Source: Candidatus Saganbacteria bacterium (GTDB lineage Bacteria; Margulisbacteria; WOR-1; O2-12-FULL-45-9). From it: a DNA stretch of 64,000 nt. Both the position numbers and the translations under genes were made by a program. Where the stretch lies: assembly GCA_016219705.1 (NCBI GenBank), contig JACRKQ010000053.1:6793-70792 (forward strand), given 5' to 3'. The number at the start of each line of letters is the position of its first letter. Positions within the stretch are counted from its first letter, which is position 1. The notes beneath the pieces were generated by a model. That model ran no database searches, was not told where the DNA came from, and saw only the letters and a list, made by a program, of their open reading frames with translations. Shown one piece after another: positions 1 through 64,000 of this stretch.

Positions 1-1265
1 GGATCAAATACCATCTGGGCGTTGACGGAATAAGTTTGCCGCTTTTAATTTTGACCGCTCTCCTCTCTGTTATCTCCTTAATTTATTCCTGGATCATTAA
101 AGAACGGACCAAAGAGTATTTTATCCTTTTCCTCTTGCTTCAGATGGGGATGCTGGGGGTCTTTTCAGCTTTAGACCTTTTCCTTTTTTACGTCTTTTGG
201 GAGATAAGTTTGGTGCCGATGTATTTTTTGATCGGTGTCTGGGGCGGGGCGCGCAAAGAATACGCGGCGATCAAATTCTTCCTGTATACGCTTTTAGGCA
301 GTCTGGCGATGCTCCTCTCGATCCTGGTTTTGTATTTTAATACTTCCCCGCATACCTTTGATCTCCTGGAGTTGGCAAAAATTGCTGATCCTCGAACCGC
401 GGCGCTGGTCTTTAGCGGTTTCTTTTTGGCTTTTGCGATTAAGGTCCCGATGTTCCCTTTTCACACCTGGCTGCCGGACGCGCACGTGGAGGCGCCCACG
501 GCTGGTTCCGTGATCCTGGCGGGAGTTCTTTTAAAGATGGGGGCGTACGGTTTTATTCGGTTTTCTCTGCCGCTCCTGCCGGAGGCTTGCCGCTTTTTTG
601 CCGTACCGATCGCGATCCTGGCAGTGATCAGCATCGTTTATGGCGCCCTGGTTTCGCTGGCGCAGACTGACCTTAAAAAATTAATCGCCTACAGCTCGGT
701 GAATCATATGGGTTACGTGATGCTCGGTATTGCCGCCGGGATGATGAGTTCCCCCCAATTGGCGGCGCAGTCAACAGCGATCTCCGGCGCGGTCCTGCAG
801 ATGGTTAGCCACGGCTTGATCACGGGCGGGCTCTTTTTATTGGTGGGCGTGATTTATGAGCGGACACATACCCGCCAGCTCGCCGATTTCGGCGGCCTGG
901 GGGCGAAGCTCCCGGTCTTTGCCGGCATCTTTAGTTTTTTTGCTTTCGGTTCGCTCGGCTTGCCGGCGCTGTCCGGTTTTATCAGCGAGTTTTTGATTTT
1001 TATCGGGACTTTTCCGATCTATCCGGTTTTGACCGGACTATCGCTGATTGGCGTCTTATTAACGGCCGCGTTATTTTTGGTCACCATTGAAAAAATGTTA
1101 TTGGGTCCGCTTTTGCCGAAAAACAATCTTTTAGTTGACGTTGATAAACGTGAAATTTTCTGTCTCGGGGTTTTGGGCGTTCTCGTTTTGCTCCTGGGCG
1201 TCTACCCGCTTCCATTGTTGAAAATGATGGAAAACTCTGTAGCGTTTATTTTGGGAGGAAGATAA
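1..1265 (+). CDS. nuoM: NADH-quinone oxidoreductase subunit M, 5'-truncated by window edge (frame open to position 1)
   Basis: Conserved complex I antiporter-like motifs (FFYVFWEISLVPMYFLIG, WLPDAHVEAPTAGSVILAGVLLKMG); aligns to E. coli NuoM from about residue 90. Confidence 0.85.
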   Translation, partial: IKYHLGVDGISLPLLILTALLSVISLIYSWIIKERTKEYFILFLLLQMGMLGVFSALDLFLFYVFWEISLVPMYFLIGVWGGARKEYAAIKFFLYTLLGSLAMLLSILVLYFNTSPHTFDLLELAKIADPRTAALVFSGFFLAFAIKVPMFPFHTWLPDAHVEAPTAGSVILAGVLLKMGAYGFIRFSLPLLPEACRFFAVPIAILAVISIVYGALVSLAQTDLKKLIAYSSVNHMGYVMLGIAAGMMSSPQLAAQSTAISGAVLQMVSHGLITGGLFLLVGVIYERTHTRQLADFGGLGAKLPVFAGIFSFFAFGSLGLPALSGFISEFLIFIGTFPIYPVLTGLSLIGVLLTAALFLVTIEKMLLGPLLPKNNLLVDVDKREIFCLGVLGVLVLLLGVYPLPLLKMMENSVAFILGGR

Positions 1266-1266
1266 T

Positions 1267-2640
1267 TTGTCTCTGTTTTGGCCGGAAGGAATAGTTTTAT
1301 TAACTGCCTGTCTCGTCCTGGTAGGGGATCTCTTCCCGCGGCGTGTCCAGCCTGTTCCGATCGCGCTTGCAGGTTTAGGGCTAAGCTTGCTTTCCCTGCT
1401 GGTGTTGCGCTCGGGCGGAAGTTTAGCCGCTTTGGCTCACAATTTTTATTGGTTTGATCTCTTCTCCCTGTTTTTCAAAGGCTTGTTTTTAGGCATTGGC
1501 TTAATTATCGTCATGATAAATATCGATTATTTTAAGGCCCAGGTCAAGAAAAATGAAGGTGAGTTTTATTTCTTGTTCCTAATTTCTCTTTTAGGCTTGA
1601 TGATCGTTGTCAGTTCGCCGAATTTGCTTTTAATCTATCTGGGCATAGAGATTGTCGGTCAATCATCTTATCTCCTCGCTGGCTGGCAAAAAAACCTGCG
1701 GCGGTCCGGGGAAGCGGCCATCAAATATTTTCTTTTTGGCGCCGTCGCCTCGGCGATTTTTCTTTACGGCGTTTCCTTATTCTATGGGCTGACCGGCAGT
1801 TTTGATTTAAGCCGGTTACTTGTTTCTCCTTTGCTCTCGCCGTTATATTATGCCGCCTTGATTTTTATGGTCCTGGGTTTTGGTTTTAAGATTGCCATGG
1901 CGCCGATGCAATTCTGGTGTCCCGATGTTTACGAAGGAGCGCCAATACCGATCACCGCTTATCTCTCCGTCGGCCCCAAAGCGGCCGGATTTGCCGTGCT
2001 TTTACGGTTTATAACGTTAGCGCGGGCGGATCTTATTTGGCTTTTTGCTCTGTTAGCGGCGGTGACGATGACTTGGGGCAATCTTGTTGCTTTAAGACAG
2101 AAAAACATCAAGCGCTTATTGGCCTATTCCAGTATTGCCCAAGCCGGTTACATCTTAATCGGTTTAGTCTCCCCGCAGTTAGGCTACGGGGTGGTCGGTT
2201 TTTATCTTTTGGCTTACGCGCTGGCAAATTTAGGGATCTTTGCTATTGTCATTTATTTATCTTTAATTTTGCAAAGCGAAAATATCGATGATTACGCCGG
2301 TTTTGCCCGCCGGTCGCCGGCTTTGGCGGGAGCGCTGGCGCTATTTTTGTTTTCCCTGATCGGCATACCTCCTCTGGCCGGTTTCGTCGGTAAATTTTTG
2401 ATTTTCAAGGCGGCGGTGGGGAGCGGTTTTCTCTGGCTGGCGCTTTTGGGCGTTATCAATAGCGTTGTTTCGGTCTATTATTATCTCAATATTTTACGGG
2501 TGATCTACTTTAAGCCAGGGGACGAAACAGCGATTAATCTTCCGGCGGCGATTGCCTTGGCGGTCATGGCTTGTTTAATTGGCACTATTGTTTTTGGCCT
2601 TTTTCCCGATTTGGCCGGCAACTTCTTTTTAAAAATTTAA
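1267..2640 (+). CDS. nuoN: NADH-quinone oxidoreductase subunit N
   Basis: Polytopic membrane protein immediately after nuoM; LLAYSSIAQAGYILIG motif typical of NuoN. Confidence 0.8.
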   Translation: MSLFWPEGIVLLTACLVLVGDLFPRRVQPVPIALAGLGLSLLSLLVLRSGGSLAALAHNFYWFDLFSLFFKGLFLGIGLIIVMINIDYFKAQVKKNEGEFYFLFLISLLGLMIVVSSPNLLLIYLGIEIVGQSSYLLAGWQKNLRRSGEAAIKYFLFGAVASAIFLYGVSLFYGLTGSFDLSRLLVSPLLSPLYYAALIFMVLGFGFKIAMAPMQFWCPDVYEGAPIPITAYLSVGPKAAGFAVLLRFITLARADLIWLFALLAAVTMTWGNLVALRQKNIKRLLAYSSIAQAGYILIGLVSPQLGYGVVGFYLLAYALANLGIFAIVIYLSLILQSENIDDYAGFARRSPALAGALALFLFSLIGIPPLAGFVGKFLIFKAAVGSGFLWLALLGVINSVVSVYYYLNILRVIYFKPGDETAINLPAAIALAVMACLIGTIVFGLFPDLAGNFFLKI

Positions 2641-2655
2641 CCGCTGATGTTTTCA

Positions 2656-4110
2656 TCAAATAATACTTGGTTTCCGCTTATGCCAGTCCGTATTCTGTTC
2701 GTAGGTGAAGGCGGCGCGCAATAAAGTCTCTTCTGCAAAAGCTTTTCCAATTAATTGTAAACCGATCGGCAGATTATCGATAAAACCGCAGGGGAGAGAA
2801 ATAGCCGGCAATCCTGCCAGGTTAACCGGGATAGTGGCGATGTCAGAGAGATACATGGCCAGAGGGTCGTTGGACTTTTCCCCGACTTTAAAAGCAGCCG
2901 AAGTGGTGGTAGGGGAGAGAAGAAGGTCGCAATTCTGGAACGCCCGCTCAAAATCATTCTTAATCACGGTGCGGACTTTTAACGCTTTGAGGTAAAAGGC
3001 GTCATAATAACCGGCGGAAAGGGCGTAAGTGCCGATCAATATCCGCCTTTTAACTTCCGGCCCAAAACCTTCCGCCCGCGTATTGTTGTACATTGTCAAA
3101 AGGTCAGGGGAGTTGGGACTGCGTTGTCCGTATTTAACTCCGTCATAGCGGCCCAAATTTGAGCTGGCTTCAGCCGGAGCAATTAAATAATAAGTTGCCA
3201 CGGCGTATGCAAAAGTGGGAAGTGAAACTTCCATTATCTTCGCCCCTAATTCTTCAAACTTCTTCATGGTTTGCTGGATTGACTCCTTAACTTTGGGTTC
3301 AATCCCTTCTCCTAATAGTTCTTTAATAATGCCAATGCGGAGATTTTTGATGTCGTTGACCAATGATTTTTGATAGTCAGGGACGGGCCGGTCAACAGAA
3401 GTGGAATCTTTTTTATCATGGCCGGCCAAAACATTTAACATAATAGCGGTGTCGGTGACATCTTTGGTTAGCGGGCCGATTTGGTCGAGAGAGGAGGCGA
3501 AAGCCACTAATCCATAACGAGAAACCAGCCCATAAGTTGGTTTAAGGCCGACGACACCGCAGAATGCGGCTGGCTGTCTGATCGAGCCGCCGGTGTCCGA
3601 TCCCGTTGCCATCACGGCTTCATTAGCGGCGACGGCGGCAGCGGAGCCTCCAGAAGATCCCCCCGGCACACAATTTAGGTCCCAGGGGTTATAAGTCTTA
3701 TGCAAACCGGAGTTTTCTGTCGAAGAGCCCATAGCGAATTCATCAAGATTTGTTTTTCCCACCACAACGGCTCCCGCGGCTTTTAGTTTTTCGACCACAG
3801 TGGCATCATATGGAGGCTTGTAATTGCTCAAGATTTTTGAAGAGCATGTTGTCAAAATTCCTTTTGTGCACATGTTATCTTTGATGGCGATAGGAATTCC
3901 TGTCAGCGGGGTAACGTTATCGTTATTTTTCAGTCGTTCATCAGCCGCTTTGGCTTGTTTAAGCGCTTCTTCTTTTGTTACTGTTACAAAAGCCTGGATT
4001 TTTGGCTCAACTTTTTCCAGATGAGCAAAGACTGCGGTGGTCAGCTCCTGGGAGCTGCTCTCTTTTTTGGCGAGTAACTTATTAAGTTCATGGGCGGTTT
4101 TTTTGTGCAT
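2656..4110 (-). CDS. gatA: Glu-tRNA(Gln)/Asp-tRNA(Asn) amidotransferase subunit A
   Basis: Amidase signature [13 protein letters not shown], 484 aa, directly downstream of gatC. Confidence 0.9.
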
Positions 4111-4388
4111 TATTCCATTATCTTTGGCACTCTAAACATATTGTTTTCCACTGTTGGTCCGTTAGCGACGATTTCATCCGTATTTGTACAAGGGGCGGCC
4201 ACATCTTCCCGCCAAACATTTTTCATTGGGATTGCGTGGGAGGCGGGAGGAATATTGTTCGTGTCCAGTTTTTGCAGCCTGGCGGCATAATCTAAAATAA
4301 CCGAAAGCTGCCGGCCGTATAACACTTTTTCGTCTTCAGTCAAACCGAGACGAGCGAGTTTGGCGATGTGATTAATATCGAGCTGCAT
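4110..4388 (-). CDS. gatC: amidotransferase subunit C
   Basis: 92 aa, [13 protein letters not shown]...DTNNIPP pattern typical of GatC; abuts gatA. Confidence 0.8.
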
Positions 4389-4403
4389 AAATCAATTATA
4401 TCG

Positions 4404-5414
4404 TTATAGACGCAAGCTGGCAACAGGGGAGAGGGATAATGACGAATGACTAATGACTAATGACGAATTAATGAATTTATAATACCCAGCACAGCCAATC
4501 ATGGCTGCGTTATCAGTACAATATTCAAAGGGAGGAATTATTACTTCCAGCCCTTCTTTCTGACCTCTTTTTTGTAATCGACTCCTTAAGCTGGAATTGG
4601 CCGAGACGCCGCCGGCGAGGGTGACAATTTGGACGTTGCGATCTTTGGCCGCGCGAATGGTTTTCTCTACCAGCGTTTCGACGATGGCTTCCTGAAAACT
4701 AGCGACGAGGTCTGGAACTTGTGAAGCGTGAAGAGTGAGGCGTGAAACGTAATTTACAACCGCTGTTTTGATTCCGCTGAAACTGAAATCGTAACCCTGG
4801 TCCATCATAGGGCGGGGAAATTTGATGGCGGCTGGATTTCCTCTCTTGGCCAACTTATCAATAACCGGTCCGCCGGGATAACCCAAACCCAAAAAACGAG
4901 CGACTTTATCAAACGCTTCTCCCGCCGCATCATCCCGAGTCCGGCCCAGCGTTTCATATTCTCCATGACCTTTGACGAGAATAATCATTGTGTGCCCGCC
5001 GGAGACTAATAAACTAATAAAGGGAAAACTTAGAATTTTAGATTTAGAGTTTAAGAAGTTGGCGTATATGTGTCCTTCAAGATGGTTAACTTCAACCAGC
5101 GGGATTTTTCTTCCCCAGGCAATGGCTTTAGCTGCGCAGAGCCCGACGAGGAGGGAGCCGACCAAGCCTGGGCCATAAGTTACGGCAACGGCATTTATGT
5201 CGCCAAACCCAACGTTGGCTCTTTCCAGCGCTTCTTTAATGACCGGATTGATCACTTCAATATGTTTGCGAGCGGCAACTTCGGGAACAATCCCGCCATA
5301 TTTTTTATGAAATTCAATTTGCGAGGAGATGACGTTGGAAAGAACTTCCTGTCCGTCTCTGACAACGGCGGCGGCGGTTTCGTCACAGGATGTTTCGATG
5401 GCTACTATAAACAC
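4404..5414 (-). CDS. tsaD: tRNA N6-adenosine threonylcarbamoyltransferase
   Basis: Kae1/TsaD motifs (IETSCDETAAAV, SLLVSGGHT, DDAAGEAFDKVAR, AGGVSAN); contains heptamer-repeat-derived segments. Confidence 0.85.
   Translation of the reverse strand: MFIVAIETSCDETAAAVVRDGQEVLSNVISSQIEFHKKYGGIVPEVAARKHIEVINPVIKEALERANVGFGDINAVAVTYGPGLVGSLLVGLCAAKAIAWGRKIPLVEVNHLEGHIYANFLNSKSKILSFPFISLLVSGGHTMIILVKGHGEYETLGRTRDDAAGEAFDKVARFLGLGYPGGPVIDKLAKRGNPAAIKFPRPMMDQGYDFSFSGIKTAVVNYVSRLTLHASQVPDLVASFQEAIVETLVEKTIRAAKDRNVQIVTLAGGVSANSSLRSRLQKRGQKEGLEVIIPPFEYCTDNAAMIGCAGYYKFINSSLVISHSSLSLSPVASLRL
4437..4478. repeat. heptamer array (TAATGAC/GAATGAC)x4 plus degenerate units, 42 nt, encoding the C-terminal tail of tsaD
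   Basis: Direct reading of sequence. Confidence 0.85.
4721..4755. repeat. heptamer array GTGAAGC GTGAAGA GTGAGGC GTGAAAC inside tsaD
   Basis: Direct reading. Confidence 0.8.
5021..5048. repeat. irregular TTAGANT ~7-nt tandem repeat inside tsaD
   Basis: Direct reading. Confidence 0.6.
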
Positions 5415-6478
5415 AGCAGAGGAACCTCCTTTTTGGACAATGACAGTGGTCGGGCATCACGCTGGCCCAGGAAGACGTCGGGGAAGATATCAAGGGGCCA
5501 ACCCAGTTCGTTCAAAGAAAGGGAAAAATAATTAGTGGCATTATAGGCAAAATCGCCGTAGGAATGGTAGGCGTAATGTAAACTGACGCCGGCGTAATGG
5601 AAAGTTGCTCCGTAAGTGAAATTATTGGTCAAGGTCGAGCTCTGCGGGTCCTGGTCGACGCCGGCGCGTAAAGTTAAAAATGGATTAGGCGCAAATTCAA
5701 TTCCGGTATGGATGGTTGTCGATTTGGCTGTTTGCAGACTTACATTGGCGTCGGCCGCGATGGAGAGATCAACCGGCGCATAAACAGCCGCTTTTAATTC
5801 TTCGCCCAAGAGAAAAAACCGGGAGCCGATTTTTATTGAGAGAGGTAGATTTTCTCCCTGGGAATTTGCGATGATTTTACTAGAACTGAAGAGATTTTGG
5901 CCGACAACGCCAAAGCTAAACGGACCAACTCCCTGCTGCAGCAAACCGACGTCCAGGTTCCAGCAGCTGCCGGAGCCGGCGCTGACTTCATAGCCATTCT
6001 GGGTATAATATTTCAAGTTAAGCCCCCAGGAGAAGCGTTCATTAAGACGGCGGCCGAACGAGAGGAAGATAACGCTATCGTTGAAAGAGGTTGTTGATTT
6101 TGGTAAAACGCTGGCCGAATCCCTGATTTCAATTCCTCCGATATTGGCGCCGACATAACCCAGCCCGATGGCGCTCTGCTCGCCGAGAGGATAAACGCCG
6201 CCTAGCAGAGAATAAGTGACATCCTCCATGACATTGGCTGACATTGAGAGGAGTTCAAAAGCGTCGATACCGCCCAATCCAGCTGGATTGCTGAAAATAG
6301 TATCAGCGGATTCTCCGACCGCCACGTATGCTCGTCCCATTCCCAGCGCGCGGGCGCCAACGCCGATGGTGAGAGGATCAAAGGTTGTTTGGGCGGCAAC
6401 AACACTGGGAAGAAATGACAAATGACAAATGACAAATGACAAATGAAGGAATCGCTTCGCGATATTATAATAATTCAT
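5405..6478 (-). CDS. secreted outer-membrane beta-barrel protein, PorV/PorQ/FadL-like
   Basis: N-terminal signal peptide followed by GARALGMGRAYVAVGESADTIFSNPAGLG (FadL/PorV-family N-terminal signature), alternating beta-strand pattern, aromatic C-terminus; family assignment from memory only. Confidence 0.4.
   Translation of the reverse strand: MNYYNIAKRFLHLSFVICHLSFLPSVVAAQTTFDPLTIGVGARALGMGRAYVAVGESADTIFSNPAGLGGIDAFELLSMSANVMEDVTYSLLGGVYPLGEQSAIGLGYVGANIGGIEIRDSASVLPKSTTSFNDSVIFLSFGRRLNERFSWGLNLKYYTQNGYEVSAGSGSCWNLDVGLLQQGVGPFSFGVVGQNLFSSSKIIANSQGENLPLSIKIGSRFFLLGEELKAAVYAPVDLSIAADANVSLQTAKSTTIHTGIEFAPNPFLTLRAGVDQDPQSSTLTNNFTYGATFHYAGVSLHYAYHSYGDFAYNATNYFSLSLNELGWPLDIFPDVFLGQRDARPLSLSKKEVPLLCL
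6413..6452. repeat. (AAATGAC)x4 + AAATGAAGGAAT terminus, antisense within signal-peptide codons of PorV-like gene
   Basis: Direct reading. Confidence 0.9.
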
Positions 6479-6838
6479 TTATCGATTGGTAATCCAAATC
6501 TTGCCTTTGCCCAGGCGAGTTTTACCGCTATCAATCAGTTGATATAAATAGACGCTGCTGCCGACAAGTTCATTATTGGCGTCGTAGCCGTTCCAGGTTA
6601 TGCGATTGGTTGCGCCGGCCTGGAGATTAAAAACTTTGCGCTGCAAAAGCCGCGCGGCCATGTCATAAATATATAAGAAGGCTTCAGTTGTGGCGGTTGA
6701 ACTGCATTCAAAGGTGGCTATTTGCCCGGCGGCGGGGTTAAAGGGGTTGGGGTAATTAATAATCGTAACGGCGAAAAATAGAGTGATGAGCCAATTTCTT
6801 CTTTTCATGGAGGTATTGTAGCGGATTTTTTCCAGCAT
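6479..6838 (-). CDS. small secreted protein consisting only of a signal peptide plus T9SS-type C-terminal sorting domain (Por_Secre_tail / FlgD-Ig-like)
   Basis: MKRRNWLITLFFAV signal peptide then NYPNPFNP...LYIYDMAARLL...WNGYDANNELVGSSVYLYQL..GKGKIWI, the hallmark of the TIGR04183 CTD; stop codon abuts start of downstream barrel gene. Confidence 0.5.
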   Translation of the reverse strand: MLEKIRYNTSMKRRNWLITLFFAVTIINYPNPFNPAAGQIATFECSSTATTEAFLYIYDMAARLLQRKVFNLQAGATNRITWNGYDANNELVGSSVYLYQLIDSGKTRLGKGKIWITNR

Positions 6839-6891
6839 GCCAAATTATCATGAAGATGCTATACTTTTAGTGTCATGGCTTTGCCCAAAAA

Positions 6892-7581
6892 ATGATTGAT
6901 ATTGCTGCCAATATTGTTGAAGTTCGCCAGCGAGTGGCTGCTGCGGCAAAAAAATCCGGTCGCAATCCGGCCGATATCAAAATCATTGCGGTAACGAAAA
7001 CTGTTCCGGTTGAGATAATCGAACAGGCAGTTGCCGCGGGAATTACTGATCTCGGAGAGAATCGAGTTCAAGAAGCGACTCCTAAAATTGAAACACTCCG
7101 GCCCAAATATTCTAAAATTAATTGGCACATGATTGGTCATTTGCAGAGAAATAAAGTAAAACAGGTTCTCGCGAAATTTGATTTAATTCAATCGCTTGAT
7201 TCTGAACGCTTAGCACAGGAAATCAATCAACAAGCGACGATTCCCGTTTCCGTCCTGGTAGAGGTCAATGTCGGCGGTGAAGCAAGTAAAACGGGGCTGC
7301 CGGTGGCTGAAGTAATTAGTTTTTTGCAAAATCTGCCGGACTTTGCTAATATTAATGTCACCGGGCTAATGACTGTTGCGCCCTGGTTTTCCGATCCAGA
7401 AAAAACACGGCCTTATTTTGCGCAATTGAAACAGTTAAGCGAAAAAATAAAGACATTAAACCTGCCTCATGTTACAATGCAGTATCTTTCTATGGGGATG
7501 AGCGCTGATTTTGTCCCGGCCATAGAAGAAGGATCGAATATGGTCCGTTTGGGCCGCGCAATTTTTGGTAAGAGGAGTTGA
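6892..7581 (+). CDS. yggS: pyridoxal-phosphate homeostasis protein YggS family
   Basis: Alanine-racemase N-terminal-like fold motifs (AVTKTVPVE, DLGENRVQE, HMIGHLQRNK). Confidence 0.8.
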   Translation: MIDIAANIVEVRQRVAAAAKKSGRNPADIKIIAVTKTVPVEIIEQAVAAGITDLGENRVQEATPKIETLRPKYSKINWHMIGHLQRNKVKQVLAKFDLIQSLDSERLAQEINQQATIPVSVLVEVNVGGEASKTGLPVAEVISFLQNLPDFANINVTGLMTVAPWFSDPEKTRPYFAQLKQLSEKIKTLNLPHVTMQYLSMGMSADFVPAIEEGSNMVRLGRAIFGKRS

Positions 7582-7586
7582 AATAA

Positions 7587-8021
7587 ATGGGTTTATTTGA
7601 AAGAGCGAAACAGTTTATCGGTTTGGAGGAAGATGTCGAAGGAGGAGAAAAGAGCTTTGGCCAGCAGTTGGATATGTCGACGATTTTGCGCGGCAAAAAA
7701 GAACGAAGTGAGGGATCTTATGATGTCATGATTTATGAGCCGAAAGTGTACGAAGATTCGCTGAATATTTCCACTAATTTGCGTTCAGGCGCGCCGGTAA
7801 TCATTAATTTAAAGCACCTTGATCCTTCGGAAGGGACGCGTTTGATCGATTTTGTCTGCGGCACCGCCTACGCCATTGACGGCCATATGTTAAAAATAGG
7901 CGAGTCGATCTTCCTTTTTACTCCTAACAACATCGCTATCACTTCAGCCGAAGAGAAGGCGTCATTATCAGAGAGCGTAACTTTTGACCAGGAAAAACGC
8001 GAAACTTTTTTCTCCCGCTAA
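7587..8021 (+). CDS. sepF: cell division protein SepF
   Basis: DUF552/SepF-like 144 aa, downstream of yggS as in many genomes. Confidence 0.7.
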   Translation: MGLFERAKQFIGLEEDVEGGEKSFGQQLDMSTILRGKKERSEGSYDVMIYEPKVYEDSLNISTNLRSGAPVIINLKHLDPSEGTRLIDFVCGTAYAIDGHMLKIGESIFLFTPNNIAITSAEEKASLSESVTFDQEKRETFFSR

Positions 8022-8032
8022 ATGAGGTCATT

Positions 8033-8821
8033 GTGACAAGTATCGGTTTTATCGGCGGCGGCCGGATGGCCGAAGCCATAATTAAAGGTTTAACTGCCGC
8101 TAAATCAGATTGGGAAATCCATGTTTCTGACAGCGATCCGGCGCGGCGGGAACACTTGCGCAACCGATATTCGGCAACTGCCCATGTTAATAACGCGCAG
8201 TTAGCCCAACTGGTTGATGTCATCGTCTTAGCCATTAAGCCGCAGGTCTTTTTGTCGGTGGTAAAAGATTTAACCGTTAAGCCGGATAAATTAGTTGTTT
8301 CCATCGCGGCTGGCGTCACTCTCGATTTTTTGGAAAACGCTTTTCCTCAAGTTCCGGTTGTCCGGGTGATGCCGAATAATCCAGCGCTGGTCAAGGCAGG
8401 GATGACGGCGATCTCAACCGGCCCAAATGTTTCTAGAGATAAATTACTTCTAGTTGAGAAAATTTTCAGCGCAGTCGGAGAGATTGTTCACGTCGAAGAA
8501 AAACATATGGATGCGGTAACCGGGCTTTCCGGTTCCGGGCCGGCATATGTTTATTTAATGATCGAAGCTTTAACCGCGGCGGGCCGGGAATTAGGATTAG
8601 CTGCGGCTGTTTCCGAAAAACTGGCGCTCCAGACTGTTTGGGGCGCGGCGCAGACAATGTTAAAAACAGGCCAGTCCGCGGCCCAACTGCGCGAGATGGT
8701 GACATCACCAGGTGGGACAACTTTAGCTGGGCTGAAAGTTCTCGAAGAAAAACAATTTTTCCTCGTGTTGGTTGAGGCGGTAAAAGCGGCGGCGGTCCGC
8801 GCACAGCAGCTTAGTCAGTAA
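8033..8821 (+). CDS. proC: pyrroline-5-carboxylate reductase
   Basis: IGFIGGGRMAEA Rossmann motif, GSGPAYVYLMIEAL and SPGGTT motifs. Confidence 0.85.
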   Translation: MTSIGFIGGGRMAEAIIKGLTAAKSDWEIHVSDSDPARREHLRNRYSATAHVNNAQLAQLVDVIVLAIKPQVFLSVVKDLTVKPDKLVVSIAAGVTLDFLENAFPQVPVVRVMPNNPALVKAGMTAISTGPNVSRDKLLLVEKIFSAVGEIVHVEEKHMDAVTGLSGSGPAYVYLMIEALTAAGRELGLAAAVSEKLALQTVWGAAQTMLKTGQSAAQLREMVTSPGGTTLAGLKVLEEKQFFLVLVEAVKAAAVRAQQLSQ

Positions 8822-8842
8822 TATTAAGAAAGCAGGTTAATA

Positions 8843-9754
8843 ATGTCAAAGGTCCTTATTGTCGGTACGATTGGTCTGGATACGATTGAAACGCCTTTTG
8901 GTAAAAAGCCGGAGATAATCGGTGGTTCTGCCGTCCATGCCGCCGTGGCGGCCAGTTTTTTTGCCCAGCCGGCGATTGTCGGCGTGGCGGGGACGGATTT
9001 TCCTGAAGAGCATTTAACCTTCCTGCGGTCGCGCGGTATTGATACCAGCGGCATTAATATCCTGGCGGGTGAGACTTTTCGCTGGTCGGGTTTTTATGAA
9101 TACGACATGAACCAGGCCCATACGCGTGACACCCGTTTAAACCTTTACGCGACTTTTGATCCGCAGATCCCGGAAACACTGCGGGCAACGGCATATGTTT
9201 TCCTGGCGAACCTTGATCCCGATCTCCAATTAAAAGTCTTGGACCAGCTTAAAGGGCCAAAGCTGGTGGCCATGGACACAATGGATTTCTGGATAAAAAA
9301 TAAGCGCGAAGTCCTGCACAAAGTAATTAAAAAAGTTGATGTCGTTTTGATGAATGACGGCGAAGCGAGACAATTTATGGAGACGCCCAACCTGCCGCTG
9401 GCGGCCAACCGGCTGTTGGAGCTGGGTACCAAGCTGGTCATCATTAAAAAAGGCGAGCATGGCGCTCTGCTTTTCAGCCGGGACAATCATTTTGCCGCGC
9501 CGTCATATCCCCAGGATCAATTACGCGATCCGACCGGGGCGGGGGATTCTTTCGCGGGGGGCTTTATCGGCTATTTGGCCAAAAGTTATGACCTCTCCGA
9601 GCAGAATATCCGTCGCGCGGTCATTGTCGGATCAGTGATGGCTTCATTTAACGTCGAAGATTTCAGTCTCAATCGTTTAAAACAGCTAAAACACAAGGAG
9701 ATTGTCGAACGTTTTGCGGCCTTCCGCCGTTTTACAGAGTTTGCAGCAATTTAA
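8843..9754 (+). CDS. PfkB-family carbohydrate kinase
   Basis: Ribokinase-like fold with anion-hole motif DPTGAGDSFAGGF. Confidence 0.7.
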   Translation: MSKVLIVGTIGLDTIETPFGKKPEIIGGSAVHAAVAASFFAQPAIVGVAGTDFPEEHLTFLRSRGIDTSGINILAGETFRWSGFYEYDMNQAHTRDTRLNLYATFDPQIPETLRATAYVFLANLDPDLQLKVLDQLKGPKLVAMDTMDFWIKNKREVLHKVIKKVDVVLMNDGEARQFMETPNLPLAANRLLELGTKLVIIKKGEHGALLFSRDNHFAAPSYPQDQLRDPTGAGDSFAGGFIGYLAKSYDLSEQNIRRAVIVGSVMASFNVEDFSLNRLKQLKHKEIVERFAAFRRFTEFAAI

Positions 9755-9784
9755 CCCGCCAGAGGCGGGCAGAGGGGGAAAAGG

Positions 9785-10465
9785 ATGGATGATTATCAGA
9801 GGATCGGCCGGTTACTATTCCAGGAGAGATTAATTGATTCGCACGGCGGTAATTTAAGCTGGCGGGAAGGAGACAAAATTTTCATCACCGGTCTTAATGT
9901 GATGTTGGGGGATCTGAAACCTGAAGATATTATTGAGGTTGGCCTGGAACCGGGAGCCGATGATCAAAAGGCTTCACGGGAATTACCGACCCATCGCGCG
10001 CTTTATAAAAATTCCGCAATTAAAGCTATTGTTCATGCCCATCCGGCCAACGCGATCGCCATTTCCCTGACTGATAATAAAATTATTCCCCAGGATTCAG
10101 AAGGGCTATTCTTATATAAGTCAGCGCCGATTGTCCGGGTTAGAGATGGGGTGGGGTCGGAAGAAACTGTCCGCTTACTCCCCAGCTTTCTCGGCAAAGA
10201 AAATGTTATTGCCGTGGTGAAAGGCCATGGGAGTTTTGCCGTCGGACAAAATTTAGAAGAAGCTTATAAATATACTTCCTGTCTGGAAAATTCCTGCCGG
10301 GTGATTATCGCGGTCAGGGCTTCAGGGGGGCGGGGCAGCGGACAGACGGCAGTCAGCAATGTCAGTAAGCCCATGGAGCGGCCGCAGCGGGGGAGACCAG
10401 CTTTCAAGTCGGCTATTCCGCCCGGCATCGGCGTGATGGATCGCAGCCGTTATCGCAATCGATGA
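9785..10465 (+). CDS. class II aldolase/adducin-domain protein
   Basis: HAHPANAIAIS motif of class II (fuculose-phosphate-like) aldolases; low-complexity C-terminal tail overlapping rel start. Confidence 0.6.
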   Translation: MDDYQRIGRLLFQERLIDSHGGNLSWREGDKIFITGLNVMLGDLKPEDIIEVGLEPGADDQKASRELPTHRALYKNSAIKAIVHAHPANAIAISLTDNKIIPQDSEGLFLYKSAPIVRVRDGVGSEETVRLLPSFLGKENVIAVVKGHGSFAVGQNLEEAYKYTSCLENSCRVIIAVRASGGRGSGQTAVSNVSKPMERPQRGRPAFKSAIPPGIGVMDRSRYRNR

Positions 10466-12417
10466 ATGAGCTAGAAAATTTACTCGCTAAAATAAAAAGT
10501 TACAATCCCCAGGCCGACCTGGAACTTGTCAAGCTGGCTTATGTTTTTGCCGCCGAGGTTCATCGCGAACACAAAAGACTTTCCGGCGATCCCTATATTA
10601 TCCATCCTCTCTCCGTGGCCGAAATCTTAGCCGACCTGGAACAGGATGTCCTGACGATCGCGGCGGCGCTCCTCCATGATGTTGTCGAAGATTCAACCGT
10701 GACTCGCGAGATGCTGGTCGCCAAGTTTGGGGCGGAAATTGCGCGGTTGGTGGAAGGGGTGACGAAACTTAGCCAATTAAATTTTGTCAGCCGCGAAATT
10801 CGCCAGGCGGAAAATTTCCGCAAAATGTTTATCGCCATGGGGGAGGATTTCCGGATCATCATCATCAAGCTGGCTGACCGTCTGCATAATATGCGGACGA
10901 TCAAATACTTGCCTCTGCCAAAGCAGAGCGAGACGGCTCTGGAGACCCGCGAGATTTTTGCTCCCCTGGCGCACCGCCTGGGGATGTGGCGGCTGAAGTG
11001 GGAGCTCGAAGATTTATCTTTTTCGGTGCTGGAACCGGACAAATATGAAGAGGTTAAGACCAGGATTGCCGAAAGCCGTACTGGCCGGGAAAAATACATC
11101 CAGGATTTTATCTCCCAGGCTAAGGAATTGCTGCAAAAGGTAAATATAGAGGCGGAAATATTCGGGCGGGCCAAGCACTTTTACAGCATTTACCATAAGA
11201 TGGTCGACCAGAACCTGGAATTTAATGAAATTTACGATCTGACGGCGGTCCGGATCATCATCAATTCAATTAAAGAATGTTATGCCGTTTTGGGTGTTGT
11301 CCACGCGGCCTGGAAGCCGATCCCGGGTCGTTTCCGCGATTACATTGCCATGTCCAAATCCAATGGTTATCAATCCCTGCATACGACCGTCATCGGTCCC
11401 GGCGGCCGGCCGGTGGAAGTCCAGATCCGGACGCGTGAAATGCATCGCGTCGCCGAATATGGGATCGCGGCGCACTGGCGCTACAAAGAAGGAGAGACGG
11501 ATAAAGGCTTGGACCAGAAAATGTCATGGTTCCGCCAGATGCTGGAATGGCAGGAAGAATTAAAAGACGCCAAAGATTTTATGGAGAGCTTAAAGACGGA
11601 TTTATTCATTGATGAGGTCTTTGTTTTTACGCCCAAAGGAGCGGTTTTCGACCTGCCGATTGGCGCCACAACGATTGATTTTGCCTATCGTGTTCACACG
11701 GAAGTGGGACATCGAGTGGTGGGAGCCAGAGTTAACGGACGTTTAGTTCCGCTGGATTTTAAATTAAATAACGGTGATATTGTCGAAGTCCTGACCGGTA
11801 AAAAAGACAGCCCGTCGCGGGACTGGATCCGTTTTGTAAAAACCGCCGGTGCCCGCGTCAAAATCCGCAACTGGTTTAAAAAACAGCAGCCGATTGAGAA
11901 AGAAGCGGTTGAGCCTCAATTGGCAGAGAAAGAGGCTGCTCCATTGCTGTCGGCCGCGCCGCGATCACGAGTCAGGGCGAAATCAGCCGTTACTGTTTCC
12001 GGCCTGGAAAATGTGCTGGTCCGTTTTTCTAAATGTTGCCATCCGATTCCCGGCGAAAAAATTGTCGGCTACGTAACGTTGGGCAAAGGGGTGGCGATTC
12101 ACCGTTTTGATTGTCCCAATATAATTGGGCATGAACTCCCCAAAGATAAATTAGTAAAAGCGGCCTGGAACCGGCAAAACGAGGTGCTTTTCTCGACCGA
12201 AATTGAAATTGAATCTTTTGATCGGGTGGGAGTCTTTAAAGATATTCTCCACCAGATTGCGGAAATCAAAACGAATGTTTCGGCGGCCAAGGTTAAGACC
12301 AAGCGCGGCAGTTCCGCTTTTCTCAATATCACGGTTGATATTAAGGACAAAGATCATCTCGAGCGAGTAATTGCCGCCATCAAAAAAGTCCCCGATGTTT
12401 ACGAGGTGAAGCGCTGA
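10462..12417 (+). CDS. rel: bifunctional (p)ppGpp synthetase/hydrolase Rel
   Basis: HD hydrolase motif (HDVVEDS), synthetase domain, TGS and C-terminal ACT-like domains. Confidence 0.85.
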   Translation: MNELENLLAKIKSYNPQADLELVKLAYVFAAEVHREHKRLSGDPYIIHPLSVAEILADLEQDVLTIAAALLHDVVEDSTVTREMLVAKFGAEIARLVEGVTKLSQLNFVSREIRQAENFRKMFIAMGEDFRIIIIKLADRLHNMRTIKYLPLPKQSETALETREIFAPLAHRLGMWRLKWELEDLSFSVLEPDKYEEVKTRIAESRTGREKYIQDFISQAKELLQKVNIEAEIFGRAKHFYSIYHKMVDQNLEFNEIYDLTAVRIIINSIKECYAVLGVVHAAWKPIPGRFRDYIAMSKSNGYQSLHTTVIGPGGRPVEVQIRTREMHRVAEYGIAAHWRYKEGETDKGLDQKMSWFRQMLEWQEELKDAKDFMESLKTDLFIDEVFVFTPKGAVFDLPIGATTIDFAYRVHTEVGHRVVGARVNGRLVPLDFKLNNGDIVEVLTGKKDSPSRDWIRFVKTAGARVKIRNWFKKQQPIEKEAVEPQLAEKEAAPLLSAAPRSRVRAKSAVTVSGLENVLVRFSKCCHPIPGEKIVGYVTLGKGVAIHRFDCPNIIGHELPKDKLVKAAWNRQNEVLFSTEIEIESFDRVGVFKDILHQIAEIKTNVSAAKVKTKRGSSAFLNITVDIKDKDHLERVIAAIKKVPDVYEVKR

Positions 12418-12454
12418 AGGATTAAATGCTGTACTTACCTATGAGGTTCTTAGC

Positions 12455-12697
12455 TCATGATTTTTTTAATCTTTTAGTAGCATTCAGAACGGTTAAACCG
12501 ATAAGAGTCTTATTTTTGTAACGCAAAATAATATCATTTTCTGATAATTCAGAATCAGTTGCTTGTTGAGGTTTATCAAAATTTACGTATAAGACATCAG
12601 CTTCACGATCAAAATCAAACCAAACGTGCTTTTGGCTCAATTTCATTATATGTGGAACCACCTTAAAAATTTCGCTCATGGCTACTCTTGCTTCCAT
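12455..12697 (-). CDS. DUF2283-like small protein (putative antitoxin)
   Basis: EADVLYVNFDKP...IILRY..LIGLTVLNATKRL matches the DUF2283 pattern from memory; AT-rich. Confidence 0.45.
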   Translation of the reverse strand: MEARVAMSEIFKVVPHIMKLSQKHVWFDFDREADVLYVNFDKPQQATDSELSENDIILRYKNKTLIGLTVLNATKRLKKS

Positions 12698-12993
12698 ATA
12701 ATTTGCCTCCTTAAAAGTTTATTTATTTTTGATGAAATAAAGGCTGTGATCACAAAACCATCTTTGGCGCCTAATTCTTTGTAAATAACCACTAAATATT
12801 TTTTCCCTTCTCGTTTTTTTACTGCCAGCAGTTCTTTGTCGTTGGTTCCTTCCAGGACTATGTCTGGGGAGGTGACCGCTTCGAGGACGTCGTAGAAATT
12901 GCCAGCCAATTCACAGTGGTTTTCAACGACATGAACCCATCTTTCTTGTGGTAACCGAATGGCGATTCCGTTTACAGATTTCGCTGTATCCAT
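12682..12993 (-). CDS. DUF4258-like putative toxin
   Basis: Overlaps the DUF2283 gene by 16 nt; weak resemblance to DUF4258; AT-rich relative to flanks. Confidence 0.3.
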   Translation of the reverse strand: MDTAKSVNGIAIRLPQERWVHVVENHCELAGNFYDVLEAVTSPDIVLEGTNDKELLAVKKREGKKYLVVIYKELGAKDGFVITAFISSKINKLLRRQIIWKQE

Positions 12994-13192
12994 TGCTTAC
13001 AATTTTGTCATATTTCGACGCAATAATCAATCAGCTCTGACGAATAGTATTTCTTCGCACCCGTAAACCCCTCCCCACTTGCCGACGCATCTTTTTACCA
13101 ACTAGCGTGAGTTTACTAAGGGGAAAATAAAAAAGGATGTAAGGCTGATAATCAATTACTAAACTTGAAAAGCTCCAGCCGGGCTGATATAC

Positions 13193-13756
13193 TTGCTTTT
13201 CATGGCGATACCAATTAACGAAATCAAACCCGGGATGACCGTATCAATAAACCGGGATCTTTTTCGCTGCCTGGATTACCACCATCAGCGTGCCGCCCAG
13301 CAGAGCTGGATTAAAATTAAATTTAAAAACCTGCGCAGCGGGGCGATAATAGACCGCACTTTTAAGCCCGGCGAAAAAATAGAGCCGGCGCATATTGAAT
13401 ATAAGCAAATGCAATTCCTCTACGCTGATTTAGCTTTGTTCCATTTTATGGATCAGACTACTTATGAACAGATTGCTCTCCCCAAAGAAAAAGTCAGCGA
13501 CGCGGCGAAATATATTAAGGAAGGTTTTGTGGTCGGTATTTCTTTCTATGGAGATGAAGCGCTGGATGTTAGCCTGCCAGCTGCGGTAGAGCTCAAAGTC
13601 GTAGAAACTTCGCCAGGATTTAAAGGCGACACGGTTTCCGGGACCAAACCGGCGACGATGGAGACCGGATTGGTCGTGCAAGTGCCGTTTTTTGTCAATG
13701 TCGGAGATCTGCTTAAGGTGGGGACTGAAGAAGGGAAATACTTAGGGAGGGCATAA
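13193..13756 (+). CDS. efp: elongation factor P
   Basis: Full-length alignment to EF-P (KPGFKGDTVSGTKPATMETG, VQVPFFV); true start may be the second Met (MAIPINE). Confidence 0.85.
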   Translation: MLFMAIPINEIKPGMTVSINRDLFRCLDYHHQRAAQQSWIKIKFKNLRSGAIIDRTFKPGEKIEPAHIEYKQMQFLYADLALFHFMDQTTYEQIALPKEKVSDAAKYIKEGFVVGISFYGDEALDVSLPAAVELKVVETSPGFKGDTVSGTKPATMETGLVVQVPFFVNVGDLLKVGTEEGKYLGRA

Positions 13757-13758
13757 TA

Positions 13759-13798
13759 AAATGACAAATGACAAATTACAAATGACAAATGAAGGAAT
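13759..13798. repeat. AAATGAC AAATGAC AAATTAC AAATGAC + AAATGAAGGAAT in efp-accB spacer
   Basis: Direct reading. Confidence 0.9.
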
Positions 13799-13803
13799 TT
13801 ATT

Positions 13804-14256
13804 ATGGTTGACTGGGAATTGGTCGAAAAACTTATCAAAACAGTTAAAGAGGCAGGGATTTCTGGTTTAGCGGTTGAAGAAAAAGGGGTTAAATATGAAG
13901 TGCGAAGCGAGGGCGGCCAGATCACTGCTCATCCGACCGTGATCTCCGCGCCGGCGCACCAGACAGTTCATGCTTCGGCAAAAGTTGAATCAGAAACTAT
14001 GGCGGAAGAAGCTGATGTGGTGGCCATTACTTCACCTATGGTCGGGACTTTTTACCGATCGCCATCGCCGGAATCGCCGCCGTTTGTTGCGGTCGGCGAT
14101 ACAATTGCTTCCAGTAAACCCGTTTGCATCATTGAAGCGATGAAGCTCTTTAACGAGATTGAAGCGGAAGTCAGCGGTAAAATTATAAAAATATTAGTGG
14201 AAAACGGCCAACCGGTGGAATACGGCCAAAAATTGATGCTGGTTAAAAAAGGCTAG
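13804..14256 (+). CDS. accB: biotin carboxyl carrier protein / biotinyl-domain protein
   Basis: C-terminal biotinyl domain with EAMKLFNEI (AMK biotinylation motif). The ORF track starts at 13789 inside the repeat terminus; ATG 13804 has AAGGA 7 nt upstream. Confidence 0.7.
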
Positions 14257-14263
14257 CCTTCTG

Positions 14264-15142
14264 ATGTTTTCCGCGCTTCTCCTCTCTTTGCGTCCCAGAC
14301 AGTGGACCAAAAATTTTATTATTTTTGCCGGCATAGTCTTTTCTCTCAAGTTTTTTGAGATTCTTCTTTTAGTCAGAGTTATTGAAGCCTTTATTATTTT
14401 TTGTCTCTTGAGCAGTGCGATCTATTTGATTAATGATGTCAATGACCGGAAGTCCGATGCTAAACACCCCACAAAAAAATTAAGGCCGATTGCGTCGGGC
14501 GCATTAAGCTCGGCCTGGGCATTAACCAGCGCCTTAATCCTTGGCCTGGGAGCGCAAGCCCTGGCCTTTTACCTTGATTTTAATTTTGCCATAGTTACCA
14601 TGGCTTACATTATACTGATGCTTTTTTATACTTTTCTTCTGCGTGATTTTGTCATCCTTGATGCTTTATGCATCGCGGCCGGTTTTGTCCTGCGGGCGAT
14701 TGCCGGGGTGGTGGTGATCGCGGTTGAACTTTCCCCGTGGCTGGTTATCTGCACAATCCTTTTGTCTCTTTTCATCGCTTTCGGTAAAAGACGGCATGAA
14801 TTGGTCCTGTTGGCGGAAGGAGCGTCGGAACATCGAAAAATTCTTGATGAATATAATCCGCAGTTGCTGGACCAATTGATTGCCGCGGTAGCCGGGTCAA
14901 CGGTCATGGCTTATTCTCTCTATACTCTTTGGCCGGAGACGATTGCCAAGTTTGGGACCCGTAATCTTGTCTACTCTGTTCCTTTTGTTTTATACGGGAT
15001 TTTTCGCTATCTTTATCTCATCTATCAAAAAGGCAAAGGGGGAAAGCCAGAAGAGATTTTGCTGACGGACTGGCCATTGTTGATAGATATTATTTTATGG
15101 GTTATTGCGTTATCGTTGATTCTCTACACATGGACCGCTTGA
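14264..15142 (+). CDS. UbiA-family prenyltransferase (decaprenyl-phosphate phosphoribosyltransferase-like)
   Basis: NDVNDRKSD Asp-rich motif, 8-9 predicted TM helices. Confidence 0.7.
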   Translation: MFSALLLSLRPRQWTKNFIIFAGIVFSLKFFEILLLVRVIEAFIIFCLLSSAIYLINDVNDRKSDAKHPTKKLRPIASGALSSAWALTSALILGLGAQALAFYLDFNFAIVTMAYIILMLFYTFLLRDFVILDALCIAAGFVLRAIAGVVVIAVELSPWLVICTILLSLFIAFGKRRHELVLLAEGASEHRKILDEYNPQLLDQLIAAVAGSTVMAYSLYTLWPETIAKFGTRNLVYSVPFVLYGIFRYLYLIYQKGKGGKPEEILLTDWPLLIDIILWVIALSLILYTWTA

Positions 15143-15166
15143 ATTATATTTTTTTATCTGATATTA

Positions 15167-15188
15167 TATACACATAATTATGTGTATA
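15167..15188. promoter_or_regulatory. perfect 22-bp palindrome TATACACATAATTATGTGTATA, candidate operator upstream of vapB-like gene
   Basis: Direct reading; followed by AAGGAGG RBS and ATG at 15205. Confidence 0.55.
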
Positions 15189-15204
15189 AAGGAGGTTTTT
15201 ATTT

Positions 15205-15447
15205 ATGCTATCAAAGCGTGTCCAGGTCTTAATTGAGGAAAAAGAACTTGAAAAGTTAAAGAAAATCGGCCATCGAGCGCATAAATCTGTGGGAGAGATA
15301 TTCAGGGAAGCGGTCCGTCTGTATAGTGAACGCTTGGCCAGCCGCTGCCAGCGTCTTGCTGTCGTTGAAAAAATGGCAAAACTGCGAGCTCCGATCGCTG
15401 ATTGGCGTAAAATAGAAAAGCAAATTATTCGGGCGCAGGCTAAATGA
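15205..15447 (+). CDS. ribbon-helix-helix antitoxin (VapB-like)
   Basis: 80 aa, N-terminal RVQVLIEEKELEKLKK RHH-like; preceded by perfect 22-bp palindrome and AAGGAGG RBS; 4-nt overlap with PIN gene. Confidence 0.5.
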   Translation: MLSKRVQVLIEEKELEKLKKIGHRAHKSVGEIFREAVRLYSERLASRCQRLAVVEKMAKLRAPIADWRKIEKQIIRAQAK

Positions 15448-15857
15448 AGCGCTTGTTTATTGACACTAATATCTTTATTTACGCCCAAGGTTTGGAACAT
15501 AAATATAAGCAGCCCTGCCAGATTGTCATGCGGCTGGTTGCCGCTGATGAGATCTACGGAGTGACGAATACTGAAGTGCTTCAGGAGATTATGTATCGTT
15601 ATGATGCCATTGGCAAAAGGGAAATTGGTTTACAAATGGTCGATAATGTCCTGGCCATCATCCATGAAGTCCTGGCGGTAGAGAAAGCGGATGTTTTGCT
15701 GGCAGCCGGCTTGCTTCGTAAACATCAACAACTAAATATCAGGGATGCGTTTCATGCCGCGACAGCCGTAAGAAACAACTTGAAATATATTTTAAGCGTG
15801 GACAAGCATTTTGATCTTTTAAGTATTTTACAGCGCGTTGATCCGTTCGATATTTAA
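15444..15857 (+). CDS. vapC: PIN-domain toxin VapC
   Basis: N-terminal LFIDTNIFIYA with catalytic Asp, PIN acidic residues downstream. Confidence 0.7.
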   Translation: MKRLFIDTNIFIYAQGLEHKYKQPCQIVMRLVAADEIYGVTNTEVLQEIMYRYDAIGKREIGLQMVDNVLAIIHEVLAVEKADVLLAAGLLRKHQQLNIRDAFHAATAVRNNLKYILSVDKHFDLLSILQRVDPFDI

Positions 15858-15867
15858 GTTAACAACA

Positions 15868-16950
15868 ATGAAGAGAAGCAAGGTCTCGGTGCTAAAAACT
15901 AAACCGGAAACGGCGCTGGCTGATTACGGCCAGTTAATGCGCTTGGCTGATTATCAAAATTATTTGCCCAAAGACAAAGATACCGCGTTAAAGATTAATA
16001 TCTCCTGGCACCATTTTTATCCAGCCTGTTCCACCACCCCCTGGCAGCTTGAAGGCGTAATCAAAACACTTTTGGCTGACGGCTATAAGCGGGAATTAAT
16101 TCACGGTTGTCATAATCGGACGGTGGTTGTCTCGGCGACAAAAGGGGAGCTGGCGAATAAACATAAGCCTGTAATTGATAAATATGGATTGAGAAATGTC
16201 CATCTTTACAAAGACGAACAGTGGATAAAATATGAACCGCAGGGAAAAATGTTGGTCCTGGACCAGATATTCCCCGACGGGATTTATATCCCCAAACGGT
16301 TTATCGGTGAAAATATTATCCATTTGCCGACGATAAAGACTCATATTTTTACAACAATAACCGGCGCCATGAAAAATGCTTTTGGCGGGCTCTTGCATGA
16401 AAAACGCCATTGGACCCATTCAGTAATCCATGAAACATTAGTGGATCTATTAACGATCCAGAAAGAGATCCACTCCGGCCTTTTTGCGGTCATGGACGGG
16501 ACTTTTGCCGGAGATGGCCCCGGGCCGCGCTGCATGGTCCCTTACGTTAAAGATTACATCCTGGCTTCCAATGATCAGGTGGCTATCGACGCGATCGCGG
16601 CGCAGATGATGGGGTTTGACCCGATGTCGCTTAAATTTATCCGCCTGGCGCATGAGGCCGGTTTAGGGGTAGGCGACCCGCAGGAAATTGAAGTTGTCGG
16701 GGAAGATATTTCCAAAGTTAATTTCCATTTCCAGATGGAGCGGACGACTTTTGCCAGCCGCGGTCAGGAATTGATCTATTGGGGACCGTTAAAACCGCTG
16801 GAAAATTTTCTGCTCCGCACTGTCCTGGCTCCCTGGTCGTATCTGGCCTCAATTTTGTATCACGATTATTACTGGTATCCCTGTGTCGGCAAAGAACGTG
16901 TTAATGAGATGCTTAAGACCGGCTGGGGCCAGCTCTTCCAGAGTTATTAA
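15868..16950 (+). CDS. DUF362-domain protein
   Basis: IKTHIFTTITGAMKNAFGG matches the DUF362 KTH signature from memory; the ORF track starts at 15838 overlapping vapC, in-frame ATG at 15868 preferred. Confidence 0.55.
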   Translation: MKRSKVSVLKTKPETALADYGQLMRLADYQNYLPKDKDTALKINISWHHFYPACSTTPWQLEGVIKTLLADGYKRELIHGCHNRTVVVSATKGELANKHKPVIDKYGLRNVHLYKDEQWIKYEPQGKMLVLDQIFPDGIYIPKRFIGENIIHLPTIKTHIFTTITGAMKNAFGGLLHEKRHWTHSVIHETLVDLLTIQKEIHSGLFAVMDGTFAGDGPGPRCMVPYVKDYILASNDQVAIDAIAAQMMGFDPMSLKFIRLAHEAGLGVGDPQEIEVVGEDISKVNFHFQMERTTFASRGQELIYWGPLKPLENFLLRTVLAPWSYLASILYHDYYWYPCVGKERVNEMLKTGWGQLFQSY

Positions 16951-18650
16951 TGCGCAAAAAGTGGTTGATTCATCCGGAGAGTCAGTTAGTGCGACAATTA
17001 GCGGACGAATTAAATATCTCTGCTATTACGGCCCAAATTCTGATCAATCGCGGCATTAATAATCCGGCCCAAGCCCAGGTTTTTCTTCAACCTAAATTAA
17101 TCAATTTGTCCGATCCTTTTGAAATTCCCAATATAAAACAGGCGGCCGAACGGGTTTTATTGGCTAAAGAACGCGGGGAAAAGGTTTTGATTTTTGGAGA
17201 TTATGATGTTGATGGGGTGACCGGCACGGCCATTCTGCTGCAGACGCTCAAATTCCTGGGGCTGGCCCCTTTACATTATATACCGCACCGCTACGATGAA
17301 GGCTACAGCCTGTCGCTTGAAGCAGTGGAAAAAATCGCGGCTGACGGGGTAAAGCTTATTATCACCGTAGATTGCGGGACCTCTAATTTTACAGAGATTA
17401 CCCGAGCGCGTGAATTAGGGATGGAAGTGGTGGTAACTGATCATCATAATTTATCTCGACAAGTCCTGCCGGCGGCGGCGATTGTTAATCCCAAATTCAT
17501 GGCGCAAGACCATCCGGCGCGGAATCTGGCAGGGGCGGGGGTCGCGTTTAAGTTTGCTTGGGCTCTTTTGCGGACGGCGGGGATAAAAGAGAGCGCCTTT
17601 CTGGCTTCTCTTCTTGATCTGGCGGCTTTGGGGACGATTGCCGATATTGTCCCTCTGGCGGAAGAAAATCGGATTATCGCTGTCCGCGGGTTAGCCCAGC
17701 TCAACCAGCGCCAGCGTGTCGGTTTAAGACATTTATCTGATGTGGCCGGCCTGCCCGAGAGGGTGACGGTCGAACATGTCAGTTTTTCCCTGGCGCCGCG
17801 GATCAATGCGGCGGGCCGTTTGGAGCACGCCAATAAAGCGCTGGAGCTAATGTTGACGGCTGATGAATCTCAAGCCCAAGAGCTGGCTGGCGAATTAAAT
17901 TCAATAAATATAAAACGTCAGGATATAGGCAGCGGCATCAAGTCAGCGGTCTTCGGGCAATTAACCGATCATATTATGGAGGACGAGCCGTTAATTGTTT
18001 TAAGCGGGGATAATTGGCATCCTGGAGTAATTGGCATTGTTGCTTCGCAAGTGGTCGATCGCTTTTCCCGTCCGACGATTTTGATTGGTGTTTATGATGA
18101 AGTGGGACGGGGTTCGGCGCGGTCATTAGCTGGGATTAATATTTATAATCTACTTAATTCCTGCAGCGATCTCTTTGAAACTTTTGGCGGACACGCCGGG
18201 GCGGCGGGTTTTGAAATTAAAACTGATAAACTGACTGAATTGACCAGCCGCTTAAAAGAGGCGGCGCAGATATCTTTAGCGCCTGAAGCTTTGATCCCTA
18301 AACTGATGATCGATATGGAATTACCGACCCAAACCTTAACATTAACGCTGGCAAAAAAGTTGGAAATATTTGCTCCTCATGGAGAAGGGAATCCTCAACC
18401 GCTCTTTTTAAGCCGCCAACTTCGCTTAATCGATCAACGGACTGTCGGCCGGGACAATCGGCATTTGAAATTAAAATTATCTGATGGAATTGCTCATCTT
18501 GATACCATTGGCTTTGATTGTGGCCACTTGGCCGGCCAATTAGTGGCTAATGCCTGTTATGATGTTGTCTATCGACTGGAGTCCAATGAATGGAATGGAT
18601 TTGAGAATGTCCAGCTTAACCTGGCGGATATTAGGGAGGCTAAATCATGA
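16950..18650 (+). CDS. recJ: single-stranded-DNA-specific exonuclease RecJ
   Basis: DHH (GDYDVDGVTG, VTDHH) and DHHA1 motifs, 566 aa. Confidence 0.85.
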   Translation: MRKKWLIHPESQLVRQLADELNISAITAQILINRGINNPAQAQVFLQPKLINLSDPFEIPNIKQAAERVLLAKERGEKVLIFGDYDVDGVTGTAILLQTLKFLGLAPLHYIPHRYDEGYSLSLEAVEKIAADGVKLIITVDCGTSNFTEITRARELGMEVVVTDHHNLSRQVLPAAAIVNPKFMAQDHPARNLAGAGVAFKFAWALLRTAGIKESAFLASLLDLAALGTIADIVPLAEENRIIAVRGLAQLNQRQRVGLRHLSDVAGLPERVTVEHVSFSLAPRINAAGRLEHANKALELMLTADESQAQELAGELNSINIKRQDIGSGIKSAVFGQLTDHIMEDEPLIVLSGDNWHPGVIGIVASQVVDRFSRPTILIGVYDEVGRGSARSLAGINIYNLLNSCSDLFETFGGHAGAAGFEIKTDKLTELTSRLKEAAQISLAPEALIPKLMIDMELPTQTLTLTLAKKLEIFAPHGEGNPQPLFLSRQLRLIDQRTVGRDNRHLKLKLSDGIAHLDTIGFDCGHLAGQLVANACYDVVYRLESNEWNGFENVQLNLADIREAKS

Positions 18651-19948
18651 AGATAATGGTTGTCGGTTCCGGCGGCCGCGAGCACGCGCTGATTTGGAAA
18701 ATCAAGCAGAGTTCAGTCGTTGCAAAAATTTATTGTGTGCCGGGGAATGCCGGAACAGCGGAACTGGCGGAAAATGTGGAGATTAAAGCGGATGATATTA
18801 ACGGTCTGCTGAAATTTGCCAAAGAACAAAAAATCAATCTGACTGTTGTTGGTCCCGAAGTGCCGTTGGCGGCCGGCATAGTTGATTTGTTCAACAAAAA
18901 TGATTTAAGGATTTTTGGCCCGTCTGCGGCGGCAGCGCGGATTGAGGGGAGCAAAGTTTTTGCTAAACAATTTATGGCTAAATATGGCATTCCCACCGCC
19001 CAATCCGGGATCTTCGCTGATAAAAAAAAGGCAAAAGCTTACATTAACATGATGGGGGCGCCGATCGTGGTCAAGGCCGATGGTTTAGCGGCGGGGAAGG
19101 GGGTCGTCGTCTGCCAAACAGTTGAGGCGGCAAATCAGGCGGTTGAACTTATTATGGAGAAAAAAGAATTCGGCCAGGCCGGGGCGCAGGTTGTCATTGA
19201 GGAGTGTTTGATCGGGGAAGAATCTTCGATTATTGCTTTAACTGATGGCGAAACAATTGTTCCTCTGGCTTCATCTCAAGACCACAAACGGATTTTTGAT
19301 AATGATGAGGGACCAAATACCGGAGGGATGGGAGCGTATTCACCGGCGCCGGTTGTGACCGATGGTTTAATGGAACAGATTAATAATGAGGTCCTTCTCC
19401 CCTTCGTCCAAGGAATGAAACAGGAGGGGATTGTTTACAAGGGAGTTATTTATGCTGGAATTATGGTTACAAAAGCGGGGCCGAAGGTTTTAGAGTTTAA
19501 TGCCCGTTTTGGCGATCCGGAAACCCAACCGATCATGATGCGGCTCAAGAGCGATCTTGTCCCGATTCTTGAAGCAGTGATAGACGGTAAATTAGCCGGC
19601 CAAAAAATTATTTGGGACGAACGAGCGGCGGTCTGTGTCGTTTTAGCGGCGGGAGGCTATCCGGGGAAATATGAGACTGGTTTGCCGATCACCGGATTAG
19701 ATAAAGTTCATCAGGTTGCTAAGGCTTATGTTTTTCATGCGGGAACGAAAATAGAGGATAGAACAGAGAAGACAGAACACAGACTACAGATATCAACTAA
19801 TGGCGGCCGCGTTCTTGGCGTGACAGCGTTAGGCGATTCGCTCAAATTTGCTATCGACAAAGCTTACCAGGCTGTCTCATTAATCAATTTTAAAGGCATG
19901 CATTACCGGAAAGATATCGGTGGGAAGGCCCTGAAGCTGGTTCGCTAA
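18647..19948 (+). CDS. purD: phosphoribosylamine--glycine ligase
   Basis: Full-length PurD (ATP-grasp; MKIMVVGSGGREHAL, TNGGRVLGVTALG); carries a 42-nt heptamer-array insertion. Confidence 0.9.
   Translation: MKIMVVGSGGREHALIWKIKQSSVVAKIYCVPGNAGTAELAENVEIKADDINGLLKFAKEQKINLTVVGPEVPLAAGIVDLFNKNDLRIFGPSAAAARIEGSKVFAKQFMAKYGIPTAQSGIFADKKKAKAYINMMGAPIVVKADGLAAGKGVVVCQTVEAANQAVELIMEKKEFGQAGAQVVIEECLIGEESSIIALTDGETIVPLASSQDHKRIFDNDEGPNTGGMGAYSPAPVVTDGLMEQINNEVLLPFVQGMKQEGIVYKGVIYAGIMVTKAGPKVLEFNARFGDPETQPIMMRLKSDLVPILEAVIDGKLAGQKIIWDERAAVCVVLAAGGYPGKYETGLPITGLDKVHQVAKAYVFHAGTKIEDRTEKTEHRLQISTNGGRVLGVTALGDSLKFAIDKAYQAVSLINFKGMHYRKDIGGKALKLVR
19753..19794. repeat. (AGANNNC)x6 heptamer array, 42 nt in-frame in purD
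   Basis: Direct reading. Confidence 0.85.
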
Positions 19949-19967
19949 AAAAAAACTAAAATTTTTC

Positions 19968-19997
19968 TTGACAAGTATAGGTAAATTAGTGTAAAAT
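19968..19997 (+). promoter_or_regulatory. sigma-70-like promoter for rpmG/superoperon: TTGACA -35, 18-bp spacer, TAAAAT -10
   Basis: TTGACA at 19968-19973 and TAAAAT at 19992-19997, about 105 nt upstream of rpmG ATG. Confidence 0.5.
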
Positions 19998-20102
19998 TAA
20001 TCTTTGTTCGCTTCTTCGGGTGCGAGCGATAAAATAATTTCCTTTTTCCAGAATTTTAAAAAAGTTTTGGCAAGGGGATAGTTTGTGTTTTAAAAAGATT
20101 TT

Positions 20103-20252
20103 ATGCAAGAAGTTATAACATTAGTTTGTACGAATTGTAAAAGAAAAAATTATTCTTCAACGAAGAATAAAAAGAATATTAAGGAACGCCTTGAACGGAC
20201 AAAATATTGTAAGTGGTGCCGTAAACACACTGGTCACAAAGAGGAAAAATAG
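20103..20252 (+). CDS. rpmG: 50S ribosomal protein L33
   Basis: Unlisted short [50 protein letters not shown] with the L33 zinc-ribbon CxxC...CxxC; canonical position before tRNA-Trp and secE. Confidence 0.8.
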
Positions 20253-20258
20253 CGCTAA

Positions 20259-20329
20259 GGGAGTGTCGGTTAATGGTAAACCACTGGTCTCCAAAACCAG
20301 GACTGGGGGTTCGAGCCCTCCCACTCCCG
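20259..20329 (+). tRNA. tRNA-Trp (anticodon CCA)
   Basis: Hand-folded cloverleaf: acceptor GGGAGTG/CACTCCC, D-arm GGTT-AATGGTA-AACC, anticodon arm CTGGT-CTCCAAA-ACCAG, T-arm GGGGG-TTCGAGC-CCTCC; canonical rpmG-tRNATrp-secE-nusG context. Confidence 0.8.
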
Positions 20330-20339
20330 GTCTGTTAAG

Positions 20340-20534
20340 ATGAAAGAAAAATTTGAACAACTAGTTAAATACCTGAAAGAAACCAGGGGAGAGACAAAAA
20401 AGGTCATTTGGCCAAATCAGCGTTATATTGCGGTGGCGACAACGATCATTGTAGTTCTCTCGTTGATCACGGGGCTTTATATTATGGGAGTTGATTTTAT
20501 TTTTACGAAGATTTTTGGAGTGTTGTTAAAATAG
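20340..20534 (+). CDS. secE: preprotein translocase subunit SecE
   Basis: 64 aa, single C-terminal TM helix, conserved position before nusG. Confidence 0.7.
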   Translation: MKEKFEQLVKYLKETRGETKKVIWPNQRYIAVATTIIVVLSLITGLYIMGVDFIFTKIFGVLLK

Positions 20535-20537
20535 TTT

Positions 20538-21140
20538 ATGGATGAGATAAACGAAAATAATTTAAGCCAGGCGGAAACGCCGCCGGAGCAAGTAGGGGCG
20601 GATTCGGCAGTTGGTGAAAAAAAATGGTATGTGATTCAGGCATTAACCGGACAAGAAGATCGGGTCAAACAGGCGCTCGAGCTGACGATCAAGAATCGAA
20701 ATTTACAAAACCGGGTTTTCCAGGTCATGGTGCCGACTGAAGAAATAATTGAAATCAAAGGTGGCAAGCGGGTTGAGAAAATTAAGAAGATGTTTCCTGG
20801 TTATGTTTTCCTGGAGATGATACTTGATGAGCAATCGTGGTATGAAATCAGGGAAACTCCTGGAGTGGCTCGTTTCATCGGGACAAAGATTCAGCCCACC
20901 CCTGTTTCCGGGCGCGAAATGCAGAGAGTTTTAAAACAACTTGGCAAAGAAGGGAAACTCCTGGAGATTGCGTTTGAAAAAGGCGAGGGCGTTCGGGTGA
21001 TTTCCGGTCCCTTCCGGGGGTATACAGGGACTATTGATGAAGTCAATGCGGAAAAAGGCAAGTTGAAGATTTTGATTAATATTTTTGGCCGGGACACGCC
21101 GGTTGAGGTTAATGTCGAGCATGCCCAAAAGCTTGTATAG
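20538..21140 (+). CDS. nusG: transcription termination/antitermination factor NusG
   Basis: NGN domain plus KOW (GEGVRVISGPFRGYTGTIDEV); acidic ~25-aa N-terminal extension. Confidence 0.85.
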   Translation: MDEINENNLSQAETPPEQVGADSAVGEKKWYVIQALTGQEDRVKQALELTIKNRNLQNRVFQVMVPTEEIIEIKGGKRVEKIKKMFPGYVFLEMILDEQSWYEIRETPGVARFIGTKIQPTPVSGREMQRVLKQLGKEGKLLEIAFEKGEGVRVISGPFRGYTGTIDEVNAEKGKLKILINIFGRDTPVEVNVEHAQKLV

Positions 21141-21153
21141 GCAATAATTAATT

Positions 21154-21591
21154 ATGGCAAAGAAAAAGAAAAAAGAAGTTTTAACGACCGTCAAACTGCA
21201 GATCCCTGCCGGTAAAGCAAATCCGGCGCCTCCCATTGGTCCCGCTTTGGGTCAGCACGGACTTAATATTATGGAATTCTGCAAGCAGTACAATGCGGCG
21301 ACTAAGGATAAGGGCGATCTCATCGTGCCGGTGGAAATTTCCATTTATAAAGACCGTTCATTCTCTTTTATTCTCAAGACACCGCCGGCGGCGGAGTTGC
21401 TGCGTAAGGCTGCTGGGGTCGAAAAAGGGTCCAGCGTGCCAAATAAAACAAAAGTTGGTAAAGTCAGCCGCCAGAAAGTTAAAGAAATTGCTGAAATGAA
21501 GCTGCCGGATCTTAATGCCAATGATGTAGCTGCGGCGATGCGCATAATTGAAGGGACGGCTCGTAATATGGGGATTATGGTGGAAGGTTAA
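21154..21591 (+). CDS. rplK: 50S ribosomal protein L11
   Basis: [26 protein letters not shown]. Confidence 0.9.
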
Positions 21592-21592
21592 A

Positions 21593-22294
21593 ATGAGACC
21601 AAGTAAAAGTTTTAAAGCTAAAGCCCAATTAGTTGATCGTTTGAAAAAATATTCGTTGAGCGAAGCCTTACCTTTGCTGAAGCAGACAGCGCGTGCAAAA
21701 TTTGATGAATCGGTTGACCTGGCCATGAAATTAGGGGTTGATCCCAAGAAACATGCGGTGCGCGGCACGGTCGTTTTGCCTGGCGGTTCCGGCCGAACGC
21801 AAAAAGTCGCGGTAATTGCCAAAGGACCTAAAGCCAGCGAAGCGGAACAGGCGGGCGCCGATCTTGTCGGCGGGGATGACCTGGTTGAAAAGATCCAAAA
21901 GGGATATCTTGACTTCGATATCTTAATCTGCACGCCTGACATGATGCCGGCCATGGGAAAATTGGGCAAAGTTTTGGGGCCAAAAGGTTTAATGCCCAAC
22001 CCTAAATCCGGGACTGTGGCCCTGGATGTGGCGCAGGCGGTCAAGGAATTTAAGGGCGGCAAGACCGAATTTAAGATGGATAAAAACGGCGCCTTGCACA
22101 TGGTGATCGGCAAAATCTCTTTTGCAGCCGACGCTTTGGAGAAGAATTTTTCAGCGGCGCTGGCGGCGATTTTGCAGGCGAAACCGAGCGGGATTAAAGG
22201 GGTTTTTATCCAATCAATCATCCTCTCCAGCACCATGGGGCCGGGCATTAAACTCGATCCTAAAATAGCGCAAGATTCTAGAGAGGCGGAGTAA
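21593..22294 (+). CDS. rplA: 50S ribosomal protein L1
   Basis: In-frame ATG at 21593 right after rplK stop (MRPSKSFKAK...); the ORF track extends upstream to 21548. Confidence 0.9.
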   Translation: MRPSKSFKAKAQLVDRLKKYSLSEALPLLKQTARAKFDESVDLAMKLGVDPKKHAVRGTVVLPGGSGRTQKVAVIAKGPKASEAEQAGADLVGGDDLVEKIQKGYLDFDILICTPDMMPAMGKLGKVLGPKGLMPNPKSGTVALDVAQAVKEFKGGKTEFKMDKNGALHMVIGKISFAADALEKNFSAALAAILQAKPSGIKGVFIQSIILSSTMGPGIKLDPKIAQDSREAE

Positions 22295-22296
22295 TT

Positions 22297-22827
22297 ATGG
22301 CCAACGCAAAAGTTATTGATAAAAAACAACAGCTTGTCGATCAGCTCAAGGAAAAAATTGAGAAAGCCCGGGTTCTGGTCATTTCTGATTATCGCGGCGT
22401 GACAGTCTCTGAAATTACTGGATTGCGCCGCAAATTGCTGAAAGAAAAATCGGAATTTAAAATTGTAAAAAATACACTGTTGCAACGCGCTCTGGCGGCC
22501 AGCGGCTTTACCGATTTAGACCAGCATTTAAGCGGTCCGACCGCGATTCTCTTCGGTTATCAGGATCCGATTGCCCCGATAAAATTGCTGGTTGAGTATG
22601 TTGAAGAGATTGAAAAAGGCCAGGTTAAGGGCGGCATCGTTGAACGCCGAGTGGTCGACATCAAAGGGATTGCCGCGCTGTCGAAATTGCCGCCTAAAGA
22701 AGTCTTAATTGCCAAAGTGATTGGTGGTTTTAAGTCACCGCTTTATGGTCTGGTAAATGTGCTCCAGGGCAATATCCGTAAATTAGTTTATGTTTTTAAT
22801 GCTGTTAAGGATAAAAAAAGTAGTTAG
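22297..22827 (+). CDS. rplJ: 50S ribosomal protein L10
   Basis: Homology pattern and position between rplA and rplL. Confidence 0.85.
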   Translation: MANAKVIDKKQQLVDQLKEKIEKARVLVISDYRGVTVSEITGLRRKLLKEKSEFKIVKNTLLQRALAASGFTDLDQHLSGPTAILFGYQDPIAPIKLLVEYVEEIEKGQVKGGIVERRVVDIKGIAALSKLPPKEVLIAKVIGGFKSPLYGLVNVLQGNIRKLVYVFNAVKDKKSS

Positions 22828-22857
22828 TTGTGAGTTGTAAGTTAATTGAGAAAGGAA
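22821..22857. repeat. TAGTTAG TTGTGAG TTGTAAG TTAATTG + AGAAAGGAAGG in rplJ-rplL spacer
   Basis: Direct reading. Confidence 0.7.
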
Positions 22858-22867
22858 GGTGAAAAAG

Positions 22868-23242
22868 ATGGCGAATGTTGATGAAATTCTGACATCAGTT
22901 GAACAGTTGACAGTTTTAGAATTAGCTGATTTAGTGAAAAAGCTGGAAGAGAAGTTTGGCGTTTCGGCGGTTGCCCCGATGATGATGGGCGGTGGCGTGG
23001 CGGCCGGCGGAGGTGAAGCGGCGGAAGTTAAGGATGAATTTGATGTTGTCTTGGTTAGCGCCGGAGATAAAAAAATTCAAGTCCTTAAAGTTCTGCGCGA
23101 AGTTACCGGTTTGGGCTTAAAAGAAGCCAAGGAAGTTGTTGATTCTGCTCCAAAACCAGTCAAATCCGGCGTCAAGAAAGAAGAAGCGGAAGAAATTAAG
23201 AAAAAGCTGGAGACTGAAGGAGCGAAAGTCGAGATTAAGTAA
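22868..23242 (+). CDS. rplL: 50S ribosomal protein L7/L12
   Basis: [32 protein letters not shown]..., Gly/Ala hinge, C-terminal [30 protein letters not shown]. Confidence 0.9.
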
Positions 23243-26200
23243 TGGTAAAGCGTACAATATTAGTTGATGAAAAGGCCAGGAAAGTTGTTGAAGCGCCGGA
23301 TCTGCTGGAATTGCAAAAAGATTCTTTCCGGTGGTTCTTGGAAGAAGGCTTGCCTGAAGAGATCCGCAATGTTTCCCCAATTAAGGGATACGAAGGGAAA
23401 CTGGAGCTCTCTTTTACCGGCAAATATGTGCTGGGCAAACCAAAGTTTCCGCCCCAGGATTGCTTGATACGGGAAACAACTTATGCCATGCCGCTCAAGG
23501 TTGAAACGCGGTTGCTGAAGAATCAGAGCAAAGAAGTTCAATCACAGCAGGTCTTTATCGGTGATTTGCCGATGATGACAGAGCGCGGTACTTTCATCAT
23601 TAATGGTGCGGAACGGGTCATCGTTTCGCAGCTTGTCCGCTCGCCCGGGGTTTATTACCGCGAATCAAAACGCATTGAACGCGTTGGTAAGACTTTCTAT
23701 TACGCGACGGTTATTCCTGACCGCGGCGCCTGGCTGGAGATTGAGACCGACGCTAACGGCGCGGTTTCAACTCGCATTAACCGCACTCGCAAGATTCCCA
23801 TCACCATGTTTCTGGCGGCGATCGGCTGCACAGAAAAGGAGACATTGGAAGCTCTGTCAGAAGGAGAGTTCCGTCGCCGCTCGCTTAAAGAATGTCAGAT
23901 TTTACCAGAGGAAGAGGCGTTAATCGAAGTTTACAAAAAGCTGCGCCCCGGAGATCCTGTTACCCAGGAAGGGGCAAAAGTTTATCTCAATAACCTTTTC
24001 TTTAACAGCCGCCGTTATGATTTAGGTCGCGTCGGCCGCTACAAAATGAATCGCAAACTTGGGATCTCTGTCCCGGAAGATGAATGTGTGTTGACCAAAG
24101 TTGATATTTTAGCCATGGTCATATATCTCATTAAAATTAATTCCGGCGAAGGGATTGCTGATGATATTGATCACCTTGGCAACCGCCGTATTCGCGCCGT
24201 CGGTGAATTGCTGCAGCGCCAGCTGCGTCTCGGTTTGGCCAGGGTCGAGCGTTTAGTTAAAGAACAGATGATGATTAAAGGTGATGAAGTAGTGACGCCT
24301 GGACAATTGATAAATATCCGTCCACTACAAGCCGTTATTAAGGAATTCTTTGGGTCCAGCCAGTTGTCGCAATTTATGGACCAGACGAACCCGTTGGCGG
24401 AATTAACCCATAAACGGCGTTTGTCGGCCTTAGGTCCCGGCGGATTAAGCCGGGAGCGAGCGGGTTTTGAAGTCCGTGATATCCATCCTTCCCACTATGG
24501 CCGCGTCTGTCCGATTGAAACACCAGAAGGCCCGAACGCCGGTTTGATCGCCTCTTTATCAACTCACGCCAGGGTTAATAAGTTCGGCTTTATTGAAACA
24601 CCTTACCGCAAAGTGGAAAAAGGCGTGGTGAGCAATAAAATCGAATATTTAACGGCGGATGCCGAAGATTTCCATAAGATCGCTTCTTTTGATGTCCGCC
24701 TTGACAAAAACAATAAAATAATTGAAGAACAGGTCCCTGTCCGCTATCGTCGGGCTTTTGTCTTTGCTGACAATAAAGAAGTGACCTATATCGGCGTGGC
24801 TGCGGAACAGATTGTCGGTATTACTTCCGCCATGATCCCCTTCATCGAACATGATGACGCTAACCGCGCTTTGATGGGCGCCAATATGCAGCGCCAGTCT
24901 GTCCCCGTATTGCAACCGGAGGCGCCTATTGTCGGCACCGGGTTTGAAGATAAAGTTGCCAGCGATTCCCGGACCCTGGTCACCGCGGAAAATCCCGGTA
25001 AAGTAATTAAAGTTTCTGCGGACGAGATCATTATCCAGCGCGGCAACGGAAAAAAAGATCTTTATCGCTTGCTGACTTTTTGCCGCAGCAACCAGAACAC
25101 CCTAATCCACCAGCGGCCAATTGTTAAACTGGGAGATCAAGTTAAAGCCAACGAAGTCTTGGCCGATGGTTCCGCCACTGAAAATGGCGAATTGGCCCTG
25201 GGGCGCAATGTTTTAGTCGCGATGATGCCCTGGGAGGGCTATAACTATGAAGACGCGATTATCTTGTCAGAAAGATTAGTCAAAAAAGATCTGTTGACCT
25301 CTATTCATATTGAACGCCTGGAGGTTGAAGTCCGGGCGACAAAACTGGGAATGGAAGAAATTACCAGGGAAATTCCCAATGTCAGCGAAGATGCCTTAGC
25401 CAATCTTGATGACCGCGGCGTTATTGTCGCCGGCGCGGAGGTCAGTCCAGGTGAGATTCTTGTTGGCAAGGTTACCCCCAAAGGTGAAACGGAATTACCG
25501 GCGGAAGAAAAACTCCTGCGGGCAATTTTTGGCGATAAAGCGCGCGACATGCGCGATACTTCCCTGCGCGTCCCTCCCGGCGAGGGAGGGATAGTGATCG
25601 CAGTGCGGGTTTTCTCGCGTGAGAATGGCGATGAATTGCCTCCCGGCGTCCATGAATTGATCCGTGTCTATATGGCGCAGATGCGCAAAATTGCCGTCGG
25701 TGATAAGATTGCCGGCCGCCATGGCAACAAAGGCGTGGTTGCCCGTATCCTGCCGGAAGAAGATTTACCATACCTCCCTGATGGCACTCCAGTTGATGTG
25801 ATTCTAAATCCTTTAGGCGTTCCTTCGCGTATGAATATCGGCCAAATTTTTGAATTATTGCTGGGTCACGCCGGGCATATTAATAATCTCCACTACGAAG
25901 TCCCGGCTTTTGATGAGGCGACGGAAGAAGACGCTTCGGTTAACACTATCGAACGTGAATTAACCAGGGCGAGAGAAAAGAGCGGTTTTCAATGGTTAGA
26001 TAACAGCGGTAAAGTGGAGTTGCGCGATGGGCGCACCGGCCGGTCGTTTGGGCGCAAGATTGCCGTTGGTTACATGTACTTAATGAAATTAATCCATTTA
26101 GTTGATGATAAAATGCACGCGCGCTCCACGGGTCCGTATTCATTGATCACCCAGCAGCCATTGGGCGGCAAAGCCCAATTTGGCGGCCAGCGCTTCGGAG

Positions 26201-26505
26201 AGATGGAAGTCTGGGCCCTGGAAGCCTATGGGGCGGCGCACACCTTGCAGGAGCTCTTGACTGTCAAATCTGATGATGTCGTCGGACGCTCCCGGGTTTA
26301 TGAAGCAATTATTAAAGGGAAATTTATGGGTAAACCGGGAGTGCCGGAATCATTTAAAGTCCTGGTCCGGGAACTGCGTAGCTTATGTCTTGATTTCCAA
26401 ACGATCGATAAAGCGGGTAAAGAAGTGAAAATTGATGAACAAGAAAAATTACCCAGCCGCCGCTCCAACATTTTTGGTAAAGAAAAAACTAAGAGGAGGG
26501 ACTAA
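23242..26505 (+). CDS. rpoB: DNA-directed RNA polymerase subunit beta
   Basis: 1087 aa with canonical beta motifs ([29 protein letters not shown]). Confidence 0.95.
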
Positions 26506-26508
26506 CCT

Positions 26509-29500
26509 TTGCCTTTATCGATAAAAAGAAACGAAGAAAAAGAATTTGACTTTATCAAGATCGGCCTAGCCTCGCCGGAAAAAATTCTGCTCTGGTCTTT
26601 TGGCGAAGTTGAAAAGCCTGAAACCATCAACTATCGCACCTTTAAGCCGGAGCGTAAAGGCTTGTTTGACGAGAAGATCTTTGGGCCGGTGAAAGACTGG
26701 GAGTGCCACTGTGGGAAATATCGTCGGGTGCGCTATCGCGGCATCATTTGCGAACGCTGCGGTGTTGAAGTTACCACGTCACGCGTGCGCCGCGAGCGGA
26801 TGGGACACATCAAACTGGTGGAACCGATCGCTCATATCTGGTTCCTACGCGGGATCCCCGGCTATATGAGCTTATTGCTTGATGTTTCAACCAAAGCGCT
26901 GGAAGAAGTCGTTTATTATGACGCTTTTATTGTTACGGAAGCGGCGGTGGAGAACAAGCGCTTAAAAGTTGGCCGTATTTTGCGCGAAGCAGAATATCAG
27001 GACGCGCTGGAAAAATTTGCCGGCGAATTTAAAGCGGAGACTGGCGCGCGCGCGGTCCGTGATTTATTAGCAAAAATTGATTTGAACCAGACAGTTTCTA
27101 AATTGCGCCGCGATTTAAAGACTGCCGTCGGACAAAAACGTCTCAAAATCATCAAACGCTTGCGGGTAGCGGAAGCCTTCTTAAAGTCAGGCAACCGGCC
27201 GGAGTGGATGATCGTCGACAATTTACCGGTTATCCCGCCTGATTTGCGGCCGATGGTCCAGCTGGAAGGCGGCCGCTTCGCCACGTCCGACCTTAACGAC
27301 CTTTATCGCCGTGTCTTGAACCGCAACAATCGGCTGAAGAAAATGATCAACATGGGCGCGCCAGATATGATCATCCGCAATGAAAAACGGATGCTCCAGG
27401 AATCAGTCGATGTCCTGATCGATAATGGCCGCCGCAAACGGGCAGTGACCGGCACAACGGGACGTCCGCTTAAATCATTAACCGATATTATTGAAGGCAA
27501 GCAGGGTCGTTTCCGCCAGAATCTCCTGGGTAAACGAGCTGATTATTCCGGCCGTTCGGTTATTGTCGTTGGTCCAAACCTAAAATTACATCAATGCGGC
27601 TTGCCCAAAGAGATGGCCCTGGAATTATTCAAGCCGTTTGTTATCCGCAAATTAGTTGACCGCAACCTGGCCCAAAATGTCAAATCGGCCAAGCGGATGA
27701 TTGAAAACCAGGAAGTGATCGTCTGGGATATTTTAGAAGAGGTGATTAAGGGACATCCGGTTTTATTAAACCGCGCCCCAACTCTGCATCGTCTGGGCAT
27801 CCAGGCTTTCGAGCCGGTTCTTGTTGAAGGCAAGGCGATCCAGATCCATCCGCTGGTCTGCACGGCGTTTAACGCTGACTTTGACGGCGATCAGATGGCG
27901 GTCCACGTTCCTCTGCTGTTTGAAGCCCAGGTTGAATCCCGCATTTTAATGTTATCGTCCAACAATCTGCTTTCCGCCGCCTCCGGCCGGCCGGTAGTGA
28001 CACCTACCCAGGATATGGTTCTGGGCACTTATTATATGACTGTTGCTGACGAGGGCGCGGCTTTAGGCAAAGGCGGGGTTTTCTCCGGTGATTGGGAGGC
28101 GATGATTGCTAACGACCTTGATGAATTGCACCTCCATGCTGGCATTAAAGTCCGCCGCGGCGGCGCGATTATCGAAACAACGGTTGGTCGTATCAAATTT
28201 AATTTTACCTTAAATCGGGTGTTGCAGCGCCGGGGGATCACGGAAGAATATCCTTTTATCAACAAAGTTTTGGTCAAAAAAGAATTGGAAAAACTGATTA
28301 CCGATTGTTTCCACCGTTACGGCAACGCGGTCACGGCGGAAATTGCCGATGAAATCAAGCGGTTGGGTTTTAAATATGCCACTTTAGCCGGTGTCTCTAT
28401 CGCCATTGAAGACCTGGTTATCCCGGCCAAGAAGCGCGAAATTGTCGATAAGGCCAGCCGCCAGATTACCGAGCTCGAAAAGCATTTCCACGCCGGCAGC
28501 ATTTCAGCCAAAGAGAAACTTATCCGCTCCCTGGATATTTGGAGCAATGTGACCGAAGAAGTGACACAGCGGATGCTGGATGAATTTGACAAACTTAATT
28601 CTGTTTATATGATGGCTTTCTCCGGCGCCCGCGGCAATGTCCAGCAGGTCCGTCAATTGTCCGGGATCCGCGGTTTAATGGCCGATCCGTCCGGTAACAT
28701 TATAGATATACCAATTAAGGCGAATTTCAAAGAAGGCCTTAATTTAACCGAATATTTCATTTCATCTTACGGCGCCCGCAAAGGGTTGGTTGACACGGCG
28801 TTGCGCACCGCCGATTCCGGATATTTAACGCGCCGTCTTGTTGATGTCTCCCAGGATGTTCTGATCACTGAAGAAGACTGTGGGACTAAAGAAGGTATAG
28901 AATTAGCGACAATCCGTGAAGGCTATGAAGAATTGATCCCTCTTTGGCAGCGTTTAATTCATCGTATTCCTCTCAAAAATGTTACTGATTTACTGTCCGG
29001 TAAAATCATTGCTAAAGCGGGGGAGAGACTGGATGAGGCGGCGGCCCGGGCAATTTATGATGCCGGAATCGAAAAAGTTGTTGTCCGATCCGTTTTATCC
29101 TGCCAGACTAAAATTGGTTTGTGCCAGAAGTGCTACGGTTTGGATCTTTCCACGATGCGGCCGGTTAATATCGGCGAAGCGGTCGGGATTATTGCGGCGC
29201 AATCTATCGGTGAGCCAGGAACCCAGCTGACAATGAGAACTTTCCATATTGGCGGCGTAGCTTTGCACAAAGCTGCCAAGGTTGCGGTGCGCACCAAACA
29301 TGGCGGTATAATTCATTTTGGCGAAGGGACCGAAGTTAAAAATATTACGGATGAATTAGGGGACAAACACCAAATGGTGGCCAGGAGTTCGGTGATCTTG
29401 GTCAAAATTAAAGACAAAAAAGAAGAGTATCCTCTGCCGGTGGGAGCCATCCTGCTGGTCAAGGAAGGGCAAAAAGTTGAAGCCGGGGAGAATATTGCTG

Positions 29501-30669
29501 AATACGATCCGACTTATGAATATATTATCTCCAGCGCCGCCGGCAAAATCATGTATCTTGACCTTGAAGTCAGCAAGAGGCGGCATGAAAATATTGCGAA
29601 AAAAGACGGCGAAGTTTTTGTTTATAACTCGAAAGTTTTCAAGGAATATGACGTGCCCAAAGGAGCGCAGATTTTTGTTAGGGTTGGCAGCAAAGTAAAA
29701 CCGGGAGATGAATTAGCGGCTGGCGTTGTAGTCAAAATAGCTGGCGTCATTATTGCTGTGACGAAAGATGTGATCCGTTTGGCGCCGGGAGAAAATTACT
29801 TGGTTATTGCCGGTTCCCGTGTTTTTGTTGAAGATGGAGACAAAGTAGAGAGCTACGATGTCGTTGCCAAAGTTGAATCGATACGGCGTGATCCCAGCAA
29901 GACCCGCGATATCATCCAAGGGCTGCCCAAAGTCGAAGAATTATTTGAAGGCCGCCGTCCCCGCGATGCCGCCATACTGTCGGAAATTGAAGGCATAGCG
30001 GAAGTCGGCGAAAGTGAAGGGGTGCGCGTGGTCAAAGTTATCGGACCAAAAGATAATGTTAAAGAATATCATGTCCCTTATGAAACTAGGCTGCGCGTAA
30101 TCACTAATGATAAGATCCACGCGGGGATGCAATTGACCGAAGGGGTCGTCAATCCCCACGATATTTTAAGGATTGTGGGGGTAGGGTTAGTCCAGACTTT
30201 CTTGGTGGCGGAAATCCAAAAAATATACCGCGCTCAAGGCGTGACCATTGCTGATAAGCATATTGAAGTCATTGTCCGGCAGATGACAAAAAAAGTACGC
30301 GTTGTCGACCCGGGCGGCTCCACTCTTCTGCCGGGTGAATTAATTGAAAAAAATCGTCTGGAAGAAATAAATGAAAAGATGAAAGGGGATAAAGTAACGG
30401 CAACTGAAGTTCTGTTAGGGATTACCAAGGCTTCCTTAACTACGGAGAGCTTTATCTCCGCGGCTTCGTTCCAGGAAACGGCGCGAATTTTGACTGACGC
30501 CGCCATCCAAGGGAAAGTCGACGAGATGTACGGCTTAAAAGAAAATGTCATCGTCGGCAAGCCGATTCCCGCCGGCACCGGTTTTGTCGATTACAATAAT
30601 ATTGAATTAGTCCCCATTACAGGATTATTGGGCCAGCTCCAGGTGGCCGCTGGGGCGGAGGAGCAATAA
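26509..30669 (+). CDS. rpoC: DNA-directed RNA polymerase subunit beta'
   Basis: 1386 aa; zinc finger [27 protein letters not shown] catalytic motif; TTG start with AAGAGGAGGG RBS. Confidence 0.95.
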
Positions 30670-30670
30670 A

Positions 30671-31066
30671 ATGCCGACGATAAACCAATTAGTCAGAAGA
30701 AGCCGCACTCAAAAACGGGGGAAAAGTAAAGCCCCCGCTTTAAAAGGAAGTTCTCTGCGCCGCGGGGTTTGCGTCAGGGTCTATACCACGACGCCCAAAA
30801 AACCAAATTCGGCTTTGCGTAAGGTCGCCAGGGTCAGATTAACTTCCGGGATTGAGGTTTCTGCTTATATTCCCGGGGTGGGACATAATCTTCAGGAGCA
30901 TTCGGTGGTCCTGGTGCGGGGCGGCCGCGTAAAAGATCTTCCCGGGGTCCGTTATCACATTGTACGCGGGGCGTTGGATACCGCTGGAGTGGAAGGCCGC
31001 AAGCAGAGCCGCTCCAAATACGGCGCTAAATTGCAAAAAGTAAAAGGAGGAACTGCCGGTGCCTAG
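30671..31066 (+). CDS. rpsL: 30S ribosomal protein S12
   Basis: PTINQLVR...[11 protein letters not shown]. Confidence 0.95.
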
Positions 31067-31529
31067 ATATGGTAATGTTGCCAAAAGAGATATTCCGGCC
31101 GATCCGGTCTTCTCTAGCATTCTAGTCCAAAGATTCATTAACAAGTTGATGAGAAGAGGCAAAAAAGCCGTGGTCGAAAGTATGGTCTATCGATCTTTGA
31201 CGGAACTTGAGAAAAAAATCGGCAAGCCGGCGCTGGAAATTTTTGAAAAAGCGCTGGAGAACGTTACCCCATTATTGCAGGTCAAGGCCCGGCGCGTCGG
31301 CGGCGCCACCTATCAGGTCCCGGTGGAAATTAATAAGGTCCGCGGCCAGGCGCTGGCGATGAAGTGGCTGCGCGATGTCTGTCTGGAACGTTCCGGCCGC
31401 TCAATGGCGGAAAAGCTCGTCGCCGAGCTGACCGACGCTTACAATGGAGTCGGCGGCGCAATTAAAAAGAAAGACGATCAGCATAAAGTGGCGGAAGCCA
31501 ATAAAGCTTTTGCCCACTTCAGGTGGTAA
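31059..31529 (+). CDS. rpsG: 30S ribosomal protein S7
   Basis: Position after rpsL, S7 motifs. Confidence 0.9.
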
Positions 31530-31537
31530 TATAAATA

Positions 31538-33643
31538 ATGGTTAGAGAGTACGCATTAGATAAATATCGCAATATGGGGTTTGCCGCGCATATCGACGCG
31601 GGCAAGACCACAACGACAGAACGGGTGCTGTTTTACAGCGGCCGTCTCCATCGTTTGGGAGAAGTTCATGAGGGGACGACGACAATGGATTGGATGGAGC
31701 AGGAGCGGGAGCGCGGCATTACCATCACCTCGGCCGCGACGACCACTTTCTGGCGCGATCACCAGATAAATATTATCGACACGCCTGGGCATGTTGATTT
31801 TACTGTAGAAGTTGAGCGTTCCCTGCGAGTGCTTGATGGCGTGGTTGTTATCTTCTGCGCCGTGGGCGGCTGCCAGCCCCAGTCAGAAACAGTCTGGCGC
31901 CAGGCGACGCGCTACAGCGTGCCGCGCATCGCTTTTATCAATAAGATGGACCGCGTCGGCGCTGATTTTTATCGGGTCGTTGGTCAGATAAAAGACCGCC
32001 TGTTGGCTCGGCCGGTGGCTTTCCAATTGCCGATCGGCGCTGAAGAAAAATTCTCCGGCGTTATCGACCTGGTGGAAATGGACGCAATTATTTATGAAGA
32101 TGAATTGGGGATGAAATTGAGTCGGCAGCCGATCCCGGTTGACCTCAAAGAGAAAGCCCAACATTATCGGGAAAAACTGGTTGAAGCGGCGGCGGAGTCA
32201 AACGATGTGCTTTTGGAAAAATATCTGGCCGGCCAGGCCTTAACGAAGGAAGAAGTAAAAGCTGGTTTGCGCCAGGCGACAATTAACGCGCAAATTATCC
32301 CTGTGGTCTGCGGAACGGCCTTCAAAAATAAAGGGGTGCAGCCTTTGCTTGACGCGATCATTGATTATTTACCGTCGCCATTAGATAAGAAAGCGGTTAA
32401 AGGTTTAAACCCAAAAACGGGCTTGGAAGAAGAGAGACAAACCAGTGATAATGAACCGTTTTCCGCCCTGGCTTTCAAGATTATGTCCGATCCGTATGTC
32501 GGCCGTTTGACTTTTTTCCGGGTCTATTCCGGCACGCTCTCTTCCGGTTCTTATGTGCATAATTCCAGCAAAGATAAAAAAGAGCGGATTGGACGTCTTT
32601 TGCAGATGCATGCCAACAAGAGGGAAGAGATCGCTGAGATCAGCGCCGGCGATATCGGGGCGGCGGTTGGCTTGAAATTTACCATGACCGGTGACACCTT
32701 ATGTGACGTCGATAAACAGGTTATTTTGGAATCAATCCAATTTCCGGAGCCGGTTATCTTTGTGGCGATTGAACCGAAAACAAAAGCCGATCAGGAAAAA
32801 TTGGGGATTTCTTTGGGCCGCCTGGCGGATGAAGATCCAACTTTCAGGATTAAAGGCGATCCCGAGACCGGGCAGACGATCATTTCCGGCATGGGAGAAT
32901 TACATTTGGAAATTATCGTCGATCGTCTGCTGCGCGAATTCAAAGTTGAAGCTAATGTCGGCAAACCGCAGGTAGCGTATAAAGAGACAATCCGCGGTTC
33001 AGCGGAAGTGGAAGGCAAATTTATCAGGCAGACCGGCGGCCGCGGTCAGTATGGTCATGTTTGGCTGAAACTAGAGCCGCTGGAAGCAGGCAAAGGTTTT
33101 GAGTTCGTTAATAAAATTGTCGGCGGGTCAATCCCGCGGGAATATGTTCCGGCGGTCGAAGCCGGTGTTAAAGAAGCGGTTGCGACCGGAGTCTTAGCCG
33201 GTTATCCGGTGCTTGATTTGCGAGTAATTTTATTTGACGGTTCTTATCATGATGTTGACTCTTCAGAAATAGCTTTTAAGATCGCCGGCTCAATGGCCTT
33301 CAAGGCCGGCGTCATGAAGAGTAAGCCGGTCTTGCTGGAACCGATCATGAAGGTTGAAGTTGTTGTGCCGGAACAATATATGGGCGATGTGATTGGAGAT
33401 CTCAACAGCCGGCGCGGGCGCATCGAAGGGATGGAGGCCGCCCTGGGAATGCAGACGATAAAGGCCAAAGTGCCTTTGTCGACGATGTTTGGCTATTCGA
33501 CAGCTATGCGCTCCTTGACACAAGGCCGCGGAACGTATAGTATGGAGTTTTGCGAATACGACGAGATGCCGAAAAACCTCGCAGAAGAAATCATCGCCAA
33601 ATCCAAAGGTTCAACCGATGCTAATGCGGAAAAGGGGAAATAG
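31538..33643 (+). CDS. fusA: elongation factor G
   Basis: [13 protein letters not shown]1 motif, DTPGHVDF, 701 aa. Confidence 0.95.
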
Positions 33644-33961
33644 TTGATGGCCAAAAAACAGAGGATCAGGATCCGGCTAAAAAGTTATGATCATCGGGTG
33701 ATCGATCAATCAGCGAGCAAGATCGTCGATACGGCCAAGCGGGCCGGGGCGGATGTCTCCGGTCCTGTTCCTCTGCCGACAGATAAACAAATTTATTGCG
33801 TTCTGCGTTCGCCGCACGTTGATAAAAAATCGCGCGAGCATTTTGAAATCAGGACGCACAAGCGGATGATTGATATCATCGATCCGCCGCCGCAAACGGT
33901 TGATGCTTTAATGCAGCTTGATTTACCGTCGGGTGTCGATATCGAAATAAAAATGGGATAA
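33644..33961 (+). CDS. rpsJ: 30S ribosomal protein S10
   Basis: [19 protein letters not shown]. Confidence 0.9.
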
Positions 33962-33968
33962 TAAATTA

Positions 33969-34655
33969 ATGACAAGTTTATTAGGACAAAAAATAGGGAT
34001 GACGCAAATATTTGATGAGGCTGGCAATATCATTCCCGTGACTGTGGTCGAAGCCGGGCCATGTGTTGTCACCCAGCTTAAAACTACGATTAACGATGGA
34101 TATGATGCTATTCAAGTCGGTTTTGGCCAAAGCAAACATTTAAACAGACCGCAGCAGGGGCATTTAAAAACAGCCAAGTCGCGTTTCCTAAAAGAGTTTG
34201 CAGTCAGCAAACCGGAGGAATATCAGGTTGGACAGGAGATCAAGTTAGATGTTTTCAAATTAAATGACGTGGTTTCTGTGACGGCGACCTCAATCGGTAA
34301 AGGTTTCCAGGGGACGATCAAGCGGCATCACCATCACCGCGGGCCGATGAGCCATGGTTCAAAATCGCACCGGATTACCGGTTCGATCGGCGCCGGGACA
34401 ACCCCGGGGCGTGTCTTCAAAGGCAGAGGGATGGCGGGACATATGGGAGCAGCGCAAGTGACTCAACCGAGCTTAAGGATTGCGCGTGTCGATACGGCCA
34501 GGAATTTATTGCTGTTAGCGGGGGCGGTTCCAGGCAAGTCCGGCAACCTGGTTTTTATCCGTAAAACTGGTGAGTATAAGCCGCCGGTCCAAACCAAGCA
34601 TGCGGCGGATAAGAAAGCGGAAAAACCAACAATTGTTGGTAAGGCGAAAAAATAA
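33969..34655 (+). CDS. rplC: 50S ribosomal protein L3
   Basis: [27 protein letters not shown]. Confidence 0.9.
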
Positions 34656-35278
34656 TGGTTAGTTTACCTTTATATAATAACAATGGCCAGGCTAATGGTG
34701 AATTGAGCGTTGCGGAGAAAATCTTTGGAATTAAGCTCAATGAACAAGTCATGCAAACGGCTTTAGTCTGGTATCAAGCCAGTCGGCGCCGCGGCACCCA
34801 TTCAACTAAAACTCGGGCGGAAGTAAGCGGCGGCGGAAAAAAACCGTGGAAACAAAAAGGGACCGGCCGGGCCCGCGCCGGAAGTTCGCGTTCTCCTCTC
34901 TGGCGCCACGGCGGCGTGATCTTCGGGCCGAAACCGCGTGATTATAATTATACTTTGCCCAGAAAAGTCAGGAAGCTGGCGCTGATCAATGGCCTGGCCA
35001 ATCTGGCACAGGGCGGCAAAGCGAAAGTCGTTGAAACTTTAAAAATAGCCGAGCCGAAAACAAAATTAGCGGAGAAATTACTTAAGAATTTGGGAGCGGA
35101 AGGTAAAATTTTAATTGTTCTCAATGAAGTTGATGAAAATTTTCAGAAGGCGGGGAGGAATTTAGCCGGAGTCACAATAATGAATTATAAAGATTTAAAT
35201 ATTTACGACCTGCTTAATGCCGATTGTCTGGTTTTAGAAAAACCGGTTTTAACTAATTTAGAGGAGTTTTTGGTCTAA
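34655..35278 (+). CDS. rplD: 50S ribosomal protein L4
   Basis: Position and KPWKQKGTGRARAGS motif. Confidence 0.9.
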   Translation: MVSLPLYNNNGQANGELSVAEKIFGIKLNEQVMQTALVWYQASRRRGTHSTKTRAEVSGGGKKPWKQKGTGRARAGSSRSPLWRHGGVIFGPKPRDYNYTLPRKVRKLALINGLANLAQGGKAKVVETLKIAEPKTKLAEKLLKNLGAEGKILIVLNEVDENFQKAGRNLAGVTIMNYKDLNIYDLLNADCLVLEKPVLTNLEEFLV

Positions 35279-35559
35279 TGGAAGCAGAACAAATTATTAT
35301 TGCGCCGGTAGTGACGGAAAAAGCGGTTGGCGAGCGGACGTTGTCGCGCTATGTTTTTCGCGTCCATTTAGATGCGACCAAAGTCGCGATCGCCCAGGCA
35401 ATTGCCAAAATATTCAAGGTCAAAGTCTCCGCGGTTAACACCAGTTTTGTCCGGGCCAAACGCCGGGTCATGGGCCGTTCAATCGGTCAAACCAGCCGCT
35501 GGAAAAAAGCATATGTCACATTAGAATCCGGCCAAAAAATAGAGGAGCTTGAAGTTTAA
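35278..35559 (+). CDS. rplW: 50S ribosomal protein L23
   Basis: Position, size 93 aa. Confidence 0.85.
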
Positions 35560-36383
35560 TGGGCTTAAAATATAAAAATCCAATCACACCCGGTCAGCGT
35601 TTCCAGATTTCTGATGATTTTTCCGATATTACCAAAGGCAAACCAGAAAAATCATTGTTAACGCGTCTCCGCAAGACGGGCGGGCGTGATTGGATGGGTC
35701 GGGTCTCGGCGCGTTTCCGCGGCGGCGGGAGCCGCAGCCTTTACCGTCTAATTGATTTCAAGCGCAGCAAAGAGATGGCGGCCAAAGTTTTAGGAATCGA
35801 ATATGATCCTAATCGCAATGCCCGTATCGCCTTAATCGAGTATGAAGATGGCCAGAAGAGTTATATTTTAGCGCCTTTAGGCATCAATGTTGGCGAAGTC
35901 GTCAAGGCTGGGGCAGAAGTTGATATCAAGCTTGGCAACGCGCTGCCTCTGCGTTCCATCCCGGTTGGTACACTTATACATAATATTGAGCTGGAACCGG
36001 GAGCCGGTGGTAAATTGGCCCGATCAGCTGGGGCGGGGGTCATGCTTGTGGCTAAAGAAGGCGATTATGGGACAATTAAATTACCGTCAGGCGAACAGCG
36101 TCTGGTGCACATTAATTGTCGGGCCACCATTGGCCAGCTCGGTAATCTTGATGCCAAGAATGTTCGTTTGGGTAAAGCCGGTAAAATGCGGCATATGGGT
36201 TGGCGGCCGCACGTGCGCGGTGTTGTCATGAATCCCTGCGATCATCCGCATGGCGGCGGCGAAGGCAAGGCGCCGATCGGACGCAAACAGCCGGTTACGC
36301 CCTGGGGCCGGCCGACTTTGGGTAAGAAGACGCGGCATCCAAGGCGCAAGAGCAGCCGTTTTATCCTGATAAGAAGGAAGTAA
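35559..36383 (+). CDS. rplB: 50S ribosomal protein L2
   Basis: [33 protein letters not shown]. Confidence 0.95.
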
Positions 36384-36386
36384 TAT

Positions 36387-36671
36387 ATGGGACGTTCATT
36401 AAAAAAAGGTCCGTACGTTGATGAAAAATTGCTCCGGAAACTGCAAAAGATGAGTCAGGCCGGAGAGAAAAAAATTATAAAAACCTGGGCGCGCAGTTCC
36501 ACGGTGATTCCCGACATGATCGGTTACACTTTTGCTGTCCATAACGGCAAGAAGCATATGCCGATTTACATCACGGAGAACATGGTCGGCCACAAGCTGG
36601 GGGAATTTGCGCATACGCGTCTGTTCCGGGGCCATAGCGCGCCAACTGATAAGACGACGACATTAACATGA
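36387..36671 (+). CDS. rpsS: 30S ribosomal protein S19
   Basis: [39 protein letters not shown]. Confidence 0.9.
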
Positions 36672-37057
36672 CAAAAATAGAATCACGAGTTAAAGGAGTG
36701 CGGATTGGACCGCGTAAATTAGCGCGAGTCTTGGATATTGTGCGTGGACAGTTAGCGCTGGATGCCATGCAATTATTGCGTTTCATGCCGCAAAAAGGGG
36801 CGCGGATTTTAGAAAAAGCGATCAAATCCGCAGTAGCTAACGCTAAAAATAATTATAAACTAAATGATCTCAATTTAGTGATCTCTGAAGCTTATGTAAA
36901 CAAGGGGATGACGATGAAAAGGATGAGGCCGCGAGCAAGAGGCCGTGGTTTTCCGATTTTTAAGCGGACAGCGCACCTGACTGTCTGTTTAACCGAAAAA
37001 GATGATAAAACGATAAAACAACCTAACAATCGTTGGGAACCTAAGGAGGCAGCTTAA
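36668..37057 (+). CDS. rplV: 50S ribosomal protein L22
   Basis: Position and size. Confidence 0.85.
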
Positions 37058-37782
37058 TGGGACAAAAGATTCATCCCAAAGGTTTGCGCATTGGCATCAT
37101 TGAAAATTGGGACAGCTTCTGGCATGCCAGCGACCAGGAATACAGTAAATTTCTGGCCGAAGATTTTGAAATTAGGAGATTTTTAAAGAATAGCTTATTT
37201 AAAGCCGGTATTTCACGGATCTTCATTGGCCGCAAAGCCAACCAGGTGGAAATTGACTTGCATACAGCCCGTCCCGGTTTGATCATCGGTAAAGGCGGCA
37301 AAGAGGTGGCGGCGATCCGGGAAGAGTTAATGAGACGGACCGGAAAACAGGTCCAGCTCAATATCCATGAAGAGAACAAACCGGAGACATCGGCTGTTTT
37401 AGTGGCGGAATCTATTGCCGCGCAATTGGAAAAACGCATCTCTACCCGCCGGGCCATGCGCCAGGCTGTTTCAAAAGCGTTGCGTGCTGGAGTTAAGGGA
37501 GTAAAAGTCCGCTGCGCCGGCCGCCTGGGCGGCGCGGAAATAGCCCGTAAAGAATGGTATCGGATGGGCCGCGTTCCCCTGCATACTTTGCGGGCGAAGA
37601 TTGATTATGGTTTTGCGGAGGCGATGACGCTTTACGGTAAGATTGGGATAAAAGTCTGGTTTTTCAAAGGCGAAGTCTTCAAAGATAAAAAACCAGAACT
37701 AAAAGTCGAAGCTCCTGTTGCGGCGATAAAAATTCCGGAAGCGGCCGCGACAGCATTGGAACAGGGGAAGGTTGAAGCCTGA
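37057..37782 (+). CDS. rpsC: 30S ribosomal protein S3
   Basis: [16 protein letters not shown] domain. Confidence 0.9.
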
Positions 37783-38192
37783 TGGTCTTATTCCCGACAA
37801 AAACTAAATTTCGTAAACATCAGCGCGGCCGCTTGCGGGGATTAGCTGCGGCTGGCTGCACCTTAAATTTTGGTGAATTCGGTTTGCAGGCAGTGGAGGG
37901 GGGCTATTTAACGACAAACCAGATTGAATCAGCTCGGAAAGCCTTAACCCATTATCTCAAACGCGGCGGCAAAGTCTGGGTGCGCACTCTGGCGGATAAA
38001 ATAAAAACAGCCCGTCCGGCGGAGACAAGGATGGGCGGGGGAAAAGGAGCGCCGGAGGCTTTTATGGCGCCGGTTAAGCGCGGCCATATTATTTTTGAAT
38101 TGGGTGGGACAACAATGGAAGATGCGAAGGCGGCTTTTCGGCTGGCCAGTTTCAAATTGCCTTTGACCACCAGATTTATGGTGAAGATATGA
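37782..38192 (+). CDS. rplP: 50S ribosomal protein L16
   Basis: KFRKHQRGRLRG. Confidence 0.9.
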   Translation: MVLFPTKTKFRKHQRGRLRGLAAAGCTLNFGEFGLQAVEGGYLTTNQIESARKALTHYLKRGGKVWVRTLADKIKTARPAETRMGGGKGAPEAFMAPVKRGHIIFELGGTTMEDAKAAFRLASFKLPLTTRFMVKI

Positions 38193-38395
38193 AAACTAAT
38201 GAATTAAGAGAATTATCTGTCAGTGATTTAACAAAAAAAGCGGCTGATTTGCGGCGGGAGTTGATGCTGGCCCGTTTTTCCCAGGTAAACCAACAGCTCA
38301 AAAACCCTTTAAAGCGGCGGCAGTTGCGCCGCGAGATTGCCAGAATCTTGACGGTGGTTCGCGAAAAAGGAGCTAATAATGGCCGCGGAAAATAG
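38189..38395 (+). CDS. rpmC: 50S ribosomal protein L29
   Basis: Position, 68 aa. Confidence 0.85.
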   Translation: MKTNELRELSVSDLTKKAADLRRELMLARFSQVNQQLKNPLKRRQLRREIARILTVVREKGANNGRGK

Positions 38396-38696
38396 AAAAA
38401 ACAGGACCGGTGTTGTGGTCAGCAATAAGATGGCAAAAACGGTGGTCGTCGAGATTGAAATAACTTACCGTCATCCGTTCTACCAGAAAGTGATGCGCGC
38501 TTCCAAACGTTTGAAGGCCCATGATGAGATCAATGCCTGTGCCATTGGCGATCTGGTAGAAATTCAGGAGACGCGGCCGCTCTCCCGCGATAAATGCTGG
38601 CGGGTAGTCAAAATTCTGGGTAAGGGCAAGATTAGCCGCCACGATTTGCCTAAGAAGCGTGAAGTTAAGGAGGAAGCAAGTGATACAGCCGCGTAG
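38379..38696 (+). CDS. rpsQ: 30S ribosomal protein S17
   Basis: [17 protein letters not shown]. Confidence 0.85.
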
Positions 38697-39048
38697 CATG
38701 CTGCAAGTGGCCGATAATACCGGGGCTAAATTAGTAATGTGCATCCGGGTCATGGGCGGCTCTAATCGCAAGTATGCCAGTCTGGGCGACATCATTGTTG
38801 GGGTGGTCAAGGAAGCGGCCCCAAACATGACGGTCAAAAAAAGCGAAGTAATTTTTGGCGTTATCGTCCGTCTGCGCAAGCGCCAGCGCCGCAGCGACGG
38901 GTCTTATATTGTTTTTGATGATAATGCCATTGTGGTGATCAGCAAGGAAAAAAATCCGCGGGGCACCCGTGTTTTTGGCCCGGTGGCCAGGGAATTGCGC
39001 GACAAAGATTTTATGAAAATAATTTCTCTGGCGCCAGAGGTTGTTTAG
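38680..39048 (+). CDS. rplN: 50S ribosomal protein L14
   Basis: GTG start ([17 protein letters not shown]) with AAGGAGGAAG RBS; the ORF track extends to 38659. Confidence 0.9.
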
Positions 39049-39356
39049 TGAAATTAAAAATTAAAAAAGGCGATACAGTTATTGTCCTATCCGGCCGCGA
39101 TAAAGGGAAAAAAGGGAAAGTTTTAGAGGCTTTCCCAAAATCCGGTAATTTAATTATTGAGCGGGTCAATGTGGTGAAGCGCCATCTTAAACCAAATCGC
39201 AGTTTTGCCGGAGGTATTATTGAAAAAGCTTTGCCGCTTAATATTTGCAAGGCGATGCTGGTCTGCCCAAAATGCCACGAGCCGACTCGGGTAAAATTAA
39301 GTGACGCTGGCCGCGCCTGCAAACGCTGCGGCGAGATTGTCGATAAGGTGAAATAA
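39048..39356 (+). CDS. rplX: 50S ribosomal protein L24
   Basis: [25 protein letters not shown]. Confidence 0.9.
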
Positions 39357-39901
39357 TGAACGAATTAAAAGAAAAATTTGAAAAAGAAATCTTACCGGCG
39401 CTGATGAAAGCCGGTAAATATGAAAATAAGCTGCGCGCGCCTCATTTGGAAAAAGTGGTAATTAACCGGGGTGTTGGTGAGGTGCGGGAAAATCCTAAGG
39501 CGATTGAGACCTCCGCCCTGGAGCTGGCCGCCATTACCGGACAAAAACCATTGGTCAGGAAAGCTAAAAAAGCGATCTCTGTGTTTAAGATCAGGGCGGA
39601 TATGCCGATTGGCTTGAAAGTCACCCTGCGCGGCAAGCGAATGTATGATTTCGTCAACAAATTAATTAACATTTGTTTGCCGAAAATCCGCGACTTCAGA
39701 GGCGTTAGCCCAAAATCATTTGACGGCCGAGGCAATTACACTTTTGGTGTTAAGGAGCAATTGATTTTCCCCGAAGTTGATTATGAAAAAGTTGACCGTG
39801 TCCGGGGGATGGACATCACTATTGTTACGTCGACCAAGAAGGACCAAGAAGCCCGTCAACTACTGGAAGCGCTGGGGATGCCGTTCAGGGTCTCGACATA
39901 G
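39356..39901 (+). CDS. rplE: 50S ribosomal protein L5
   Basis: Position and motifs. Confidence 0.9.
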
Positions 39902-39943
39902 CTCGACTTAAAGAACCCAACAATTATTGGGAAGGAGTCATAA

Positions 39944-40129
39944 ATGGCGAAAAAAGCTTGGCTGGAAAGATTAAAAAAAGAGCCCAAATTTGCCAACAGG
40001 CATAAGAACCGCTGTTTTGTCTGCGGCCGCGCCCGCAGTTATATGAGAAAGTTTAAACTTTGCCGTCTCTGTTTTCGGAAAATGGCGCATGCCGGCGAAT
40101 TGCCTGGCGTGACAAAATCAAGCTGGTAG
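39944..40129 (+). CDS. rpsZ: 30S ribosomal protein S14 type Z (zinc-binding)
   Basis: 61 aa with CFVCGR...CRLCFR zinc ribbon. Confidence 0.9.
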
Positions 40130-40155
40130 TCTCTCGACAAGCTTAGGAGGAATTA

Positions 40156-40548
40156 ATGAACGATCCGATTGCCGATATGTTAATTAGAATCAAAAATGGC
40201 CAGGCGGCCAAAGCGGCTGCGGTGGATATGCCTCATTCCACGATTAAGGAAGCCATCGGCCAGCTTTTGGTTGCCGAAGGTTATTTGAGCAAATGCGAAA
40301 AGTTAAAACGAACAGATCGGCAATTTTTGCGTTTGGGGCTTAAATATAATAAAAACAAGCAGGGGGCTATCGCCGGGCTTAAACGCGTCAGCCGATCCGG
40401 CCGGCGCATTTATTCTAATTGCGCGGCTTTGCCGCTGGTGCAGTCGGGTTTTGGTAGAGTGATTGTTTCTACTTCAAAAGGATTAATGACCGATGAATTT
40501 GCCCGGCAGAAAAAGTTGGGCGGAGAGATTATCGGTTATGTTTGGTAA
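40156..40548 (+). CDS. rpsH: 30S ribosomal protein S8
   Basis: MNDPIADMLIRIKNG. Confidence 0.9.
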   Translation: MNDPIADMLIRIKNGQAAKAAAVDMPHSTIKEAIGQLLVAEGYLSKCEKLKRTDRQFLRLGLKYNKNKQGAIAGLKRVSRSGRRIYSNCAALPLVQSGFGRVIVSTSKGLMTDEFARQKKLGGEIIGYVW

Positions 40549-40554
40549 TAAATT

Positions 40555-41106
40555 ATGGGCAGAATAGGTAAAAGAGAATTAATTGTTCCGCCGGGTGTGG
40601 AGATAAAAATCTCGGCCGCCTCTTTCCAGGTAAAAGGGCCGAAGGGGACGCTGGCGCAGGAATATAAACCTGGGATCAAAATTGAATTTAAAGACGGTAA
40701 ATTATTAACGATTTGCCATTCAAAAGATCCCCAGGCGCTGGCTTTGCAGGGTCTCTACAACAGTTTAGCGAAAAATATGATTGACGGGGTGACCAAAGGT
40801 TTTGAAAAACGGCTGGAATTGGTTGGTGTCGGTTATCGCGCCGCGAAACAAGGGAAAGGCCTGCAAATGTCCCTTGGTTATTCTCATCCAATAATTATTG
40901 AGCCGCCGGCCGGCATTGATTTCGAAGTTGAAGGGCAAAATAAAATTACCGTCAAAGGTATTGATAAACAATTAGTTGGTGAATTGGCCGCTGAGATCAG
41001 GCAAATGCGAAAAGTTGAGCCTTATAAAGGCAAAGGGGTCAGATACCAGGGTGAAATTGTCAGGAAGAAAGCTGGTAAGGCGGCCAAGACGGCATCAGGA
41101 GCATAA
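40555..41106 (+). CDS. rplF: 50S ribosomal protein L6
   Basis: Position and size. Confidence 0.9.
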   Translation: MGRIGKRELIVPPGVEIKISAASFQVKGPKGTLAQEYKPGIKIEFKDGKLLTICHSKDPQALALQGLYNSLAKNMIDGVTKGFEKRLELVGVGYRAAKQGKGLQMSLGYSHPIIIEPPAGIDFEVEGQNKITVKGIDKQLVGELAAEIRQMRKVEPYKGKGVRYQGEIVRKKAGKAAKTASGA

Positions 41107-41109
41107 ATT

Positions 41110-41424
41110 ATGAGGCAAAAAGGCAAGAGGAAAAAAATATTCGGGACTTCAGAACGTCCGCGCCTTTCAGTTCGCCGGACATTAAATAATATCCATGTCC
41201 AGATTATCGATGATGCGGCTGGGAAGACTCTCGTCGCGGTTACAAGTTTAAAGATCAAAAATGGCGGCAATATTGCGGCGGCGCAGCAGGTCGGAAAAAT
41301 GACGGCGAAAAAGGCTGTGGCGGCAGGCATTAGTAAAGTTGTATTTGATCGCGGGTTAGCTAAATATCATGGCCGGATAAAAGCTTTGGCAGACGCGGCC
41401 AGAGAAGGAGGATTGCTTTTTTGA
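41110..41424 (+). CDS. rplR: 50S ribosomal protein L18
   Basis: Position, 104 aa. Confidence 0.85.
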
Positions 41425-41927
41425 GCGAAGCTAGAGGCAGAAACAGGGATTGGGATAAAGACCAGGAGTTTAAAGAAAAGGTGGTCCAGATTCGCCGGGT
41501 CACAAAGGTGGTTAAGGGCGGCAAAAAAATGGGTTTCCGCGCCGTTGTTGTAGTTGGCGACATGAAATCAAAAGTCGGCTTGGGAGTTGGGAAAGCGGCT
41601 GAAGTGGCGTCGGCGATCCGTAAAGGTGTTGAAGCAGCCAAGAAAGGCCAGATTAATATTGCTATTATTGAAGGGACCCTGCCTCATGACGCCCGAGGAA
41701 TGTTCGGCGCCAGTTCAGTTTTCCTGCGAACAGCGTCGCCTGGTACGGGGGTTATTGCCGGAGGAGCGGTGCGGGCAATTTTAGAATTGGCCGGCTTCAA
41801 AAATATTGTCGCCAAGTCCCTGGGGTCAAACAATGCGATTAACGTAGCGCGCGCCACCCTGAACGCTCTTTCCATTCTTAAAGATACGGCGACAGTTAAG
41901 CAAATCTACAGCCGGGAGATAGTTTAA
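41421..41927 (+). CDS. rpsE: 30S ribosomal protein S5
   Basis: [27 protein letters not shown]. Confidence 0.9.
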
Positions 41928-42343
41928 TGCTGCAGCTCAATAATCTGATTTGTCGGCCAGGGGCCAAGAAAAATAAAAAAAGAGTGGGGCGCGGAACCAG
42001 CTCCGGTTTTGGCAAGACCTGCGGCCGAGGGCATAAGGGGCAAAAGAGCCGCAGCGGCGGGACCAAAGGCTTGCGTTTTGAAGGTGGACAAACACCTCTT
42101 TATCGACGGCTACCCAAACGCGGCTTTAAAAACTATCCATTTAAAAAAGATTACACAATTATTAATGTCGCAGATTTAAATGATTATGAAGGTGAAGTAG
42201 ATAAACAGGCGTTGGGGGTCGGCGGATTGCTTAAAATTTTAGGCCAGGGCGAAATCAAGAAAGCGTTAACGGTGAAAGCTGATAAGTTTTCGGCTCAAGC
42301 AAAAAAGAAAATTGAGGCGGCGGGAGGACAATGCTTAACGTAA
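41927..42343 (+). CDS. rplO: 50S ribosomal protein L15 (no L30 gene between S5 and L15)
   Basis: [36 protein letters not shown]. Confidence 0.9.
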
Positions 42344-43593
42344 TTTCCGGAATTTTTAATATCAATGACCTGCGTAAGAAATTTCTTTATACGCTGGGGA
42401 TCATTGTCCTTTTTCGTTTGGGCACCCATATTCCGGTCGCAGGCATTGACCCGATCAAGCTCAATGCTTTATTTGGCCATGGCAACCTTTTAGGTTTTCT
42501 CGATCTATTTACCGGCGGCGCTTTACTGAAATTTTCGATCTTTGCCATGGGGATTGTCCCTTATATCAATGCTTCTATTATTATGCAGTTATTGACTGTT
42601 GTCGTACCGCAATTAGAAGAACTGCAGAAAGAGGGCGACGCCGGGCGCAAACAAATTGCGAAAATTACCCGTTATTTAGCGGTCGTCCTGGCGGCCTTCC
42701 AATCTTTTGGCATGTCCTTCTGGATGAGGGGCGCGATGGTTGACGGCTATAGTTTCCCTCTGTTTATGCTTAGCACGATTATTTCTCTGACTGCCGGGAC
42801 CACGCTGGTTATCTGGTTTTCCGAATTAATTACGGAAAACGGGATTGGCAACGGGGCTTCCTTATTGATCTTTGTTGGAATTGTTTCCCGCATCCCGGCT
42901 TATATTGTTCAAACAATTACTCTGGTGCGGGGCGGTGCCTCTATTTTTGGAGTGCTGATCCTGTTGCTGTCTTTTGTGGCGATGATTGTGGCGATTGTGA
43001 TTGTCCAGGAAGGCCAGCGCCGCATCCAGGTGCAATACGCGAAACGCGTAGTCGGCCGTAAAATTTACGGCGGACAAAATACCTTTATCCCGATCCGCAT
43101 CAACCAGGGAGGAGTTATCCCCATAATTTTCGCCTCGTCGGTTTTGTTATTTCCGGCAACGATGGCCCAATTTATTCCGAATGGAGCGGCCCAGCACTTG
43201 ATTGCCTGGTTGTCTCCTTCCGGTCCGTTCTACACGTTTTTGCTATTCGCCTTGATTTTCTTTTTCACTTATTTTTACACGGCGATCACTTTTAATCCGA
43301 CGGAATTAGCGGAAAATATTAAAAAGTATGGCGGATTTATTACCGGTATCCGGCCGGGAAAACCGACGGCGCAATATCTGGAATATGTTATTTCCCGGTT
43401 GACGCTGGTCGGGGCTTTATTTTTAGCGATTGTTGCGATCGTGCCGACTTTTATTGAGAGCGCCACGCATATCACTTCTTTCCAGGGGTTGGGTTCAACG
43501 GCGTTGTTGATCATGGTCGGCGTGGCGATGGATTTGGTTCGGCAGATTGAGACCCATCTGGTGACGCGTCAGTACGAAGGCTTGCTGGCGTGA
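42331..43593 (+). CDS. secY: preprotein translocase subunit SecY
   Basis: 10-TM protein, conserved position after rplO. Confidence 0.9.
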
Positions 43594-44249
43594 ACCTGGT
43601 TTTTTTTGGCCCGCCTGGTTCAGGAAAAGGGACCCAGGCTAAATTGTTAAAAAATAAGTTTAACATTCCTCATATCTCGCTGGGAGATATGTTGCGCGAT
43701 GAAGTGCGAGCAGAAAGCGAGATTGGAAAACGCGCCGGCGAGATAATGAATGCGGGAAAATTGGTCCCTGATGAGCTGACGATTGAATTAACGAGAGAAC
43801 GGTTAAAAAAACCGGACTGCCAGCAGGGTTTTATTCTTGATGGTTTTCCGCGTTCTTTGCTTCAAGCGGAGGCTTTAGAGCAGATATTGAATGATCTGCA
43901 GATGAAACTTGATAAAGTAGTGTATTTCCAAGTCGACGAAGATGAAGTGGTGGGGAGATTGTCAGGGAGGCGGAGCTGTAAAAAATGCGGCGCTGTTTAT
44001 CACATTAAATTTAATCAGCCCAGGGTCGCCGGAAGATGTGATAATGATGGAGAGATGCTCTGCCAGCGCCCGGATGATGCAGAAGCGGCGATTAGAACTC
44101 GATTTGAAGTTTATGCGCGACAGACGTTGCCTGTGCTGGAAGGTTACAGACAAGCAAACTTATTGGCAACAGTTGCTGCGCAGGGTGAAATTGATGATGT
44201 ATTTGCGAGGGTGTTAGCGGCCATAAATGATGGCGGACATCAAGCTTAA
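43590..44249 (+). CDS. adk: adenylate kinase
   Basis: GPPGSGKGTQA P-loop, zinc lid CxxC...CxxC. Confidence 0.9.
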   Translation: MNLVFFGPPGSGKGTQAKLLKNKFNIPHISLGDMLRDEVRAESEIGKRAGEIMNAGKLVPDELTIELTRERLKKPDCQQGFILDGFPRSLLQAEALEQILNDLQMKLDKVVYFQVDEDEVVGRLSGRRSCKKCGAVYHIKFNQPRVAGRCDNDGEMLCQRPDDAEAAIRTRFEVYARQTLPVLEGYRQANLLATVAAQGEIDDVFARVLAAINDGGHQA

Positions 44250-44994
44250 GTCCCTGGCGGAGGTTGCCGTAATCAGGCAAGCTTGCCAAATTGTGGCGCG
44301 CGCGCTGGAAGAAATGGCCCGGCAGGTTAAGCCTGGTGTTACAACCGGGGACCTTGATAATTTTGCGGAAAAATTAATTCGGGAAGCTGGAGCGGAGCCG
44401 GTGTTCATCGGTTATCGTGGCTACCGTCACGCGACCTGCATCTCGGTCAATGAAGAAATTGTTCACGGGATTCCTGGATCACGGGTTTTACAAGAAGGCG
44501 ATATCGTTAGCCTGGATGTCGGGTCTCGATATCATGGTTATTGCGGTGATACGGCGGCCACAGTGGCTGTCGGAAAAATTAATGCCAAAGCGGCTAGGCT
44601 GCTGCGGACAACAAAAGAAGCTTTGCGGGCGGCAATAAGACAGGCGCAGCCTGGAAAACATTTGGGTGATATCTCGGCGGCTATCCAGCGCGTGGCGGAG
44701 GCTAAAGGTTATTCGGTGGTTCGCGAGCTTTACGGTCATGGTGTTGGCGTGGAGCTTCATGAAGATCCGCTGGTCCCAAATTTTGGACGAATAGGAGAAG
44801 GCCCGTTATTAAAAGCGGGGATGGTTTTAGCGGTTGAGCCGATGTTAAATGTTGGGACCTGGCGCATTAAAACTTTGAATGATGGTTGGACGGTTGTCAC
44901 AACTGATCGGCAATTGTCCTGTCATTTTGAACATACTATTTTTATAAATGAAAGCGGTCCGGAGATCCTGACAAAAAGGACAACAGATGGTTAA
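44227..44994 (+). CDS. map: type I methionine aminopeptidase
   Basis: Pita-bread fold motifs ([12 protein letters not shown]). Confidence 0.9.
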
Positions 44995-45208
44995 AGATAA
45001 GGATGTAATTGAATTAGAAGGGGAGATTGTCGAATCATTGCCTAACGCGATGTTTCGCGTAAAACTGGAGACCGGCCAGCCTGTGCTGGCTCATGTTTCG
45101 GGGAAAATCAGGCGACATTGGATCCGGATCCTGCCGGGGGATAAGGTCAAAGTTGAGCTTTCACCTTATGATCTGACGCGCGGCCGGATTACGTATCGGA
45201 TGAAATAA
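44987..45208 (+). CDS. infA: translation initiation factor IF-1
   Basis: 73 aa S1-like OB fold. Confidence 0.9.
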
Positions 45209-45248
45209 CCCTTCGACGATGATCGGGGTTCGGGACAAGGAGAATTAA

Positions 45249-45362
45249 ATGAAAGTACGTTCGTCAGTTAAAAAAATCTGTGAAAAGTGCAAAGTTGTGC
45301 GCCGGCATGGCCGGGTGTACATCATTTGTGAAATCCCTAAGCATAAACAGAGACAAGGCTAG
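45249..45362 (+). CDS. rpmJ: 50S ribosomal protein L36
   Basis: Unlisted short [40 protein letters not shown] (C-x2-C...C-x4-H zinc ribbon). Confidence 0.85.
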
Positions 45363-45371
45363 GAGGAAAAA

Positions 45372-45755
45372 ATGGTAAGACTTGTTGGGGTTGATTTACC
45401 GCCTAATAAGCGGGTGGCAGTTGGTTTAACTTACATTTATGGCATTGGTCAGTCCCTTAGCCGGGTTATCCTGGAAAAGACCGGGATTAGTCCGGACCGT
45501 AAAATTAAAGATTTAAACGATAGTGAAGTAGTGGCCCTCCGCGACGAGATAAAAAATTACGCCGTTGAAGGTGATTTACGCAAAGATATTTCCCTGGCGA
45601 TCAAGCGGCTGATGGACATTGGGACATACCGCGGTTCCCGCCATCGTAAAGGTTTGCCGGCCCGCGGCCAGCGGACAAAAACTAACGCCAGGACCAAGCG
45701 CGGTAAGAGGAAGACTGTCGGTCTCGGTAAACGAAAGGAAGAGGAGAAGATTTAA
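45372..45755 (+). CDS. rpsM: 30S ribosomal protein S13
   Basis: [30 protein letters not shown]. Confidence 0.9.
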
Positions 45756-46147
45756 TGAGCGAAGAAAAAACGGTTGTCCATAAAAAAAAGCATAAGCGAG
45801 TATCGGCCTTAGGCGTGGCGCACATCAAAGCGACATTCAATAATACAATTGTTTCGATTACTGATGAAAGCGGCGGGGTAGTGGCCTGGGCTTCAGCCGG
45901 CGGGGTGGGTTTCAAAGGGACCAAAAAAGGGACGCCATTCGCTGCTTCTTCAGCGGCGGAACTGGCGGCCAAAAAAGCTTTGGAAATGGGCGTGCGTGAA
46001 GTTAATGTTGTTGTTAAAGGTCCGGGCTCCGGTCGCGAGACGGCGATCCGTGCGCTGCAGGGGGCGGGGTTGGAGATCAACTCCATTAAAGACGTGACGC
46101 CGATCCCGCATAATGGCTGCCGGCCGCCGAAAAGGAGAAGGGTCTAA
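45755..46147 (+). CDS. rpsK: 30S ribosomal protein S11
   Basis: [16 protein letters not shown]. Confidence 0.9.
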
Positions 46148-46764
46148 TGAGCAGACATATTACGGCGACCTGTAAACTTTGCCGTCGGGAAAAAGTCAAA
46201 CTCTTCCTTAAGGGGGATAAATGCGCGTCAGAAAAATGCCCCTTCAGCCGGCGCTCTTTTCCGCCGGGCCAGCATGGGAAAGCACCGGTTAGAGTATCAG
46301 AATATGGCATCCGTTTACGCGAGAAACAGAAAGCGCGCCGCATTTACGGCTTAACAGAAAAACAATTCGCGAAATATTTTGACATGGCTGCCGCCCGGCG
46401 CGGTGATACGGGGGAACAACTGCTCCAGCTTTTAGAACTGCGCCTGGATAATGTGGTTTACCGTCTTGGTTTCGCGGCTTCCCGGCAGGCGGCGCGCCAG
46501 TTAGTCAAGCACGGCGGTGTTAATATCAATGGCCGTAAAGCTAACATTCCTTCGTTCCAGACTAAAATTAACGATGTAATCCAAATTAAGCCAAAACGGG
46601 TGGCCTTGGTCAAAGCTGTCCAGGAAAAAGCGCCTGATTATACTGTGCCGGTCTGGTTGACGCAGAAAGGTGAGATTGAAGGGCAAGTCGCGGCTGTTCC
46701 TTCCCGGGACCAGATTGATACGGTGGTGGAAGAACAGATGATTGTTGAATACTATTCGCGTTAG
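46147..46764 (+). CDS. rpsD: 30S ribosomal protein S4
   Basis: N-terminal zinc ribbon-like CKLCRREKVKLFLKGDKC, S4 domain. Confidence 0.9.
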   Translation: MSRHITATCKLCRREKVKLFLKGDKCASEKCPFSRRSFPPGQHGKAPVRVSEYGIRLREKQKARRIYGLTEKQFAKYFDMAAARRGDTGEQLLQLLELRLDNVVYRLGFAASRQAARQLVKHGGVNINGRKANIPSFQTKINDVIQIKPKRVALVKAVQEKAPDYTVPVWLTQKGEIEGQVAAVPSRDQIDTVVEEQMIVEYYSR

Positions 46765-46786
46765 TTAAAGGAGGAAAAGAAAGAAG

Positions 46787-47734
46787 ATGATTATAATGAA
46801 AGAGAAACCATGGGTCAGAGTTGCGGAATCAGGCGATACCTTTGGCCAGTTTGTGGTGGAGCCGCTGGAGAGAGGTTTTGGGGCAACTCTGGGCAATGCG
46901 CTGCGGCGGGTATTATTATCCTCCTTGTACGGCGCGGCGGTCACGGCGGTAAAAATTGAAGGAGTTTCACATTCTTTTTCCACCATCCCGGGCGTGGTGG
47001 AAGATGTCTTGCAGATAATACTTAATTTAAAAGAAGTGGTGATCCGTTCCCATTCTGAACAGCCTAAAACCGTGACCATAAAAGCTAAAGGCCGCGGTGA
47101 AGTCAAAGCCGGTGACATTGAGCATGATGCTGAAATTGAAATTGTCAATCCTGAACATGTCATTGCGACACTAGACAGCTCCGGCAAGCTGGAAATGGAG
47201 CTGATTATCGAACGGGGCAAAGGGTATATTCCGGCCGAGCGCAATAAGAAAGCGAACCTGGCAGTTGGTTTTTTACCGATCGATTCCATTTTTACGCCTG
47301 TCCTCAAGGTTAATATCTCGACCGAAGAAGTGCGTGTCGGACAAGAAATTAATTATGATCGTCTGGTTCTCTCCGTTTGGACCAACGGCAGCCTGAAACC
47401 GGAAGAGGCGGTTAAAGAGAGCGCCCGTATTCTGGATAGGCACATTGACCTCTTTATCCATCTGGGTGAACAGGTGGAGGTCCAAGGGACGGACCAGGAG
47501 CGAAAAAGCGAAGTGCCGGAATCAGTCTTGAACATGAATATTGAAGATCTGGAACTCTCGGCCCGTTCCTTGAACTGTCTCAAAAAAGCGCAAATCAAGA
47601 CGGTGGGGGAACTGATTTCCAATTCGGAAGAAGAACTGATGAAAAACAAAAATTTTGGTTCAAAATCGCTTGACGAAGTCCGGGAAAAATTGACGGAATA
47701 TAAATTGGGATTAAAAGGAGATAAAGTAGAGTGA
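46787..47734 (+). CDS. rpoA: DNA-directed RNA polymerase subunit alpha
   Basis: N-terminal dimerisation domain and C-terminal alpha-CTD. Confidence 0.9.
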   Translation: MIIMKEKPWVRVAESGDTFGQFVVEPLERGFGATLGNALRRVLLSSLYGAAVTAVKIEGVSHSFSTIPGVVEDVLQIILNLKEVVIRSHSEQPKTVTIKAKGRGEVKAGDIEHDAEIEIVNPEHVIATLDSSGKLEMELIIERGKGYIPAERNKKANLAVGFLPIDSIFTPVLKVNISTEEVRVGQEINYDRLVLSVWTNGSLKPEEAVKESARILDRHIDLFIHLGEQVEVQGTDQERKSEVPESVLNMNIEDLELSARSLNCLKKAQIKTVGELISNSEEELMKNKNFGSKSLDEVREKLTEYKLGLKGDKVE

Positions 47735-48081
47735 GGCATGCTAAAAGCAATAAACATTTAAGCCGTCCGGCCGACCAGCGTCTGGCCATGCTGCGGGCGA
47801 TTGTCCGGTCATTATTCCTATCAGGTAAAGTTTCCGTGACTGTGGCCCGCGCCAAAGAAGCCAGGCGGTTAGCGGAAAAGATAATTGCTGTTGCCAAGCA
47901 GAACAATTTAACGGCGCGGCGCCAGGTCGAGTCGATTATGGGCGAGCGCGCCATCACAACTTGGATTTTTAAGAACGCGCCAGAGCGTTTTGAAGGCCGG
48001 GCGGGTGGTTGTACGCGGCTGGTGCGAACAGGTTTTCGCCGGGGAGACGCCGCTCCCATGGCAGTGTTAGAATTGTTATAA
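47731..48081 (+). CDS. rplQ: 50S ribosomal protein L17
   Basis: MRHAKSNKHLSRPADQRLAMLR. Confidence 0.9.
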   Translation: MRHAKSNKHLSRPADQRLAMLRAIVRSLFLSGKVSVTVARAKEARRLAEKIIAVAKQNNLTARRQVESIMGERAITTWIFKNAPERFEGRAGGCTRLVRTGFRRGDAAPMAVLELL

Positions 48082-48107
48082 TTGTGAAATGTGAGGAGTT
48101 TTAAGCC

Positions 48108-48545
48108 ATGAAAAAGAATCGGACGATATTTGCCAAACGAGAAACGCTAAATCGCGACTGGTATATTGTTAATGCGGCGGAAAAAGTTTTGGGGCGCCTG
48201 GCCACAAAAGTTGCGACTTATCTGCGGGGCAAGCATAAGCCGTGTTTTACCCCCAATGTCGATTGCGGAGATTTTATCATTATAACCAATGCTGATAAGG
48301 TTCGGTTCACGGGTAAAAAAGAAAAACAAAAAATATATTTTACCCATTCTGGTTATCCTCATGGACAAAAATTATTGAACCTTGAGGTGATGATGGCCGA
48401 AGATCCCGCCCAGGTTATCCGCCTGGCCGTTGCCGGCATGCTGCCGAAAAACCGTTTAGGGAGGCAAATGATTAAGAAGCTTAAAATTTATTGCGGCGCC
48501 AAACACCCGCATACAGAACAAAAAATTAAGGAACTTGAGGTGTAG
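48108..48545 (+). CDS. rplM: 50S ribosomal protein L13
   Basis: Position and size. Confidence 0.85.
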   Translation: MKKNRTIFAKRETLNRDWYIVNAAEKVLGRLATKVATYLRGKHKPCFTPNVDCGDFIIITNADKVRFTGKKEKQKIYFTHSGYPHGQKLLNLEVMMAEDPAQVIRLAVAGMLPKNRLGRQMIKKLKIYCGAKHPHTEQKIKELEV

Positions 48546-49030
48546 TGAAAAATATGACGGAACAAAAAAAGACGACCAAGCCGAAGGCCCATAAAACCGC
48601 TGAAACAGCTGTTCATCGCGCCAGAAAAGTAAAAGACGAGTCAGTAAAATATTATGGGACGGGCCGGCGTAAAGAAGCCGTCGCCCGGGTGTGGCTCAAG
48701 CCGGGGAGCGGTAATTTTCAGATTAATGGCCATAGCTTGAAAGAATATTTTTGCGGCCGGCGTGTTTTAGAATATCAAATTCTTCGGCCGCTTGAAGCAA
48801 CTAATACCAGAACCAGCTATGATGTCCTGGCCGAGACCTACGGCGGCGGGGTCCCGGGACAAGCGGGAGCGATCTGCCTGGGAATTGCCCGCGCCTTACT
48901 TGAAATCAGCCCGGATTTTAGGATAAAATTAAAACGTGAAGGTTTGCTGACGCGGGATCCGCGCACTAAAGAACGGAAAAAATACGGCCTTAAGCGCGCC
49001 AGACGAGCTTTCCAGTATACCAAACGTTAA
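48545..49030 (+). CDS. rpsI: 30S ribosomal protein S9 (with ~30-aa basic N-terminal extension)
   Basis: YYGTGRRKEAVARVWL and C-terminal KRARRAFQYTKR. Confidence 0.85.
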   Translation: MKNMTEQKKTTKPKAHKTAETAVHRARKVKDESVKYYGTGRRKEAVARVWLKPGSGNFQINGHSLKEYFCGRRVLEYQILRPLEATNTRTSYDVLAETYGGGVPGQAGAICLGIARALLEISPDFRIKLKREGLLTRDPRTKERKKYGLKRARRAFQYTKR

Positions 49031-49050
49031 AACGTTGAAAGGGGTGATAT

Positions 49051-49392
49051 ATGTCAAACATTCCTACCGGTCGTCATTACGAAGGTTATCGCGACCAGAA
49101 GAAAATTGAACAAGGTGGGATTGTCCGCTTGTGCGGTTCTTTCCTTCTCGACCACGAAGCAGATATCCTCAATTTGATCAAACACGAAGGCCTGCTCGCC
49201 GCCGAAAAAAACCCACAAAATAAAATCCTCACTTTGGCCAAAATTGACGGCGGAATTGTCGCCGAAACCAGCGACCATCATTTAGCTCTGCGCATTGGGA
49301 AAGCCCTGCTTCACGCCTACAAAGGCGAACACCAATATAAATTTACTAAAGGCGAGAAATTTGTTGAAGTCGATTGGCAGAGGAATGATTAG
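49051..49392 (+). CDS. hypothetical protein (113 aa), no recognisable domain
   Basis: ORF with AGGGG RBS between rpsI and the aminotransferase. Confidence 0.4.
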   Translation: MSNIPTGRHYEGYRDQKKIEQGGIVRLCGSFLLDHEADILNLIKHEGLLAAEKNPQNKILTLAKIDGGIVAETSDHHLALRIGKALLHAYKGEHQYKFTKGEKFVEVDWQRND

Positions 49393-49407
49393 AGAAAGGA
49401 CCTGAAT

Positions 49408-50556
49408 ATGGCAAGAAAAATGATTAAGTACAGTTTGATGATCCCCGGTCCAACCCCCATTCCCACTCGCGTTTTATCAGCCATGAACCATGACATGATC
49501 GGCCATCGCGGGCCTCTGTTTTCGGCCGTGATGAAGGAAGTCATGGAGCTGTTGCGCTGGGCTTACGATACTAAGAATGAAATTTTTATTTATCCCTCTT
49601 CGGGAACAGGCGGGATGGAGGTAGCAGTCGTCAATACGCTTTCTCCCGGAGACAAAGTTATTGTTTTGAATATCGGTAATTTTGGCTCCCGCTTTGTGAA
49701 AATCTGCAAAGCTTACGGTGTTGATGTTAACGACGTGAAATTTGAACGAGGCAAACCAGCCGATCCTGCGGTCTTGGAGGCTGAATTGAAAAAAGGTCCG
49801 GTCAAAGCTGTTCTCTTTCAGCAAAATGAGACCTCAACCGGAGTGCTAAATGATGTCGAAACGTTAGCTAAAACGGTTAGAAAAAATCAGCTTGATGCGT
49901 TGGTTATTGTCGACGCGGTCTCCGGTATGATGGCGGCGCCTTTGAAAACTGATGAGTGGGATCTTGACGTTGTTGTTTCCGGTTCACAGAAGGCTTTTAT
50001 GGTCCCACCTGGAGTTTCAGCTGTTTCCATTTCTGCCCGGGCCTGGAAAGCGCACGCAAGTTCCAAATGTCCAAAACATTATTGGGACTGGGCTTTGATG
50101 AAAGAAGAAGCGCCCAAAGGTCACACGTATACCACGCCGCCGGAATCGCTGATCTTTGGCATGCGGGAAGGTTTGCGGATGTTGAAAGAAGAGGGGAAAG
50201 AGAATGTTTTTGCCCGTCATAAATTCAATCGTGATCTCTGCCGGACCGCGGCGAAAGCTTTGGGTTTAAAACTCTTAGCTGATGATGCCCATGCCTCACC
50301 GGCCGTGACGGCGATTTCTCCGCCTGCAGGCATTGATGGCGAAGAAGTCCGTAAATTAATGCGGGAAGATTTTAACGTTGAAGTAGCGCCCGGCCAGGGA
50401 GAACTGAAAAGTAAAATTTTTAGAATCGGCCACCTTGGATACGTTGATTCTTTGGACATTATTGGCGCTTTTGCGGCTTTAGAAGTTTTGTTCAAGCGTT
50501 TAGGGGCGAAGACTGACTTCGGCGCGGGCGTCAAAGCGGCGATGGAAATGCTTTAG
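49408..50556 (+). CDS. class V aminotransferase (serine-glyoxylate / phosphoserine aminotransferase-like)
   Basis: PLP-lysine motif SGSQKAFMVPPG, fold type I class V pattern; serA nearby. Confidence 0.7.
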   Translation: MARKMIKYSLMIPGPTPIPTRVLSAMNHDMIGHRGPLFSAVMKEVMELLRWAYDTKNEIFIYPSSGTGGMEVAVVNTLSPGDKVIVLNIGNFGSRFVKICKAYGVDVNDVKFERGKPADPAVLEAELKKGPVKAVLFQQNETSTGVLNDVETLAKTVRKNQLDALVIVDAVSGMMAAPLKTDEWDLDVVVSGSQKAFMVPPGVSAVSISARAWKAHASSKCPKHYWDWALMKEEAPKGHTYTTPPESLIFGMREGLRMLKEEGKENVFARHKFNRDLCRTAAKALGLKLLADDAHASPAVTAISPPAGIDGEEVRKLMREDFNVEVAPGQGELKSKIFRIGHLGYVDSLDIIGAFAALEVLFKRLGAKTDFGAGVKAAMEML

Positions 50557-50557
50557 T

Positions 50558-50597
50558 GAATGACTAATTCCTAATGCCTAATGTCTAATGAAGGAAT
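50558..50597. repeat. GAATGAC TAATTCC TAATGCC TAATGTC + TAATGAAGGAAT filling spacer upstream of truA
   Basis: Direct reading. Confidence 0.9.
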
Positions 50598-51364
50598 TGC
50601 TTCACGATGTTATCTTATTTATTCAATACGATGGGACCAACTTTGCCGGTTTTGAATTGCAACCTGGCCAGCGCACCATTCGCGGAGAACTGGAAAAAAC
50701 CCTGGCCAAAGTTTACCAACAAAAAATATCAATTATTTCTGCTGCTCGGACTGATGCTGGGGCGCATGCTTTAGAAAATGTGGTCAGCTTTAAGGCCAAA
50801 AATAGTATTCCGCTTGATAAAATACCTACAGTGTTAAATACTGTTCTCCCACGGACCATCAGAATTATCAAGGCTGAAAAAAACAATGGTCATGTCCGCC
50901 ATGATGCTAAAACAAAAATTTACGAATACTTAATCTTTAATGGGGAAAACCTTCCGCCGCAGTTAAATCATCTGGTCTGGCAGGTCGGGCTCCCGCTTAA
51001 TCTCACGGCGATGAAAAGAGCGGCAAGATATCTAGTTGGCAAACACGATTTTTCTTCGTTTTGCGCGGCCCATTCAGATGATAAGGACTTTGTCAAAAAA
51101 ATACATTCATTTGACATTTGTTCCGCCTTAGGCGGATCATTTGTCATTTGGGGTGGAGTGAAGTATCGTTTGATCAGAATCCGCGTGACCGGCGACGGTT
51201 TTTTGTACAAGATGGTCAGAAACATTGTCGGAACTTTAGTTTGTGTTGGCTTAGGAAAGTTGACTGTGGCTGATGTCAAAGGGATCCTGGAAGCTAAAGA
51301 TCGCCAAAAAGCGGGTAGAACTGCGCCGGCACAGGGGTTGTGCTTGGTGAAGATTCGCTATTAA
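50588..51364 (+). CDS. truA: tRNA pseudouridine(38-40) synthase
   Basis: IQYDGTNFAGFELQ, RTDAGAHAL catalytic Asp motif; start ATG lies inside the heptamer-array terminus. Confidence 0.85.
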   Translation: MKELLHDVILFIQYDGTNFAGFELQPGQRTIRGELEKTLAKVYQQKISIISAARTDAGAHALENVVSFKAKNSIPLDKIPTVLNTVLPRTIRIIKAEKNNGHVRHDAKTKIYEYLIFNGENLPPQLNHLVWQVGLPLNLTAMKRAARYLVGKHDFSSFCAAHSDDKDFVKKIHSFDICSALGGSFVIWGGVKYRLIRIRVTGDGFLYKMVRNIVGTLVCVGLGKLTVADVKGILEAKDRQKAGRTAPAQGLCLVKIRY

Positions 51365-51401
51365 CGCTTATTAATGAAGATGGTATAATTAAAAGAAGAT
51401 C

Positions 51402-52169
51402 ATGCCCCATCTATCAGAATTATTCAAAGAAATCGACCGCAAAAAGGCCTTGATCGACCAGGCCAGGCCGTTGCCTGCCATCATCCTGGATAAACTGACC
51501 GAATACCTCGATATCGAATGGACTTACAATAGCAATGCGATTGAAGGGAACACGATGACCCGCCAGGAGACGATGTTAATCTTAAAAGAAGGCTTAACCA
51601 TCTCTGGAAAAAGCATGCGGGAACATCTGGAGGTTACTAACCACAAAAATGCGATTGATTACCTGGCGGAGCTTTTGACTAAAGTTGAGCCGATTACCCA
51701 AAAAGATGTAAAACGTATTCACTTTTTAGTTTTAGAAGGAATTAATAATGAAAACGCGGGGAAATATCGGAGCGTTGAAGTATATATATCTGGTACAACT
51801 TATTTGCCTCCAAAACCAGCTGAAGTGCCAGAATTAATGCTCGATTTTTCCAAATGGCTTGTGGAGCGACAAGAACTGCAAGATTTACATCCGGTTAAAT
51901 TAGCGGCAGAGGCCCATTATAAGTTTGTGACAATTCATCCTTTTATCGATGGCAATGGCCGGACAGCGAGGCTTCTAATGAATTTGATTCTGATGAAATA
52001 TGGTTATCCGATCGCGGTTTTAGAATGTGAAACAGATAAAAGAAAACGATATTATCAGGCGATCCGAACAGGGCATACGGGAGATTTGTTTCCATTCGAA
52101 ATTTTAATTGCTGAATATGTAAATTTAACTGCTGATAAATTTGTCGGCTCGATTCCAAAAGGGGGATAA
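51402..52169 (+). CDS. Fic-family protein, class II (N-terminal inhibitory helix SNAIEG) - paralog 1
   Basis: HPFIDGNGRTARLL Fic motif; (S/T)xxxE(G/N) inhibitory motif at residues ~43-48. Confidence 0.8.
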   Translation: MPHLSELFKEIDRKKALIDQARPLPAIILDKLTEYLDIEWTYNSNAIEGNTMTRQETMLILKEGLTISGKSMREHLEVTNHKNAIDYLAELLTKVEPITQKDVKRIHFLVLEGINNENAGKYRSVEVYISGTTYLPPKPAEVPELMLDFSKWLVERQELQDLHPVKLAAEAHYKFVTIHPFIDGNGRTARLLMNLILMKYGYPIAVLECETDKRKRYYQAIRTGHTGDLFPFEILIAEYVNLTADKFVGSIPKGG

Positions 52170-52173
52170 TTGA

Positions 52174-52302
52174 AGCAGTAATCGTTATTTTATTTCCCGC
52201 CGCGGCAAGGTGGAAGCGGTGATTGTCAGCTCTGAAGAATTTGAAAGCTGGGGAGAAATCTTGCCGCCGCAGGGGTTGTGCTGGATGAAAGTGGAGTATT
52301 AA
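52174..52302 (+). pseudogene. start-less chimeric remnant: middle of phd-like antitoxin fused in frame to a truA 3'-end-like segment
   Basis: 52183-52256 is ~90% identical to phd 53950-54025. 52259-52302 resembles truA 51320-51364. Reads RYFISRRGKVEAVIVSSEEFESWGEILPPQGLCWMKVEY* with no start codon. Confidence 0.6.
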
Positions 52303-52303
52303 A

Positions 52304-52621
52304 TTATTTCAATTTAATACCAGTTTTTTTTATTTCATCGACAAATAAATTTTTTTGTGTAAAATCACCGGATGTAAACGGATGAATTTCAATAAGGTTT
52401 GATGTTTTACTTAAATACGGGATCAGCATTTTTGAATCATAAAATCTGATGCCGGTAAATTTAGATGAAACCAACGCCAAATCGATGTCACTTTCAGTTG
52501 TTGGCTGACCTTTGGCGTAGGATCCAAATAAATAAGCTTGCTTGATAGGAATATTTTTATTAAGCTGCCCAATTAAAAATTTCAGTTTTTTAATTATATT
52601 TTTATTTCTTTTAAAAGCCAT
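52304..52621 (-). CDS. minimal nucleotidyltransferase (MNT, antitoxin of HEPN/MNT module)
   Basis: GSYAKGQPTTESDIDLALV = GSxxxG...DxD NTase motif; ~30% GC. Confidence 0.7.
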   Translation of the reverse strand: MAFKRNKNIIKKLKFLIGQLNKNIPIKQAYLFGSYAKGQPTTESDIDLALVSSKFTGIRFYDSKMLIPYLSKTSNLIEIHPFTSGDFTQKNLFVDEIKKTGIKLK

Positions 52622-52995
52622 TTATATAAATCCTTTATTTTGGAAAAATAAATTTCTGTAAATTTTCTGGTGCAAAGCTTATAAAATTGAAATTTGTTGT
52701 CCGGATATCTGGCCTCTAAGTTGAAATCATTGATTTCTTTAAGAAAATTTATCGTTTCAACTGGCAAGCTTAATTTTGTTTTCTCTGCTAAATAATCTAA
52801 TTTGTGGATTTTTGGTGGGAAAGCGTTATTATCCCTGACATAATAAGCTTTGAGAACTTTTTCTATTACGAGATGAGCTAAAAATAGACACCAGTCATAA
52901 TGTTGGCTTGTGAATAAAGCTTCTGCTGTTTCTAAATCATGATGGGCTGATTTTAGCCAGTATTCTATCTGCTCTTTAATACTTTTAGCGAACAT
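52594..52995 (-). CDS. HEPN-domain protein (toxin partner of MNT)
   Basis: Pfam HEPN-like pattern (...QAVEKaLKA..., KIHKLDYL, EARYPD), overlaps MNT gene by 28 nt. Confidence 0.65.
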   Translation of the reverse strand: MFAKSIKEQIEYWLKSAHHDLETAEALFTSQHYDWCLFLAHLVIEKVLKAYYVRDNNAFPPKIHKLDYLAEKTKLSLPVETINFLKEINDFNLEARYPDNKFQFYKLCTRKFTEIYFSKIKDLYKWLLKEIKI

Positions 52996-53047
52996 GTTTA
53001 TATATTATACATTATTAATAATTTGATGTAAAATAAGGAATTATATC

Positions 53048-53815
53048 ATGCCCAATCTATCAGAACTGCTTAAAGAAATCGACCGCAAAAAGGCCTTAAT
53101 TGATCAGGCGAGGCCGCTGCCGAAAATTATTGTCGACAAGCTGTCGGAATATTTTACGGTTGAGTGGACTTATACGAGTAATGCGATAGAAGGGAACACT
53201 CTGGACCGGGCGGAAACTCTGGCTGTCTTAAAAGACGGTGCGACCATTGGTGGCAAGTCTTTAAAAGAGCATTTAGAGGCCATTAATCATAAAGCGGCCA
53301 TTACCTACATTAATGAAATATTTACTAAGGTTGAGCCGATTACGCAAAACGATATCAAATATCTCCACTCCTTGATTTTACGGGGGATCAATGACCGCTA
53401 CGCCGGACATTATCGGGATGTTGACGTTATTATTGTCGGCGCCAAACATATCCCTCCGCTGCCCGATAAAGTTCCCGCACTGATGAATGATTTTTCCCTG
53501 TGGCTGGTGGACCGACAGGAGACAAGAGATCTGCACCCTGTGGAATTTGCGGTGCTGGCACATTATCAGCTGGTCAATATTCATCCTTTTATTGACGGCA
53601 ACGGCAGAACATCCCGCTTGTTGATGAATCTGATTTTAATGAAATATGGTTATCCCATTGCTATTATTGATTGTGAAAAGGAGCCGCGGACTATTTATTA
53701 TCATGCCATAAGAAAAGCTGATGATGGCGACAATGTGCCGTTTAAAATTCTTGTTGCTGAATACGTTAACAAAACGGCGGATATTTATGTCGGCTCGATT
53801 CCAAAAAGGGGATAA
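53048..53815 (+). CDS. Fic-family protein, class II - paralog 2
   Basis: HPFIDGNGRTSRLL and TSNAIEGN motifs; ~60% aa identity to paralog 1 with near-identical termini. Confidence 0.8.
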   Translation: MPNLSELLKEIDRKKALIDQARPLPKIIVDKLSEYFTVEWTYTSNAIEGNTLDRAETLAVLKDGATIGGKSLKEHLEAINHKAAITYINEIFTKVEPITQNDIKYLHSLILRGINDRYAGHYRDVDVIIVGAKHIPPLPDKVPALMNDFSLWLVDRQETRDLHPVEFAVLAHYQLVNIHPFIDGNGRTSRLLMNLILMKYGYPIAIIDCEKEPRTIYYHAIRKADDGDNVPFKILVAEYVNKTADIYVGSIPKRG

Positions 53816-53836
53816 TTTGAACTTTACAGATTGTAC

Positions 53837-53856
53837 ATAATATCGTACAATTAAAA
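53837..53856. promoter_or_regulatory. inverted repeat TTGTAC-n8-GTACAA upstream of phd/relE
   Basis: Direct reading. Confidence 0.35.
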
Positions 53857-53869
53857 AAAAGGGTGGGGT

Positions 53870-54145
53870 ATGAAAAAAAATGAAACAACTATTCCTGTGA
53901 GCGAAGCGCGCCAGAAACTCCCGGAGCTGGTGGACAACGTTAGAAAGCTGCATAACCGTTATTTTATTTCCCGCCGCGGCAAGGTAGAGGCGGTGATTGT
54001 CAGTTCTGAAGAATTTGAAAGCTGGGGGGAAACGCTGGACATTGTCGCCAATCGGGCGGAGATGAAGGCCATGGCCCGGGCTTTTGCCGACATTAAAAAA
54101 GGCCGGGTAAAATATTTTGAAGATATATTTGGAGACAAGGCCTGA
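53870..54145 (+). CDS. Phd/YefM-family antitoxin
   Basis: IPVSEARQKLPELVD...VIVSSEEFESW pattern. Confidence 0.7.
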   Translation: MKKNETTIPVSEARQKLPELVDNVRKLHNRYFISRRGKVEAVIVSSEEFESWGETLDIVANRAEMKAMARAFADIKKGRVKYFEDIFGDKA

Positions 54146-54396
54146 TGACGCGCGAGGTGCTTTTTACCCGCGAAGCGAAAAAAAATCTAAAAAAATTGCC
54201 AAATCATGTTCTGGAAAAGGTTAAAACAGCGGTTTTGGAGATCAGAGAAAATTCCTTATCAGGCAAGCCGCTTAGAGGCATTTTAAAAGGGCAATATTCT
54301 TTTCGCATTGGCGACTATCGCATCGTTTATTTATTGTCAGGCAGAAACCAGATTTACATTCTTTACGTCCGCCATCGTCGCGATGCGTATAAGTAA
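54145..54396 (+). CDS. RelE/ParE-family toxin
   Basis: 83 aa, YRIVYLLSGRNQIYILYVRHRRDAY C-terminal pattern; start overlaps phd stop. Confidence 0.7.
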   Translation: MTREVLFTREAKKNLKKLPNHVLEKVKTAVLEIRENSLSGKPLRGILKGQYSFRIGDYRIVYLLSGRNQIYILYVRHRRDAYK

Positions 54397-54427
54397 AAAA
54401 TATCATTAGAAAGGATGTGTTAAAGAT

Positions 54428-56008
54428 ATGAAAGTCCTAGCTTCTGACAAAATTGATGAAAGTGGTTTGAAGATGCTCCGTGACGCTGGTATTGAGGCCG
54501 ACATGAAGATTGGATTGCCGGAAGAAGAATTGGTCAAAATTATTCCGCAATATGACGCCTTAATCGTCCGCTCTGATACCAAAGTTACGCCAAAAATCAT
54601 TGAAGCCGGAAAAAAATTACAAATTATCGGACGGGCCGGCGTTGGCGTTGACAACGTCGATTTACCGACGGCGACCAAAAACGGCGTGATCGTCGTCAAT
54701 TCTCCAGAGGGAAACACCGTTGCCGCCGCGGAACATTCCTTTGCGATGCTGCTGGCGATGGCCAGACAAATTCCACAGGCCCACGGAAAATTGAAAACCG
54801 GCGTCTGGGACAAAAAGAGCTTCAAAGGAGTCGAAGTCTTGAACAAAGTTCTGGGTGTGGTCGGTTTAGGGAAAATTGGCCGCCGCGTGGCTTCGTATGC
54901 TCTGGGTATGGGGATGAAGGTTCTTGCTTACGATCCCTTTGTGACCGAAGAATATGCCAAGTCACTTGGAGTCGAATTAAAACCGCTTGATCAAGTTCTT
55001 AACCAGGCTAATTTTGTAACTTTTCACATTCCCAAGACCAAAGAGACTGCCAATTTGATTAACAAAGCAACTTTGGCCAAGATGAAAAAAGGTGTTCGCT
55101 TGATCAACGTTGCCCGCGGAGGAATTATCAATGAGGCTGATCTGTGTGAAGCGTTAAAAAGCGGCCAAGTTGCGGCGGCGGCGCTTGATGTTTTTGAAAA
55201 AGAGCCTTTGTCTGCGGACAGTCCATTATTAAATTTGGATAATATAGTTGTTACTCCGCACCTTGGCGCTTCGACCGTTGAAGCTCAAGTCAATGTGGCC
55301 ATTGATGTGGTCGAGCAGATTATTGATGTTCTGCAGGGTGGGGTGGCCCGTTCGGCGGTAAACATTCCTTCGATGAAACCGGAATTGATCGCTCCGGTCC
55401 GGCCCTTTATGGGGATTACGGAAAAATTGGGAACTTTAGCGGCCCAGTTAGTCCCGGGGGCGGTTTCTAAAGTCAGTGTTGAATACAGCGGCGAAATTGC
55501 GGAGAAAGAGATCTCGCCGCTGACGACAACGCTGCTTAAGGGTTTGCTAACCCCAATGATGGATGTCGTCGTTAATTTTGTCAACGCGCCATTGATCGCC
55601 AAAGAACGCGGGATAGAAATTACGGAGACTAAAAATTGCGAGGCCCGTGATTTCGCAAATTTAATCAAAGTAAAAGTGGTCTCCGCCCAGGGGAGCCGCG
55701 AAGTCGGCGGTACAGTTTTTGTTGGGGTGGGAGATCGCCTGGTTTTGATCGACGGCTACCGTGTTGACGCCGATCCCAGCGGTTATTTATTAATAATTTC
55801 CAATATTGATAAGCCGGGGATGATTGGTAAAGTTGGGACTTGTTTGGGGCAGCATGGTATAAACATTGCTTCCATGGATGTCGGGCGGCTTACAGTCAAT
55901 GAAAAAGCAGTTATGGTTCTCAATGTAGATAATACTGTCTCTGATACTGTCATAAAAGATTTAACGGCGATTGATGGGATTGCCGGGGCGACGCTGGTAA
56001 AACTTTAA
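54428..56008 (+). CDS. serA: D-3-phosphoglycerate dehydrogenase
   Basis: 2-hydroxyacid DH fold (GLGKIGRRVA), C-terminal ACT domain, 526 aa. Confidence 0.85.
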   Translation: MKVLASDKIDESGLKMLRDAGIEADMKIGLPEEELVKIIPQYDALIVRSDTKVTPKIIEAGKKLQIIGRAGVGVDNVDLPTATKNGVIVVNSPEGNTVAAAEHSFAMLLAMARQIPQAHGKLKTGVWDKKSFKGVEVLNKVLGVVGLGKIGRRVASYALGMGMKVLAYDPFVTEEYAKSLGVELKPLDQVLNQANFVTFHIPKTKETANLINKATLAKMKKGVRLINVARGGIINEADLCEALKSGQVAAAALDVFEKEPLSADSPLLNLDNIVVTPHLGASTVEAQVNVAIDVVEQIIDVLQGGVARSAVNIPSMKPELIAPVRPFMGITEKLGTLAAQLVPGAVSKVSVEYSGEIAEKEISPLTTTLLKGLLTPMMDVVVNFVNAPLIAKERGIEITETKNCEARDFANLIKVKVVSAQGSREVGGTVFVGVGDRLVLIDGYRVDADPSGYLLIISNIDKPGMIGKVGTCLGQHGINIASMDVGRLTVNEKAVMVLNVDNTVSDTVIKDLTAIDGIAGATLVKL

Positions 56009-56009
56009 A

Positions 56010-56783
56010 ATGTTCTGGTTGGGCCGCAAGAAAATAGGCTTGGCTTTGGGCGGCGGGGTAGCGCGGGGCATTGCTCATGTTGGCGTGTTGCGAGTTATTG
56101 AGGAATCCCGCCTTCCGGTTGAATATGTCGCGGCCACGTCGGCCGGGGCGATAATTGGCGCGGTTTATGCCGCCGGGTTAAGCCTGGCAAGAATTGAAGA
56201 ACTCGCCTTAAAGATCCGCTGGTCGAAAATTTTGAAACTAGCTTTTTTTCGCCCAGGATTAATAACCTCCCAGGTAATTGAAGATCTAATAATTGAATAC
56301 ATAGGGGATAAAGATTTTAAAGAATTGAAAATCCCTCTGGCCGTTGTGGCCACAGATCTTAAAACCGGCGGGCCAGTAATTATTAGAAGCGGCAGTGTGG
56401 CTAGAGCAGTGTCGGCTAGCGCCTCATTTCCTGGTTTATTTTCTCCGGTTATCTATAATAGCCAGCATTTGATTGACGGCGGCCTGGCCTATAATTTACC
56501 AGTTAGCGTCGTTAGGGAGCTGGGAGCAAATTTTGTTATAGCTTCAGATGTTATCCCGGCAATTCCGCCACACCATTTACCCCAAACGCCTCTGCATGTT
56601 TTTGGACGGGCCCTGGATATCCTCCTTAATAAATTGTCTTTTCAAGAGCGCAAGCTGGCGGATATTCTGATCGAGCCGCATTATTCCGAAGATATCTATC
56701 CTTTTGATATGCATAAAGCCAGAAAATTGATCGCCGCGGGAGAAATTGCGGCGCATAAAGCATTAAAATATGTTAAAATATAA
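56010..56783 (+). CDS. patatin-like phospholipase
   Basis: GGGVARGIAHVGVL oxyanion motif, ATSAG (GxSxG variant) and DGG dyad. Confidence 0.75.
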   Translation: MFWLGRKKIGLALGGGVARGIAHVGVLRVIEESRLPVEYVAATSAGAIIGAVYAAGLSLARIEELALKIRWSKILKLAFFRPGLITSQVIEDLIIEYIGDKDFKELKIPLAVVATDLKTGGPVIIRSGSVARAVSASASFPGLFSPVIYNSQHLIDGGLAYNLPVSVVRELGANFVIASDVIPAIPPHHLPQTPLHVFGRALDILLNKLSFQERKLADILIEPHYSEDIYPFDMHKARKLIAAGEIAAHKALKYVKI

Positions 56784-56820
56784 ATATCTTAATGAATTCA
56801 ATTAAGAAAGGGGAGAATTA

Positions 56821-59055
56821 ATGTCAGAATCTAGTGTTGTGCTACCGGTTTTGGGCGCGTTAGAATTAAATTTGCTTTGGTTGGTCTTTGGTTCGGCTAT
56901 TGTTGCTTTATTATACGGTGGGTTCCTGGCCTGGAAAGTTCTAAGGGAACCGCAAGGCTCTAACGCGATGATTGAAGTCTCAAAAGCCATCCAGGAGGGA
57001 TCAGCGGCTTATCTTTCCCGCCAATTCAAAGTTATGGCGGTTTTTATTTTACTTTTAACGGCGGGCCTTTATTTTATGTATCGGCCGATATATTCTAATA
57101 ATCCGGTTTTACCTATCGGGATTGCGATTGCTTTCCTATTGGGTTCGATTGCTTCCGCCGGGGCTGGTTTTGTCGGTATGAGTTTAGCTGTTCGAGCTAA
57201 CACTCGGGTGGCTAACGCCGCGTTAACCAGTTTCAAAAAATCACTGGAAATTGCTTTTCAGGCCGGGACTATTTCCGGCATGTTTACCGTGGGGTTTGGT
57301 CTCCTGGGCGCTGTCATAATCTTCATGATCTTCCGCCAGGATGCGATGAAGGTTTTAGTCGGCTTTGGTTTCGGCGGCTGTTTGGTCGCTCTCTTCATGA
57401 GGATCGGCGGCGGTATTTTTACCAAAGCGGCTGATGTCGGCGCCGATTTAGTCGGAAAAGTCGAGAAAAATATCCCTGAAGATGATCCGCGCAATGCAGC
57501 CGTTATCGCTGATAATGTTGGTGATAACGTCGGTGACTGTGCTGGCATGGCGGCGGATGTCTTTGAAAGCTACGAAGTAACCCTGGTGGCGGCGATAATT
57601 TTGGGGGCGGGTGTTCTTCTGGAACCAAGCTTTAAGGCTGCTTACGGGGTCTTAGCCTCGGCTATGGCCTTAAAGTTAATTATTTATCCGCTGTTGGTTC
57701 GTGCTGTTGGTGTCTTTGCTTCAATCATTGGCACGATGGTCGTCCGCGGTAAGGACGGTGAGCAGGTTGGCGACGCAATGAAGCCGATTAAATTTGGTTT
57801 TTGGGTTGCCGCCTTGACATCAATAGCTGGTTTTGGCTTGGTTAATTATTTGTATTTAAAAGATTGGCGTTTTTTCTTTGCGACTTTAACCGGTATCATT
57901 TTGGCAATTGTGATTGAATGGATCACCGATTATTATACTCACACCGAACATCGGCCGGTAAAAGAGACCTCTTTTTCCACGAAGACTGGCCCAGCGACGA
58001 CAATTTTAACGGGTTTCGGCTTAGCTCAAGAATCTTCGGTTTGGGCGATACTGGCCATTGGCGTAACCATTTTTGTCTCCATGAGCATCTTTGCCGGAGA
58101 CCTGGCGTTAGCGGCTTATGGCGTTGCTTTGGCTGGCCTGGGGCTATTAACAACGACTGGTTTTATTCTGGCCGAAGATACCTTCGGTCCGATATCTGAT
58201 AATGCTAACGGTATTTTCGAAATGTCGGGAGCGAACAAAGGGGCAGGGGCGAAGGCGCAGGAAATCATCACCAAGCTGGATGCGGTGGGAAATACGACTA
58301 AGGCGCTAACCAAAGGATTTGCGATTGCCACCGCAGTTATCGCGGCCATTGCTTTATTTAAATCATTTATTGCTGAAGGCGGACTGGCAAATATTGGTAT
58401 TCAGTTGAATATGCCCGAAGTCTTTATCGGCTTATTAATTGGCGGTGCGGTGCCGTTTCTTTTCTCTTCTTTCTTAATCGGCGCCGTCAGTCGTTCGGCA
58501 ACTAAAGTGGTGGAAGAAGTTCGGCGCCAATTCAGGGAAATTCCTGGCTTGATGGAAGGGAAGAATAAGCCGGAGTATTTTAAGTGTGTTGATATTGTTA
58601 CGGCTAGTGCGCAAAAAGAATTGGTGGGTCCGGCCATTTTAGCCGTTTGCACTCCGATCGCGGTTGGGTTTGGTTTAGGCGCGGCGGCATTAGGCGGATA
58701 CCTGGCTGGTGCGATTCTGGTTGGACAATTGCTGGCGGTTCTTTTGGCTAATTCGGGCGCTATTTGGGACAATGCCAAAAAAGTGATTGAAATGGGGGCT
58801 TATGGCGGCAAGGGGAGCGATTCTCACAAAGCGGCGGTTATTGGTGACACGGTCGGGGATCCATTTAAAGATACGGCTGGCCCGGCGCTGAACCCATTGA
58901 TCAAGGTGATGAACCTGGTGGCGATTCTAATTGTTCCGATGATTATCATTAATCTAGCTCCCGAGGTTAGATATACAGTTGTTGGAATTGCCGTCGGCTT
59001 AATTGGTCTAGCCTTTTGGCTGTCCAAGAGAGAAAAAATGATGGAGGAGAAATAG
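56821..59055 (+). CDS. hppA: membrane-bound H+-translocating pyrophosphatase
   Basis: GDNVGDNVGDCAGMAADVFESYEV signature, 744 aa polytopic. Confidence 0.9.
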   Translation: MSESSVVLPVLGALELNLLWLVFGSAIVALLYGGFLAWKVLREPQGSNAMIEVSKAIQEGSAAYLSRQFKVMAVFILLLTAGLYFMYRPIYSNNPVLPIGIAIAFLLGSIASAGAGFVGMSLAVRANTRVANAALTSFKKSLEIAFQAGTISGMFTVGFGLLGAVIIFMIFRQDAMKVLVGFGFGGCLVALFMRIGGGIFTKAADVGADLVGKVEKNIPEDDPRNAAVIADNVGDNVGDCAGMAADVFESYEVTLVAAIILGAGVLLEPSFKAAYGVLASAMALKLIIYPLLVRAVGVFASIIGTMVVRGKDGEQVGDAMKPIKFGFWVAALTSIAGFGLVNYLYLKDWRFFFATLTGIILAIVIEWITDYYTHTEHRPVKETSFSTKTGPATTILTGFGLAQESSVWAILAIGVTIFVSMSIFAGDLALAAYGVALAGLGLLTTTGFILAEDTFGPISDNANGIFEMSGANKGAGAKAQEIITKLDAVGNTTKALTKGFAIATAVIAAIALFKSFIAEGGLANIGIQLNMPEVFIGLLIGGAVPFLFSSFLIGAVSRSATKVVEEVRRQFREIPGLMEGKNKPEYFKCVDIVTASAQKELVGPAILAVCTPIAVGFGLGAAALGGYLAGAILVGQLLAVLLANSGAIWDNAKKVIEMGAYGGKGSDSHKAAVIGDTVGDPFKDTAGPALNPLIKVMNLVAILIVPMIIINLAPEVRYTVVGIAVGLIGLAFWLSKREKMMEEK

Positions 59056-59058
59056 ACT

Positions 59059-61923
59059 CTGGAGTACAAACAAACCCTCAATCTGCCCCAGACCGCTTTT
59101 CCCATCCGCGCTAATTTGCAAAAAATTGAAGCGGATTTGCTGGCGCATTGGGAAAATCTTGACCTCTATCAGCAAATTCAAGCCAAGAATAAAACAGCCG
59201 CTAAAAAATTTGTTTTGCATGACGGCCCCCCTTATCCTAATGGCGATATTCACCTTGGCCATGCTTTGAATAAAATCATCAAAGATATCATTATTAAATA
59301 TAAATCGATGCAGGGCTTTGCCTCTCCCTATATCCCCGGTTGGGACTGTCACGGTTTGCCGATCGAAACACAGCTGATCAAGCAGTTGACAGATGAAGAG
59401 CGCAAAAAATATAAAGAGCCGAATAAAAAAGTTGAGTTTAGGAATAGGTGTAAAGAATATGCCTTAAAATATGTTGACTTGCAGCGCCAGGAGTTTAAAC
59501 GCCTGGGAGCGCTTGGCGACTGGGAAAACCCATATTTAACGATTGATCCTCTATATGAAGCCGACATAATTCGCCTCTTTGGGGATTTGGCCGAAAAAGG
59601 TTATGTTTATCGCGGCTTAAAACCGATTCACTGGTGTCCGCATTGCGAAACGGCATTGGCGGAAGCGGAATTGGAATATGAGGAGGATAAGTCGCCGTCA
59701 ATCTACGTCAAATTCGAAATCCGAAATCCGAAATCAGAAATAAATTCCAAAATTAAAAATCCAAACTTGCCAACTGATTTGCCCTGGTTTTTTGTCGTTT
59801 GGACGACGACGCCGTGGACTCTGCCAGCGAACATGGCGATTGCAGCGCATGCGGAATACGAGTACGTATTTATTAATGTCAAATGTCAAATGACAAATGA
59901 CAAATATCGGAATGAAATTTATATTGTTGCCGAAGGTTTGCTGGAAGATTTTGTAAAAAGAGTCGGGATTACAGATTATCAAATCATTGATAAGACCAAA
60001 GGGGAATATTTAGAAGGCGTTGTCGCTAAACATCCCTTTATTGATTGCGACGTTATGCTCGTCTTGGATGAATATGTCACCCTGGAGCAGGGGACGGGCT
60101 TGGTACATATTGCTCCAGGACACGGAATTGAAGATTATAAAGTTGGTCTAAAATATAAATTGTTCCCCATTGTCATGCCGGTTACGGCTGATGGGCGCTT
60201 TGACGAAACGGTCCCGGAATTTATCCGCGGTGAATTTTATAAGAAAGCGAATGACTTAATTATTGAGCAACTCAAAAATGGAGGAAGTTTTCTCAGGTTA
60301 GAGAACATAAAACATTCTTTCCCTCATTGCTGGCGCTGTAAGAATCCCGTTATTTTTCGGGCAACCGAGCAGTGGTTTGTTTCTGTTGATCATCTTGGAA
60401 TGCGCGAGAAGGCATTGAAGGCCATTATTGATACAAAGTGGTATCCGGCTTGGGGAGAAAATCGGATTCGCGGGATGGTAGAAACCCGTCCGGATTGGTG
60501 TATCTCTCGTCAGAGAACCTGGGGGGTGCCGATTCCGGTTTTTTATTGTGATAAATGTCACCAGCCGTCAATGACCGGAATTTTTAATGAATCAATCCGC
60601 AAAATTGTTTTAGAACGGGGGACGAATGGTTGGTTTGATTTGTCAGCCAAGGAGATTTTGCCGTCGGGAACAAAATGTTCAAAATGCGACGGCGATTCTT
60701 TTACTAAAGAAACCGATATTCTCGATGTCTGGTTTGAATCAGGCTCGTCTCACGCGCTGCTGGAGCGCTTGCCGGATCATCATTGGCCGGCGGACTTATA
60801 TCTTGAGGGTTCTGATCAGCATCGCGGTTGGTTTCAAAGTTCTTTATTGATTGCTGTGGGATATAAAGGGAGGGCGCCGTTTAATTCTGTCCTGACTCAT
60901 GGCTTTACCATTGATGATAAGGGAAAAAAGATGAGCAAATCCCTGGGCAATGTCATCGGTCCGCAAGAGGTGGTTAAAGAATATGGAGCGGATGTTTTGC
61001 GTCTCTGGGTTGCGTCGACAGATTTTCGCAACGATATGGCGGCGTCAAAGAATATTCTAGTTCAGGTCAGAGAGGCCTATTCAAAAATTCGCAATACCTG
61101 CCGTTTTTTAATCAGTAATTTATATGATTTTACCCCCTCCTCCGACGTGCGTCGGAGTCTCCCCCTTGAAAAGGGGGAGAATGAGAGGGGGTTGCTTGAA
61201 CTTGACCGTTGGATACTTTTGCGCTTGAATCGATTAATTGAGAGGATAATCCAATCTTACGACGAATATGAACTGCACGTTGTTTATCACGCTCTTTATG
61301 AATTTTGTGTAAACGATCTCTCGGCTCATTATCTCGATATGTCCAAAGATCGGCTGTATTGCGACGGTAAAAGTTCGCCAGAGCGACGCTCGGCCCAATT
61401 TGCGATGTGGGAGATATTGTTTGCCTTAGTTGGAATGATGGCCCCTGTTCTCTCCTTTACGGCGGAAGACATCGGGCGGCATATGGCGGCAATGACTAAT
61501 GACAAATGCCTAATGCCTAATGAAGGCAGTATCTTTTTATCAAACTTCCCTAAAATTAAGGAAGAATATTTAGATAAAGAGTTAGAAGCTCGCTGGGAAA
61601 AGATTATGGTTTTGCGAGCGGAAGTTTATAAAGTGTTGGAAGAGAAGCGGGCCAATAAAATTATTTCGGCTTCGATTGAAGCCGTTGTGGAGATTGGCTT
61701 GCAGGGTCGGGAATGGCTGAAAGCTGTTGATCCCAAAATTCTCCCGATGGTTTTAATTGTTTCCCAAGTCAAATTGGTCGACGGAGATAAAATCGCAGTA
61801 AGTAAGGCGTCTGATCAAAAATGCGGCCGTTGCTGGATGTTGCTCCCGACGGTGGGGAAGAGCCATCAACATCCGGATTTGTGTGAGCGTTGTGAAAAGG
61901 TTGTCAGGGAATTGACAGGGTAA
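59059..61923 (+). CDS. ileS: isoleucine--tRNA ligase (probable CTG start; the ORF track begins at TTG 59116)
   Basis: HLGHALNK (HIGH), KMSKS, C-terminal zinc finger CGRCW...CERC; conserved N-terminus EYKQTLNLPQTAFP is encoded upstream of the called start. Confidence 0.85.
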   Translation: MEYKQTLNLPQTAFPIRANLQKIEADLLAHWENLDLYQQIQAKNKTAAKKFVLHDGPPYPNGDIHLGHALNKIIKDIIIKYKSMQGFASPYIPGWDCHGLPIETQLIKQLTDEERKKYKEPNKKVEFRNRCKEYALKYVDLQRQEFKRLGALGDWENPYLTIDPLYEADIIRLFGDLAEKGYVYRGLKPIHWCPHCETALAEAELEYEEDKSPSIYVKFEIRNPKSEINSKIKNPNLPTDLPWFFVVWTTTPWTLPANMAIAAHAEYEYVFINVKCQMTNDKYRNEIYIVAEGLLEDFVKRVGITDYQIIDKTKGEYLEGVVAKHPFIDCDVMLVLDEYVTLEQGTGLVHIAPGHGIEDYKVGLKYKLFPIVMPVTADGRFDETVPEFIRGEFYKKANDLIIEQLKNGGSFLRLENIKHSFPHCWRCKNPVIFRATEQWFVSVDHLGMREKALKAIIDTKWYPAWGENRIRGMVETRPDWCISRQRTWGVPIPVFYCDKCHQPSMTGIFNESIRKIVLERGTNGWFDLSAKEILPSGTKCSKCDGDSFTKETDILDVWFESGSSHALLERLPDHHWPADLYLEGSDQHRGWFQSSLLIAVGYKGRAPFNSVLTHGFTIDDKGKKMSKSLGNVIGPQEVVKEYGADVLRLWVASTDFRNDMAASKNILVQVREAYSKIRNTCRFLISNLYDFTPSSDVRRSLPLEKGENERGLLELDRWILLRLNRLIERIIQSYDEYELHVVYHALYEFCVNDLSAHYLDMSKDRLYCDGKSSPERRSAQFAMWEILFALVGMMAPVLSFTAEDIGRHMAAMTNDKCLMPNEGSIFLSNFPKIKEEYLDKELEARWEKIMVLRAEVYKVLEEKRANKIISASIEAVVEIGLQGREWLKAVDPKILPMVLIVSQVKLVDGDKIAVSKASDQKCGRCWMLLPTVGKSHQHPDLCERCEKVVRELTG
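59715..59749. repeat. (CGAAATC)x3 plus degenerate units inside ileS
   Basis: Direct reading. Confidence 0.85.
59874..59915. repeat. TAATGTC AAATGTC AAATGAC AAATGAC AAATATC GGAATGA, 42 nt in-frame in ileS
   Basis: Direct reading. Confidence 0.9.
61133..61191. repeat. 59-nt GC-rich nested palindromic element inside ileS: outer stem CCCCCTC/GAGGGGG enclosing two perfect hairpins
   Basis: Inner hairpins: CTCCGACG-tg-CGTCGGAG (61140-61157) and TCTCCCCC-TTGAAAA-GGGGGAGA (61158-61180). Confidence 0.8.
61490..61526. repeat. CAATGAC TAATGAC AAATGCC TAATGCC TAATGAAGG in ileS
   Basis: Direct reading. Confidence 0.85.
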
Positions 61924-61955
61924 CTACATTGTAGTACAATATGGGAGATTGAAAA

Positions 61956-62221
61956 TTGCTTATTTCGGCTTTTGATTGGGATGAGAAGAATATTACGCAT
62001 ATCGCTAGGCACAATGTAACGCCTGAAGAAGTCGAAGAAATGTTTGAAAGTCGGCCATTAATTTTTAAAAGCAGAGACGAGAGTTGTGTTGCTTTAGGAC
62101 AGTCCGATGTTGGTCGTTATTTGATGGTTGCGTATAGATATTGCGAAGCCGAAGCAATTAGAGTTATTACCGCTCGAGATATGAGCGATAGCGAACGACG
62201 TTTATTCAGGAGGAAAAAAGG

Positions 62222-62225
<4 letters not shown>
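61956..62225 (+). CDS. BrnT-like toxin (DUF497)
   Basis: FDWDEKNITHIARHNVTPEEVEE...RVITARDMS pattern; TTG start with GGGAG RBS. Confidence 0.6.
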
Positions 62226-63812
<1,587 letters not shown>

Positions 63813-63814
63813 AT

Positions 63815-63856
63815 AAATGACAAATGCCAAATTACAAATGACAAATGAAGGAAGAA
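63815..63856. repeat. AAATGAC AAATGCC AAATTAC AAATGAC + AAATGAAGGAAG downstream of ahcY
   Basis: Direct reading. Confidence 0.9.
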
Positions 63857-63864
63857 TTATTATA

Positions 63865-64000
63865 TGGCAGACGAAGGGATTAAAGAGCTAGGAGATAAAT
63901 TTAATAAACTGGCCGAAGCGATTGAAAAGGCTGGCGCGAATCATTACGCCGCTTTGGCAACTACCCCTTGGCGTTTTTTCTGGGCTAATTTTTTAATCGG
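63865..64000 (+). CDS. hypothetical protein, 3'-truncated by window edge
   Basis: ATG with AAGGAAG SD supplied by the preceding heptamer array. Confidence 0.35.

Follow-up and report, generated by a model that had tools for sequence, protein, structure and literature searches.

A passenger-less sorting-domain protein and a PorV/PorQ-family barrel encoded side by side in Saganbacteria: a possible dedicated outer-membrane unit

In a Candidatus Saganbacteria genome, a small exported protein that consists of little besides a type-A-like C-terminal sorting domain (CTD) is encoded immediately upstream of an outer-membrane beta-barrel of the PorV/PorQ family. Margulisbacteria and Saganbacteria are diderm relatives of Cyanobacteria. 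We propose, with a probability of roughly one half, that the two proteins form a dedicated two-protein outer-membrane unit, a passenger-less form of an anchoring module like that of PorU and PorV. Homology, folds, conservation, synteny and an adjacency rule that holds across phyla are the results on which the proposal rests. The first-pass annotation had considered the pairing unusual. It is in fact fixed across the phylum, and the window pair is the minimal case of an arrangement in which a passenger-CTD gene has a PorV-family barrel gene immediately downstream of it. The window is the whole 64,000-nucleotide stretch of DNA that was analysed; its features are listed in Table 1.

Both open reading frames are real: they are present in the ORF list and in the raw sequence, and homologues were counted for each (110 for the small protein and about 66 close ones for the barrel). 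For each protein, one NCBI record shows 100% identity, and both records come from a Candidatus Saganbacteria contig of 86,928 bp. On the minus strand the genes lie end to end and share a reading frame, and the raw sequence confirmed that the stop codon of the small gene is followed directly by the barrel start codon. The motifs reported earlier were all found, both in the small protein (NYPNPFNP, YDMAARLL, GSSVYLYQL and GKGKIWI) and in the barrel (GARALGMGRAYVAV and SNPAGL). Most orthologous loci also have the two genes abutting or overlapping, with overlaps of the called genes of 4 nt or 19 nt (ATGA-type in L081); in L162 and L004 about 95 nt separate them and there is no overlap. Because 84 of 109 small-protein homologues are 109-110 aa long and start with MK/MR..WLL at the equivalent of M11 in the alignment, M11 is probably the true start of the small gene. 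The promoter-like site upstream of it is a consensus match only, and its use would leave the mRNA with no leader or almost none. With more than 100 homologues intact and a conservation like that of housekeeping genes, a pseudogene or chance ORF was dismissed.

Table 1. Features of the gene pair and its surroundings (positions are those of the window)
Feature	Position	Strand	Remark
Small ORF as listed, 119 aa	6479..6838	-	ORF list
Probable true CDS of the small gene, 109 aa, start M11 (ATG at 6808)	6479-6808	-	
Small-protein signal peptide MKRRNWLITLFFAVT	6764..6808	-	probable cleavage after A-V-T
Mature small protein: one type-A-CTD / FlgD_ig-class beta-sandwich, ~94 aa, no passenger	6482..6763	-	
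Gene junction: small-gene TAA (6479-6481), then barrel ATG (6476-6478)	6476..6481	-	
PorV/PorQ-family outer-membrane beta-barrel, 357 aa	5405..6478	-	
Perfect heptanucleotide tandem repeat (AAATGAC) x 4.9, within barrel signal-peptide codons	6413..6446	.	
Promoter-like TTGGCA-17-TACAAT, lying 6 nt ahead of the M11 ATG	6815..6843	-	10/12 consensus matches
Divergent yggS-sepF-proC, then pfkB-like, aldolase and relA genes; conserved upstream neighbour	6892..8821	+	
Downstream co-oriented genes: tsaD 4404-5414, gatC 4110-4388, gatA 2656-4110	2656..5414	-	

Alignment of the small proteins revealed an export signal in which a positive n-region, a hydrophobic core of 12 residues and A/T-x-T/S/A at positions -3/-1 are all retained. 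Signal peptidase would likely cut after A-x-T/S, in front of (V/I)INYPNPF, a site read from the homologue alignment and not taken from predictor output. The description of the protein as cargo-less was accurate, since the approximately 94 residues after the predicted cleavage comprise the domain and, according to the alignment and the model, about 0-2 residues more. The AlphaFold2 (AF2) model was confident (pLDDT 92.5) and showed short bridges besides six strands, each 3 or more residues long. In Foldseek, its best match was the PorU CTD in 6za2 (TM 0.66-0.68), other top matches included the CTD region of PorZ (5m11) and the CTD of RemZ (8gl8_D), and the FlgD hook-cap domain 3osv was the second-best structural match (rmsd 2.8 A over 77 columns). 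The best match of the small-protein profile among PDB sequences was again PorU, at residues 1057-1139 (E 2.6e-4), and the PorU C-terminus was matched by 72 of the 73 family members. The sorting-domain model TIGR04183 recognised 65 of these 73 at E <= 1e-3 (best 4.5e-9); the window protein itself scored 20.9-21.2 bits against a cutoff of 23, 2 bits too low. Against Pfam, the window protein had no match to PF18962 and none that was significant, and PF13860 (FlgD Ig-like) stayed at 13.3 bits, below its gathering cutoff of 27. Several homologues are named 'T9SS type A sorting domain-containing protein' by NCBI. HMM, model, Foldseek and profile evidence together support a type-A-CTD-like beta-sandwich without a passenger.

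Ten residues (N18, P20, N21, P22, W72, G74, Y87, Y89, G102 and K103) are invariant in the 73 small-protein sequences. The sorting-like domain extends to the last residue, and K103 lies in the last strand; we infer that it is the counterpart of the lysine by which substrate CTDs contact PorV (PMC10994853). Mean column identity is 64%, a conservation similar to that of ProC and above that of the barrel. The same domain class also forms internal tandem Ig repeats in unrelated giant proteins, so the fold alone is no proof of sorting or anchoring. A relic of a decayed porU gene was considered and is not favoured: cargo-bearing CTDs of Margulisbacteria also score best on the PorU C-terminus, and the PorU match is therefore no specific sign of PorU ancestry.

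The barrel carries a signal peptide (residues 1-29), with QTTFDP at the mature N-terminus, and an N-terminal block (GARALGMG...NPAGLG..ID) that is invariant among 23 orthologues. It matched the PorV/PorQ family model NF033709 with 124 bits (cutoff 90) over residues 30-323 and profile positions 1-325 of 326. However, it scored far below the equivalog cutoffs for PorV (NF033710, 44.3 bits, cutoff 250), PorQ (NF033711, 39.6 bits, cutoff 220) and PorV2 (NF052325, 50.2 bits, cutoff 325), so that the earlier assignment stands for the family and not for any of these named members. The best Pfam match, Toluene_X/FadL (PF03349), reached 25.4 bits (cutoff 29.7) and covered residues 44-156 only. In a fold search with the barrel model, a half-confident query whose N-terminal half had a pLDDT of about 25, the best PDB matches were the PorV chains 6h3i_F and 8gl6_F (E 5e-5), above FapF and FadL. 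The full-length family match makes the barrel a PorV/PorQ-family protein, and the HMM searches thereby spoke against an unrelated porin, the outcome that would have undone the first reading. An AF2 pseudo-fusion of the small protein and the barrel, made with unpaired homologues, was confident in the CTD part, while the barrel collapsed in its N-terminal half (pLDDT ~25) because MAFFT misaligned mixed families. A narrow barrel profile found no PorV among PDB sequences and gave spurious DNA-ligase matches only.

The order of small gene followed by barrel gene was found at every orthologous locus examined in Margulisbacteria and Saganbacteria, and at least 24 pairs of small-protein and barrel clusters had longest contigs of equal size. 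The pair is a core, single-copy unit amid housekeeping genes. Its divergent upstream neighbours are arranged in the same way in L001, L003, L004, L081, L162, L163, L165 and L166, with yggS itself not detected in L001 or L165. Downstream, the continuation into tsaD and gatCA proposed earlier holds in the window genome, where the start codon of tsaD, GTG (5414), lies upstream of the barrel stop, with an overlap of 10 nt, and where tsaD, gatC and gatA are probably co-transcribed with the pair. However, the continuation is peculiar to this genome and does not belong to the conserved module: L001, L003, L004 and L081 lack these genes downstream of the pair; rpsB-tsf are the usual downstream neighbours across the phylum, rpsB and/or tsf being present in L162, L163, L165 and L166. 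In a mirror-tree analysis of 9 genomes, the partial correlation between small protein and barrel was 0.35 (permutation p = 0.03) and that of housekeeping controls 0.36-0.62; there is no co-evolution signal beyond shared phylogeny.

Outside this phylum, the same gene order recurs. Among PorV-family barrels of many phyla, 44 of 84 were immediately preceded, on the same strand, by an ORF that ends in a CTD. The background loci came from a metagenome scan seeded with the small-protein alignment; of 90 CTD ORFs sampled there at random, only 2 were followed by a PorV-family barrel. In that scan the NYPNPFNP pattern drew mostly generic CTD proteins and one orthologue only. Paired barrels of other phyla scored 127-174 bits against NF033709. 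The passengers upstream of PorV-family barrels ranged in size from none to more than 2,600 aa and comprised Ig-repeat adhesin-like proteins and one genuine PorU, which is followed by a PorV-family barrel in Coatesbacteria (L035). Further independent passenger-less cases were present at the Elusimicrobiota locus L025 (144 aa) and at L161 (119 aa). Cargo-bearing CTD proteins are also encoded in Margulisbacteria (L005, L006, L008 and L014), and the cargo-bearing CTD genes of the phylum mostly lie directly upstream of a paralogous barrel of their own. Together, the phylum-wide fixed pairing and the cross-phylum adjacency rule make a dedicated one-to-one partner more probable than a general shuttle or the decoy suggested at first pass. 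Many of the paired barrels carry periplasmic TPR extensions, one of them with a weak TPR_Slam match (30 bits, cutoff 35). As a separate observation, Margulisbacteria have paralogous PorV-like barrels fused to SLH domains, which suggests tethers from outer membrane to cell wall built on the PorV-like fold.

In P. gingivalis, porU is directly upstream of porV (PGN_0022 and PGN_0023). In the T9SS (type IX secretion system) attachment complex of Porphyromonas gingivalis, a retained type-A CTD is held by a PorV/PorQ-family barrel, both in PorU-PorV and in PorZ-PorQ (PMC5562754). The window pair resembles PorU-PorV in that no solved structure is closer to the small protein than the PorU CTD, whether judged by sequence or by fold, and in that a Coatesbacteria locus pairs a true PorU with a PorV-family barrel. 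It is different from PorU-PorV in having no sortase or other passenger, in a barrel that scores below the PorV and PorQ equivalog cutoffs, and in belonging to a phylum outside the FCB group. Another relevant case is PorA (PGN_0123), which binds PorV stably, still arrives at the cell surface when the translocon is mutated and has a CTD with a function of its own, the activation of PorY (PMC7712824, PMC12152298). Like the window protein, PorA is a small CTD protein without an enzymatic passenger. However, PorA (246 aa) keeps an Ig-like or FimH-like N-terminal domain, its gene is not placed beside porV in these two studies (PMC7712824, PMC12152298), and a PorXY-SigP context was not seen at the window pair. 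One-to-one anchoring pairs are also formed by type-B CTD proteins and cognate PorP/SprF-like barrels (PMC9143113). These work within a complete T9SS; here the CTD is type-A-like and the barrel is of the PorV/PorQ and not the PorP/SprF family. The FlgD Ig-like domain (PF13860) belongs to the same beta-sandwich superfamily as the small protein, which differs from FlgD in being Sec-exported, stand-alone, coupled to an outer-membrane barrel and without flagellar context. Type-B CTD protein and barrel genes are often side by side.

According to the dedicated-unit proposal, both proteins, the larger of them a FadL-like barrel, would be exported by Sec, and the gene coupling would deliver them together, possibly at about 1:1. 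The CTD would then dock stably on its cognate barrel, in the manner of the PorU CTD on PorV, PorZ on PorQ, or substrate CTDs, whose conserved lysine mediates binding to PorV at its extracellular loops (PMC10994853). More generally, the module would comprise a surface protein of any size that ends in a CTD, with its gene directly upstream of its own PorV-family barrel, the barrel serving as a private socket or anchor and not as a general shuttle. In the passenger-less pair, the CTD-barrel complex itself may be a constitutive envelope component and not a display device, since the pair is core and syntenic among housekeeping genes in Margulisbacteria and Saganbacteria. Binding between CTD and barrel, and the membrane face on which it would occur, we infer from the known complexes; the physiological role is a guess, because a passenger-less anchor has no obvious output. 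To our knowledge, a folded CTD has no demonstrated route to the outer face in the absence of an SprA-type translocon, and this counts against the proposal.

The pair could instead be part of a canonical T9SS, the barrel being its PorV shuttle and the small protein a PorA-like regulator, a decoy or a minimal substrate that passes through SprA. Both proteins do fall within T9SS-associated families, the PorV binding of PorA and the signalling of its CTD alone to PorY offer a precedent (PMC7712824, PMC12152298), and the phylum encodes the cargo-bearing CTD proteins mentioned above. However, the low equivalog scores of the barrel argue against this explanation, as do the one-to-one CTD-barrel pattern in the phylum, which is not that of a single shuttle for many cargos, and the reviews that assign T9SS to Bacteroidota or the FCB group; we consider it quite unlikely. 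No T9SS component was found among six-frame ORFs of at least 50 aa in the 64-kb window searched with the CTD and barrel profiles, nor among ten large window ORFs searched against NCBIfam, and the flanks of the gene-called loci contained none of the T9SS Pfam families. Our literature searches found no paper linking T9SS to Margulisbacteria, Saganbacteria or Termititenax, and nothing relevant on 'PorV-like' families outside Bacteroidota except BamG. For many of the phyla that show the CTD-barrel adjacency we know of no described T9SS, which could favour a dedicated exporter with its substrate. Comparable to two-partner secretion or Slam/type XI systems, the barrel would carry the adjoining CTD protein through the outer membrane or insert it there, and what the minimal pair brings to the surface would be no more than a 94-residue Ig domain. 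Strict same-strand, one-to-one adjacency across phyla with passengers of more than 2,600 aa would fit such a role, as would the TPR extensions, but the TPR_Slam match does not reach its cutoff. With some 14 strands and a plug formed by their own N-terminus, FadL/PorV-type barrels are not known to let folded or long polypeptides through. An exporter of this kind is therefore unlikely.

The two genes might also be unrelated neighbours sharing an operon, one for a FadL-type channel for hydrophobic compounds and the other for a generic periplasmic FlgD-like Ig domain. Toluene_X/FadL as best Pfam match, FadL structures in the fold search, FlgD as second-best structural match of the small protein and the tandem repeats of the domain class in unrelated giant proteins all agree with this. 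It is nevertheless decidedly unlikely: the adjacency (44/84 against 2/90) extends over many phyla and over paralogues with usually overlapping genes, the FadL match is below cutoff and limited to the N-terminus, PorV ranks above FadL in the fold search, and the small protein has a CTD-type last strand with an invariant lysine. Finally, the barrel could resemble BamG, an essential 14-strand FadL homologue of Bacteroidota whose extracellular loops bind the surface partner BamH, with paralogous BamG2 and BamH2 sharing an operon (PMC12578637), and act with BamA as an accessory of the BAM complex. The core, single-copy, housekeeping character of the window pair is compatible with such a function. 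However, BamH is a lipoprotein and not a CTD domain, the window barrel had no match to the BamG HMM at E <= 1, related barrels reached 15-19 bits against 250, and linkage to bamA was not seen in the loci, so that we regard a BAM accessory as very improbable.

Of wider reach, and doubtful at present, is the idea that a CTD and a PorV-family barrel make up an autonomous two-gene module for surface anchoring, possibly self-exporting, that works without SprA and PorKLMN in many diderm phyla and was perhaps the source of the PorU-PorV and PorZ-PorQ parts of T9SS. On this view the Saganbacteria pair, a socket with its plug, would be the irreducible core of the module, retained for an envelope function of its own. 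The diderm phyla named in this connection are Margulisbacteria, Elusimicrobia, Firestonebacteria, Poribacteria and others. If the small protein is a private ligand of the barrel, the dedicated unit would be the simplest natural system for the recognition of a type-A CTD by a PorV-type barrel, with approximately 94 residues, neither passenger nor sortase, and perhaps without a translocon. It bears on whether PorV-family barrels can hold or expose CTD proteins without SprA, to which the behaviour of PorA in P. gingivalis hints at a positive answer, and on the origin of the T9SS attachment complex. The synteny rule, a CTD-ending gene immediately 5' of a PorV-family barrel gene, may be a simple aid to annotation for metagenomes, which contain giant surface proteins labelled 'hypothetical' by the thousand. 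The pair is relevant, too, to how the outer membrane is built and decorated in little-known diderm phyla related to Cyanobacteria.

The small ORF and the barrel ORF (coordinates in the table) are, judged by homology, genuine genes, because database searches returned 110 homologues of the small protein and about 66 close homologues of the barrel, and each protein had one 100%-identical NCBI entry, both from Candidatus Saganbacteria (86,928-bp contig). The motifs quoted in the first-pass annotation were all found in the translated ORFs. Since 84 of 109 small-protein homologues measured 109-110 aa and opened with M(K/R)..WLL, the start of the small gene is likely M11 (ATG at 6808). In the alignment, A/T-x-T/S/A was kept immediately before (V/I)INYPNPFNP and would be the signal-peptidase site. 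Cleavage there would leave only about 94 mature residues, from residue 16 on, so the earlier description of the protein as cargo-less was literally correct. A promoter-like TTGGCA-17-TACAAT (6815-6843, minus strand), a consensus match only, ends 6 nt before this ATG, and ACCTCC stands there instead of a Shine-Dalgarno sequence, suggesting that the mRNA is leaderless or near-leaderless.

The small protein had been proposed to be a T9SS C-terminal sorting domain (CTD). The window protein itself fell just under the TIGR04183 cutoff (about 21 bits vs 23), but 65/73 members of its family matched this model. Furthermore, 72/73 members matched the PorU model at its C-terminal end, and several homologues were already labelled 'T9SS type A sorting domain-containing protein' by NCBI; Pfam FlgD_ig was far from being reached (13, cutoff 27). 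The AF2 model was confident (pLDDT 92.5), and its closest structure was the P. gingivalis PorU CTD (6za2; TM 0.66-0.68, rmsd 2.6-3.0 A, 100 columns), followed by FlgD, the PorZ CTD region and a RemZ CTD. PorU residues 1057-1139 also ranked first (E 2.6e-4) in a profile search of PDB sequences. Invariant positions in the family included NYPNPFNP, W72-G74, Y87/Y89 and, in the last strand, G102-K103. However, fold class by itself does not establish a sorting role, because some of the 22,326 relatives found in a whole-database profile search hold up to 15 internal tandem FlgD_ig-like repeats. Eight giant proteins of 1,400-2,300 aa (P0192-P0199), each with 9-15 such domains, scored very high against the small-protein profile and had neither the YPNPF start motif nor the terminal K-x-W-V-I-N strand.

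The barrel passed the broader PorV/PorQ family model NF033709 over its full length (124 bits, cutoff 90) but stayed far below the equivalog cutoffs (PorV 44/250, PorQ 40/220, PorV2 50/325). Pfam FadL/Toluene_X was missed as well (25.4 vs 29.7). The best fold matches of a half-confident pseudo-fusion model were PorV chains from SprA translocon structures (6h3i_F, 8gl6_F), with FapF and FadL lower, and a narrow sequence profile built from Margulisbacteria barrels did not reach PorV among PDB sequences. The signal-peptide codons of the barrel gene hold a perfect heptanucleotide tandem repeat, (AAATGAC) x 4.9 at 6413-6446 (LSFVICH repeated), which could be a slipped-strand on/off switch, because gaining or losing one unit would shift the frame; the barrel-gene starts in two orthologous loci (L081, L003) also looked heptamer-repetitive by eye. 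Glutamine is the predicted first residue of the mature barrel (Q30; A|QTTFDP, 6388-6393) and is kept in most orthologues (barrel alignment A1). This recalls the N-terminal glutamine 'Q-rule' that PMC5837995 describes for Bacteroidetes signal-peptidase substrates.

All readable orthologous loci in Margulisbacteria/Saganbacteria (the window, L001, L003, L004, L081, L162, L163, L165 and L166-168) had the small gene directly followed by the barrel gene, and at least 24 small-protein clusters shared the size of the longest contig with a barrel cluster. The abutting stop and start reported earlier were confirmed in the raw sequence of the window, where the TAA (6481-6479) directly precedes the ATG (6478-6476) in the same frame, but the junction varied elsewhere: the genes overlapped by 4 nt or 19 nt in L001, L081, L163, L165 and L166 (ATGA-type in L081), and in L162 and L004 a stretch of about 95 nt lay between them. 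This element occurred twice in L162 (9560-9650 and 10022-10115), both upstream of the small gene and between the two genes. It has inverted repeats and is REP/MITE-like (...CACCCCTCTCCATTGAAAATGGAGAGGGG...), parts genes that elsewhere abut or overlap, and was read through by the gene caller at the L162 barrel start; a resembling sequence follows the small-gene stop in L004, from about 7852. A divergent sepF-proC-pfkB-aldolase-relA cluster was kept upstream in every one of these loci, with yggS in most, and rpsB-tsf lay downstream of the pair in most genomes. The continuation into tsaD-gatCA noted in the first-pass annotation is real in the window but was confined to it among the loci compared. 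The small protein roughly matched ProC in conservation and exceeded the barrel (mean pairwise distances 0.45, 0.44 and 0.54, respectively). No T9SS gene was found in the scanned remainder of the window (36-2640, 16950-19948 and 54428-63812), which held housekeeping genes (nuoM, nuoN, recJ, purD, serA, membrane pyrophosphatase, ileS, ahcY).

A genome-collection scan seeded with the barrel alignment gave 80 loci from many phyla, including Margulisiibacteriota, Elusimicrobiota, Zixibacteria, Ignavibacteria, Calditrichota, KSB1, Coatesbacteria, Firestonebacteria, Poribacteria and Spirochaetia. Every six-frame ORF in these loci was searched with our own small-protein and barrel HMMs, and 44/84 barrels with enough upstream sequence were immediately preceded, on their own strand, by an ORF with a CTD-type ending (measured stop to stop, from 110 aa to more than 2,600 aa). 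When 90 CTD-ending ORFs were drawn via the generic NYPNPFNP pattern as a control, only two had a barrel downstream, and one of these was an orthologue. The adjacency is thus a property of these barrels and not of CTD proteins generally, which contradicts the view that a FadL channel and a generic Ig domain are simply unrelated neighbours. The passengers were Ig-repeat, adhesin-like (TIG, Big_1, Invasin_D3, Big_5, He_PIG), and at a Coatesbacteria locus a genuine PorU sortase (443 bits, cutoff 420) preceded the PorV-family barrel. Passenger-less CTD genes were found in L025 (Elusimicrobiota; before the barrel, 144 aa, TIGR04183 24.3 vs 23) and in L161 (119 aa, 26.1 vs 23), where the gene overlaps a downstream ORF that is barrel-like at its start only and ends at the contig edge after 50 aa. 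The L025 region 7495-15485 has three barrel genes, each with a CTD-protein partner: the passenger-less protein, another of 515 aa whose gene lies downstream of its barrel, and a proline-rich third of 607 aa on the opposite strand.

Paralogous modules in Margulisbacteria consisted of a gene for a TIG-repeat-CTD protein followed by a barrel with a C-terminal Ig-like domain and three to five SLH domains (table).

Coordinates of the gene pair and of the SLH-bearing barrels
Feature	Locus	Position	Strand	Remark
Small ORF	window	6479-6838	-	119 aa, ORF list
Barrel ORF	window	5405-6478	-	357 aa, ORF list
SLH-bearing PorV-family barrel	L005	922-3468		
SLH-bearing PorV-family barrel	L006	7914-9773		
SLH-bearing PorV-family barrel	L007	64-2064		
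SLH-bearing PorV-family barrel	L008	7731-9812		
SLH-bearing PorV-family barrel	L010	7755-9797		

Further SLH-bearing barrels were the Margulisbacteria/Saganbacteria proteins P0067 and P0069-P0071. The Ig-like domain is Glucodextran_B, and two to five SLH matches lie C-terminally, a domain order reversed from that of OmpM/Slp-type SLH porins. Such a protein would use a FadL/PorV fold to tether the outer membrane to the cell wall. Barrels of other phyla carry TPR extensions. Long C-terminal ones, with weak UPF0164 matches, were seen in L011, L015, L019, L031, L071 and P0074 (hosts: Ignavibacteriales, an FCB-group MAG, Firestonebacteria, Muiribacteriota), and the TPR region of L071 was weakly similar to the Slam TPR domain. 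P0075 (bacterium F11, 409 aa) is a natural fusion of an N-terminal PorV-family barrel and a C-terminal FlgD_ig-like domain; its domains thus run in the reverse of the order in which the genes of the CTD-barrel pairs lie.

In P. gingivalis, PorU and PorZ retain their CTDs and are held at the surface by PorV and PorQ (PMC5562754), and porU and porV are neighbouring genes (PGN_0022, PGN_0023). CTDs are bound by the extracellular loops of PorV, and a single conserved lysine touches the backbone of this barrel (PMC10994853). Stable PorV binding is also known for PorA, a small CTD protein that needs no translocon to reach the surface and whose CTD acts in signalling in its own right (PMC7712824, PMC12152298). 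By analogy, the best-supported reading is that the small protein would be a dedicated ligand of its own barrel, that the two would form a stable complex, and that the pair would be the passenger-less end-member of a module in which a passenger-CTD protein is matched with a private PorV-family barrel. Binding, membrane face and physiological role are inferences here. The core-gene status and housekeeping neighbourhood of the pair suggest that the complex itself may serve a constitutive envelope function. It is possible that the host has a true T9SS with the small protein as a PorA-like regulator or decoy, but the equivalog scores of the barrel, the one-to-one paralogous pairing and the host phylum count against it. 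A dedicated exporter with the small protein as substrate, like Slam or two-partner secretion, is compatible with the gene adjacency but fits poorly with a FadL-type barrel that is plugged and has about 14 strands, and a BamG/BamH-like unit (PMC12578637) is an attractive analogy though without HMM support.

Database annotation already assigns both proteins to families. Our literature search found no paper describing a passenger-less CTD-barrel pair, its fixation in Margulisbacteria/Saganbacteria, or, for phyla in which no T9SS has been described, the general rule by which CTD genes precede PorV-family barrels. It is conceivable, though we consider it rather unlikely, that the CTD-barrel module is autonomous, needs no translocon and is ancestral to the attachment complex of the T9SS.

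Follow-up and report, generated by a model that had tools for sequence, protein, structure and literature searches.

Four-plus-one heptanucleotide arrays dispersed in a Candidatus Saganbacteria contig, probable orphan arms of PF05635 four helix bundle cassettes

The window analysed here, a 64,000-nt stretch of a Candidatus Saganbacteria contig, carries tandem (A/T/G)AATG(A/T/C)C heptads at all seven loci for which an earlier note on this DNA had claimed them, every one on the + strand (Table 1). As that note had also proposed, some arrays occupy leaders and others fall within essential genes, the genes affected being ileS, tsaD (in its tail), a PorV-like gene (at its N-terminus) and truA. The window has 9 arrays of period 7 where dinucleotide shuffling gives 0.15, an excess of about 60-fold, and among periods 4 to 15 only 7 and its harmonic 14 are enriched. 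The dispersed family with a conserved end is genuine, in that a profile built solely from copies outside the window recovers precisely these seven loci, with E values from 1e-10 to 1e-2; it also finds one additional weak hybrid copy on the - strand, inside truA. The number of units, put earlier at three to six, has to be corrected, as every window copy consists of four heptads followed by one terminal unit. That all copies share the same terminus or a close variant of it is true in part: AATGAAGG(A/C)A is present in five of the seven, and the termini at 4437 (AATTAATGAATTT) and 59874 (AAATATCGGAATGAA) are clearly divergent. Exact matches to AATGAAGGAA occur four times in the window, each closing the 3' end of an array. 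An Rfam scan of the window at gathering score gave no family at the arrays and a single tRNA (20259-20329).

Table 1. Heptad arrays of the window; "solo arm" denotes the presumed nature of a copy, and the listing of the other heptad families does not imply kinship to the AATGAC family
Coordinates	Strand	Feature	Location	Composition
4437..4478	+	Presumed solo arm, divergent terminus		Four heptads (TAATGACG AATGACT AATGACT AATGACG) + AATTAATGAATTT
4721..4750	+	GTGAAGC array	Inside tsaD (aa 222-232, - strand)	Four units
6413..6478	+	Presumed solo arm, the fullest		Four AAATGAC heptads + AAATGAAGGAAT + hairpin + AT-rich box ATTATAATAATTCAT
13759..13803	+	Presumed solo arm	efp stop codon (13756) to accB	Four heptads + AAATGAAGGAAT + TTATT
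19760..19790	+	AGAnnnC heptads	Inside ORF 18647-19948	About 4-5 units
22819..22858	+	nAGTTGT heptads	Just 5' of ATG 22867	Four units, then TTGAGAAAGGAAGG
50558..50597	+	Presumed solo arm	Aminotransferase stop codon (50556) to truA	
51107..51150	-	Weak hybrid copy	Inside truA	Two heptads + hairpin + two heptads + AAATGAATG
59710..59741	+	AAATCCG heptads	In-frame in ileS (KFEIRNPKSEI)	Four units + AAAT
59874..59915	+	In-frame ileS copy	aa 253-267, INVKCQMTNDKYRNE	
61490..61526	+	In-frame ileS copy	aa 792-804, AMTNDKCLMPNEG	Four heptads + AATGAAGG
63815..63863	+	Presumed solo arm	ahcY stop codon (63812) to final ORF	Four heptads + AAATGAAGGAAGAA + TTATTAT

The copies that overlap genes do so in several ways. 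The one at 4437 overlaps the 3' tail of tsaD, a - strand gene, in antisense orientation and there encodes a non-conserved C-terminal extension, KFINSSLVISHSSL. The copy at 6413, which bears a hairpin with a 5-bp stem and a 3-nt loop (ATCGC-TTC-GCGAT), supplies as its reverse complement the entire signal-peptide-like N-terminus (23 residues or more) of the PorV-like gene at 5405-6478 on the - strand. Within ileS, the copy at 59874 sits at a loop that has no insertion in most homologues, and its in-frame TGA codons have become TGT and TAT; the element at 61490 (site 3 of ileS) occurs at the identical site in two other loci, L076, a related Saganbacteria locus, and L077, and its distribution over the IleS tree and between clades is patchy. 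The hybrid copy inside truA, whose hairpin is TCCGCC-TAA-GGCGGA, encodes IHSFDICSALGGSFVIW, and the homologous stretch of L076 is merely 3 aa shorter.

Of particular concern is the relation of the terminus to start codons, since it had been suggested that the terminus supplies both an AAGGA Shine-Dalgarno (SD) sequence and an ATG to the downstream genes. The AAGGA is indeed suitably spaced for accB and for the final ORF, while the ATG within the terminus is 5' of the AAGGA, so that one copy is unable to provide both the SD and that ATG. The more likely start of accB is ATG 13804, 7 nt after the GGA, and the alignment of the BCCP model to the longer accB ORF begins at residue 10; the final ORF starts at ATG 63864, 11 nt past the GGA. 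For truA alone, the ATG inside the terminus (50588) may serve as start, or alternatively TTG 50597. The broader idea of a terminus dedicated to supplying start sites finds no support: a long ORF starts 3-13 nt after the GGA in 4 of 83 copies and in none of the other 79, and among 45 intergenic copies between co-directional genes 27 have the orientation of those genes and 18 the opposite one. The terminus is best read as the cassette's own ribosome-binding unit, SD-like in sequence, which in the solo arms would plausibly serve accB and the final ORF as an SD. Two other functions were considered for the region and rejected. A sigma-70 promoter (ATGAAG, 17 nt, TATAAT) is compatible with no variant but the one with the hairpin and would transcribe antisense at 6413, and as intrinsic terminators the hairpins have stems of just 5-8 bp and are missing from most copies.

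Absence of the motif elsewhere had been named as an outcome that would speak against the family; instead, the module recurs in many other genomes. Among species-representative genomes 75 loci match AATGNCNAATGNCNAATGAAGGAA, about 1 being expected by chance according to our own calculation, made without a shuffle, and the same module is found in MAGs labelled as more than 10 phyla, the terminus, hairpin and AT box recurring in distant ones. It consists of four N-AATG-N-C heptads closed by a degenerate fifth unit, AATGAAGGAAT; in some copies a small GC hairpin of variable sequence and an AT-rich box come next. Over 78 copies, information content stays high for precisely the length of four heptads and drops to zero at 28 nt 5' of the terminus. 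In 85 copies taken from other genomes, AATGAAGG follows two good heptads in 26, three in 15, four in 42 and five in 2, with none higher; longer arrays exist at L083, with about 27 units, and at L090, with about 8. The units of one array vary at the two N positions and are constant at AATG and C. An active repeat-generating mechanism, as the earlier note had it, is thus not what these arrays point to, the unit number being 4+1 throughout the window and not above four, or rarely five, in the other 85 copies, and the units varying at the N positions within arrays, while "mobile micro-element", its other suggestion, is a fair description. Both A's of AATG are conserved, which led us to reject DGR-type adenine mutagenesis as the cause of the variation at the N positions.

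The module takes three forms: solo arms, convergent doublets without an ORF, and arms flanking PF05635 / TIGR02436 genes. Paired arms without an ORF are convergent in 14 cases, divergent in none and tandem in 4, and in the doublets the termini and hairpins face inward; the doublet of L076 folds at -48 kcal/mol (z = -6.8). The orientation of the copies is biased towards the G-rich strand, with 7 of 7 in the window and 40 of 63 and 31 of 42 elsewhere. IMG/VR viral contigs contained no match to the module and so gave no sign of a phage vector. A metagenome scan with IleS peptide patterns found no relative, and a two-anchor pattern for the efp-accB junction, designed to pick up strains with other unit numbers, had no match in a metagenome collection, from which the source population is absent.

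Comparison of orthologous loci, which had been proposed as a check, supports mobility. Arms of the window are missing at matching junctions of L076, where aminotransferase and truA are separated by 5 nt without an array and the ahcY junction is likewise 5 nt and array-free, and the reverse case is seen as well; at the ahcY junction of the window the insertion displaced the former SD. Several coding copies, namely those at 4721 in tsaD, at ileS site 1 and at 51107 in truA, replace native sequence with little change in length. Target-site duplications were found neither at the 14 doublets nor at junctions compared in their filled and empty states, and all-against-all clustering of the 496 ORFs of the array-bearing loci revealed no recurrent transposase, recombinase or other linked family.

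PF05635 is the family variously named "23S rRNA intervening-sequence protein", "S23p" and four helix bundle protein, and it includes the DGR accessory protein Avd. Throughout 556 kb of loci selected for their arrays, PF05635-like ORFs were present only in L036, L043 and L072, and in each of these the ORF starts right after a forward arm, made up of AATGNCN x4 and a AATGAAGG-type terminus (with hairpin and AT box also in L043), and is followed downstream by a reverse arm. The reverse test, in which 13 genes were picked by protein homology to PF05635, found period-7 arrays on both sides of 11 of them, compared with 5 of 1520 control segments (0.3%); the set covers complete plasmids of Nostoc, Aulosira, Dolichospermum, Planktothrix and Treponema in culture and of a near-pure Chlorohelix enrichment culture. 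Many PF05635 genes were found on very short contigs. In the Nostocales, the type of heptad follows the lineage of the PF05635 protein and not the host, protein identity being 77% for AATTCAA pairs, 77% for AATTCG(C/T) pairs and about 55% across types; the arms that go with the Nostoc punctiforme protein WP_012413221, for instance, are AATTCGC x4. L036, on the other hand, has near-identical AATGACT arms, yet its protein is only 28-29% identical to those of L043 and of the source contig (P0134), and in L043 and L081 the arm 5' of the gene is accompanied by a full doublet 3' of it.

The connection to the window itself comes from its copy at 6413, which equals the pre-gene arm of L043 in every unit and also in its terminus, hairpin and AT box, and from the source contig, which encodes a four helix bundle protein (MBI5399869.1) 75% identical to that of L043. 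This gene is outside the window and is known here from its protein record; the accession is 19 numbers after that of IleS (MBI5399850.1), and the records of both give an 86,928-nt contig. The window, searched by jackhmmer and by tblastn, holds no PF05635 ORF, and no reverse partner arm lies near any copy; its copies are therefore orphan arms and not cassettes. P0134 matches PDB 2rld, which has five chains, at 1.9e-19. Avd forms a pentameric RNA-binding barrel and the S23p of Xanthomonas is a homopentamer.

Taken together, these observations make it likely that the window arrays are orphan ("solo") left arms of a widespread PF05635/TIGR02436 cassette family. The complete cassette would run from four N-AATG-N-C heptads through the degenerate purine-rich fifth unit and often a small GC hairpin (3-nt loop) and AT-rich box to an ATG, an ORF of about 120 aa and an inverted heptad array, with the ORF-less convergent doublets and the solo arms as its presumed non-autonomous derivatives, comparable to MITEs in relation to transposons. 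The solo arm that lands between tightly packed genes could lend its ribosome-binding site to the downstream host gene, and copies would survive where they are tolerated, that is, at gene junctions, in surface loops, in protein tails and, as the reverse complement, in hydrophobic signal peptides; in coding copies the in-frame TGA codons would be mutated away. The five heptads may bind the pentameric protein, one unit per subunit, and by analogy with ribosomal intervening sequences paired arms may form an RNA stem of the type cut by RNase III. Several features fit the cassette explanation poorly. If complete cassettes simply decayed, the seven copies of the window would not be expected to be left arms throughout and to share a strand; the mismatch of arm and protein in L036 weakens the case for protein and heptad having strictly co-evolved, and suits cassettes inserting into pre-existing arrays; arrays sometimes exceed four units, as in L083 and L090; coding copies of the replacement type are unexplained by plain insertion; and both a target-site duplication and a linked recombinase were looked for and not found.

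A bolder possibility is that an Avd-like PF05635 pentamer and five-heptad arms constitute an unrecognised self-propagating system that writes or copies heptad patches of 36-40 nt into DNA. The protein might act with a reverse transcriptase or other polymerase, as Avd does in DGRs, and would overwrite short coding stretches with little change in length; we think this unlikely, though if true it would be the general source of the prokaryotic heptanucleotide excess, including STRR, TAACTGA, GGGNATC and the Geobacter elements. Equally doubtful is an independent miniature element, MITE- or REPIN-like and moved by a transposase or HUH enzyme, in or near whose arrays PF05635 cassettes would simply tend to insert, the AT-rich middle of a doublet being one example. 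With their outer inverted arrays the doublets do look like MITEs, variable GC hairpins do adjoin the terminus, and the G-rich-strand bias, the shared arms that in L036 accompany a highly dissimilar protein, and the doublet-plus-arm layout of L043 and L081 all suit such an element. Against it are the missing target-site duplication, the lack of a recurrent neighbouring transposase among the 496 ORFs, the tracking of heptad type with PF05635 lineage rather than host in the Nostocales, and the arrays on both sides of 11 of the 13 homology-selected PF05635 genes.

Three further readings rate lower still. The arrays could be leaders for translation initiation or insulation, in which a TGA every 7 nt stops ribosomes in all three frames and the SD of the terminus restarts them, spread because they are useful in compact operons. 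Each reading frame of the forward units does contain both ATG and TGA, AAGGA precedes the starts of accB and the final ORF, the insertion at ahcY took the place of an older SD, and the TAACTGA heptamers of Beggiatoaceae sit just before start codons; the scarcity of starts behind the terminus, the 18 intergenic copies antisense to their genes, and the copies within coding regions and as inverted doublets make the explanation quite improbable nonetheless. Neutral heptanucleotide microsatellites (STRR/LSSR) born locally by slippage would agree with the report that no long simple repeats are commoner in prokaryotes than heptamers (Mrazek 2007, as related in PMC4679880) and with the differing heptamer numbers of Coxiella strains. 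This origin is largely refuted, and we hold it to be very improbable, given the fixed 4+1 unit number with its sharp four-unit boundary, the confinement of differences within arrays to the N positions, the sharing of terminus, hairpin and AT box by distant phyla, and the strictly convergent doublets. Finally, the arrays might be binding platforms for a ribbon-helix-helix protein (omega/ParB_pSM-like) or another chromosome-organising or partitioning protein unrelated to PF05635, as omega of pSM19035 binds contiguous 7-bp WATCACW heptads, direct or inverted, and requires four or more of them in a row for function, and these are one base from the window unit (AATCACA as against AATGACA). The omega heptads differ in belonging to a plasmid partition and promoter context with a ribbon-helix-helix partner, whereas no partner gene was found here and copies lie outside par and promoter contexts, even inside essential coding regions; since the PF05635 linkage would also be left unexplained, we give this reading hardly any credence. 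Cold-shock-protein heptamer sites, said to be GTCTTTT-like, offer an analogy only.

One close known counterpart of the arrays is the 23S intervening sequence. In Coxiella it has an SD-like AGAAGA, three GACAGAT heptamers and a degenerate fourth and then the S23p ORF; rotated, GACAGAT reads AGATGAC, which is one base off the AAATGAC of the window arms, and it is for the Coxiella stem alone that cutting by RNase III has been found experimentally. Like the PF05635 cassettes, the 23S intervening sequences of Coxiella, Leptospira and Xanthomonas, viewed as selfish elements, place a small ORF of the same family between stem-forming inverted repeats; the window copies, unlike them, are outside rRNA, between or inside protein-coding genes, have neither ORF nor partner arm, and are fixed at 4+1. 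MITEs, REPINs and Rickettsia palindromic elements resemble the arms in being short, dispersed and non-autonomous, in occurring as doublets and singlets and in being tolerated as in-frame insertions, and differ in that the present family has tandem-heptad arms and a four-helix-bundle gene instead of a recombinase, with neither target-site duplication nor transposase/RAYT found.

The likeness to cyanobacterial STRR-type heptamers, already remarked upon in the earlier note, stands, both being dispersed tandem 7-nt units at many loci. The STRR sequences date from Mazel 1990, the AATGACN unit is presumably not among the classical STRR units, and the Margulisiibacteriota, to which the host belongs, are usually placed as close relatives of the Cyanobacteria. 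STRR-type arrays flank PF05635 genes on Nostoc, Planktothrix and Dolichospermum plasmids, the Planktothrix unit AATCCCC being the reverse complement of GGGGATT, and the STRR or heptanucleotide LSSR units in general (GGGNATC of Xanthomonas and Nostoc, PMC4692102) are, like the window arrays, dispersed and mostly intergenic. Unlike STRR, the window arrays have a Saganbacterium and not a heterocystous cyanobacterium as host, a fixed module length and a defined terminus. The TAACTGA heptamers of marine Beggiatoaceae, Cyanobacteria and Bacteroidetes occur as 2-6 tandem units, many abutting start codons and some within ORFs, with a patchy cross-phylum spread and no known transfer mechanism (MacGregor 2015, PMC4679880); one TAACTGA-type doublet was found on the Nostoc plasmid locus L091. 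They differ from the window arms in their unit, in having no described terminus or cassette and in being mostly forward before genes, as opposed to the mixed orientation here. Geobacter metallireducens has about 49 copies, between and within genes, of elements in which GGACCGG is repeated four times or MTYCTGA five times in tandem, comparable in their small fixed number and different in being GC-rich and read as regulatory RNA or regulator sites (PMC2700814).

The physical link of heptad arrays with PF05635 cassettes is undescribed in the searchable literature, where no connection of heptamer arrays to four helix bundle or other protein-coding cassettes was found and where searches for the motif itself, as for such a connection, turned up the Coxiella paper alone. 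It would tie together two old puzzles, the excess of heptanucleotides in bacteria and the role of the very widespread four helix bundle/23S proteins outside DGRs, with orphan arms littering genomes from Saganbacteria to Nostoc. For annotation, such arms would account for odd start-codon calls ("MKE" starts), short insertions of the IleS type and repeat-derived signal peptides, and they may explain contig breaks.

Further heptamer families had been listed for the window, and four of them exist there as arrays, GTGAAGC, AGAnnnC, nAGTTGT and AAATCCG, while no tandem array of TTAGANT was found. The nAGTTGT array has a layout like that of the AATGAC arms, with four units and an SD-bearing end, and the ORF downstream of it is listed from GTG 22859. 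The peptide type encoded by the AAATCCG array is present at the same loop in many Margulisiibacteriota IleS proteins.

Tandem N-AATG-N-C heptads are present on the forward strand at all seven loci claimed in the earlier note, as read at each coordinate, and Tandem Repeats Finder reports every one of them at period 7. A period scan gave nine period-7 arrays in the window vs. 0.15 in dinucleotide shuffles, with no excess at the other periods from 4 to 15 except for the harmonic at 14. Four exact matches to the 10-mer AATGAAGGAA lie in the window, each at the end of an array, and a profile HMM trained solely on copies from other genomes recovered, when run on the window, exactly the seven loci and one weak hybrid copy on the minus strand within truA. 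The earlier note rightly saw a dispersed family whose end is conserved; its proposed range of three to six units was not right, every window copy consisting of four heptads and one terminal unit. Further heptad families are present as suggested (GTGAAGC, AGAnnnC, nAGTTGT and AAATCCG), except that TTAGANT was not confirmed. The window's genes include rpoB/rpoC, a ribosomal protein operon, efp-accB, truA, ileS and ahcY. Its IleS matches MBI5399850.1, from a Candidatus Saganbacteria MAG (86,928-nt contig), at 100% identity; the relatives that come next are Saganbacteria/Margulisiibacteriota proteins at 68%.

Heptad arrays and associated features in the window and at other loci
Feature	Position	Description
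tsaD copy	4437	antisense reading; makes up the non-conserved tail of tsaD
PorV-like copy	6413	whole signal-peptide-like N-terminus encoded by its reverse complement (gene 5405-6478, minus strand)
efp/accB copy	13759	intergenic, forward
aminotransferase/truA copy	50558	intergenic, forward
ileS copies	59874; 61490	in frame (gene 59116-61923)
ahcY/last ORF copy	63815	intergenic, forward
Heptad-type tract in tsaD	4721-4750	replaces homologous stretch, 0 aa change
Heptad tract in truA	51107-51150	replacement, +3 aa
ileS site 1	59710-59775	replacement, about +1 aa
tRNA gene	20259-20329	sole Rfam match of the window
L005 (WOR-1 MAG)	798-2441	PorV-like orthologue
L072 (Omnitrophota MAG)	1960-2860	heptad doublet, tRNA gene, complete cassette, next tRNA gene
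L076 (related Saganbacteria locus)	8237-8371	intergenic 47-nt tandem repeat, 2.9 copies, unrelated to heptads
L091 (Nostoc flagelliforme plasmid)	5459-5488; 27720-27750	solo AATTACG x4, which forms cassette arms in Margulisiibacteriota MAGs (L079, L081)
Arms, L079 and L081		unit AATTNCG
Arms, Nostoc flagelliforme and Aulosira		unit AATTCAA
Arms, N. punctiforme and Dolichospermum		unit AATTCGC / AATTCGT
Arms, Planktothrix		unit AATCCCC / AATCGTA
Arms, Chlorohelix		unit ATGAAGG
Arms, Treponema		unit GGAAAGT-type

Scanned over a single genome for each species, the pattern AATGNCNAATGNCNAATGAAGGAA matched 75 loci vs. about one chance match estimated from pattern length and collection size, every one of them from a MAG. 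Some of the labels are doubtful, and phylum names taken from MAG titles call for caution; they include Saganbacteria, Margulisiibacteriota, Patescibacteria, Deltaproteobacteria/Desulfobacterales, Planctomycetota, Omnitrophota, Calditrichota, Acidobacteria, Kiritimatiellae and Chthoniobacterales (both belonging to Verrucomicrobiota), NC10, Hydrogenedentota, Bacteroidales and Clostridia. The "Gammaproteobacteria" MAG HYP3_UM_18 (about 1x coverage; L010, L024, L030, L045) resembles the Deltaproteobacteria MAG Meg19_1012_Bin_272 (L003, L025), their contigs being near-identical around the element, which suggests mis-binning or cross-sample contamination. In copies anchored on the terminus, the two pattern-free heptads keep AATG and C and vary at both N positions, and information content is zero exactly 28 nt upstream of the terminus; good heptads before AATGAAGG have a ceiling of four, with five in two cases only. 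The array is a fixed module rather than a microsatellite. On the 3' side of the terminus many copies have a GC stem of 5-8 bp with a 3-nt loop, its sequence varying by genome in a compensatory manner (ATCGC/GCGAT, ATCGCC/GGCGAT, ATCCGCC/GGCGGAT, TGTCCGCC/GGCGGACA), followed by an AT-rich box (TATTATAAT-like). Array pairs no more than 250 nt apart are convergent in 14 cases, tandem in four and divergent in none, and in such doublets the heptads lie outermost, with termini, hairpins and AT box inside. The doublet of L076 folds into a long imperfect stem (-48 kcal/mol, z = -6.8). No target-site duplications were found at doublets, and no recurrent gene family near arrays.

At L036, a 118-aa ORF with a terminus-bearing forward arm on one side and a reverse arm on the other matches Pfam PF05635 (23S_rRNA_IVP, 4e-13) and NCBIfam TIGR02436 (four helix bundle protein, 1.4e-20). 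By jackhmmer over all six-frame ORFs of 78 loci and the window, PF05635-type ORFs occur only in L036, L043 and L072 (in the last split by a frameshift), each beginning directly after the forward arm. The L043 arm, AATGCCT AATGAAG AATGCCG AATGCCT AATGAAGGAAT, then a hairpin and GTTATTAT-ATG, agrees unit for unit with the window copy at 6413. Homologues of the L043 protein are nearly all annotated "four helix bundle protein", many on 1-3-kb contigs, a pattern of multi-copy elements. The source MAG has one, MBI5399869.1, 75% identical to the L043 protein; its accession lies 19 numbers beyond that of IleS, both are reported on the 86,928-nt contig, and its gene is absent from the window.

The reverse comparison began with 13 PF05635-type genes picked by protein similarity alone, their contexts being read afterwards: three of them at MAG loci and ten on complete plasmids. 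Cultured strains supplied nine of the plasmids (Nostoc flagelliforme, N. punctiforme PCC 73102, Anabaena cylindrica, Aulosira, Dolichospermum, Planktothrix, Pseudanabaena, Treponema saccharophilum and Bernardetia), and a Chlorohelix enrichment culture that is not axenic supplied the tenth. Of the 13 genes, 11 are flanked on each side by period-7 arrays no more than 200 nt away, vs. 5/1520 random control segments with arrays on each side, and by eye the arrays are inverted relative to each other in most of the 11. Four is the commonest unit number, and the unit next to the ATG is typically a degenerate heptad that contains an SD (AATTAAGGTAT, AATTTGGAGC, AATATGAAGG, GAATGAGGAGGG). A 40-kb stretch of a Nostoc plasmid holds one flanked gene, ORF-less doublets (one TAACTGA-type) and solo four-unit arrays. 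As to neighbors, the four helix bundle gene lies between cas2 and cas1 on Anabaena cylindrica PCC 7122 plasmid pANACY.01 (L085) and immediately upstream of cas1 on a Pseudanabaena galeata plasmid (L094); in L089, L090, L093 and L091 the gene is between helicase and methylase genes resembling restriction-modification or defence islands.

We consider it likely that the arrays are orphan arms of PF05635 cassettes, and the terminus the cassette's own ribosome-binding unit, which host genes at times put to use. An independent micro-element that receives cassette insertions, the main rival, seems improbable; in Nostocales unit type tracks protein lineage, not host (77% identity within type vs. about 55% between), while L036, with AATGACT arms around a very different protein, speaks against such matching. 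Slippage is an unlikely origin for a module of fixed length, although heptamer number is strain-dependent in Coxiella, where a 23S intervening sequence, its stem cleaved by RNase III, encodes a PF05635-family protein; before the ORF come AGAAGA, then GACAGAT three times and a fourth, degenerate heptamer. Rotated, GACAGAT reads AGATGAC, which differs by a single base from the AAATGAC of the present arrays. In a literature search mostly outside subscription journals, no link between heptanucleotide repeats and this gene family was found beyond that single observation.

Operators of RHH type are also unlikely and would leave the linkage to PF05635 genes unexplained. Omega of pSM19035 demonstrates recognition of contiguous 7-bp heptads by a protein, in either orientation, with a minimum of four. 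The Xanthomonas homologue of the Coxiella protein is a homopentameric toroid, MBI5399869.1 matches PDB 2rld, an entry of five chains, at 1.9e-19, and Avd, which serves DGRs as accessory protein, shares this fold: its positively charged, pentameric barrel binds RNA and reverse transcriptase. A putative correspondence between five subunits and 4+1 heptads is suggestive; how the arms spread, and what part the pentamer plays, we infer. An assembly artefact, one of the refutations named in the earlier note, is unlikely; independent assemblies from JGI, ENA and NCBI all have this element in frame at one and the same site of ileS.

A dedicated leader function is likewise unlikely. The terminus had been thought to supply both SD and ATG, and AAGGA is indeed well placed for accB (7 nt upstream of the likely start, ATG 13804) and for the last ORF (11 nt upstream of ATG 63864), but the ATG inside it precedes AAGGA and is unable to use it. 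A long ORF starts 3-13 nt after GGA in only 4/83 copies, and relative to co-directional neighbors 27 arms have the same orientation and 18 the opposite, so that SD supply is occasional and not the element's raison d'etre. Forward units bring ATG and TGA every 7 nt, giving each array starts and stops in all three frames; in-frame TGA is gone from coding copies. In the compact Saganbacteria genome an arm occupies a junction where, in L076, stop and start are just 5 nt apart, and its insertion pushed away the old SD; at such tight junctions it is likely that only arms bringing a usable SD survive.

GC skew is positive throughout the window, the stretch of minus-strand genes included, so the G-rich strand carries all seven arrays, two of them in minus-strand genes. 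Among the other genomes, forward arms are on that strand at 40/63 loci (p = 0.04), or 31/42 where |skew| > 0.03 (p = 0.003), an excess that may be a replication-strand bias, though confounded with gene orientation.

The N-terminus of the PorV-like protein is built from the reverse complement of AT box, hairpin, terminus and heptads, and its L005 orthologue shares this element-derived leader (NYYINIAKRFLHWSFVIFNLSLL); the signal peptide here appears to have arisen by co-option of a repeat arm. The arms at truA and after ahcY are missing from syntenic L076; conversely, L076 carries a doublet upstream of the aminotransferase gene that the window lacks. Alignment of over 100 IleS proteins of Margulisiibacteriota shows the three array sites to be hypervariable loops. 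Element-derived peptides at site 3 (MTNDKCQMSNEC, MTNDKFQMTNEG, KMKNDLMKNEG and the like) turn up dispersed among different clades, neighboring lineages having other heptad-derived peptides or none, and the ileS DNA of three species keeps four heptads and AATGAAGG between diverged flanking codons. Peptides of several heptad families (EIRNPKSEINSK, QMTNVKCQMKD, SEILNQKSEANSNFENSNFDIASSFDIRN) are patchy on the tree, and some resemble in-frame insertions of an entire inverted doublet. In truA, tsaD and ileS site 1, native sequence is replaced with little or no change in length, where plain addition would bring about 12 codons; the pattern resembles overwriting more than it does insertion.

Follow-up and report, generated by a model that had tools for sequence, protein, structure and literature searches.

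The window analysed here, a 64-kb stretch of a Candidatus Saganbacteria contig, contains on its forward strand an intact purD open reading frame of 433 amino acids (positions 18647-19948), coding for phosphoribosylamine--glycine ligase. The translated protein matches PurD structures in the PDB over their full length (residues 1-431; E = 1e-143 for 2yw2 and 2.7e-137 for E. coli 1gso) and is 100% identical to a Candidatus Saganbacteria PurD annotated as phosphoribosylamine--glycine ligase. This identical database protein carries the GARS_N, GARS_A and GARS_C domains (PF02844, PF01071 and PF02843), and full-length similarity together with GARS_N, the ATP-grasp GARS_A and GARS_C assigns the window protein to the PurD family. 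All 53 invariant alignment columns are conserved, suggesting that the enzyme is likely to be active. The FHAGT motif (aa 363-367; 19733-19747, + strand) recurs in almost every one of the 120 closest homologs and marks the 5' edge of a variable loop, the 3' edge of which was delimited by the TNGGRV motif (aa 384-389; 19796-19813, + strand); T367, G386, G387, R388 and V389 are invariant in alignment A1. The loop itself (aa 368-383, KIEDRTEKTEHRLQIS; 19748-19795, + strand) contains six heptamer units and is flanked by strands in an AlphaFold2 model. The solved PurDs (1gso, Aquifex 2yw2 and 3mjf) share all conserved motifs with the window PurD, the homology being full-length, as well as a hairpin between HAGT and TNGGRV. 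The length of the hairpin loop differs, however, with 8-9 residues in the solved structures, 16 in the window and up to 26 in relatives.

The original prediction described an array of six heptamers at 19753-19794 (AGAGGAT AGAACAG AGAAGAC AGAACAC AGACTAC AGATATC, + strand), and reading of the window confirmed these letters. The peptide assigned to the array, EDRTEKTEHRLQIS, is likewise present, although its codons occupy 19754-19795 (frame from 19751) and the array is thus one base off the codons. A run of six AGA triplets spaced 7 nt apart has a single occurrence in the window, and 100 shuffles produced none. With the first loop base as the starting point, the DNA reads AAAATAG AGGATAG AACAGAG AAGACAG AACACAG ACTACAG followed by ATATCA, such that every unit has a final G, as in most of the relatives' arrays. 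Within the 48 nt of loop DNA, nucleotide identity is 28/41 at lag 7 compared with 14/45 at lag 3, the window-wide mean for lag 7 being 10.2 (sd 3.1). This level of lag-7 identity has a P of ~1e-4 when the peptide is kept fixed and re-encoded by window codon usage, and the same P when the real codons are shuffled, while none of 20000 shuffled peptides attained it. The 7-nt periodicity of the window purD is therefore confirmed to exceed chance, and the array qualifies as a heptanucleotide SSR, defined by at least three head-to-tail copies beyond chance. It is nevertheless degenerate, in that each unit differs from its neighbours and the TRF call is confined to a core at 19760-19783 (+ strand), with 3.4 copies of AGAACAC, 82% matches and a score of 34. 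A search for AACACAG x3, allowing up to 3 mismatches, gave purD as the sole match in the 64-kb window. A reading of the array as an RNA element is unsupported, as folding of the region does not surpass that of shuffled sequences (z = 0.30) and Rfam at the gathering threshold returned a single match in the whole window, a tRNA at 20259-20329. A coiled-coil heptad is also out, the units being short, often Pro- or Gly-rich, and modelled as a loop.

The array had been put forward as a 42-nt insertion, but the net excess over other bacteria amounts to ~21 nt (3 units, ~7 aa). The segment from HAGT to TNGGRV comprises 16 residues in the window compared with 9 in E. coli (KLADDEQVV), and the HMMER alignment places a 7-residue gap between KLADDE and QVV of the E. 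coli PurD opposite the loop, with gaps of 7-8 residues in Aquifex 2yw2 and 3mjf. Gaps of this size in the solved PurDs indicate a net insertion of ~21 nt and not 42. The outer units of the array correspond to ordinary loop codons (K-I-E... and ...Q-I-S), leaving approximately 3 of 6 units in excess of the basal loop, and the core at 19760-19783 is close in size to the net insertion relative to 8-9-aa loops. Six units had been put forward as the smallest even multiple that keeps the frame, but the quantum for frame preservation is three units (21 nt).

A model of the window PurD was built with AlphaFold2 from a 62-sequence alignment (mean pLDDT 94.8, pTM 0.92). It contains strands at residues 367-370 and 381-384, with the intervening coil (371-380) having a mean pLDDT of 59. 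All other 10-residue blocks are at least 87, with the exception of residues 431-433 at 73. In this model, the insert lengthens the low-confidence tip of a β-hairpin in the C-terminal domain of an otherwise confidently predicted protein. Placement of the insert in a surface loop is suggested by secondary structure, pLDDT and indel tolerance, and a predicted flexible hairpin tip would explain why the site tolerates insertions.

The closest 120 homologs are all from Margulisbacteria, Saganbacteria or WOR-1. Loop lengths, taken between FHAGT and T[NSA]GGRV, were parsed for 113 of these: 8-9 aa is the length in 53 and 14-16 aa in 34, with 10 loops of 18-20 aa, 6 of 5-7 aa, 5 of 11-13 aa and 5 of 22-26 aa. 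For other phyla, 113 of 133 parsed representatives have a loop of 8-9 aa and 12 one of 10-14 aa; the few longer values are regex artefacts, and a real 14-aa loop occurs in one representative only. A non-repetitive segment of the same length in unrelated lineages, which had been named as evidence against a repeat expansion, was not found among these representatives, where loops are 8-9 aa. The long loops of the clade consist of internal 7-residue repeats, for example ERRKAKG-ERRKAE, QSPVASP-QSPV, ESRKQKV-ESRAQV, DQRLKTE-DQRPQV and GYGTRGT-GYGDTGH. For the 46 distinct long loops taken together, identity between residues is 29.2% at lag 7 versus 4-9% at other lags, a value matched by 0 of 2000 shuffles. 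Reading one heptamer in three frames accounts for 63% of the loop residues, as opposed to 37% in shuffled loops. The reading frame is maintained across the loop in all 120 homologs, although frameshifted alleles are invisible in protein databases and minor ones in consensus assemblies. Short and long loops are intermingled in a neighbour-joining tree of PurD computed with the loop masked.

The DNA of purD was read in 12 relatives in addition to the window (13 sequences), and period-7 arrays were found at the same site in each of the 9 long-loop relatives among them. Two of these arrays are perfect, consisting of five copies of AAAGGCG in L012 and four of GGACCAG in L020, and L016 contains eight units of the (T/A)AAGCAG type. 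The remainder are of the AAAGCAG type (L013), AGTCGCC type (L014, a rotation of CCCCAGT), AAAGTTG type (L018), AACACAG type (L022, as in the window), AACGTNG type (L015) and GGGTACG type (L023). Nucleotide identity at lag 7 ranges from 64 to 76% in L012, L013, L014, L016, L018, L020 and L022, and is 53-55% in L015 and L023, the most degenerate of the long loops. In all 12 loops longer than 8 aa, lag-7 identity equals or exceeds lag-21 identity. The units are homogeneous within a lineage and differ between lineages (AAAGGCG, GGACCAG, AAGCAGT, AGTCGCC, AAAGTTG, AACACAG), so that, as expected of an SSR subject to turnover or concerted evolution, a unit resembles its neighbours in the array more than it does the units of other lineages. 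With counting begun at the first base of the loop, 11 of the 13 purD sequences have a final G in nearly every unit, and this G aligns with the first base of the Glu codon in the K-L-E loop start. The match between the unit-final G and this codon suggests that the array site is of common descent, and its presence in 11 of 13 sequences points to local descent of the arrays. Because the best-phase routine favours phase 0 in ties, the register argument rests on the common position and the unit-final G.

Shorter states of the array, which the original prediction had proposed to look for in relatives, do exist, the step between close pairs being exactly 3 or 6 units. L016 and L017 have 8 and 2 units, respectively, a 42-nt difference between sequences with 98.6% DNA identity outside the loop; the two L017 units (AAAGCAG TAAGCAG) are of the same type as those of its long neighbour. 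L020 and L021 have 4 and 1 units (21 nt; 90.9% identity outside the loop), while L018 exceeds L019 by 3 units (21 nt; 78.9%). Close relatives thus differ by whole units in copy number, as SSRs do, and in the closest pairs the hairpin tip is longer by 7 or 14 amino acids. These copy-number comparisons are made between pairs of relatives, the species of the window being represented by a single contig in databases. A pattern scan of metagenome contigs for alleles of the L016/L017 lineage, including out-of-frame alleles, yielded only one more, L024, with 2 units; neither an out-of-frame variant nor a length variant within a population was seen. Strict quantisation in steps of 7 aa does not hold, as more distant pairs differ by 3, 6, 8 or 12 aa: in a set of 100 protein pairs that share at least 85% identity once the loop is set aside, there are also differences of 6 aa (10 pairs), 8 aa (7 pairs), 12 aa (8 pairs) and 3 aa (6 pairs), and the loop of the window PurD differs by 6 aa from that of its nearest relative (P0002). 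Either other indels occur too, or those pairs are not true sisters. Unrelated units are moreover found in enzymes that are 92-97% identical elsewhere (P0003/P0016 and P0048/P0085), and unit replacement in these pairs appears faster than point mutation and slippage would readily explain.

We propose that these observations reflect slippage of a heptanucleotide microsatellite in a PurD loop that tolerates length change, with the reading frame acting as the filter, and put the probability of this explanation at roughly 0.8. What is directly observed is the 7-nt periodicity, the grouping of loop lengths into classes across the clade, the differences of 21 and 42 nt that separate close pairs and the homogeneity of units within lineages, and the model places the insert at the hairpin tip; slippage as the mechanism, frame selection as the filter and neutrality of the insert are what we infer from them. 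Slipped-strand mispairing during replication or repair would add or remove 7-nt units. As 7 is not a multiple of 3, only those changes that restore the frame would survive in a housekeeping gene such as purD, the simplest being a gain or loss of 3 units (21 nt, 7 aa). Three consecutive units would be read in all three frames, yielding a 7-residue repeat that is set by the heptamer (GGCGAAA, for example, giving GERRKAK). Units would need to be without stops in every frame, excluding those that contain one, and the flexible hairpin tip would accept the added residues. The window array would be old, with ~3 units having been gained by a loop of the 9-aa type and subsequently blurred by point substitutions, and it is probably no longer very mutable. 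The view that the window array is a repeat expansion under purifying selection for frame is strongly supported by the shorter states and the 3- or 6-unit steps seen in relatives. An in-frame gain of 3 units by an array of 1 or 2 (to 4 or 5, respectively) is not one simple slip, because a slip of 3 units requires more than 3 to be present; such jumps imply that contractions dominate, that out-of-frame intermediates occur, or that indels compensate each other.

While an expansion in purD is upheld, it does not represent a one-off event: the site is a clade-wide hotspot that changes recurrently, and ~12 other period-7 arrays are present in the window. Period 7 accounts for 15 of 33 TRF rows in the window, the best-scoring rows among them, and among units of more than 4 nt, every perfect array with 3 or more copies has period 7, where none are expected. 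Array sizes concentrate at 4.3-4.9 copies. Arrays of the AAATGAC type (x3 pattern) are found at 7 loci, all on the + strand, in intergenic leaders as well as inside ileS and tsaD. Several of the seven are immediately 5' of start codons and end in AAATGAAGGAA, and those at 13759, 50559 and 63815 show the intergenic position near start codons. Three arrays in ileS match gaps of 11, 9 and 8 residues in a solved IleS structure, with TGA altered to TGT or TGC, and tsaD holds two arrays. The AACACAG-type unit of purD is unrelated to this dispersed AAATGAC unit, and its array is restricted to purD within the 64 kb. Period-7 arrays outside purD also occur on two other Margulisbacteria contigs.

The abundance of such arrays raises an alternative in which heptamer arrays of ~4-5 units are written or copied to many sites by a process acting across the genome, as with the cyanobacterial STRR or TAACTGA-type dispersed arrays, the purD loop being merely one that tolerates them. 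The seven AAATGAC-type loci on a single strand, the narrow range of array sizes, the wholesale swapping of purD units between near-identical enzymes, and unit jumps that are difficult for simple slippage are all in keeping with this process. Against it, the purD array lacks a counterpart elsewhere in the 64 kb and bears no relation to AAATGAC, short alleles such as L017 already hold 1-2 units of the type found in the long neighbour (L016), and the unit-final G in 11 of 13 sequences indicates local descent; we consider this alternative unlikely. The multi-unit jumps, the wholesale unit replacement and the narrow 4.3-4.9 copies nevertheless keep alive a minority reading in which arrays are generated by a dedicated or ectopic process. 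In its broadest form, Margulisbacteria/Saganbacteria and Cyanobacteria would share an active, replication-oriented process, distinct from slippage, that writes arrays of ~4-5 units into leaders and tolerant loops of essential genes (purD, ileS, tsaD) and could replace units wholesale. This is a tentative and unlikely proposal, but if true the purD hairpin would be a natural recorder of such a process.

Frame-filtered slippage must also be weighed against events at the level of the codon. A tandem duplication of 21 nt (7 codons), selected on the protein as, for example, a longer hairpin for interaction, would leave the 7-nt sub-period as incidental, and would account for length classes ~7 aa apart, the strong lag-7 amino-acid repeat and the fact that the alleles seen are all in frame. 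The perfect runs of 4 (L020) and 5 (L012) heptamers are not multiples of 3, however, and in 12 of 12 loops longer than 8 aa nucleotide identity at lag 21 does not exceed that at lag 7. Selection for an interaction is further at odds with peptides that are chemically unrelated across lineages (ERRKAKG, QSPVASP, GTRDQGP, GYGTRGT) and a hairpin tip that is modelled as disordered, making this explanation very unlikely. It is still less probable that slippage of single units toggles purD as a phase-variation switch, a contingency locus alternating between purine auxotrophy and prototrophy. Some lineages do possess perfect tracts of 4-5 heptamers, and heptanucleotide SSRs drive phase variation in pathogens, as described for H. 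influenzae HMW1A in PMC8262952, but purD encodes a housekeeping enzyme, the array is in the C-terminal fifth of the gene, that of the window is degenerate, and 120 of 120 homologs are in frame (with the proviso that databases and consensus assemblies hide out-of-frame minor alleles). Finally, the imperfection of the window array (3.4 copies and a score of 34 by TRF) could be taken to mean that the periodicity arose by chance from the purine-rich codons (AGA, ACA, GAA, GAG) of a charged loop. This has next to no probability: chance and codon bias are refuted by codon resampling with a fixed peptide (P ~1e-4), by the 0 of 20000 shuffled peptides, and by the DNA of the relatives, with arrays at the same site in 9 of 9 long loops, several of them perfect.

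A comparison with known repeat systems places the purD array, read as a slippage-derived microsatellite, within an established class. According to Mrazek, Guo and Shah (2007), as cited in PMC4679880 and PMC4692102, heptanucleotides are the commonest class of long SSR in most prokaryotic genomes. By the account of the same study in PMC4679880, polymerase slippage has been proposed as the cause of long SSRs, and coding regions are reported to disfavour units whose length is not divisible by 3. The purD array resembles long heptanucleotide SSRs as portrayed there in having head-to-tail 7-nt units, few copies and whole-unit changes. It differs in that long SSRs are, by these accounts, mainly intergenic, whereas the purD array sits within the coding sequence of a housekeeping enzyme, at a single site that is orthologous throughout a candidate phylum, and, unlike long SSRs in the general description, shows its cleanest changes in steps of 3 units, as filtered by the frame.

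Dispersed heptamer arrays have been described in Cyanobacteria, Beggiatoaceae and Xanthomonas, including the Calothrix STRR, TAACTGA (PMC4679880) and GGGNATC (PMC4692102). They typically comprise ~2-6 units, with 4 preferred in PMC4692102, and show indels between strains in 7-nt increments (PMC4679880, PMC4692102). At times they are found inside ORFs in a stop-free orientation, giving LSVISYQ repeats in hypothetical proteins (PMC4679880, PMC4692102). Margulisbacteria/Saganbacteria have been described as close neighbours of Cyanobacteria (PMC6349859) and are regarded as a sister group. The AAATGAC arrays 5' of start codons in the window resemble the dispersed STRR/TAACTGA class, whose families each repeat one fixed unit at some tens to hundreds of places, most of them outside genes or in genes for hypothetical proteins. 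In purD, by contrast, the array has lineage-specific units, a single locus in the window and short alleles with the same unit type. One unit at many loci is seen for AAATGAC (x3 at 7 loci) and not for the AACACAG of purD; similarly, an intergenic position near start codons is characteristic of the AAATGAC arrays, the purD array being at codons 368-383 of 433. A search of the accessible literature for work linking Margulisbacteria or Saganbacteria with heptamer or tandem repeats found none. SSR contingency loci, such as the heptanucleotide repeats of H. influenzae HMW1A outlined in PMC8262952, share with purD the use of SSR slippage as a source of variation. Contingency loci switch surface or restriction-modification genes by way of frameshifts or altered promoter spacing, using long perfect tracts, whereas purD encodes a biosynthetic enzyme, only in-frame alleles are seen and the window tract is degenerate. 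The long perfect tract and out-of-frame alleles that mark a contingency locus were not found in the window purD and its homologs, respectively, though protein databases cannot reveal frameshifted alleles.

The purD array is thus a heptanucleotide SSR, a known class, and what sets it apart is that it constitutes an orthologous, recurrently rewritten hotspot in a conserved housekeeping enzyme. The proposed mechanism is an ordinary one, the textbook combination of SSR slippage and purifying selection, and the locus offers an unusually clean natural experiment in which a non-triplet microsatellite evolves within an essential gene, with one hairpin of a conserved enzyme rewritten many times over a candidate phylum. 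The need to keep the frame converts 7-nt slippage to 7-residue steps in the closest pairs, and the reading of each unit in three frames allows the DNA unit to be inferred from the peptide. The array accounts for a hypervariable stretch of indels, which will interfere with the alignment of Margulisbacteria PurD and with trees built from it, and the loop marks a permissive insertion site in the enzyme. Heptamer arrays have long been known from Cyanobacteria, and the data further suggest that they are common in the non-photosynthetic sister lineages as well.

The purD gene lies directly downstream of recJ (16950-18650; DHH, DHHA1 and RecJ_OB domains), with a 4 nt overlap between the two genes (purD starts at 18647). 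This recJ-purD order is retained in 7 of the 12 fetched loci from relatives (L012-L014, L016-L018 and L020). Three pairs of homologues (P0003/P0016, P0048/P0085 and P0011/P0046) are 91-97% identical in PurD outside the loop between the HAGT and TNGGRV motifs, yet their loop sequences and repeat unit types are unrelated. The loop therefore evolves much more rapidly than the remainder of the gene. Recombination or array replacement may underpin this rapid turnover. In the relative's locus L020, the loop (approximately 1402-1446) comprises four copies of GGGACCA which, together with the flanks, place six GGG tracts at 7 nt spacing on the coding strand. This is the same kind of sequence as the GGGNATC repeats of Xanthomonas and Nostoc, for which G-quadruplex formation has been reported (PMC4692102). 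The window's own purD array is devoid of such G tracts. The purD loop of a further relative, L023, presents another case of the L020-like pattern.

Heptamer arrays are also found within other genes of the window. The isoleucyl-tRNA synthetase gene ileS (59116-61923, + strand) contains three in-frame arrays, located at 59710-59741 (peptide KFEIRNPKSEI), 59875-59905 (NVKCQMTNDKY) and 61491-61523 (AMTNDKCLMPNE). The solved IleS structure 8c9e has a gap of 8-11 residues opposite each of these. In the two AATGAC-type ileS arrays, the TGA of the unit is replaced by TGT or TGC, avoiding a stop codon. The tsaD gene (4404-5414, - strand) harbours two period-7 arrays, at 4438-4468 and 4721-4750; the AATGAC-type array corresponds to residues 316-326 of 336, in the C-terminal tail that extends beyond the TsaD family match, and the GTGAAGC-type array corresponds to residues 222-232. 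A weak AAGTTGT-type period-7 array was observed in the leader of rplL (L7/L12; 22818-22843), and a CAGTTGA(A) repeat (22896-22915) spans codons 13-19 of this gene.

Four AAATGAC-type arrays on the + strand (6413-6446, 13759-13792, 50559-50590 and 63815-63848), ranging from 4.6 to 4.9 copies, all end in AAATGAAGGAA. Three of them, at 13759, 50559 and 63815, overlap or immediately precede the start codons of + strand genes, respectively accB (13789), truA (50588) and an unnamed gene beginning after 63848. The array at 6413 falls near the N-terminus (codons 11-22) of a crudely defined PorV-like ORF on the minus strand, the family match of which starts only at residue 30. A perfect AAATGAC-type array carries ATG and TGA in register, yielding the mini-ORF MTNDK*. 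These arrays resemble the TAACTGA arrays found in leaders in Beggiatoaceae and cyanobacteria (PMC4679880), and may serve as a translational leader element.

All seven AAATGAC-type loci in the window are located on the + strand, irrespective of local gene direction, and GC skew is positive over the entire window (0.07-0.17). The window probably lies on a single replication arm, relative to which the arrays thus share one common orientation. Period-7 arrays outside purD also occur in other Margulisbacteria contigs (L001 5084-5115, AGGGACT x4.6; L001 5306-5340, AAGGGAA x4.9; L024 4945-4972, GACCCTA x4.0), revealing that the heptamer habit extends beyond the genome studied here.

Follow-up and report, generated by a model that had tools for sequence, protein, structure and literature searches.

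The region from truA to serA analysed here, on a metagenome-assembled contig of a Candidatus Saganbacteria bacterium (GCA_016219705.1, JACRKQ010000053.1, positions 6,793-70,792; a stretch of 64,000 nt hereafter referred to as the window), holds two old and divergent forms of a Fic gene that normally occurs in single copy, arranged in tandem; two toxin-antitoxin cassettes of ordinary kinds and the remnants of two genes lie between and beyond them. The elements are arranged in the order truA, Fic1, an 80-nt piece of phd, a 40-nt piece of the truA end, the MNT and HEPN genes on the minus strand, Fic2, phd and relE, and both this order and the open reading frames agree with the initial annotation of the region. 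Every component belongs to a known family, and the locus constitutes a record of genome rearrangement rather than a novel kind of system. According to our preferred reading, to which we assign a probability of about 0.6, a B-type module formed by a second truA (truA') and a Fic gene was added, along with the cassettes, next to the A-type module already resident there, after which the parts made redundant decayed.

The region represents a conserved core cluster in the form it takes in Saganbacteria, comprising ribosomal genes, orf113, a class-V aminotransferase gene, truA and Fic, serA and patatin. The conserved left anchor is the class-V aminotransferase gene (49408-50556, + strand; Pfam Aminotran_5, 8e-27), which displays 84-89% identity in most relatives, followed by the resident truA, encoding tRNA pseudouridine(38-40) synthase (50588-51364, +; Pfam PseudoU_synth_1, 2e-42; 191 bits with NCBIfam TIGR00071, cut-off 142.85). 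The right anchor, also conserved, is serA (54428-56008, +; assigned by Pfam), encoding a D-3-phosphoglycerate dehydrogenase with 91.7% amino acid identity to its counterpart in L085, the nearest A-type relative. A single FICD-like class II Fic gene was found at this locus in the core cluster of all 24 related Saganbacteria/Margulisbacteria loci, which lie on metagenomic contigs that are often short, with 10 of the 24 displaying the whole aminotransferase-to-serA interval; the order of truA and Fic varies among them. This fixed and syntenic position of Fic is at odds with the earlier description of the region as an accessory island: since serA starts 10 nt past the Fic gene in L085, only positions 52170-54424 of the window are extra with respect to that locus. 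Nor is the region directly attached to the ribosomal superoperon, as had been proposed, because a 113-aa ORF and the aminotransferase gene intervene between rpsI and truA. In L170, the nearest B-type relative, truA is followed by a 37-nt spacer, the B-type Fic gene and serA. Other cargo occupies the same spacers elsewhere, including a 255-aa ORF in L168 and an antitoxin-RelE pair that adjoins truA-FicB in L166 and FicA-truA in L092; the arrangement of Fic followed by Phd-RelE was found in no relative.

Fic1 (51402-52169, +) and Fic2 (53048-53815, +) encode FICD-like class II Fic proteins of 255 aa each, of type A and type B, respectively (Pfam Fic, 2.7e-24 and 4.8e-23). Their core, HPFIDGNGRTAR in Fic1 and HPFIDGNGRTSR in Fic2 (residues 179-190), conforms to HxFx(D/E)GNGRxxR, with HPFIDGNGRT at residues 179-188 of both proteins, and SNAIEG, located at residues 44-49 of both, in the same chain and N-terminal to the core, fits the inhibitory motif (S/T)xxxE(G/N); the SNAIEG and HPFIDGNGRT columns are invariant in an alignment of 27 sequences. 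The class II motifs recognized in the initial annotation were thereby confirmed, as were the Fic, HEPN, MNT and Phd/RelE assignments, for which all Pfam matches exceeded the gathering score. In Fic1, the codons for the inhibitory Glu48 and the catalytic His179 correspond to positions 51543-51545 and 51936-51938, and a consensus scan alone placed a promoter-like site, TTAACG-17-TATAAT with TG, 5' of the gene (51361-51389, +). The best match among solved structures was human FICD (E 6e-43, over 219 residues), with SNAIEGN aligned to TVAIEGN of the FICD Glu234 helix. By homology, these proteins are most likely self-restrained by their own Glu48, and would add and remove AMP on a cellular protein. 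Both genes remain under strong purifying selection, with dN/dS values of 0.03 for Fic1 against L085 and 0.01 for Fic2 against L170.

Other identities considered for these proteins were rejected. A metazoan-type FICD orthologue does not agree with a protein of 255 aa that lacks a membrane anchor and TPR repeats, for which there is no room because the alignment to the FICD construct begins at query residue 29. Assignment to the class I FicTA toxin-antitoxin systems is contradicted by the location of the inhibitory motif within Fic itself, the neighbouring genes being truA, serA, HEPN and phd. As for the SoFic defence gene (PADLOC), the match covers only positions 61-267 of the 361 in the model (E 3e-37), and the NCBIfam SoFic score was 44 bits, with a cut-off of 550.

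The Fic family falls into two ancient types, A and B, whose split received 100% bootstrap support in neighbour-joining, single-gene trees, and the same position is occupied by either of them; compared with the 24 related loci, only this window holds both types together. Fic1 is sister to the A-type gene of L085 (100% bootstrap, 93% amino acid identity) and Fic2 to the B-type gene of L170 (94% bootstrap, inside a B clade at 100%; 89% amino acid identity), whereas Fic1 and Fic2 share 67% amino acid identity, their genes aligning over 773 nt at 67%, with a saturated dS of 3.4 against 1.07 for Fic1 and L085. Furthermore, the A/B split is incongruent with the trees of the flanking genes, where both types are interspersed. 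A-type and B-type loci occur together in serA clades supported at 98-100% (L091, L171 and L087 with L164 and L168; L086 with L166), and in the truA tree the B-type locus L084 pairs with the A-type locus L093 (100%). The order of truA and Fic flips inside both types, even between the sister loci L171 and L087.

The HEPN-MNT cassette is a true insertion, as initially proposed. It has a GC content of 27-32%, against 38-50% around it, bears its own strong promoter-like site (53004-53032, -; TTTACA-17-TATAAT, 11/12, the top match of the consensus scan), and has no counterpart between truA and Fic in L170, the closest B-type relative. The AT richness formerly attributed to the whole region holds for this cassette only. 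The MNT gene (52304-52621, -) encodes a minimal nucleotidyltransferase of 105 aa of the GS...DID type (Pfam Polbeta 4e-11, NTP_transf_2 3e-9), with the motif LFGSYAKG...SDIDLAL; it matches PDB 5yep MntA weakly, and scored 39 bits with the NCBIfam MntA model, under the cut-off of 60. The HEPN gene (52594-52995, -) encodes a 133-aa protein of the PF05168 (HEPN-T) type (Pfam HEPN, 7.7e-22), with PDB matches TT1696 and TM0613. HEPN lies 5' of MNT on the minus strand (52995-52594, then 52621-52304), with a 28-nt overlap, and the order is not antitoxin-first. The canonical RNase motif Rx4-6H is absent from the HEPN protein, which reads RYPDNK where TT1696 has RYPDAH; an upstream histidine (PPKIHKLDYL) aligns with the histidine of GHSI in TT1696, and alternative histidines have been proposed to serve in HEPN-T proteins (PMC3710099). 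The designation of the region as a toxin hotspot fits poorly with such a HEPN protein and with class II Fic proteins, which are self-inhibited enzymes and not antitoxin-partnered toxins.

The Phd-RelE cassette, also a true insertion, consists of a Phd/YefM-family antitoxin gene (53870-54145, +; 91 aa; Pfam PhdYeFM 2e-15, 56.6 bits with a cut-off of 29.8; TIGR01552 39 bits, cut-off 20.8) followed by a gene for a RelE/ParE-superfamily toxin (54145-54396, +; 83 aa; Pfam ParE_toxin 7e-15, 55.8 bits, cut-off 23), whose start codon shares 1 nt with the phd stop. The toxin reached 27.6 bits with RelE_StbE, just under its cut-off of 27.9, and the Pfam model spans both the RelE and ParE subfamilies. 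No near-identical phd was found elsewhere in the database, the closest relatives being 65-72% identical. A consensus scan placed a promoter-like site upstream (53823-53851, +), and direct reading revealed a palindrome in it, ATTGTAC (53830-36)/GTACAAT (53845-51), which is likely an operator.

Between Fic1 and the HEPN-MNT cassette lie the gene fragments, both of which are real, as is the deletion of some 125 nt that the initial annotation had postulated. By comparison of the flanks side by side, a joint at 52170-52178 lacks about 128 nt that are present 3' of Fic2 (53818-53952), and the stretch missing from the first copy comprises the phd promoter-like site, the palindrome and the first 27 phd codons. 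The immediate 3' flank of Fic1, TAATTGAA, resembles that of Fic2, TAATTTGAA, and not that of L085. The phd remnant (52179-52264, +) covers codons about 29-55 without a start codon, and repeats 53953-54032, with 75 of 80 nt identical over 52179-52258 (blastn E 3e-29). Because its 5 differences are all synonymous and in third position, leaving the 26 translated amino acids identical, the piece diverged as a working gene, and we estimate at about 0.01 the chance of such a pattern in a piece dead since its origin, as the earlier interpretation implied. At about 52264/52265 the middle of phd abuts the truA' remnant (52265-52302, +), which consists of the last 12 codons and stop of a second truA; the repeated copies are co-linear, in the same orientation and order. 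The truA' piece (52263-52302) is identical to the resident truA end (51325-51364) at 30/40 nt and to that of L086 at 35/40, although with 40 nt it is too short for donor assignment. It translates in frame to PPQGLCWMKVEY followed by a stop, and fits the truA C-terminal consensus of 17 relatives, APAQGLCL[IV]KVxY plus stop; however, it has GLCW where all 17 truA genes have GLCL, with radical changes at invariant sites. The repeated parts are unequally divergent, with 5/80 differences in phd, 10/40 in truA and 255/768 in Fic (Fisher p = 0.0066 and 4e-8). The scars thus differ in age, the phd scar being young and the truA' remnant old, and the equal age of the copies assumed initially does not hold.

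These data bear on how the arrangement arose. The initial annotation had invoked a single tandem duplication in situ of the segment from the truA 3' end through Fic and the spacer to the phd middle, followed by divergence of the copies, the deletion and insertion of HEPN/MNT. The layout is the expected one, with the phd middle, where the unit ends, joined to the truA end, where it starts, in co-linear copies of the same orientation, and the similar 3' flanks of Fic1 and Fic2 are in its favour; however, we reject it, as improbable, because Fic1 and Fic2 are closer to genes of other genomes than to each other and the scars are of different ages. Synonymous-only differences are moreover unexpected in a phd copy truncated at birth, and the second copy is absent from L085, the closest relative. 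An older origin, with a class ancestor carrying truA-FicA-truA-FicB, of which one Fic copy or the other was lost in nearly every lineage while both have survived, exceptionally, in this genome, would agree with the interspersion of A and B on the serA and truA trees and with the old truA' remnant, and duplication followed by loss would also yield the flips in truA/Fic order. We regard this scenario as unlikely, given that one Fic gene in 24/24 related loci would demand many independent losses, including one in L085, that duplication scars occur at none of the other loci compared, and that the phd scar is young.

An assembly artefact, in which the contig would merge two strains, one with truA-Fic1 and the other with truA'-HEPN/MNT-Fic2-phd-relE, must also be weighed in a metagenome-assembled sequence. 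In Logan contigs from the sequencing run of this assembly, breaks fall at 52181/52183 and 53982, next to a 29-nt exact run common to both phd copies, and the join of Fic1 to the phd piece (52181/52183) is present only in the metagenome-assembled contig, two Logan contigs ending on either side of 52182. Nevertheless, the Logan contig L002 independently carries the junction of the phd piece with the truA' end and continues through MNT, HEPN and Fic2 into the 5' end of phd, so the truncated pieces exist in the reads. Moreover, there is nothing to provoke a false join, because no k-mer is common to the Fic1 flank or phd middle and a truA end, and a T/C polymorphism at a mismatch site would probably leave a 1-nt gap such as that at 52182. 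An artefact is therefore highly improbable.

Under the addition of a B-type module beside a resident A-type one, the A and B types of Fic would replace one another at one position across the lineage, and in this genome the B-type module (truA'-FicB), of presumed horizontal origin, would have been set beside the resident truA-Fic1, which it left in place. The spacer of this B-type module would bear the foreign low-GC HEPN-MNT cassette, and the Phd-RelE cassette would have been placed after the Fic gene. The second truA may have decayed first, with 38-40 nt remaining, and one of two once-functional Phd-RelE copies may have been lost later, 80 nt of it persisting after two deletions. The direction and order of these steps are reconstructed from one genome.

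Compared with known systems, Fic1 and Fic2 resemble human FICD/HYPE, BtFic (3CUC) and CdFic (4X2E) in having the HPFxDGNGRxxR core and an N-terminal (S/T)xxxE(G/N) inhibitory helix in the same chain, the inhibitory glutamate being N-terminal in all three (PMC6408439); they differ in being only 255 aa, without a membrane anchor or TPR region, and in residing in a housekeeping cluster by truA and serA, where two ancient types exchange at one locus. With the class I FicT/FicA proteins (VbhT/VbhA) they share the Fic catalytic domain and inhibition through a glutamate-bearing helix, but in class I modules a separate small antitoxin brings the helix, whereas in the window it lies within Fic and the adjacent genes include no such partner. 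The HEPN-MNT cassette is reminiscent of the type VII HepT/MntA systems (PMC7641770, PMC3710099) in its adjoining, overlapping MNT (GS...DxD) and HEPN genes, and in its mobile character and foreign base composition, although its HEPN is PF05168 (HEPN-T) and not DUF86, K replaces the H of the canonical motif, and the score with the MntA model stays under the cut-off. The Phd-RelE cassette has the hallmarks of type II Phd/YefM-RelE/ParE systems, namely the antitoxin first, the 1-nt stop/start overlap, both Pfam models above threshold and a palindrome in the promoter-like region; the toxin is assigned at the level of the RelE/ParE superfamily, and the nearest relatives of the antitoxin are comparatively distant. 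Two general concepts are comparable, namely xenologous displacement of a gene in situ and hotspots of integration that lie between core genes. The locus resembles them in that divergent gene versions share one slot regardless of the flanking phylogeny, with variable cargo in adjoining spacers, and differs in that the incoming version would have been added beside a resident one that was kept, with dated clean-up scars that persist.

The ORF map of the locus comprises truA (50588-51364), Fic1 (51402-52169), a non-coding stretch between Fic1 and MNT (52170-52303), MNT (52304-52621) and HEPN (52594-52995), which overlap by 28 nt, Fic2 (53048-53815), phd (53870-54145), relE (54145-54396) and serA (54428-56008); MNT and HEPN are encoded on the minus strand and the other genes on the plus strand. 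Every family assignment at the truA-serA locus passed its Pfam gathering score, and the ORF map, the Pfam searches and self-BLAST agreed with the initial annotation on gene order, families and repeats. AT-rich composition is confined to the HEPN/MNT cassette (27-32% GC), the surroundings having 38-50%.

Relatives were gathered by homology search with each Fic protein, and 24 related loci of Saganbacteria and Margulisbacteria were recovered, with the whole aminotransferase-to-serA interval visible in 10 of them. A single Fic gene was found in all 24, always in a cluster ordered as ribosomal genes, rpsI, a ~110-aa gene, a class-V aminotransferase, truA and Fic, serA and patatin. Thus, Fic is a constant component of a core cluster and not accessory cargo, and the description of the locus as an accessory island was abandoned. 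A search of genome contigs with a profile of the Fic alignment retrieved no Saganbacteria locus among the matches listed, only distant Fic proteins with at most 55% identity.

Further features were noted in this cluster and elsewhere in the window. A 113-aa ORF between rpsI and the aminotransferase (window 49051-49392) is kept across the lineage, with 56-62% identity to its counterparts in L086, L091, L095 and L165, Pfam matches being absent in relatives, and L166 and L172 carry a similar-sized gene (106-109 aa) at this position. In addition, a family of short tandem heptamer arrays with AAATGAC or AATGMCT as consensus, each of ~4.4-4.9 copies (31-34 nt), occurs on the plus strand of the window at 4438-4468, 6413-6446, 13759-13792, 50559-50590, 59875-59905, 61491-61523 and 63815-63848, and also at 59710-59741. 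Several occupy short spacers between co-directional genes, and the spacer from the aminotransferase to truA consists of the 50559-50590 array, whose last unit contains the truA start codon. Directly after the aminotransferase stop codon, L165 carries four to five units of AATGACC (5091-5125) and L086 four to five units of AAAATCN (4180-4215), and an inverted array copy lies inside truA in L165 (7295-7331). We take the window arrays to recall the STRR heptamers of Cyanobacteria, to which Margulisbacteria are related.

Homology searches separated the Fic proteins into an A set, with 70-93% identity to Fic1 and ~60-67% to Fic2, and a B set, with 77-89% identity to Fic2 and ~62-66% to Fic1. In neighbour-joining trees with a numpy-implemented bootstrap, the A/B split was supported at 100%, with Fic1 as sister to L085, the nearest A-type locus (100%), and Fic2 as sister to L170, the nearest B-type locus (94%). 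The serA and truA trees intermixed A and B loci with 98-100% support: L091, L171 and L087 (A) grouped with L164 and L168 (B), and L086 (A) with L166 (B), in the serA tree, and L084 (B) with L093 (A) in the truA tree. Synonymous divergence between Fic1 and Fic2 is saturated (dS = 3.4); between Fic1 and L085 it is 1.07, the comparable serA value being 1.41. The A and B types are old and share one cluster position. Both gene orders, truA-Fic and Fic-truA, occur within each type and differ even in the sister loci L171 and L087, and no scars are visible in the loci with flipped order (L083-L095, L163-L173). Both proteins are strongly constrained, as dN/dS against the nearest relative amounts to 0.03 (Fic1) and 0.01 (Fic2). 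The types are separated by 13 residues, mostly conservative and clustered in residues 43-116, and comparison of these residues gave no readable functional difference.

When compared with L085, homology ends at the Fic1 stop codon and restarts at the serA start, so that 52170-54424 constitutes an insertion in the window. The L170 layout consists of truA, a 37-nt spacer, the B-type Fic gene (FicB) and serA. Relative to it, HEPN/MNT is an inserted cassette, as initially proposed, being absent from the 37-nt spacer and located in the window between Fic2 and the end of a second, lost truA copy (truA'); likewise, the phd-relE cassette (~53822-54423) has been inserted between Fic and serA. The latter is a type II cassette of ordinary build, with a toxin of the RelE/ParE superfamily, and possesses a promoter-like site and a palindrome of its own; the database search returned no phd antitoxin relative above 72% identity that could point to a source of the second copy. 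Other cargo occupies the corresponding spacers in relatives: L168 carries a 255-aa ORF in the truA-FicB spacer, and the aminotransferase-Fic spacer of the B-type locus L163 (1200-5945) contains two opposite-strand genes, one for an AAA_14/DUF4143 ATPase and the other for a 1190-aa protein that combines HEAT repeats, DUF58 and a transglutaminase-like core. In addition, an antitoxin-RelE-like pair lies directly upstream of truA-FicB in L166 (2971-3539) and of the A-type FicA-truA in L092 (15-431); the proteins of these two pairs share 70% and 66% aa identity, and the pair is only 31-35% identical to the window RelE.

The repeat search and self-BLAST of the locus yielded three matches: the Fic1 and Fic2 genes (773-nt alignment, 67% identity), a phd piece at 52179-52258 against 53953-54032 (75/80 nt, E 3e-29), and the truA' end at 52263-52302 against 51325-51364 (30/40 nt). 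The duplicated truA end and phd middle are therefore similar at the DNA level, as previously described, and the in-frame translation of the truA' end, PPQGLCWMKVEY followed by a stop, fits the C-terminal consensus of the truA genes of 17 relatives. The reported ~125-nt deletion was recovered as ~128 nt found after Fic2 and missing from the first copy, which include the phd promoter-like site, the palindrome ATTGTAC/GTACAAT and the first 27 phd codons. Self-BLAST of the 24 related loci revealed no similar scars, only two short repeats, one of them a heptamer array. The phd piece and truA' end are in frame and delimit a possible ORF of 31 aa, which would begin with the GTG at 52210 and end on the former truA' stop codon (52210-52302); a small fusion protein was considered and rejected, having no convincing start or ribosome-binding site, and the ORF is probably silent.

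Regarding assembly support, the window is a Candidatus Saganbacteria MAG contig from run SRR12113407, and two Logan contigs from the same run correspond to 51120-52181 (L001) and 52183-53982 (L002). In L002, the phd piece independently runs straight into the truA' end, and MNT, HEPN, Fic2 and the 5' part of phd come next. Both contigs are separated by 1 nt, at the mismatch site 52182 (T vs C in phd), and this gap together with the break at 53982 would be expected from a T/C polymorphism at that site in a k = 31 graph. The join of Fic1 to the phd piece is carried by the MAG contig alone.

The initial annotation explained these repeats by one tandem segmental duplication. Divergence is unequal, with 5/80 differences in phd, 10/40 in the truA end and 255/768 in Fic (Fisher p = 0.0066 and 4e-8), and the Fic1-Fic2 dS of 3.4 likewise argues against such a duplication. 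All five differences in the phd piece are synonymous and at third positions, with 26/26 translated residues identical, a pattern whose chance is estimated at ~0.01 for a piece that was non-functional from its origin; the piece thus diverged as a working gene and was recently truncated. The truA' end displays radical changes at sites invariant in 17 truA genes (GLCL to GLCW, A/G to P), which indicates that it has been dead for longer. Since the scars differ in age, a single duplication yielding both together does not fit.

We tentatively propose, with a probability of roughly one in four, that Fic constitutes a long-lived A/B polymorphism in Saganbacteria and Margulisbacteria, maintained by selection and exchanged by recombination. 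On this view, the window would come from a rare A+B genome and would represent an intermediate in cycles of duplication and loss by which the truA/Fic order is flipped time and again. Different targets, or conflict with phages or other elements, are possible causes of such a polymorphism. The favoured reading of the locus itself, which we consider more likely than not, is that a B-type module (truA'-FicB) settled beside the resident A-type module without replacing it, carrying HEPN/MNT in its spacer, with a Phd-RelE cassette following the Fic gene; the redundant truA' would have been deleted first, and one of two functional Phd-RelE copies later, a loss that a second near-identical antitoxin would permit without cell death. 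Directly 3' of Fic1, the flanking sequence TAATTGAA is similar to the flank of Fic2 and not to that of L085, and the last ~30 nt of both genes are near-identical, which suggests recombination at the Fic 3' end. The route to the A+B arrangement is read from one genome and is compatible with three possible paths: the B module may have been acquired from a different lineage, strains may have undergone unequal exchange, or an ancient tandem pair may have survived here and been reduced in other genomes. Campbell-type integration of a circle spanning the truA' end to the phd middle at the conserved Fic 3' end was also considered; under this model, the flank would be of A type and no complete phd-relE would follow Fic2, and the window contradicts it.

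All four gene families are well known, and hence nothing here is mechanistically new. The history differs from that first described, consisting of a core FICD-like Fic in two ancient exchangeable types side by side, together with two mobile cassettes of standard kinds and a pair of scars that differ in age. Throughout a whole candidate phylum, a housekeeping cluster invariably includes a bacterial FICD-like Fic, which argues for a cellular regulatory role over a toxin role. Two ancient types swapping at one locus independently of their neighbours form a pattern that usually signals selection for diversity. Furthermore, the window keeps dated scars of an added module losing its redundant parts, a trimming that could explain order changes of adjacent genes.

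Among known systems, the HEPN protein belongs to PF05168 (HEPN-T), with TT1696 and TM0613 as its nearest counterparts. The MNT gene is almost always first in HEPN-MNT pairs (PMC3710099), whereas HEPN comes first in the window; as it also carries RYPDNK instead of Rx4H, HEPN is regarded as a putative toxin only. PF05168 HEPN-T proteins may employ an alternative histidine (PMC3710099). The MNT protein presents GS...DID, with a score below the MntA cut-off. Fic1 and Fic2 (255 aa each) align without gaps at 67% identity, and both contain SNAIEG (residues 44-49) and HPFIDGNGRT (179-188), columns invariant across a 27-sequence Fic alignment. The match to SoFic (PADLOC model) is restricted to the Fic-domain part. 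Human FICD is the top solved-structure match of Fic1 (E 6e-43, 219 residues); SNAIEGN aligns to the FICD segment TVAIEGN, which holds Glu234, and the active-site loops are near-identical. By homology, both proteins are most likely self-inhibited AMP transferases, and possibly deAMPylases too, an activity demonstrated for FICD and EfFIC (PMC6408439). In contrast to class I Fic modules, which include a separate antitoxin, none accompanies the window Fic proteins; these also differ from FICD, which has a membrane anchor and a TPR region that they lack, and the resident Fic provides, for study, a simple relative of human FICD from bacteria.
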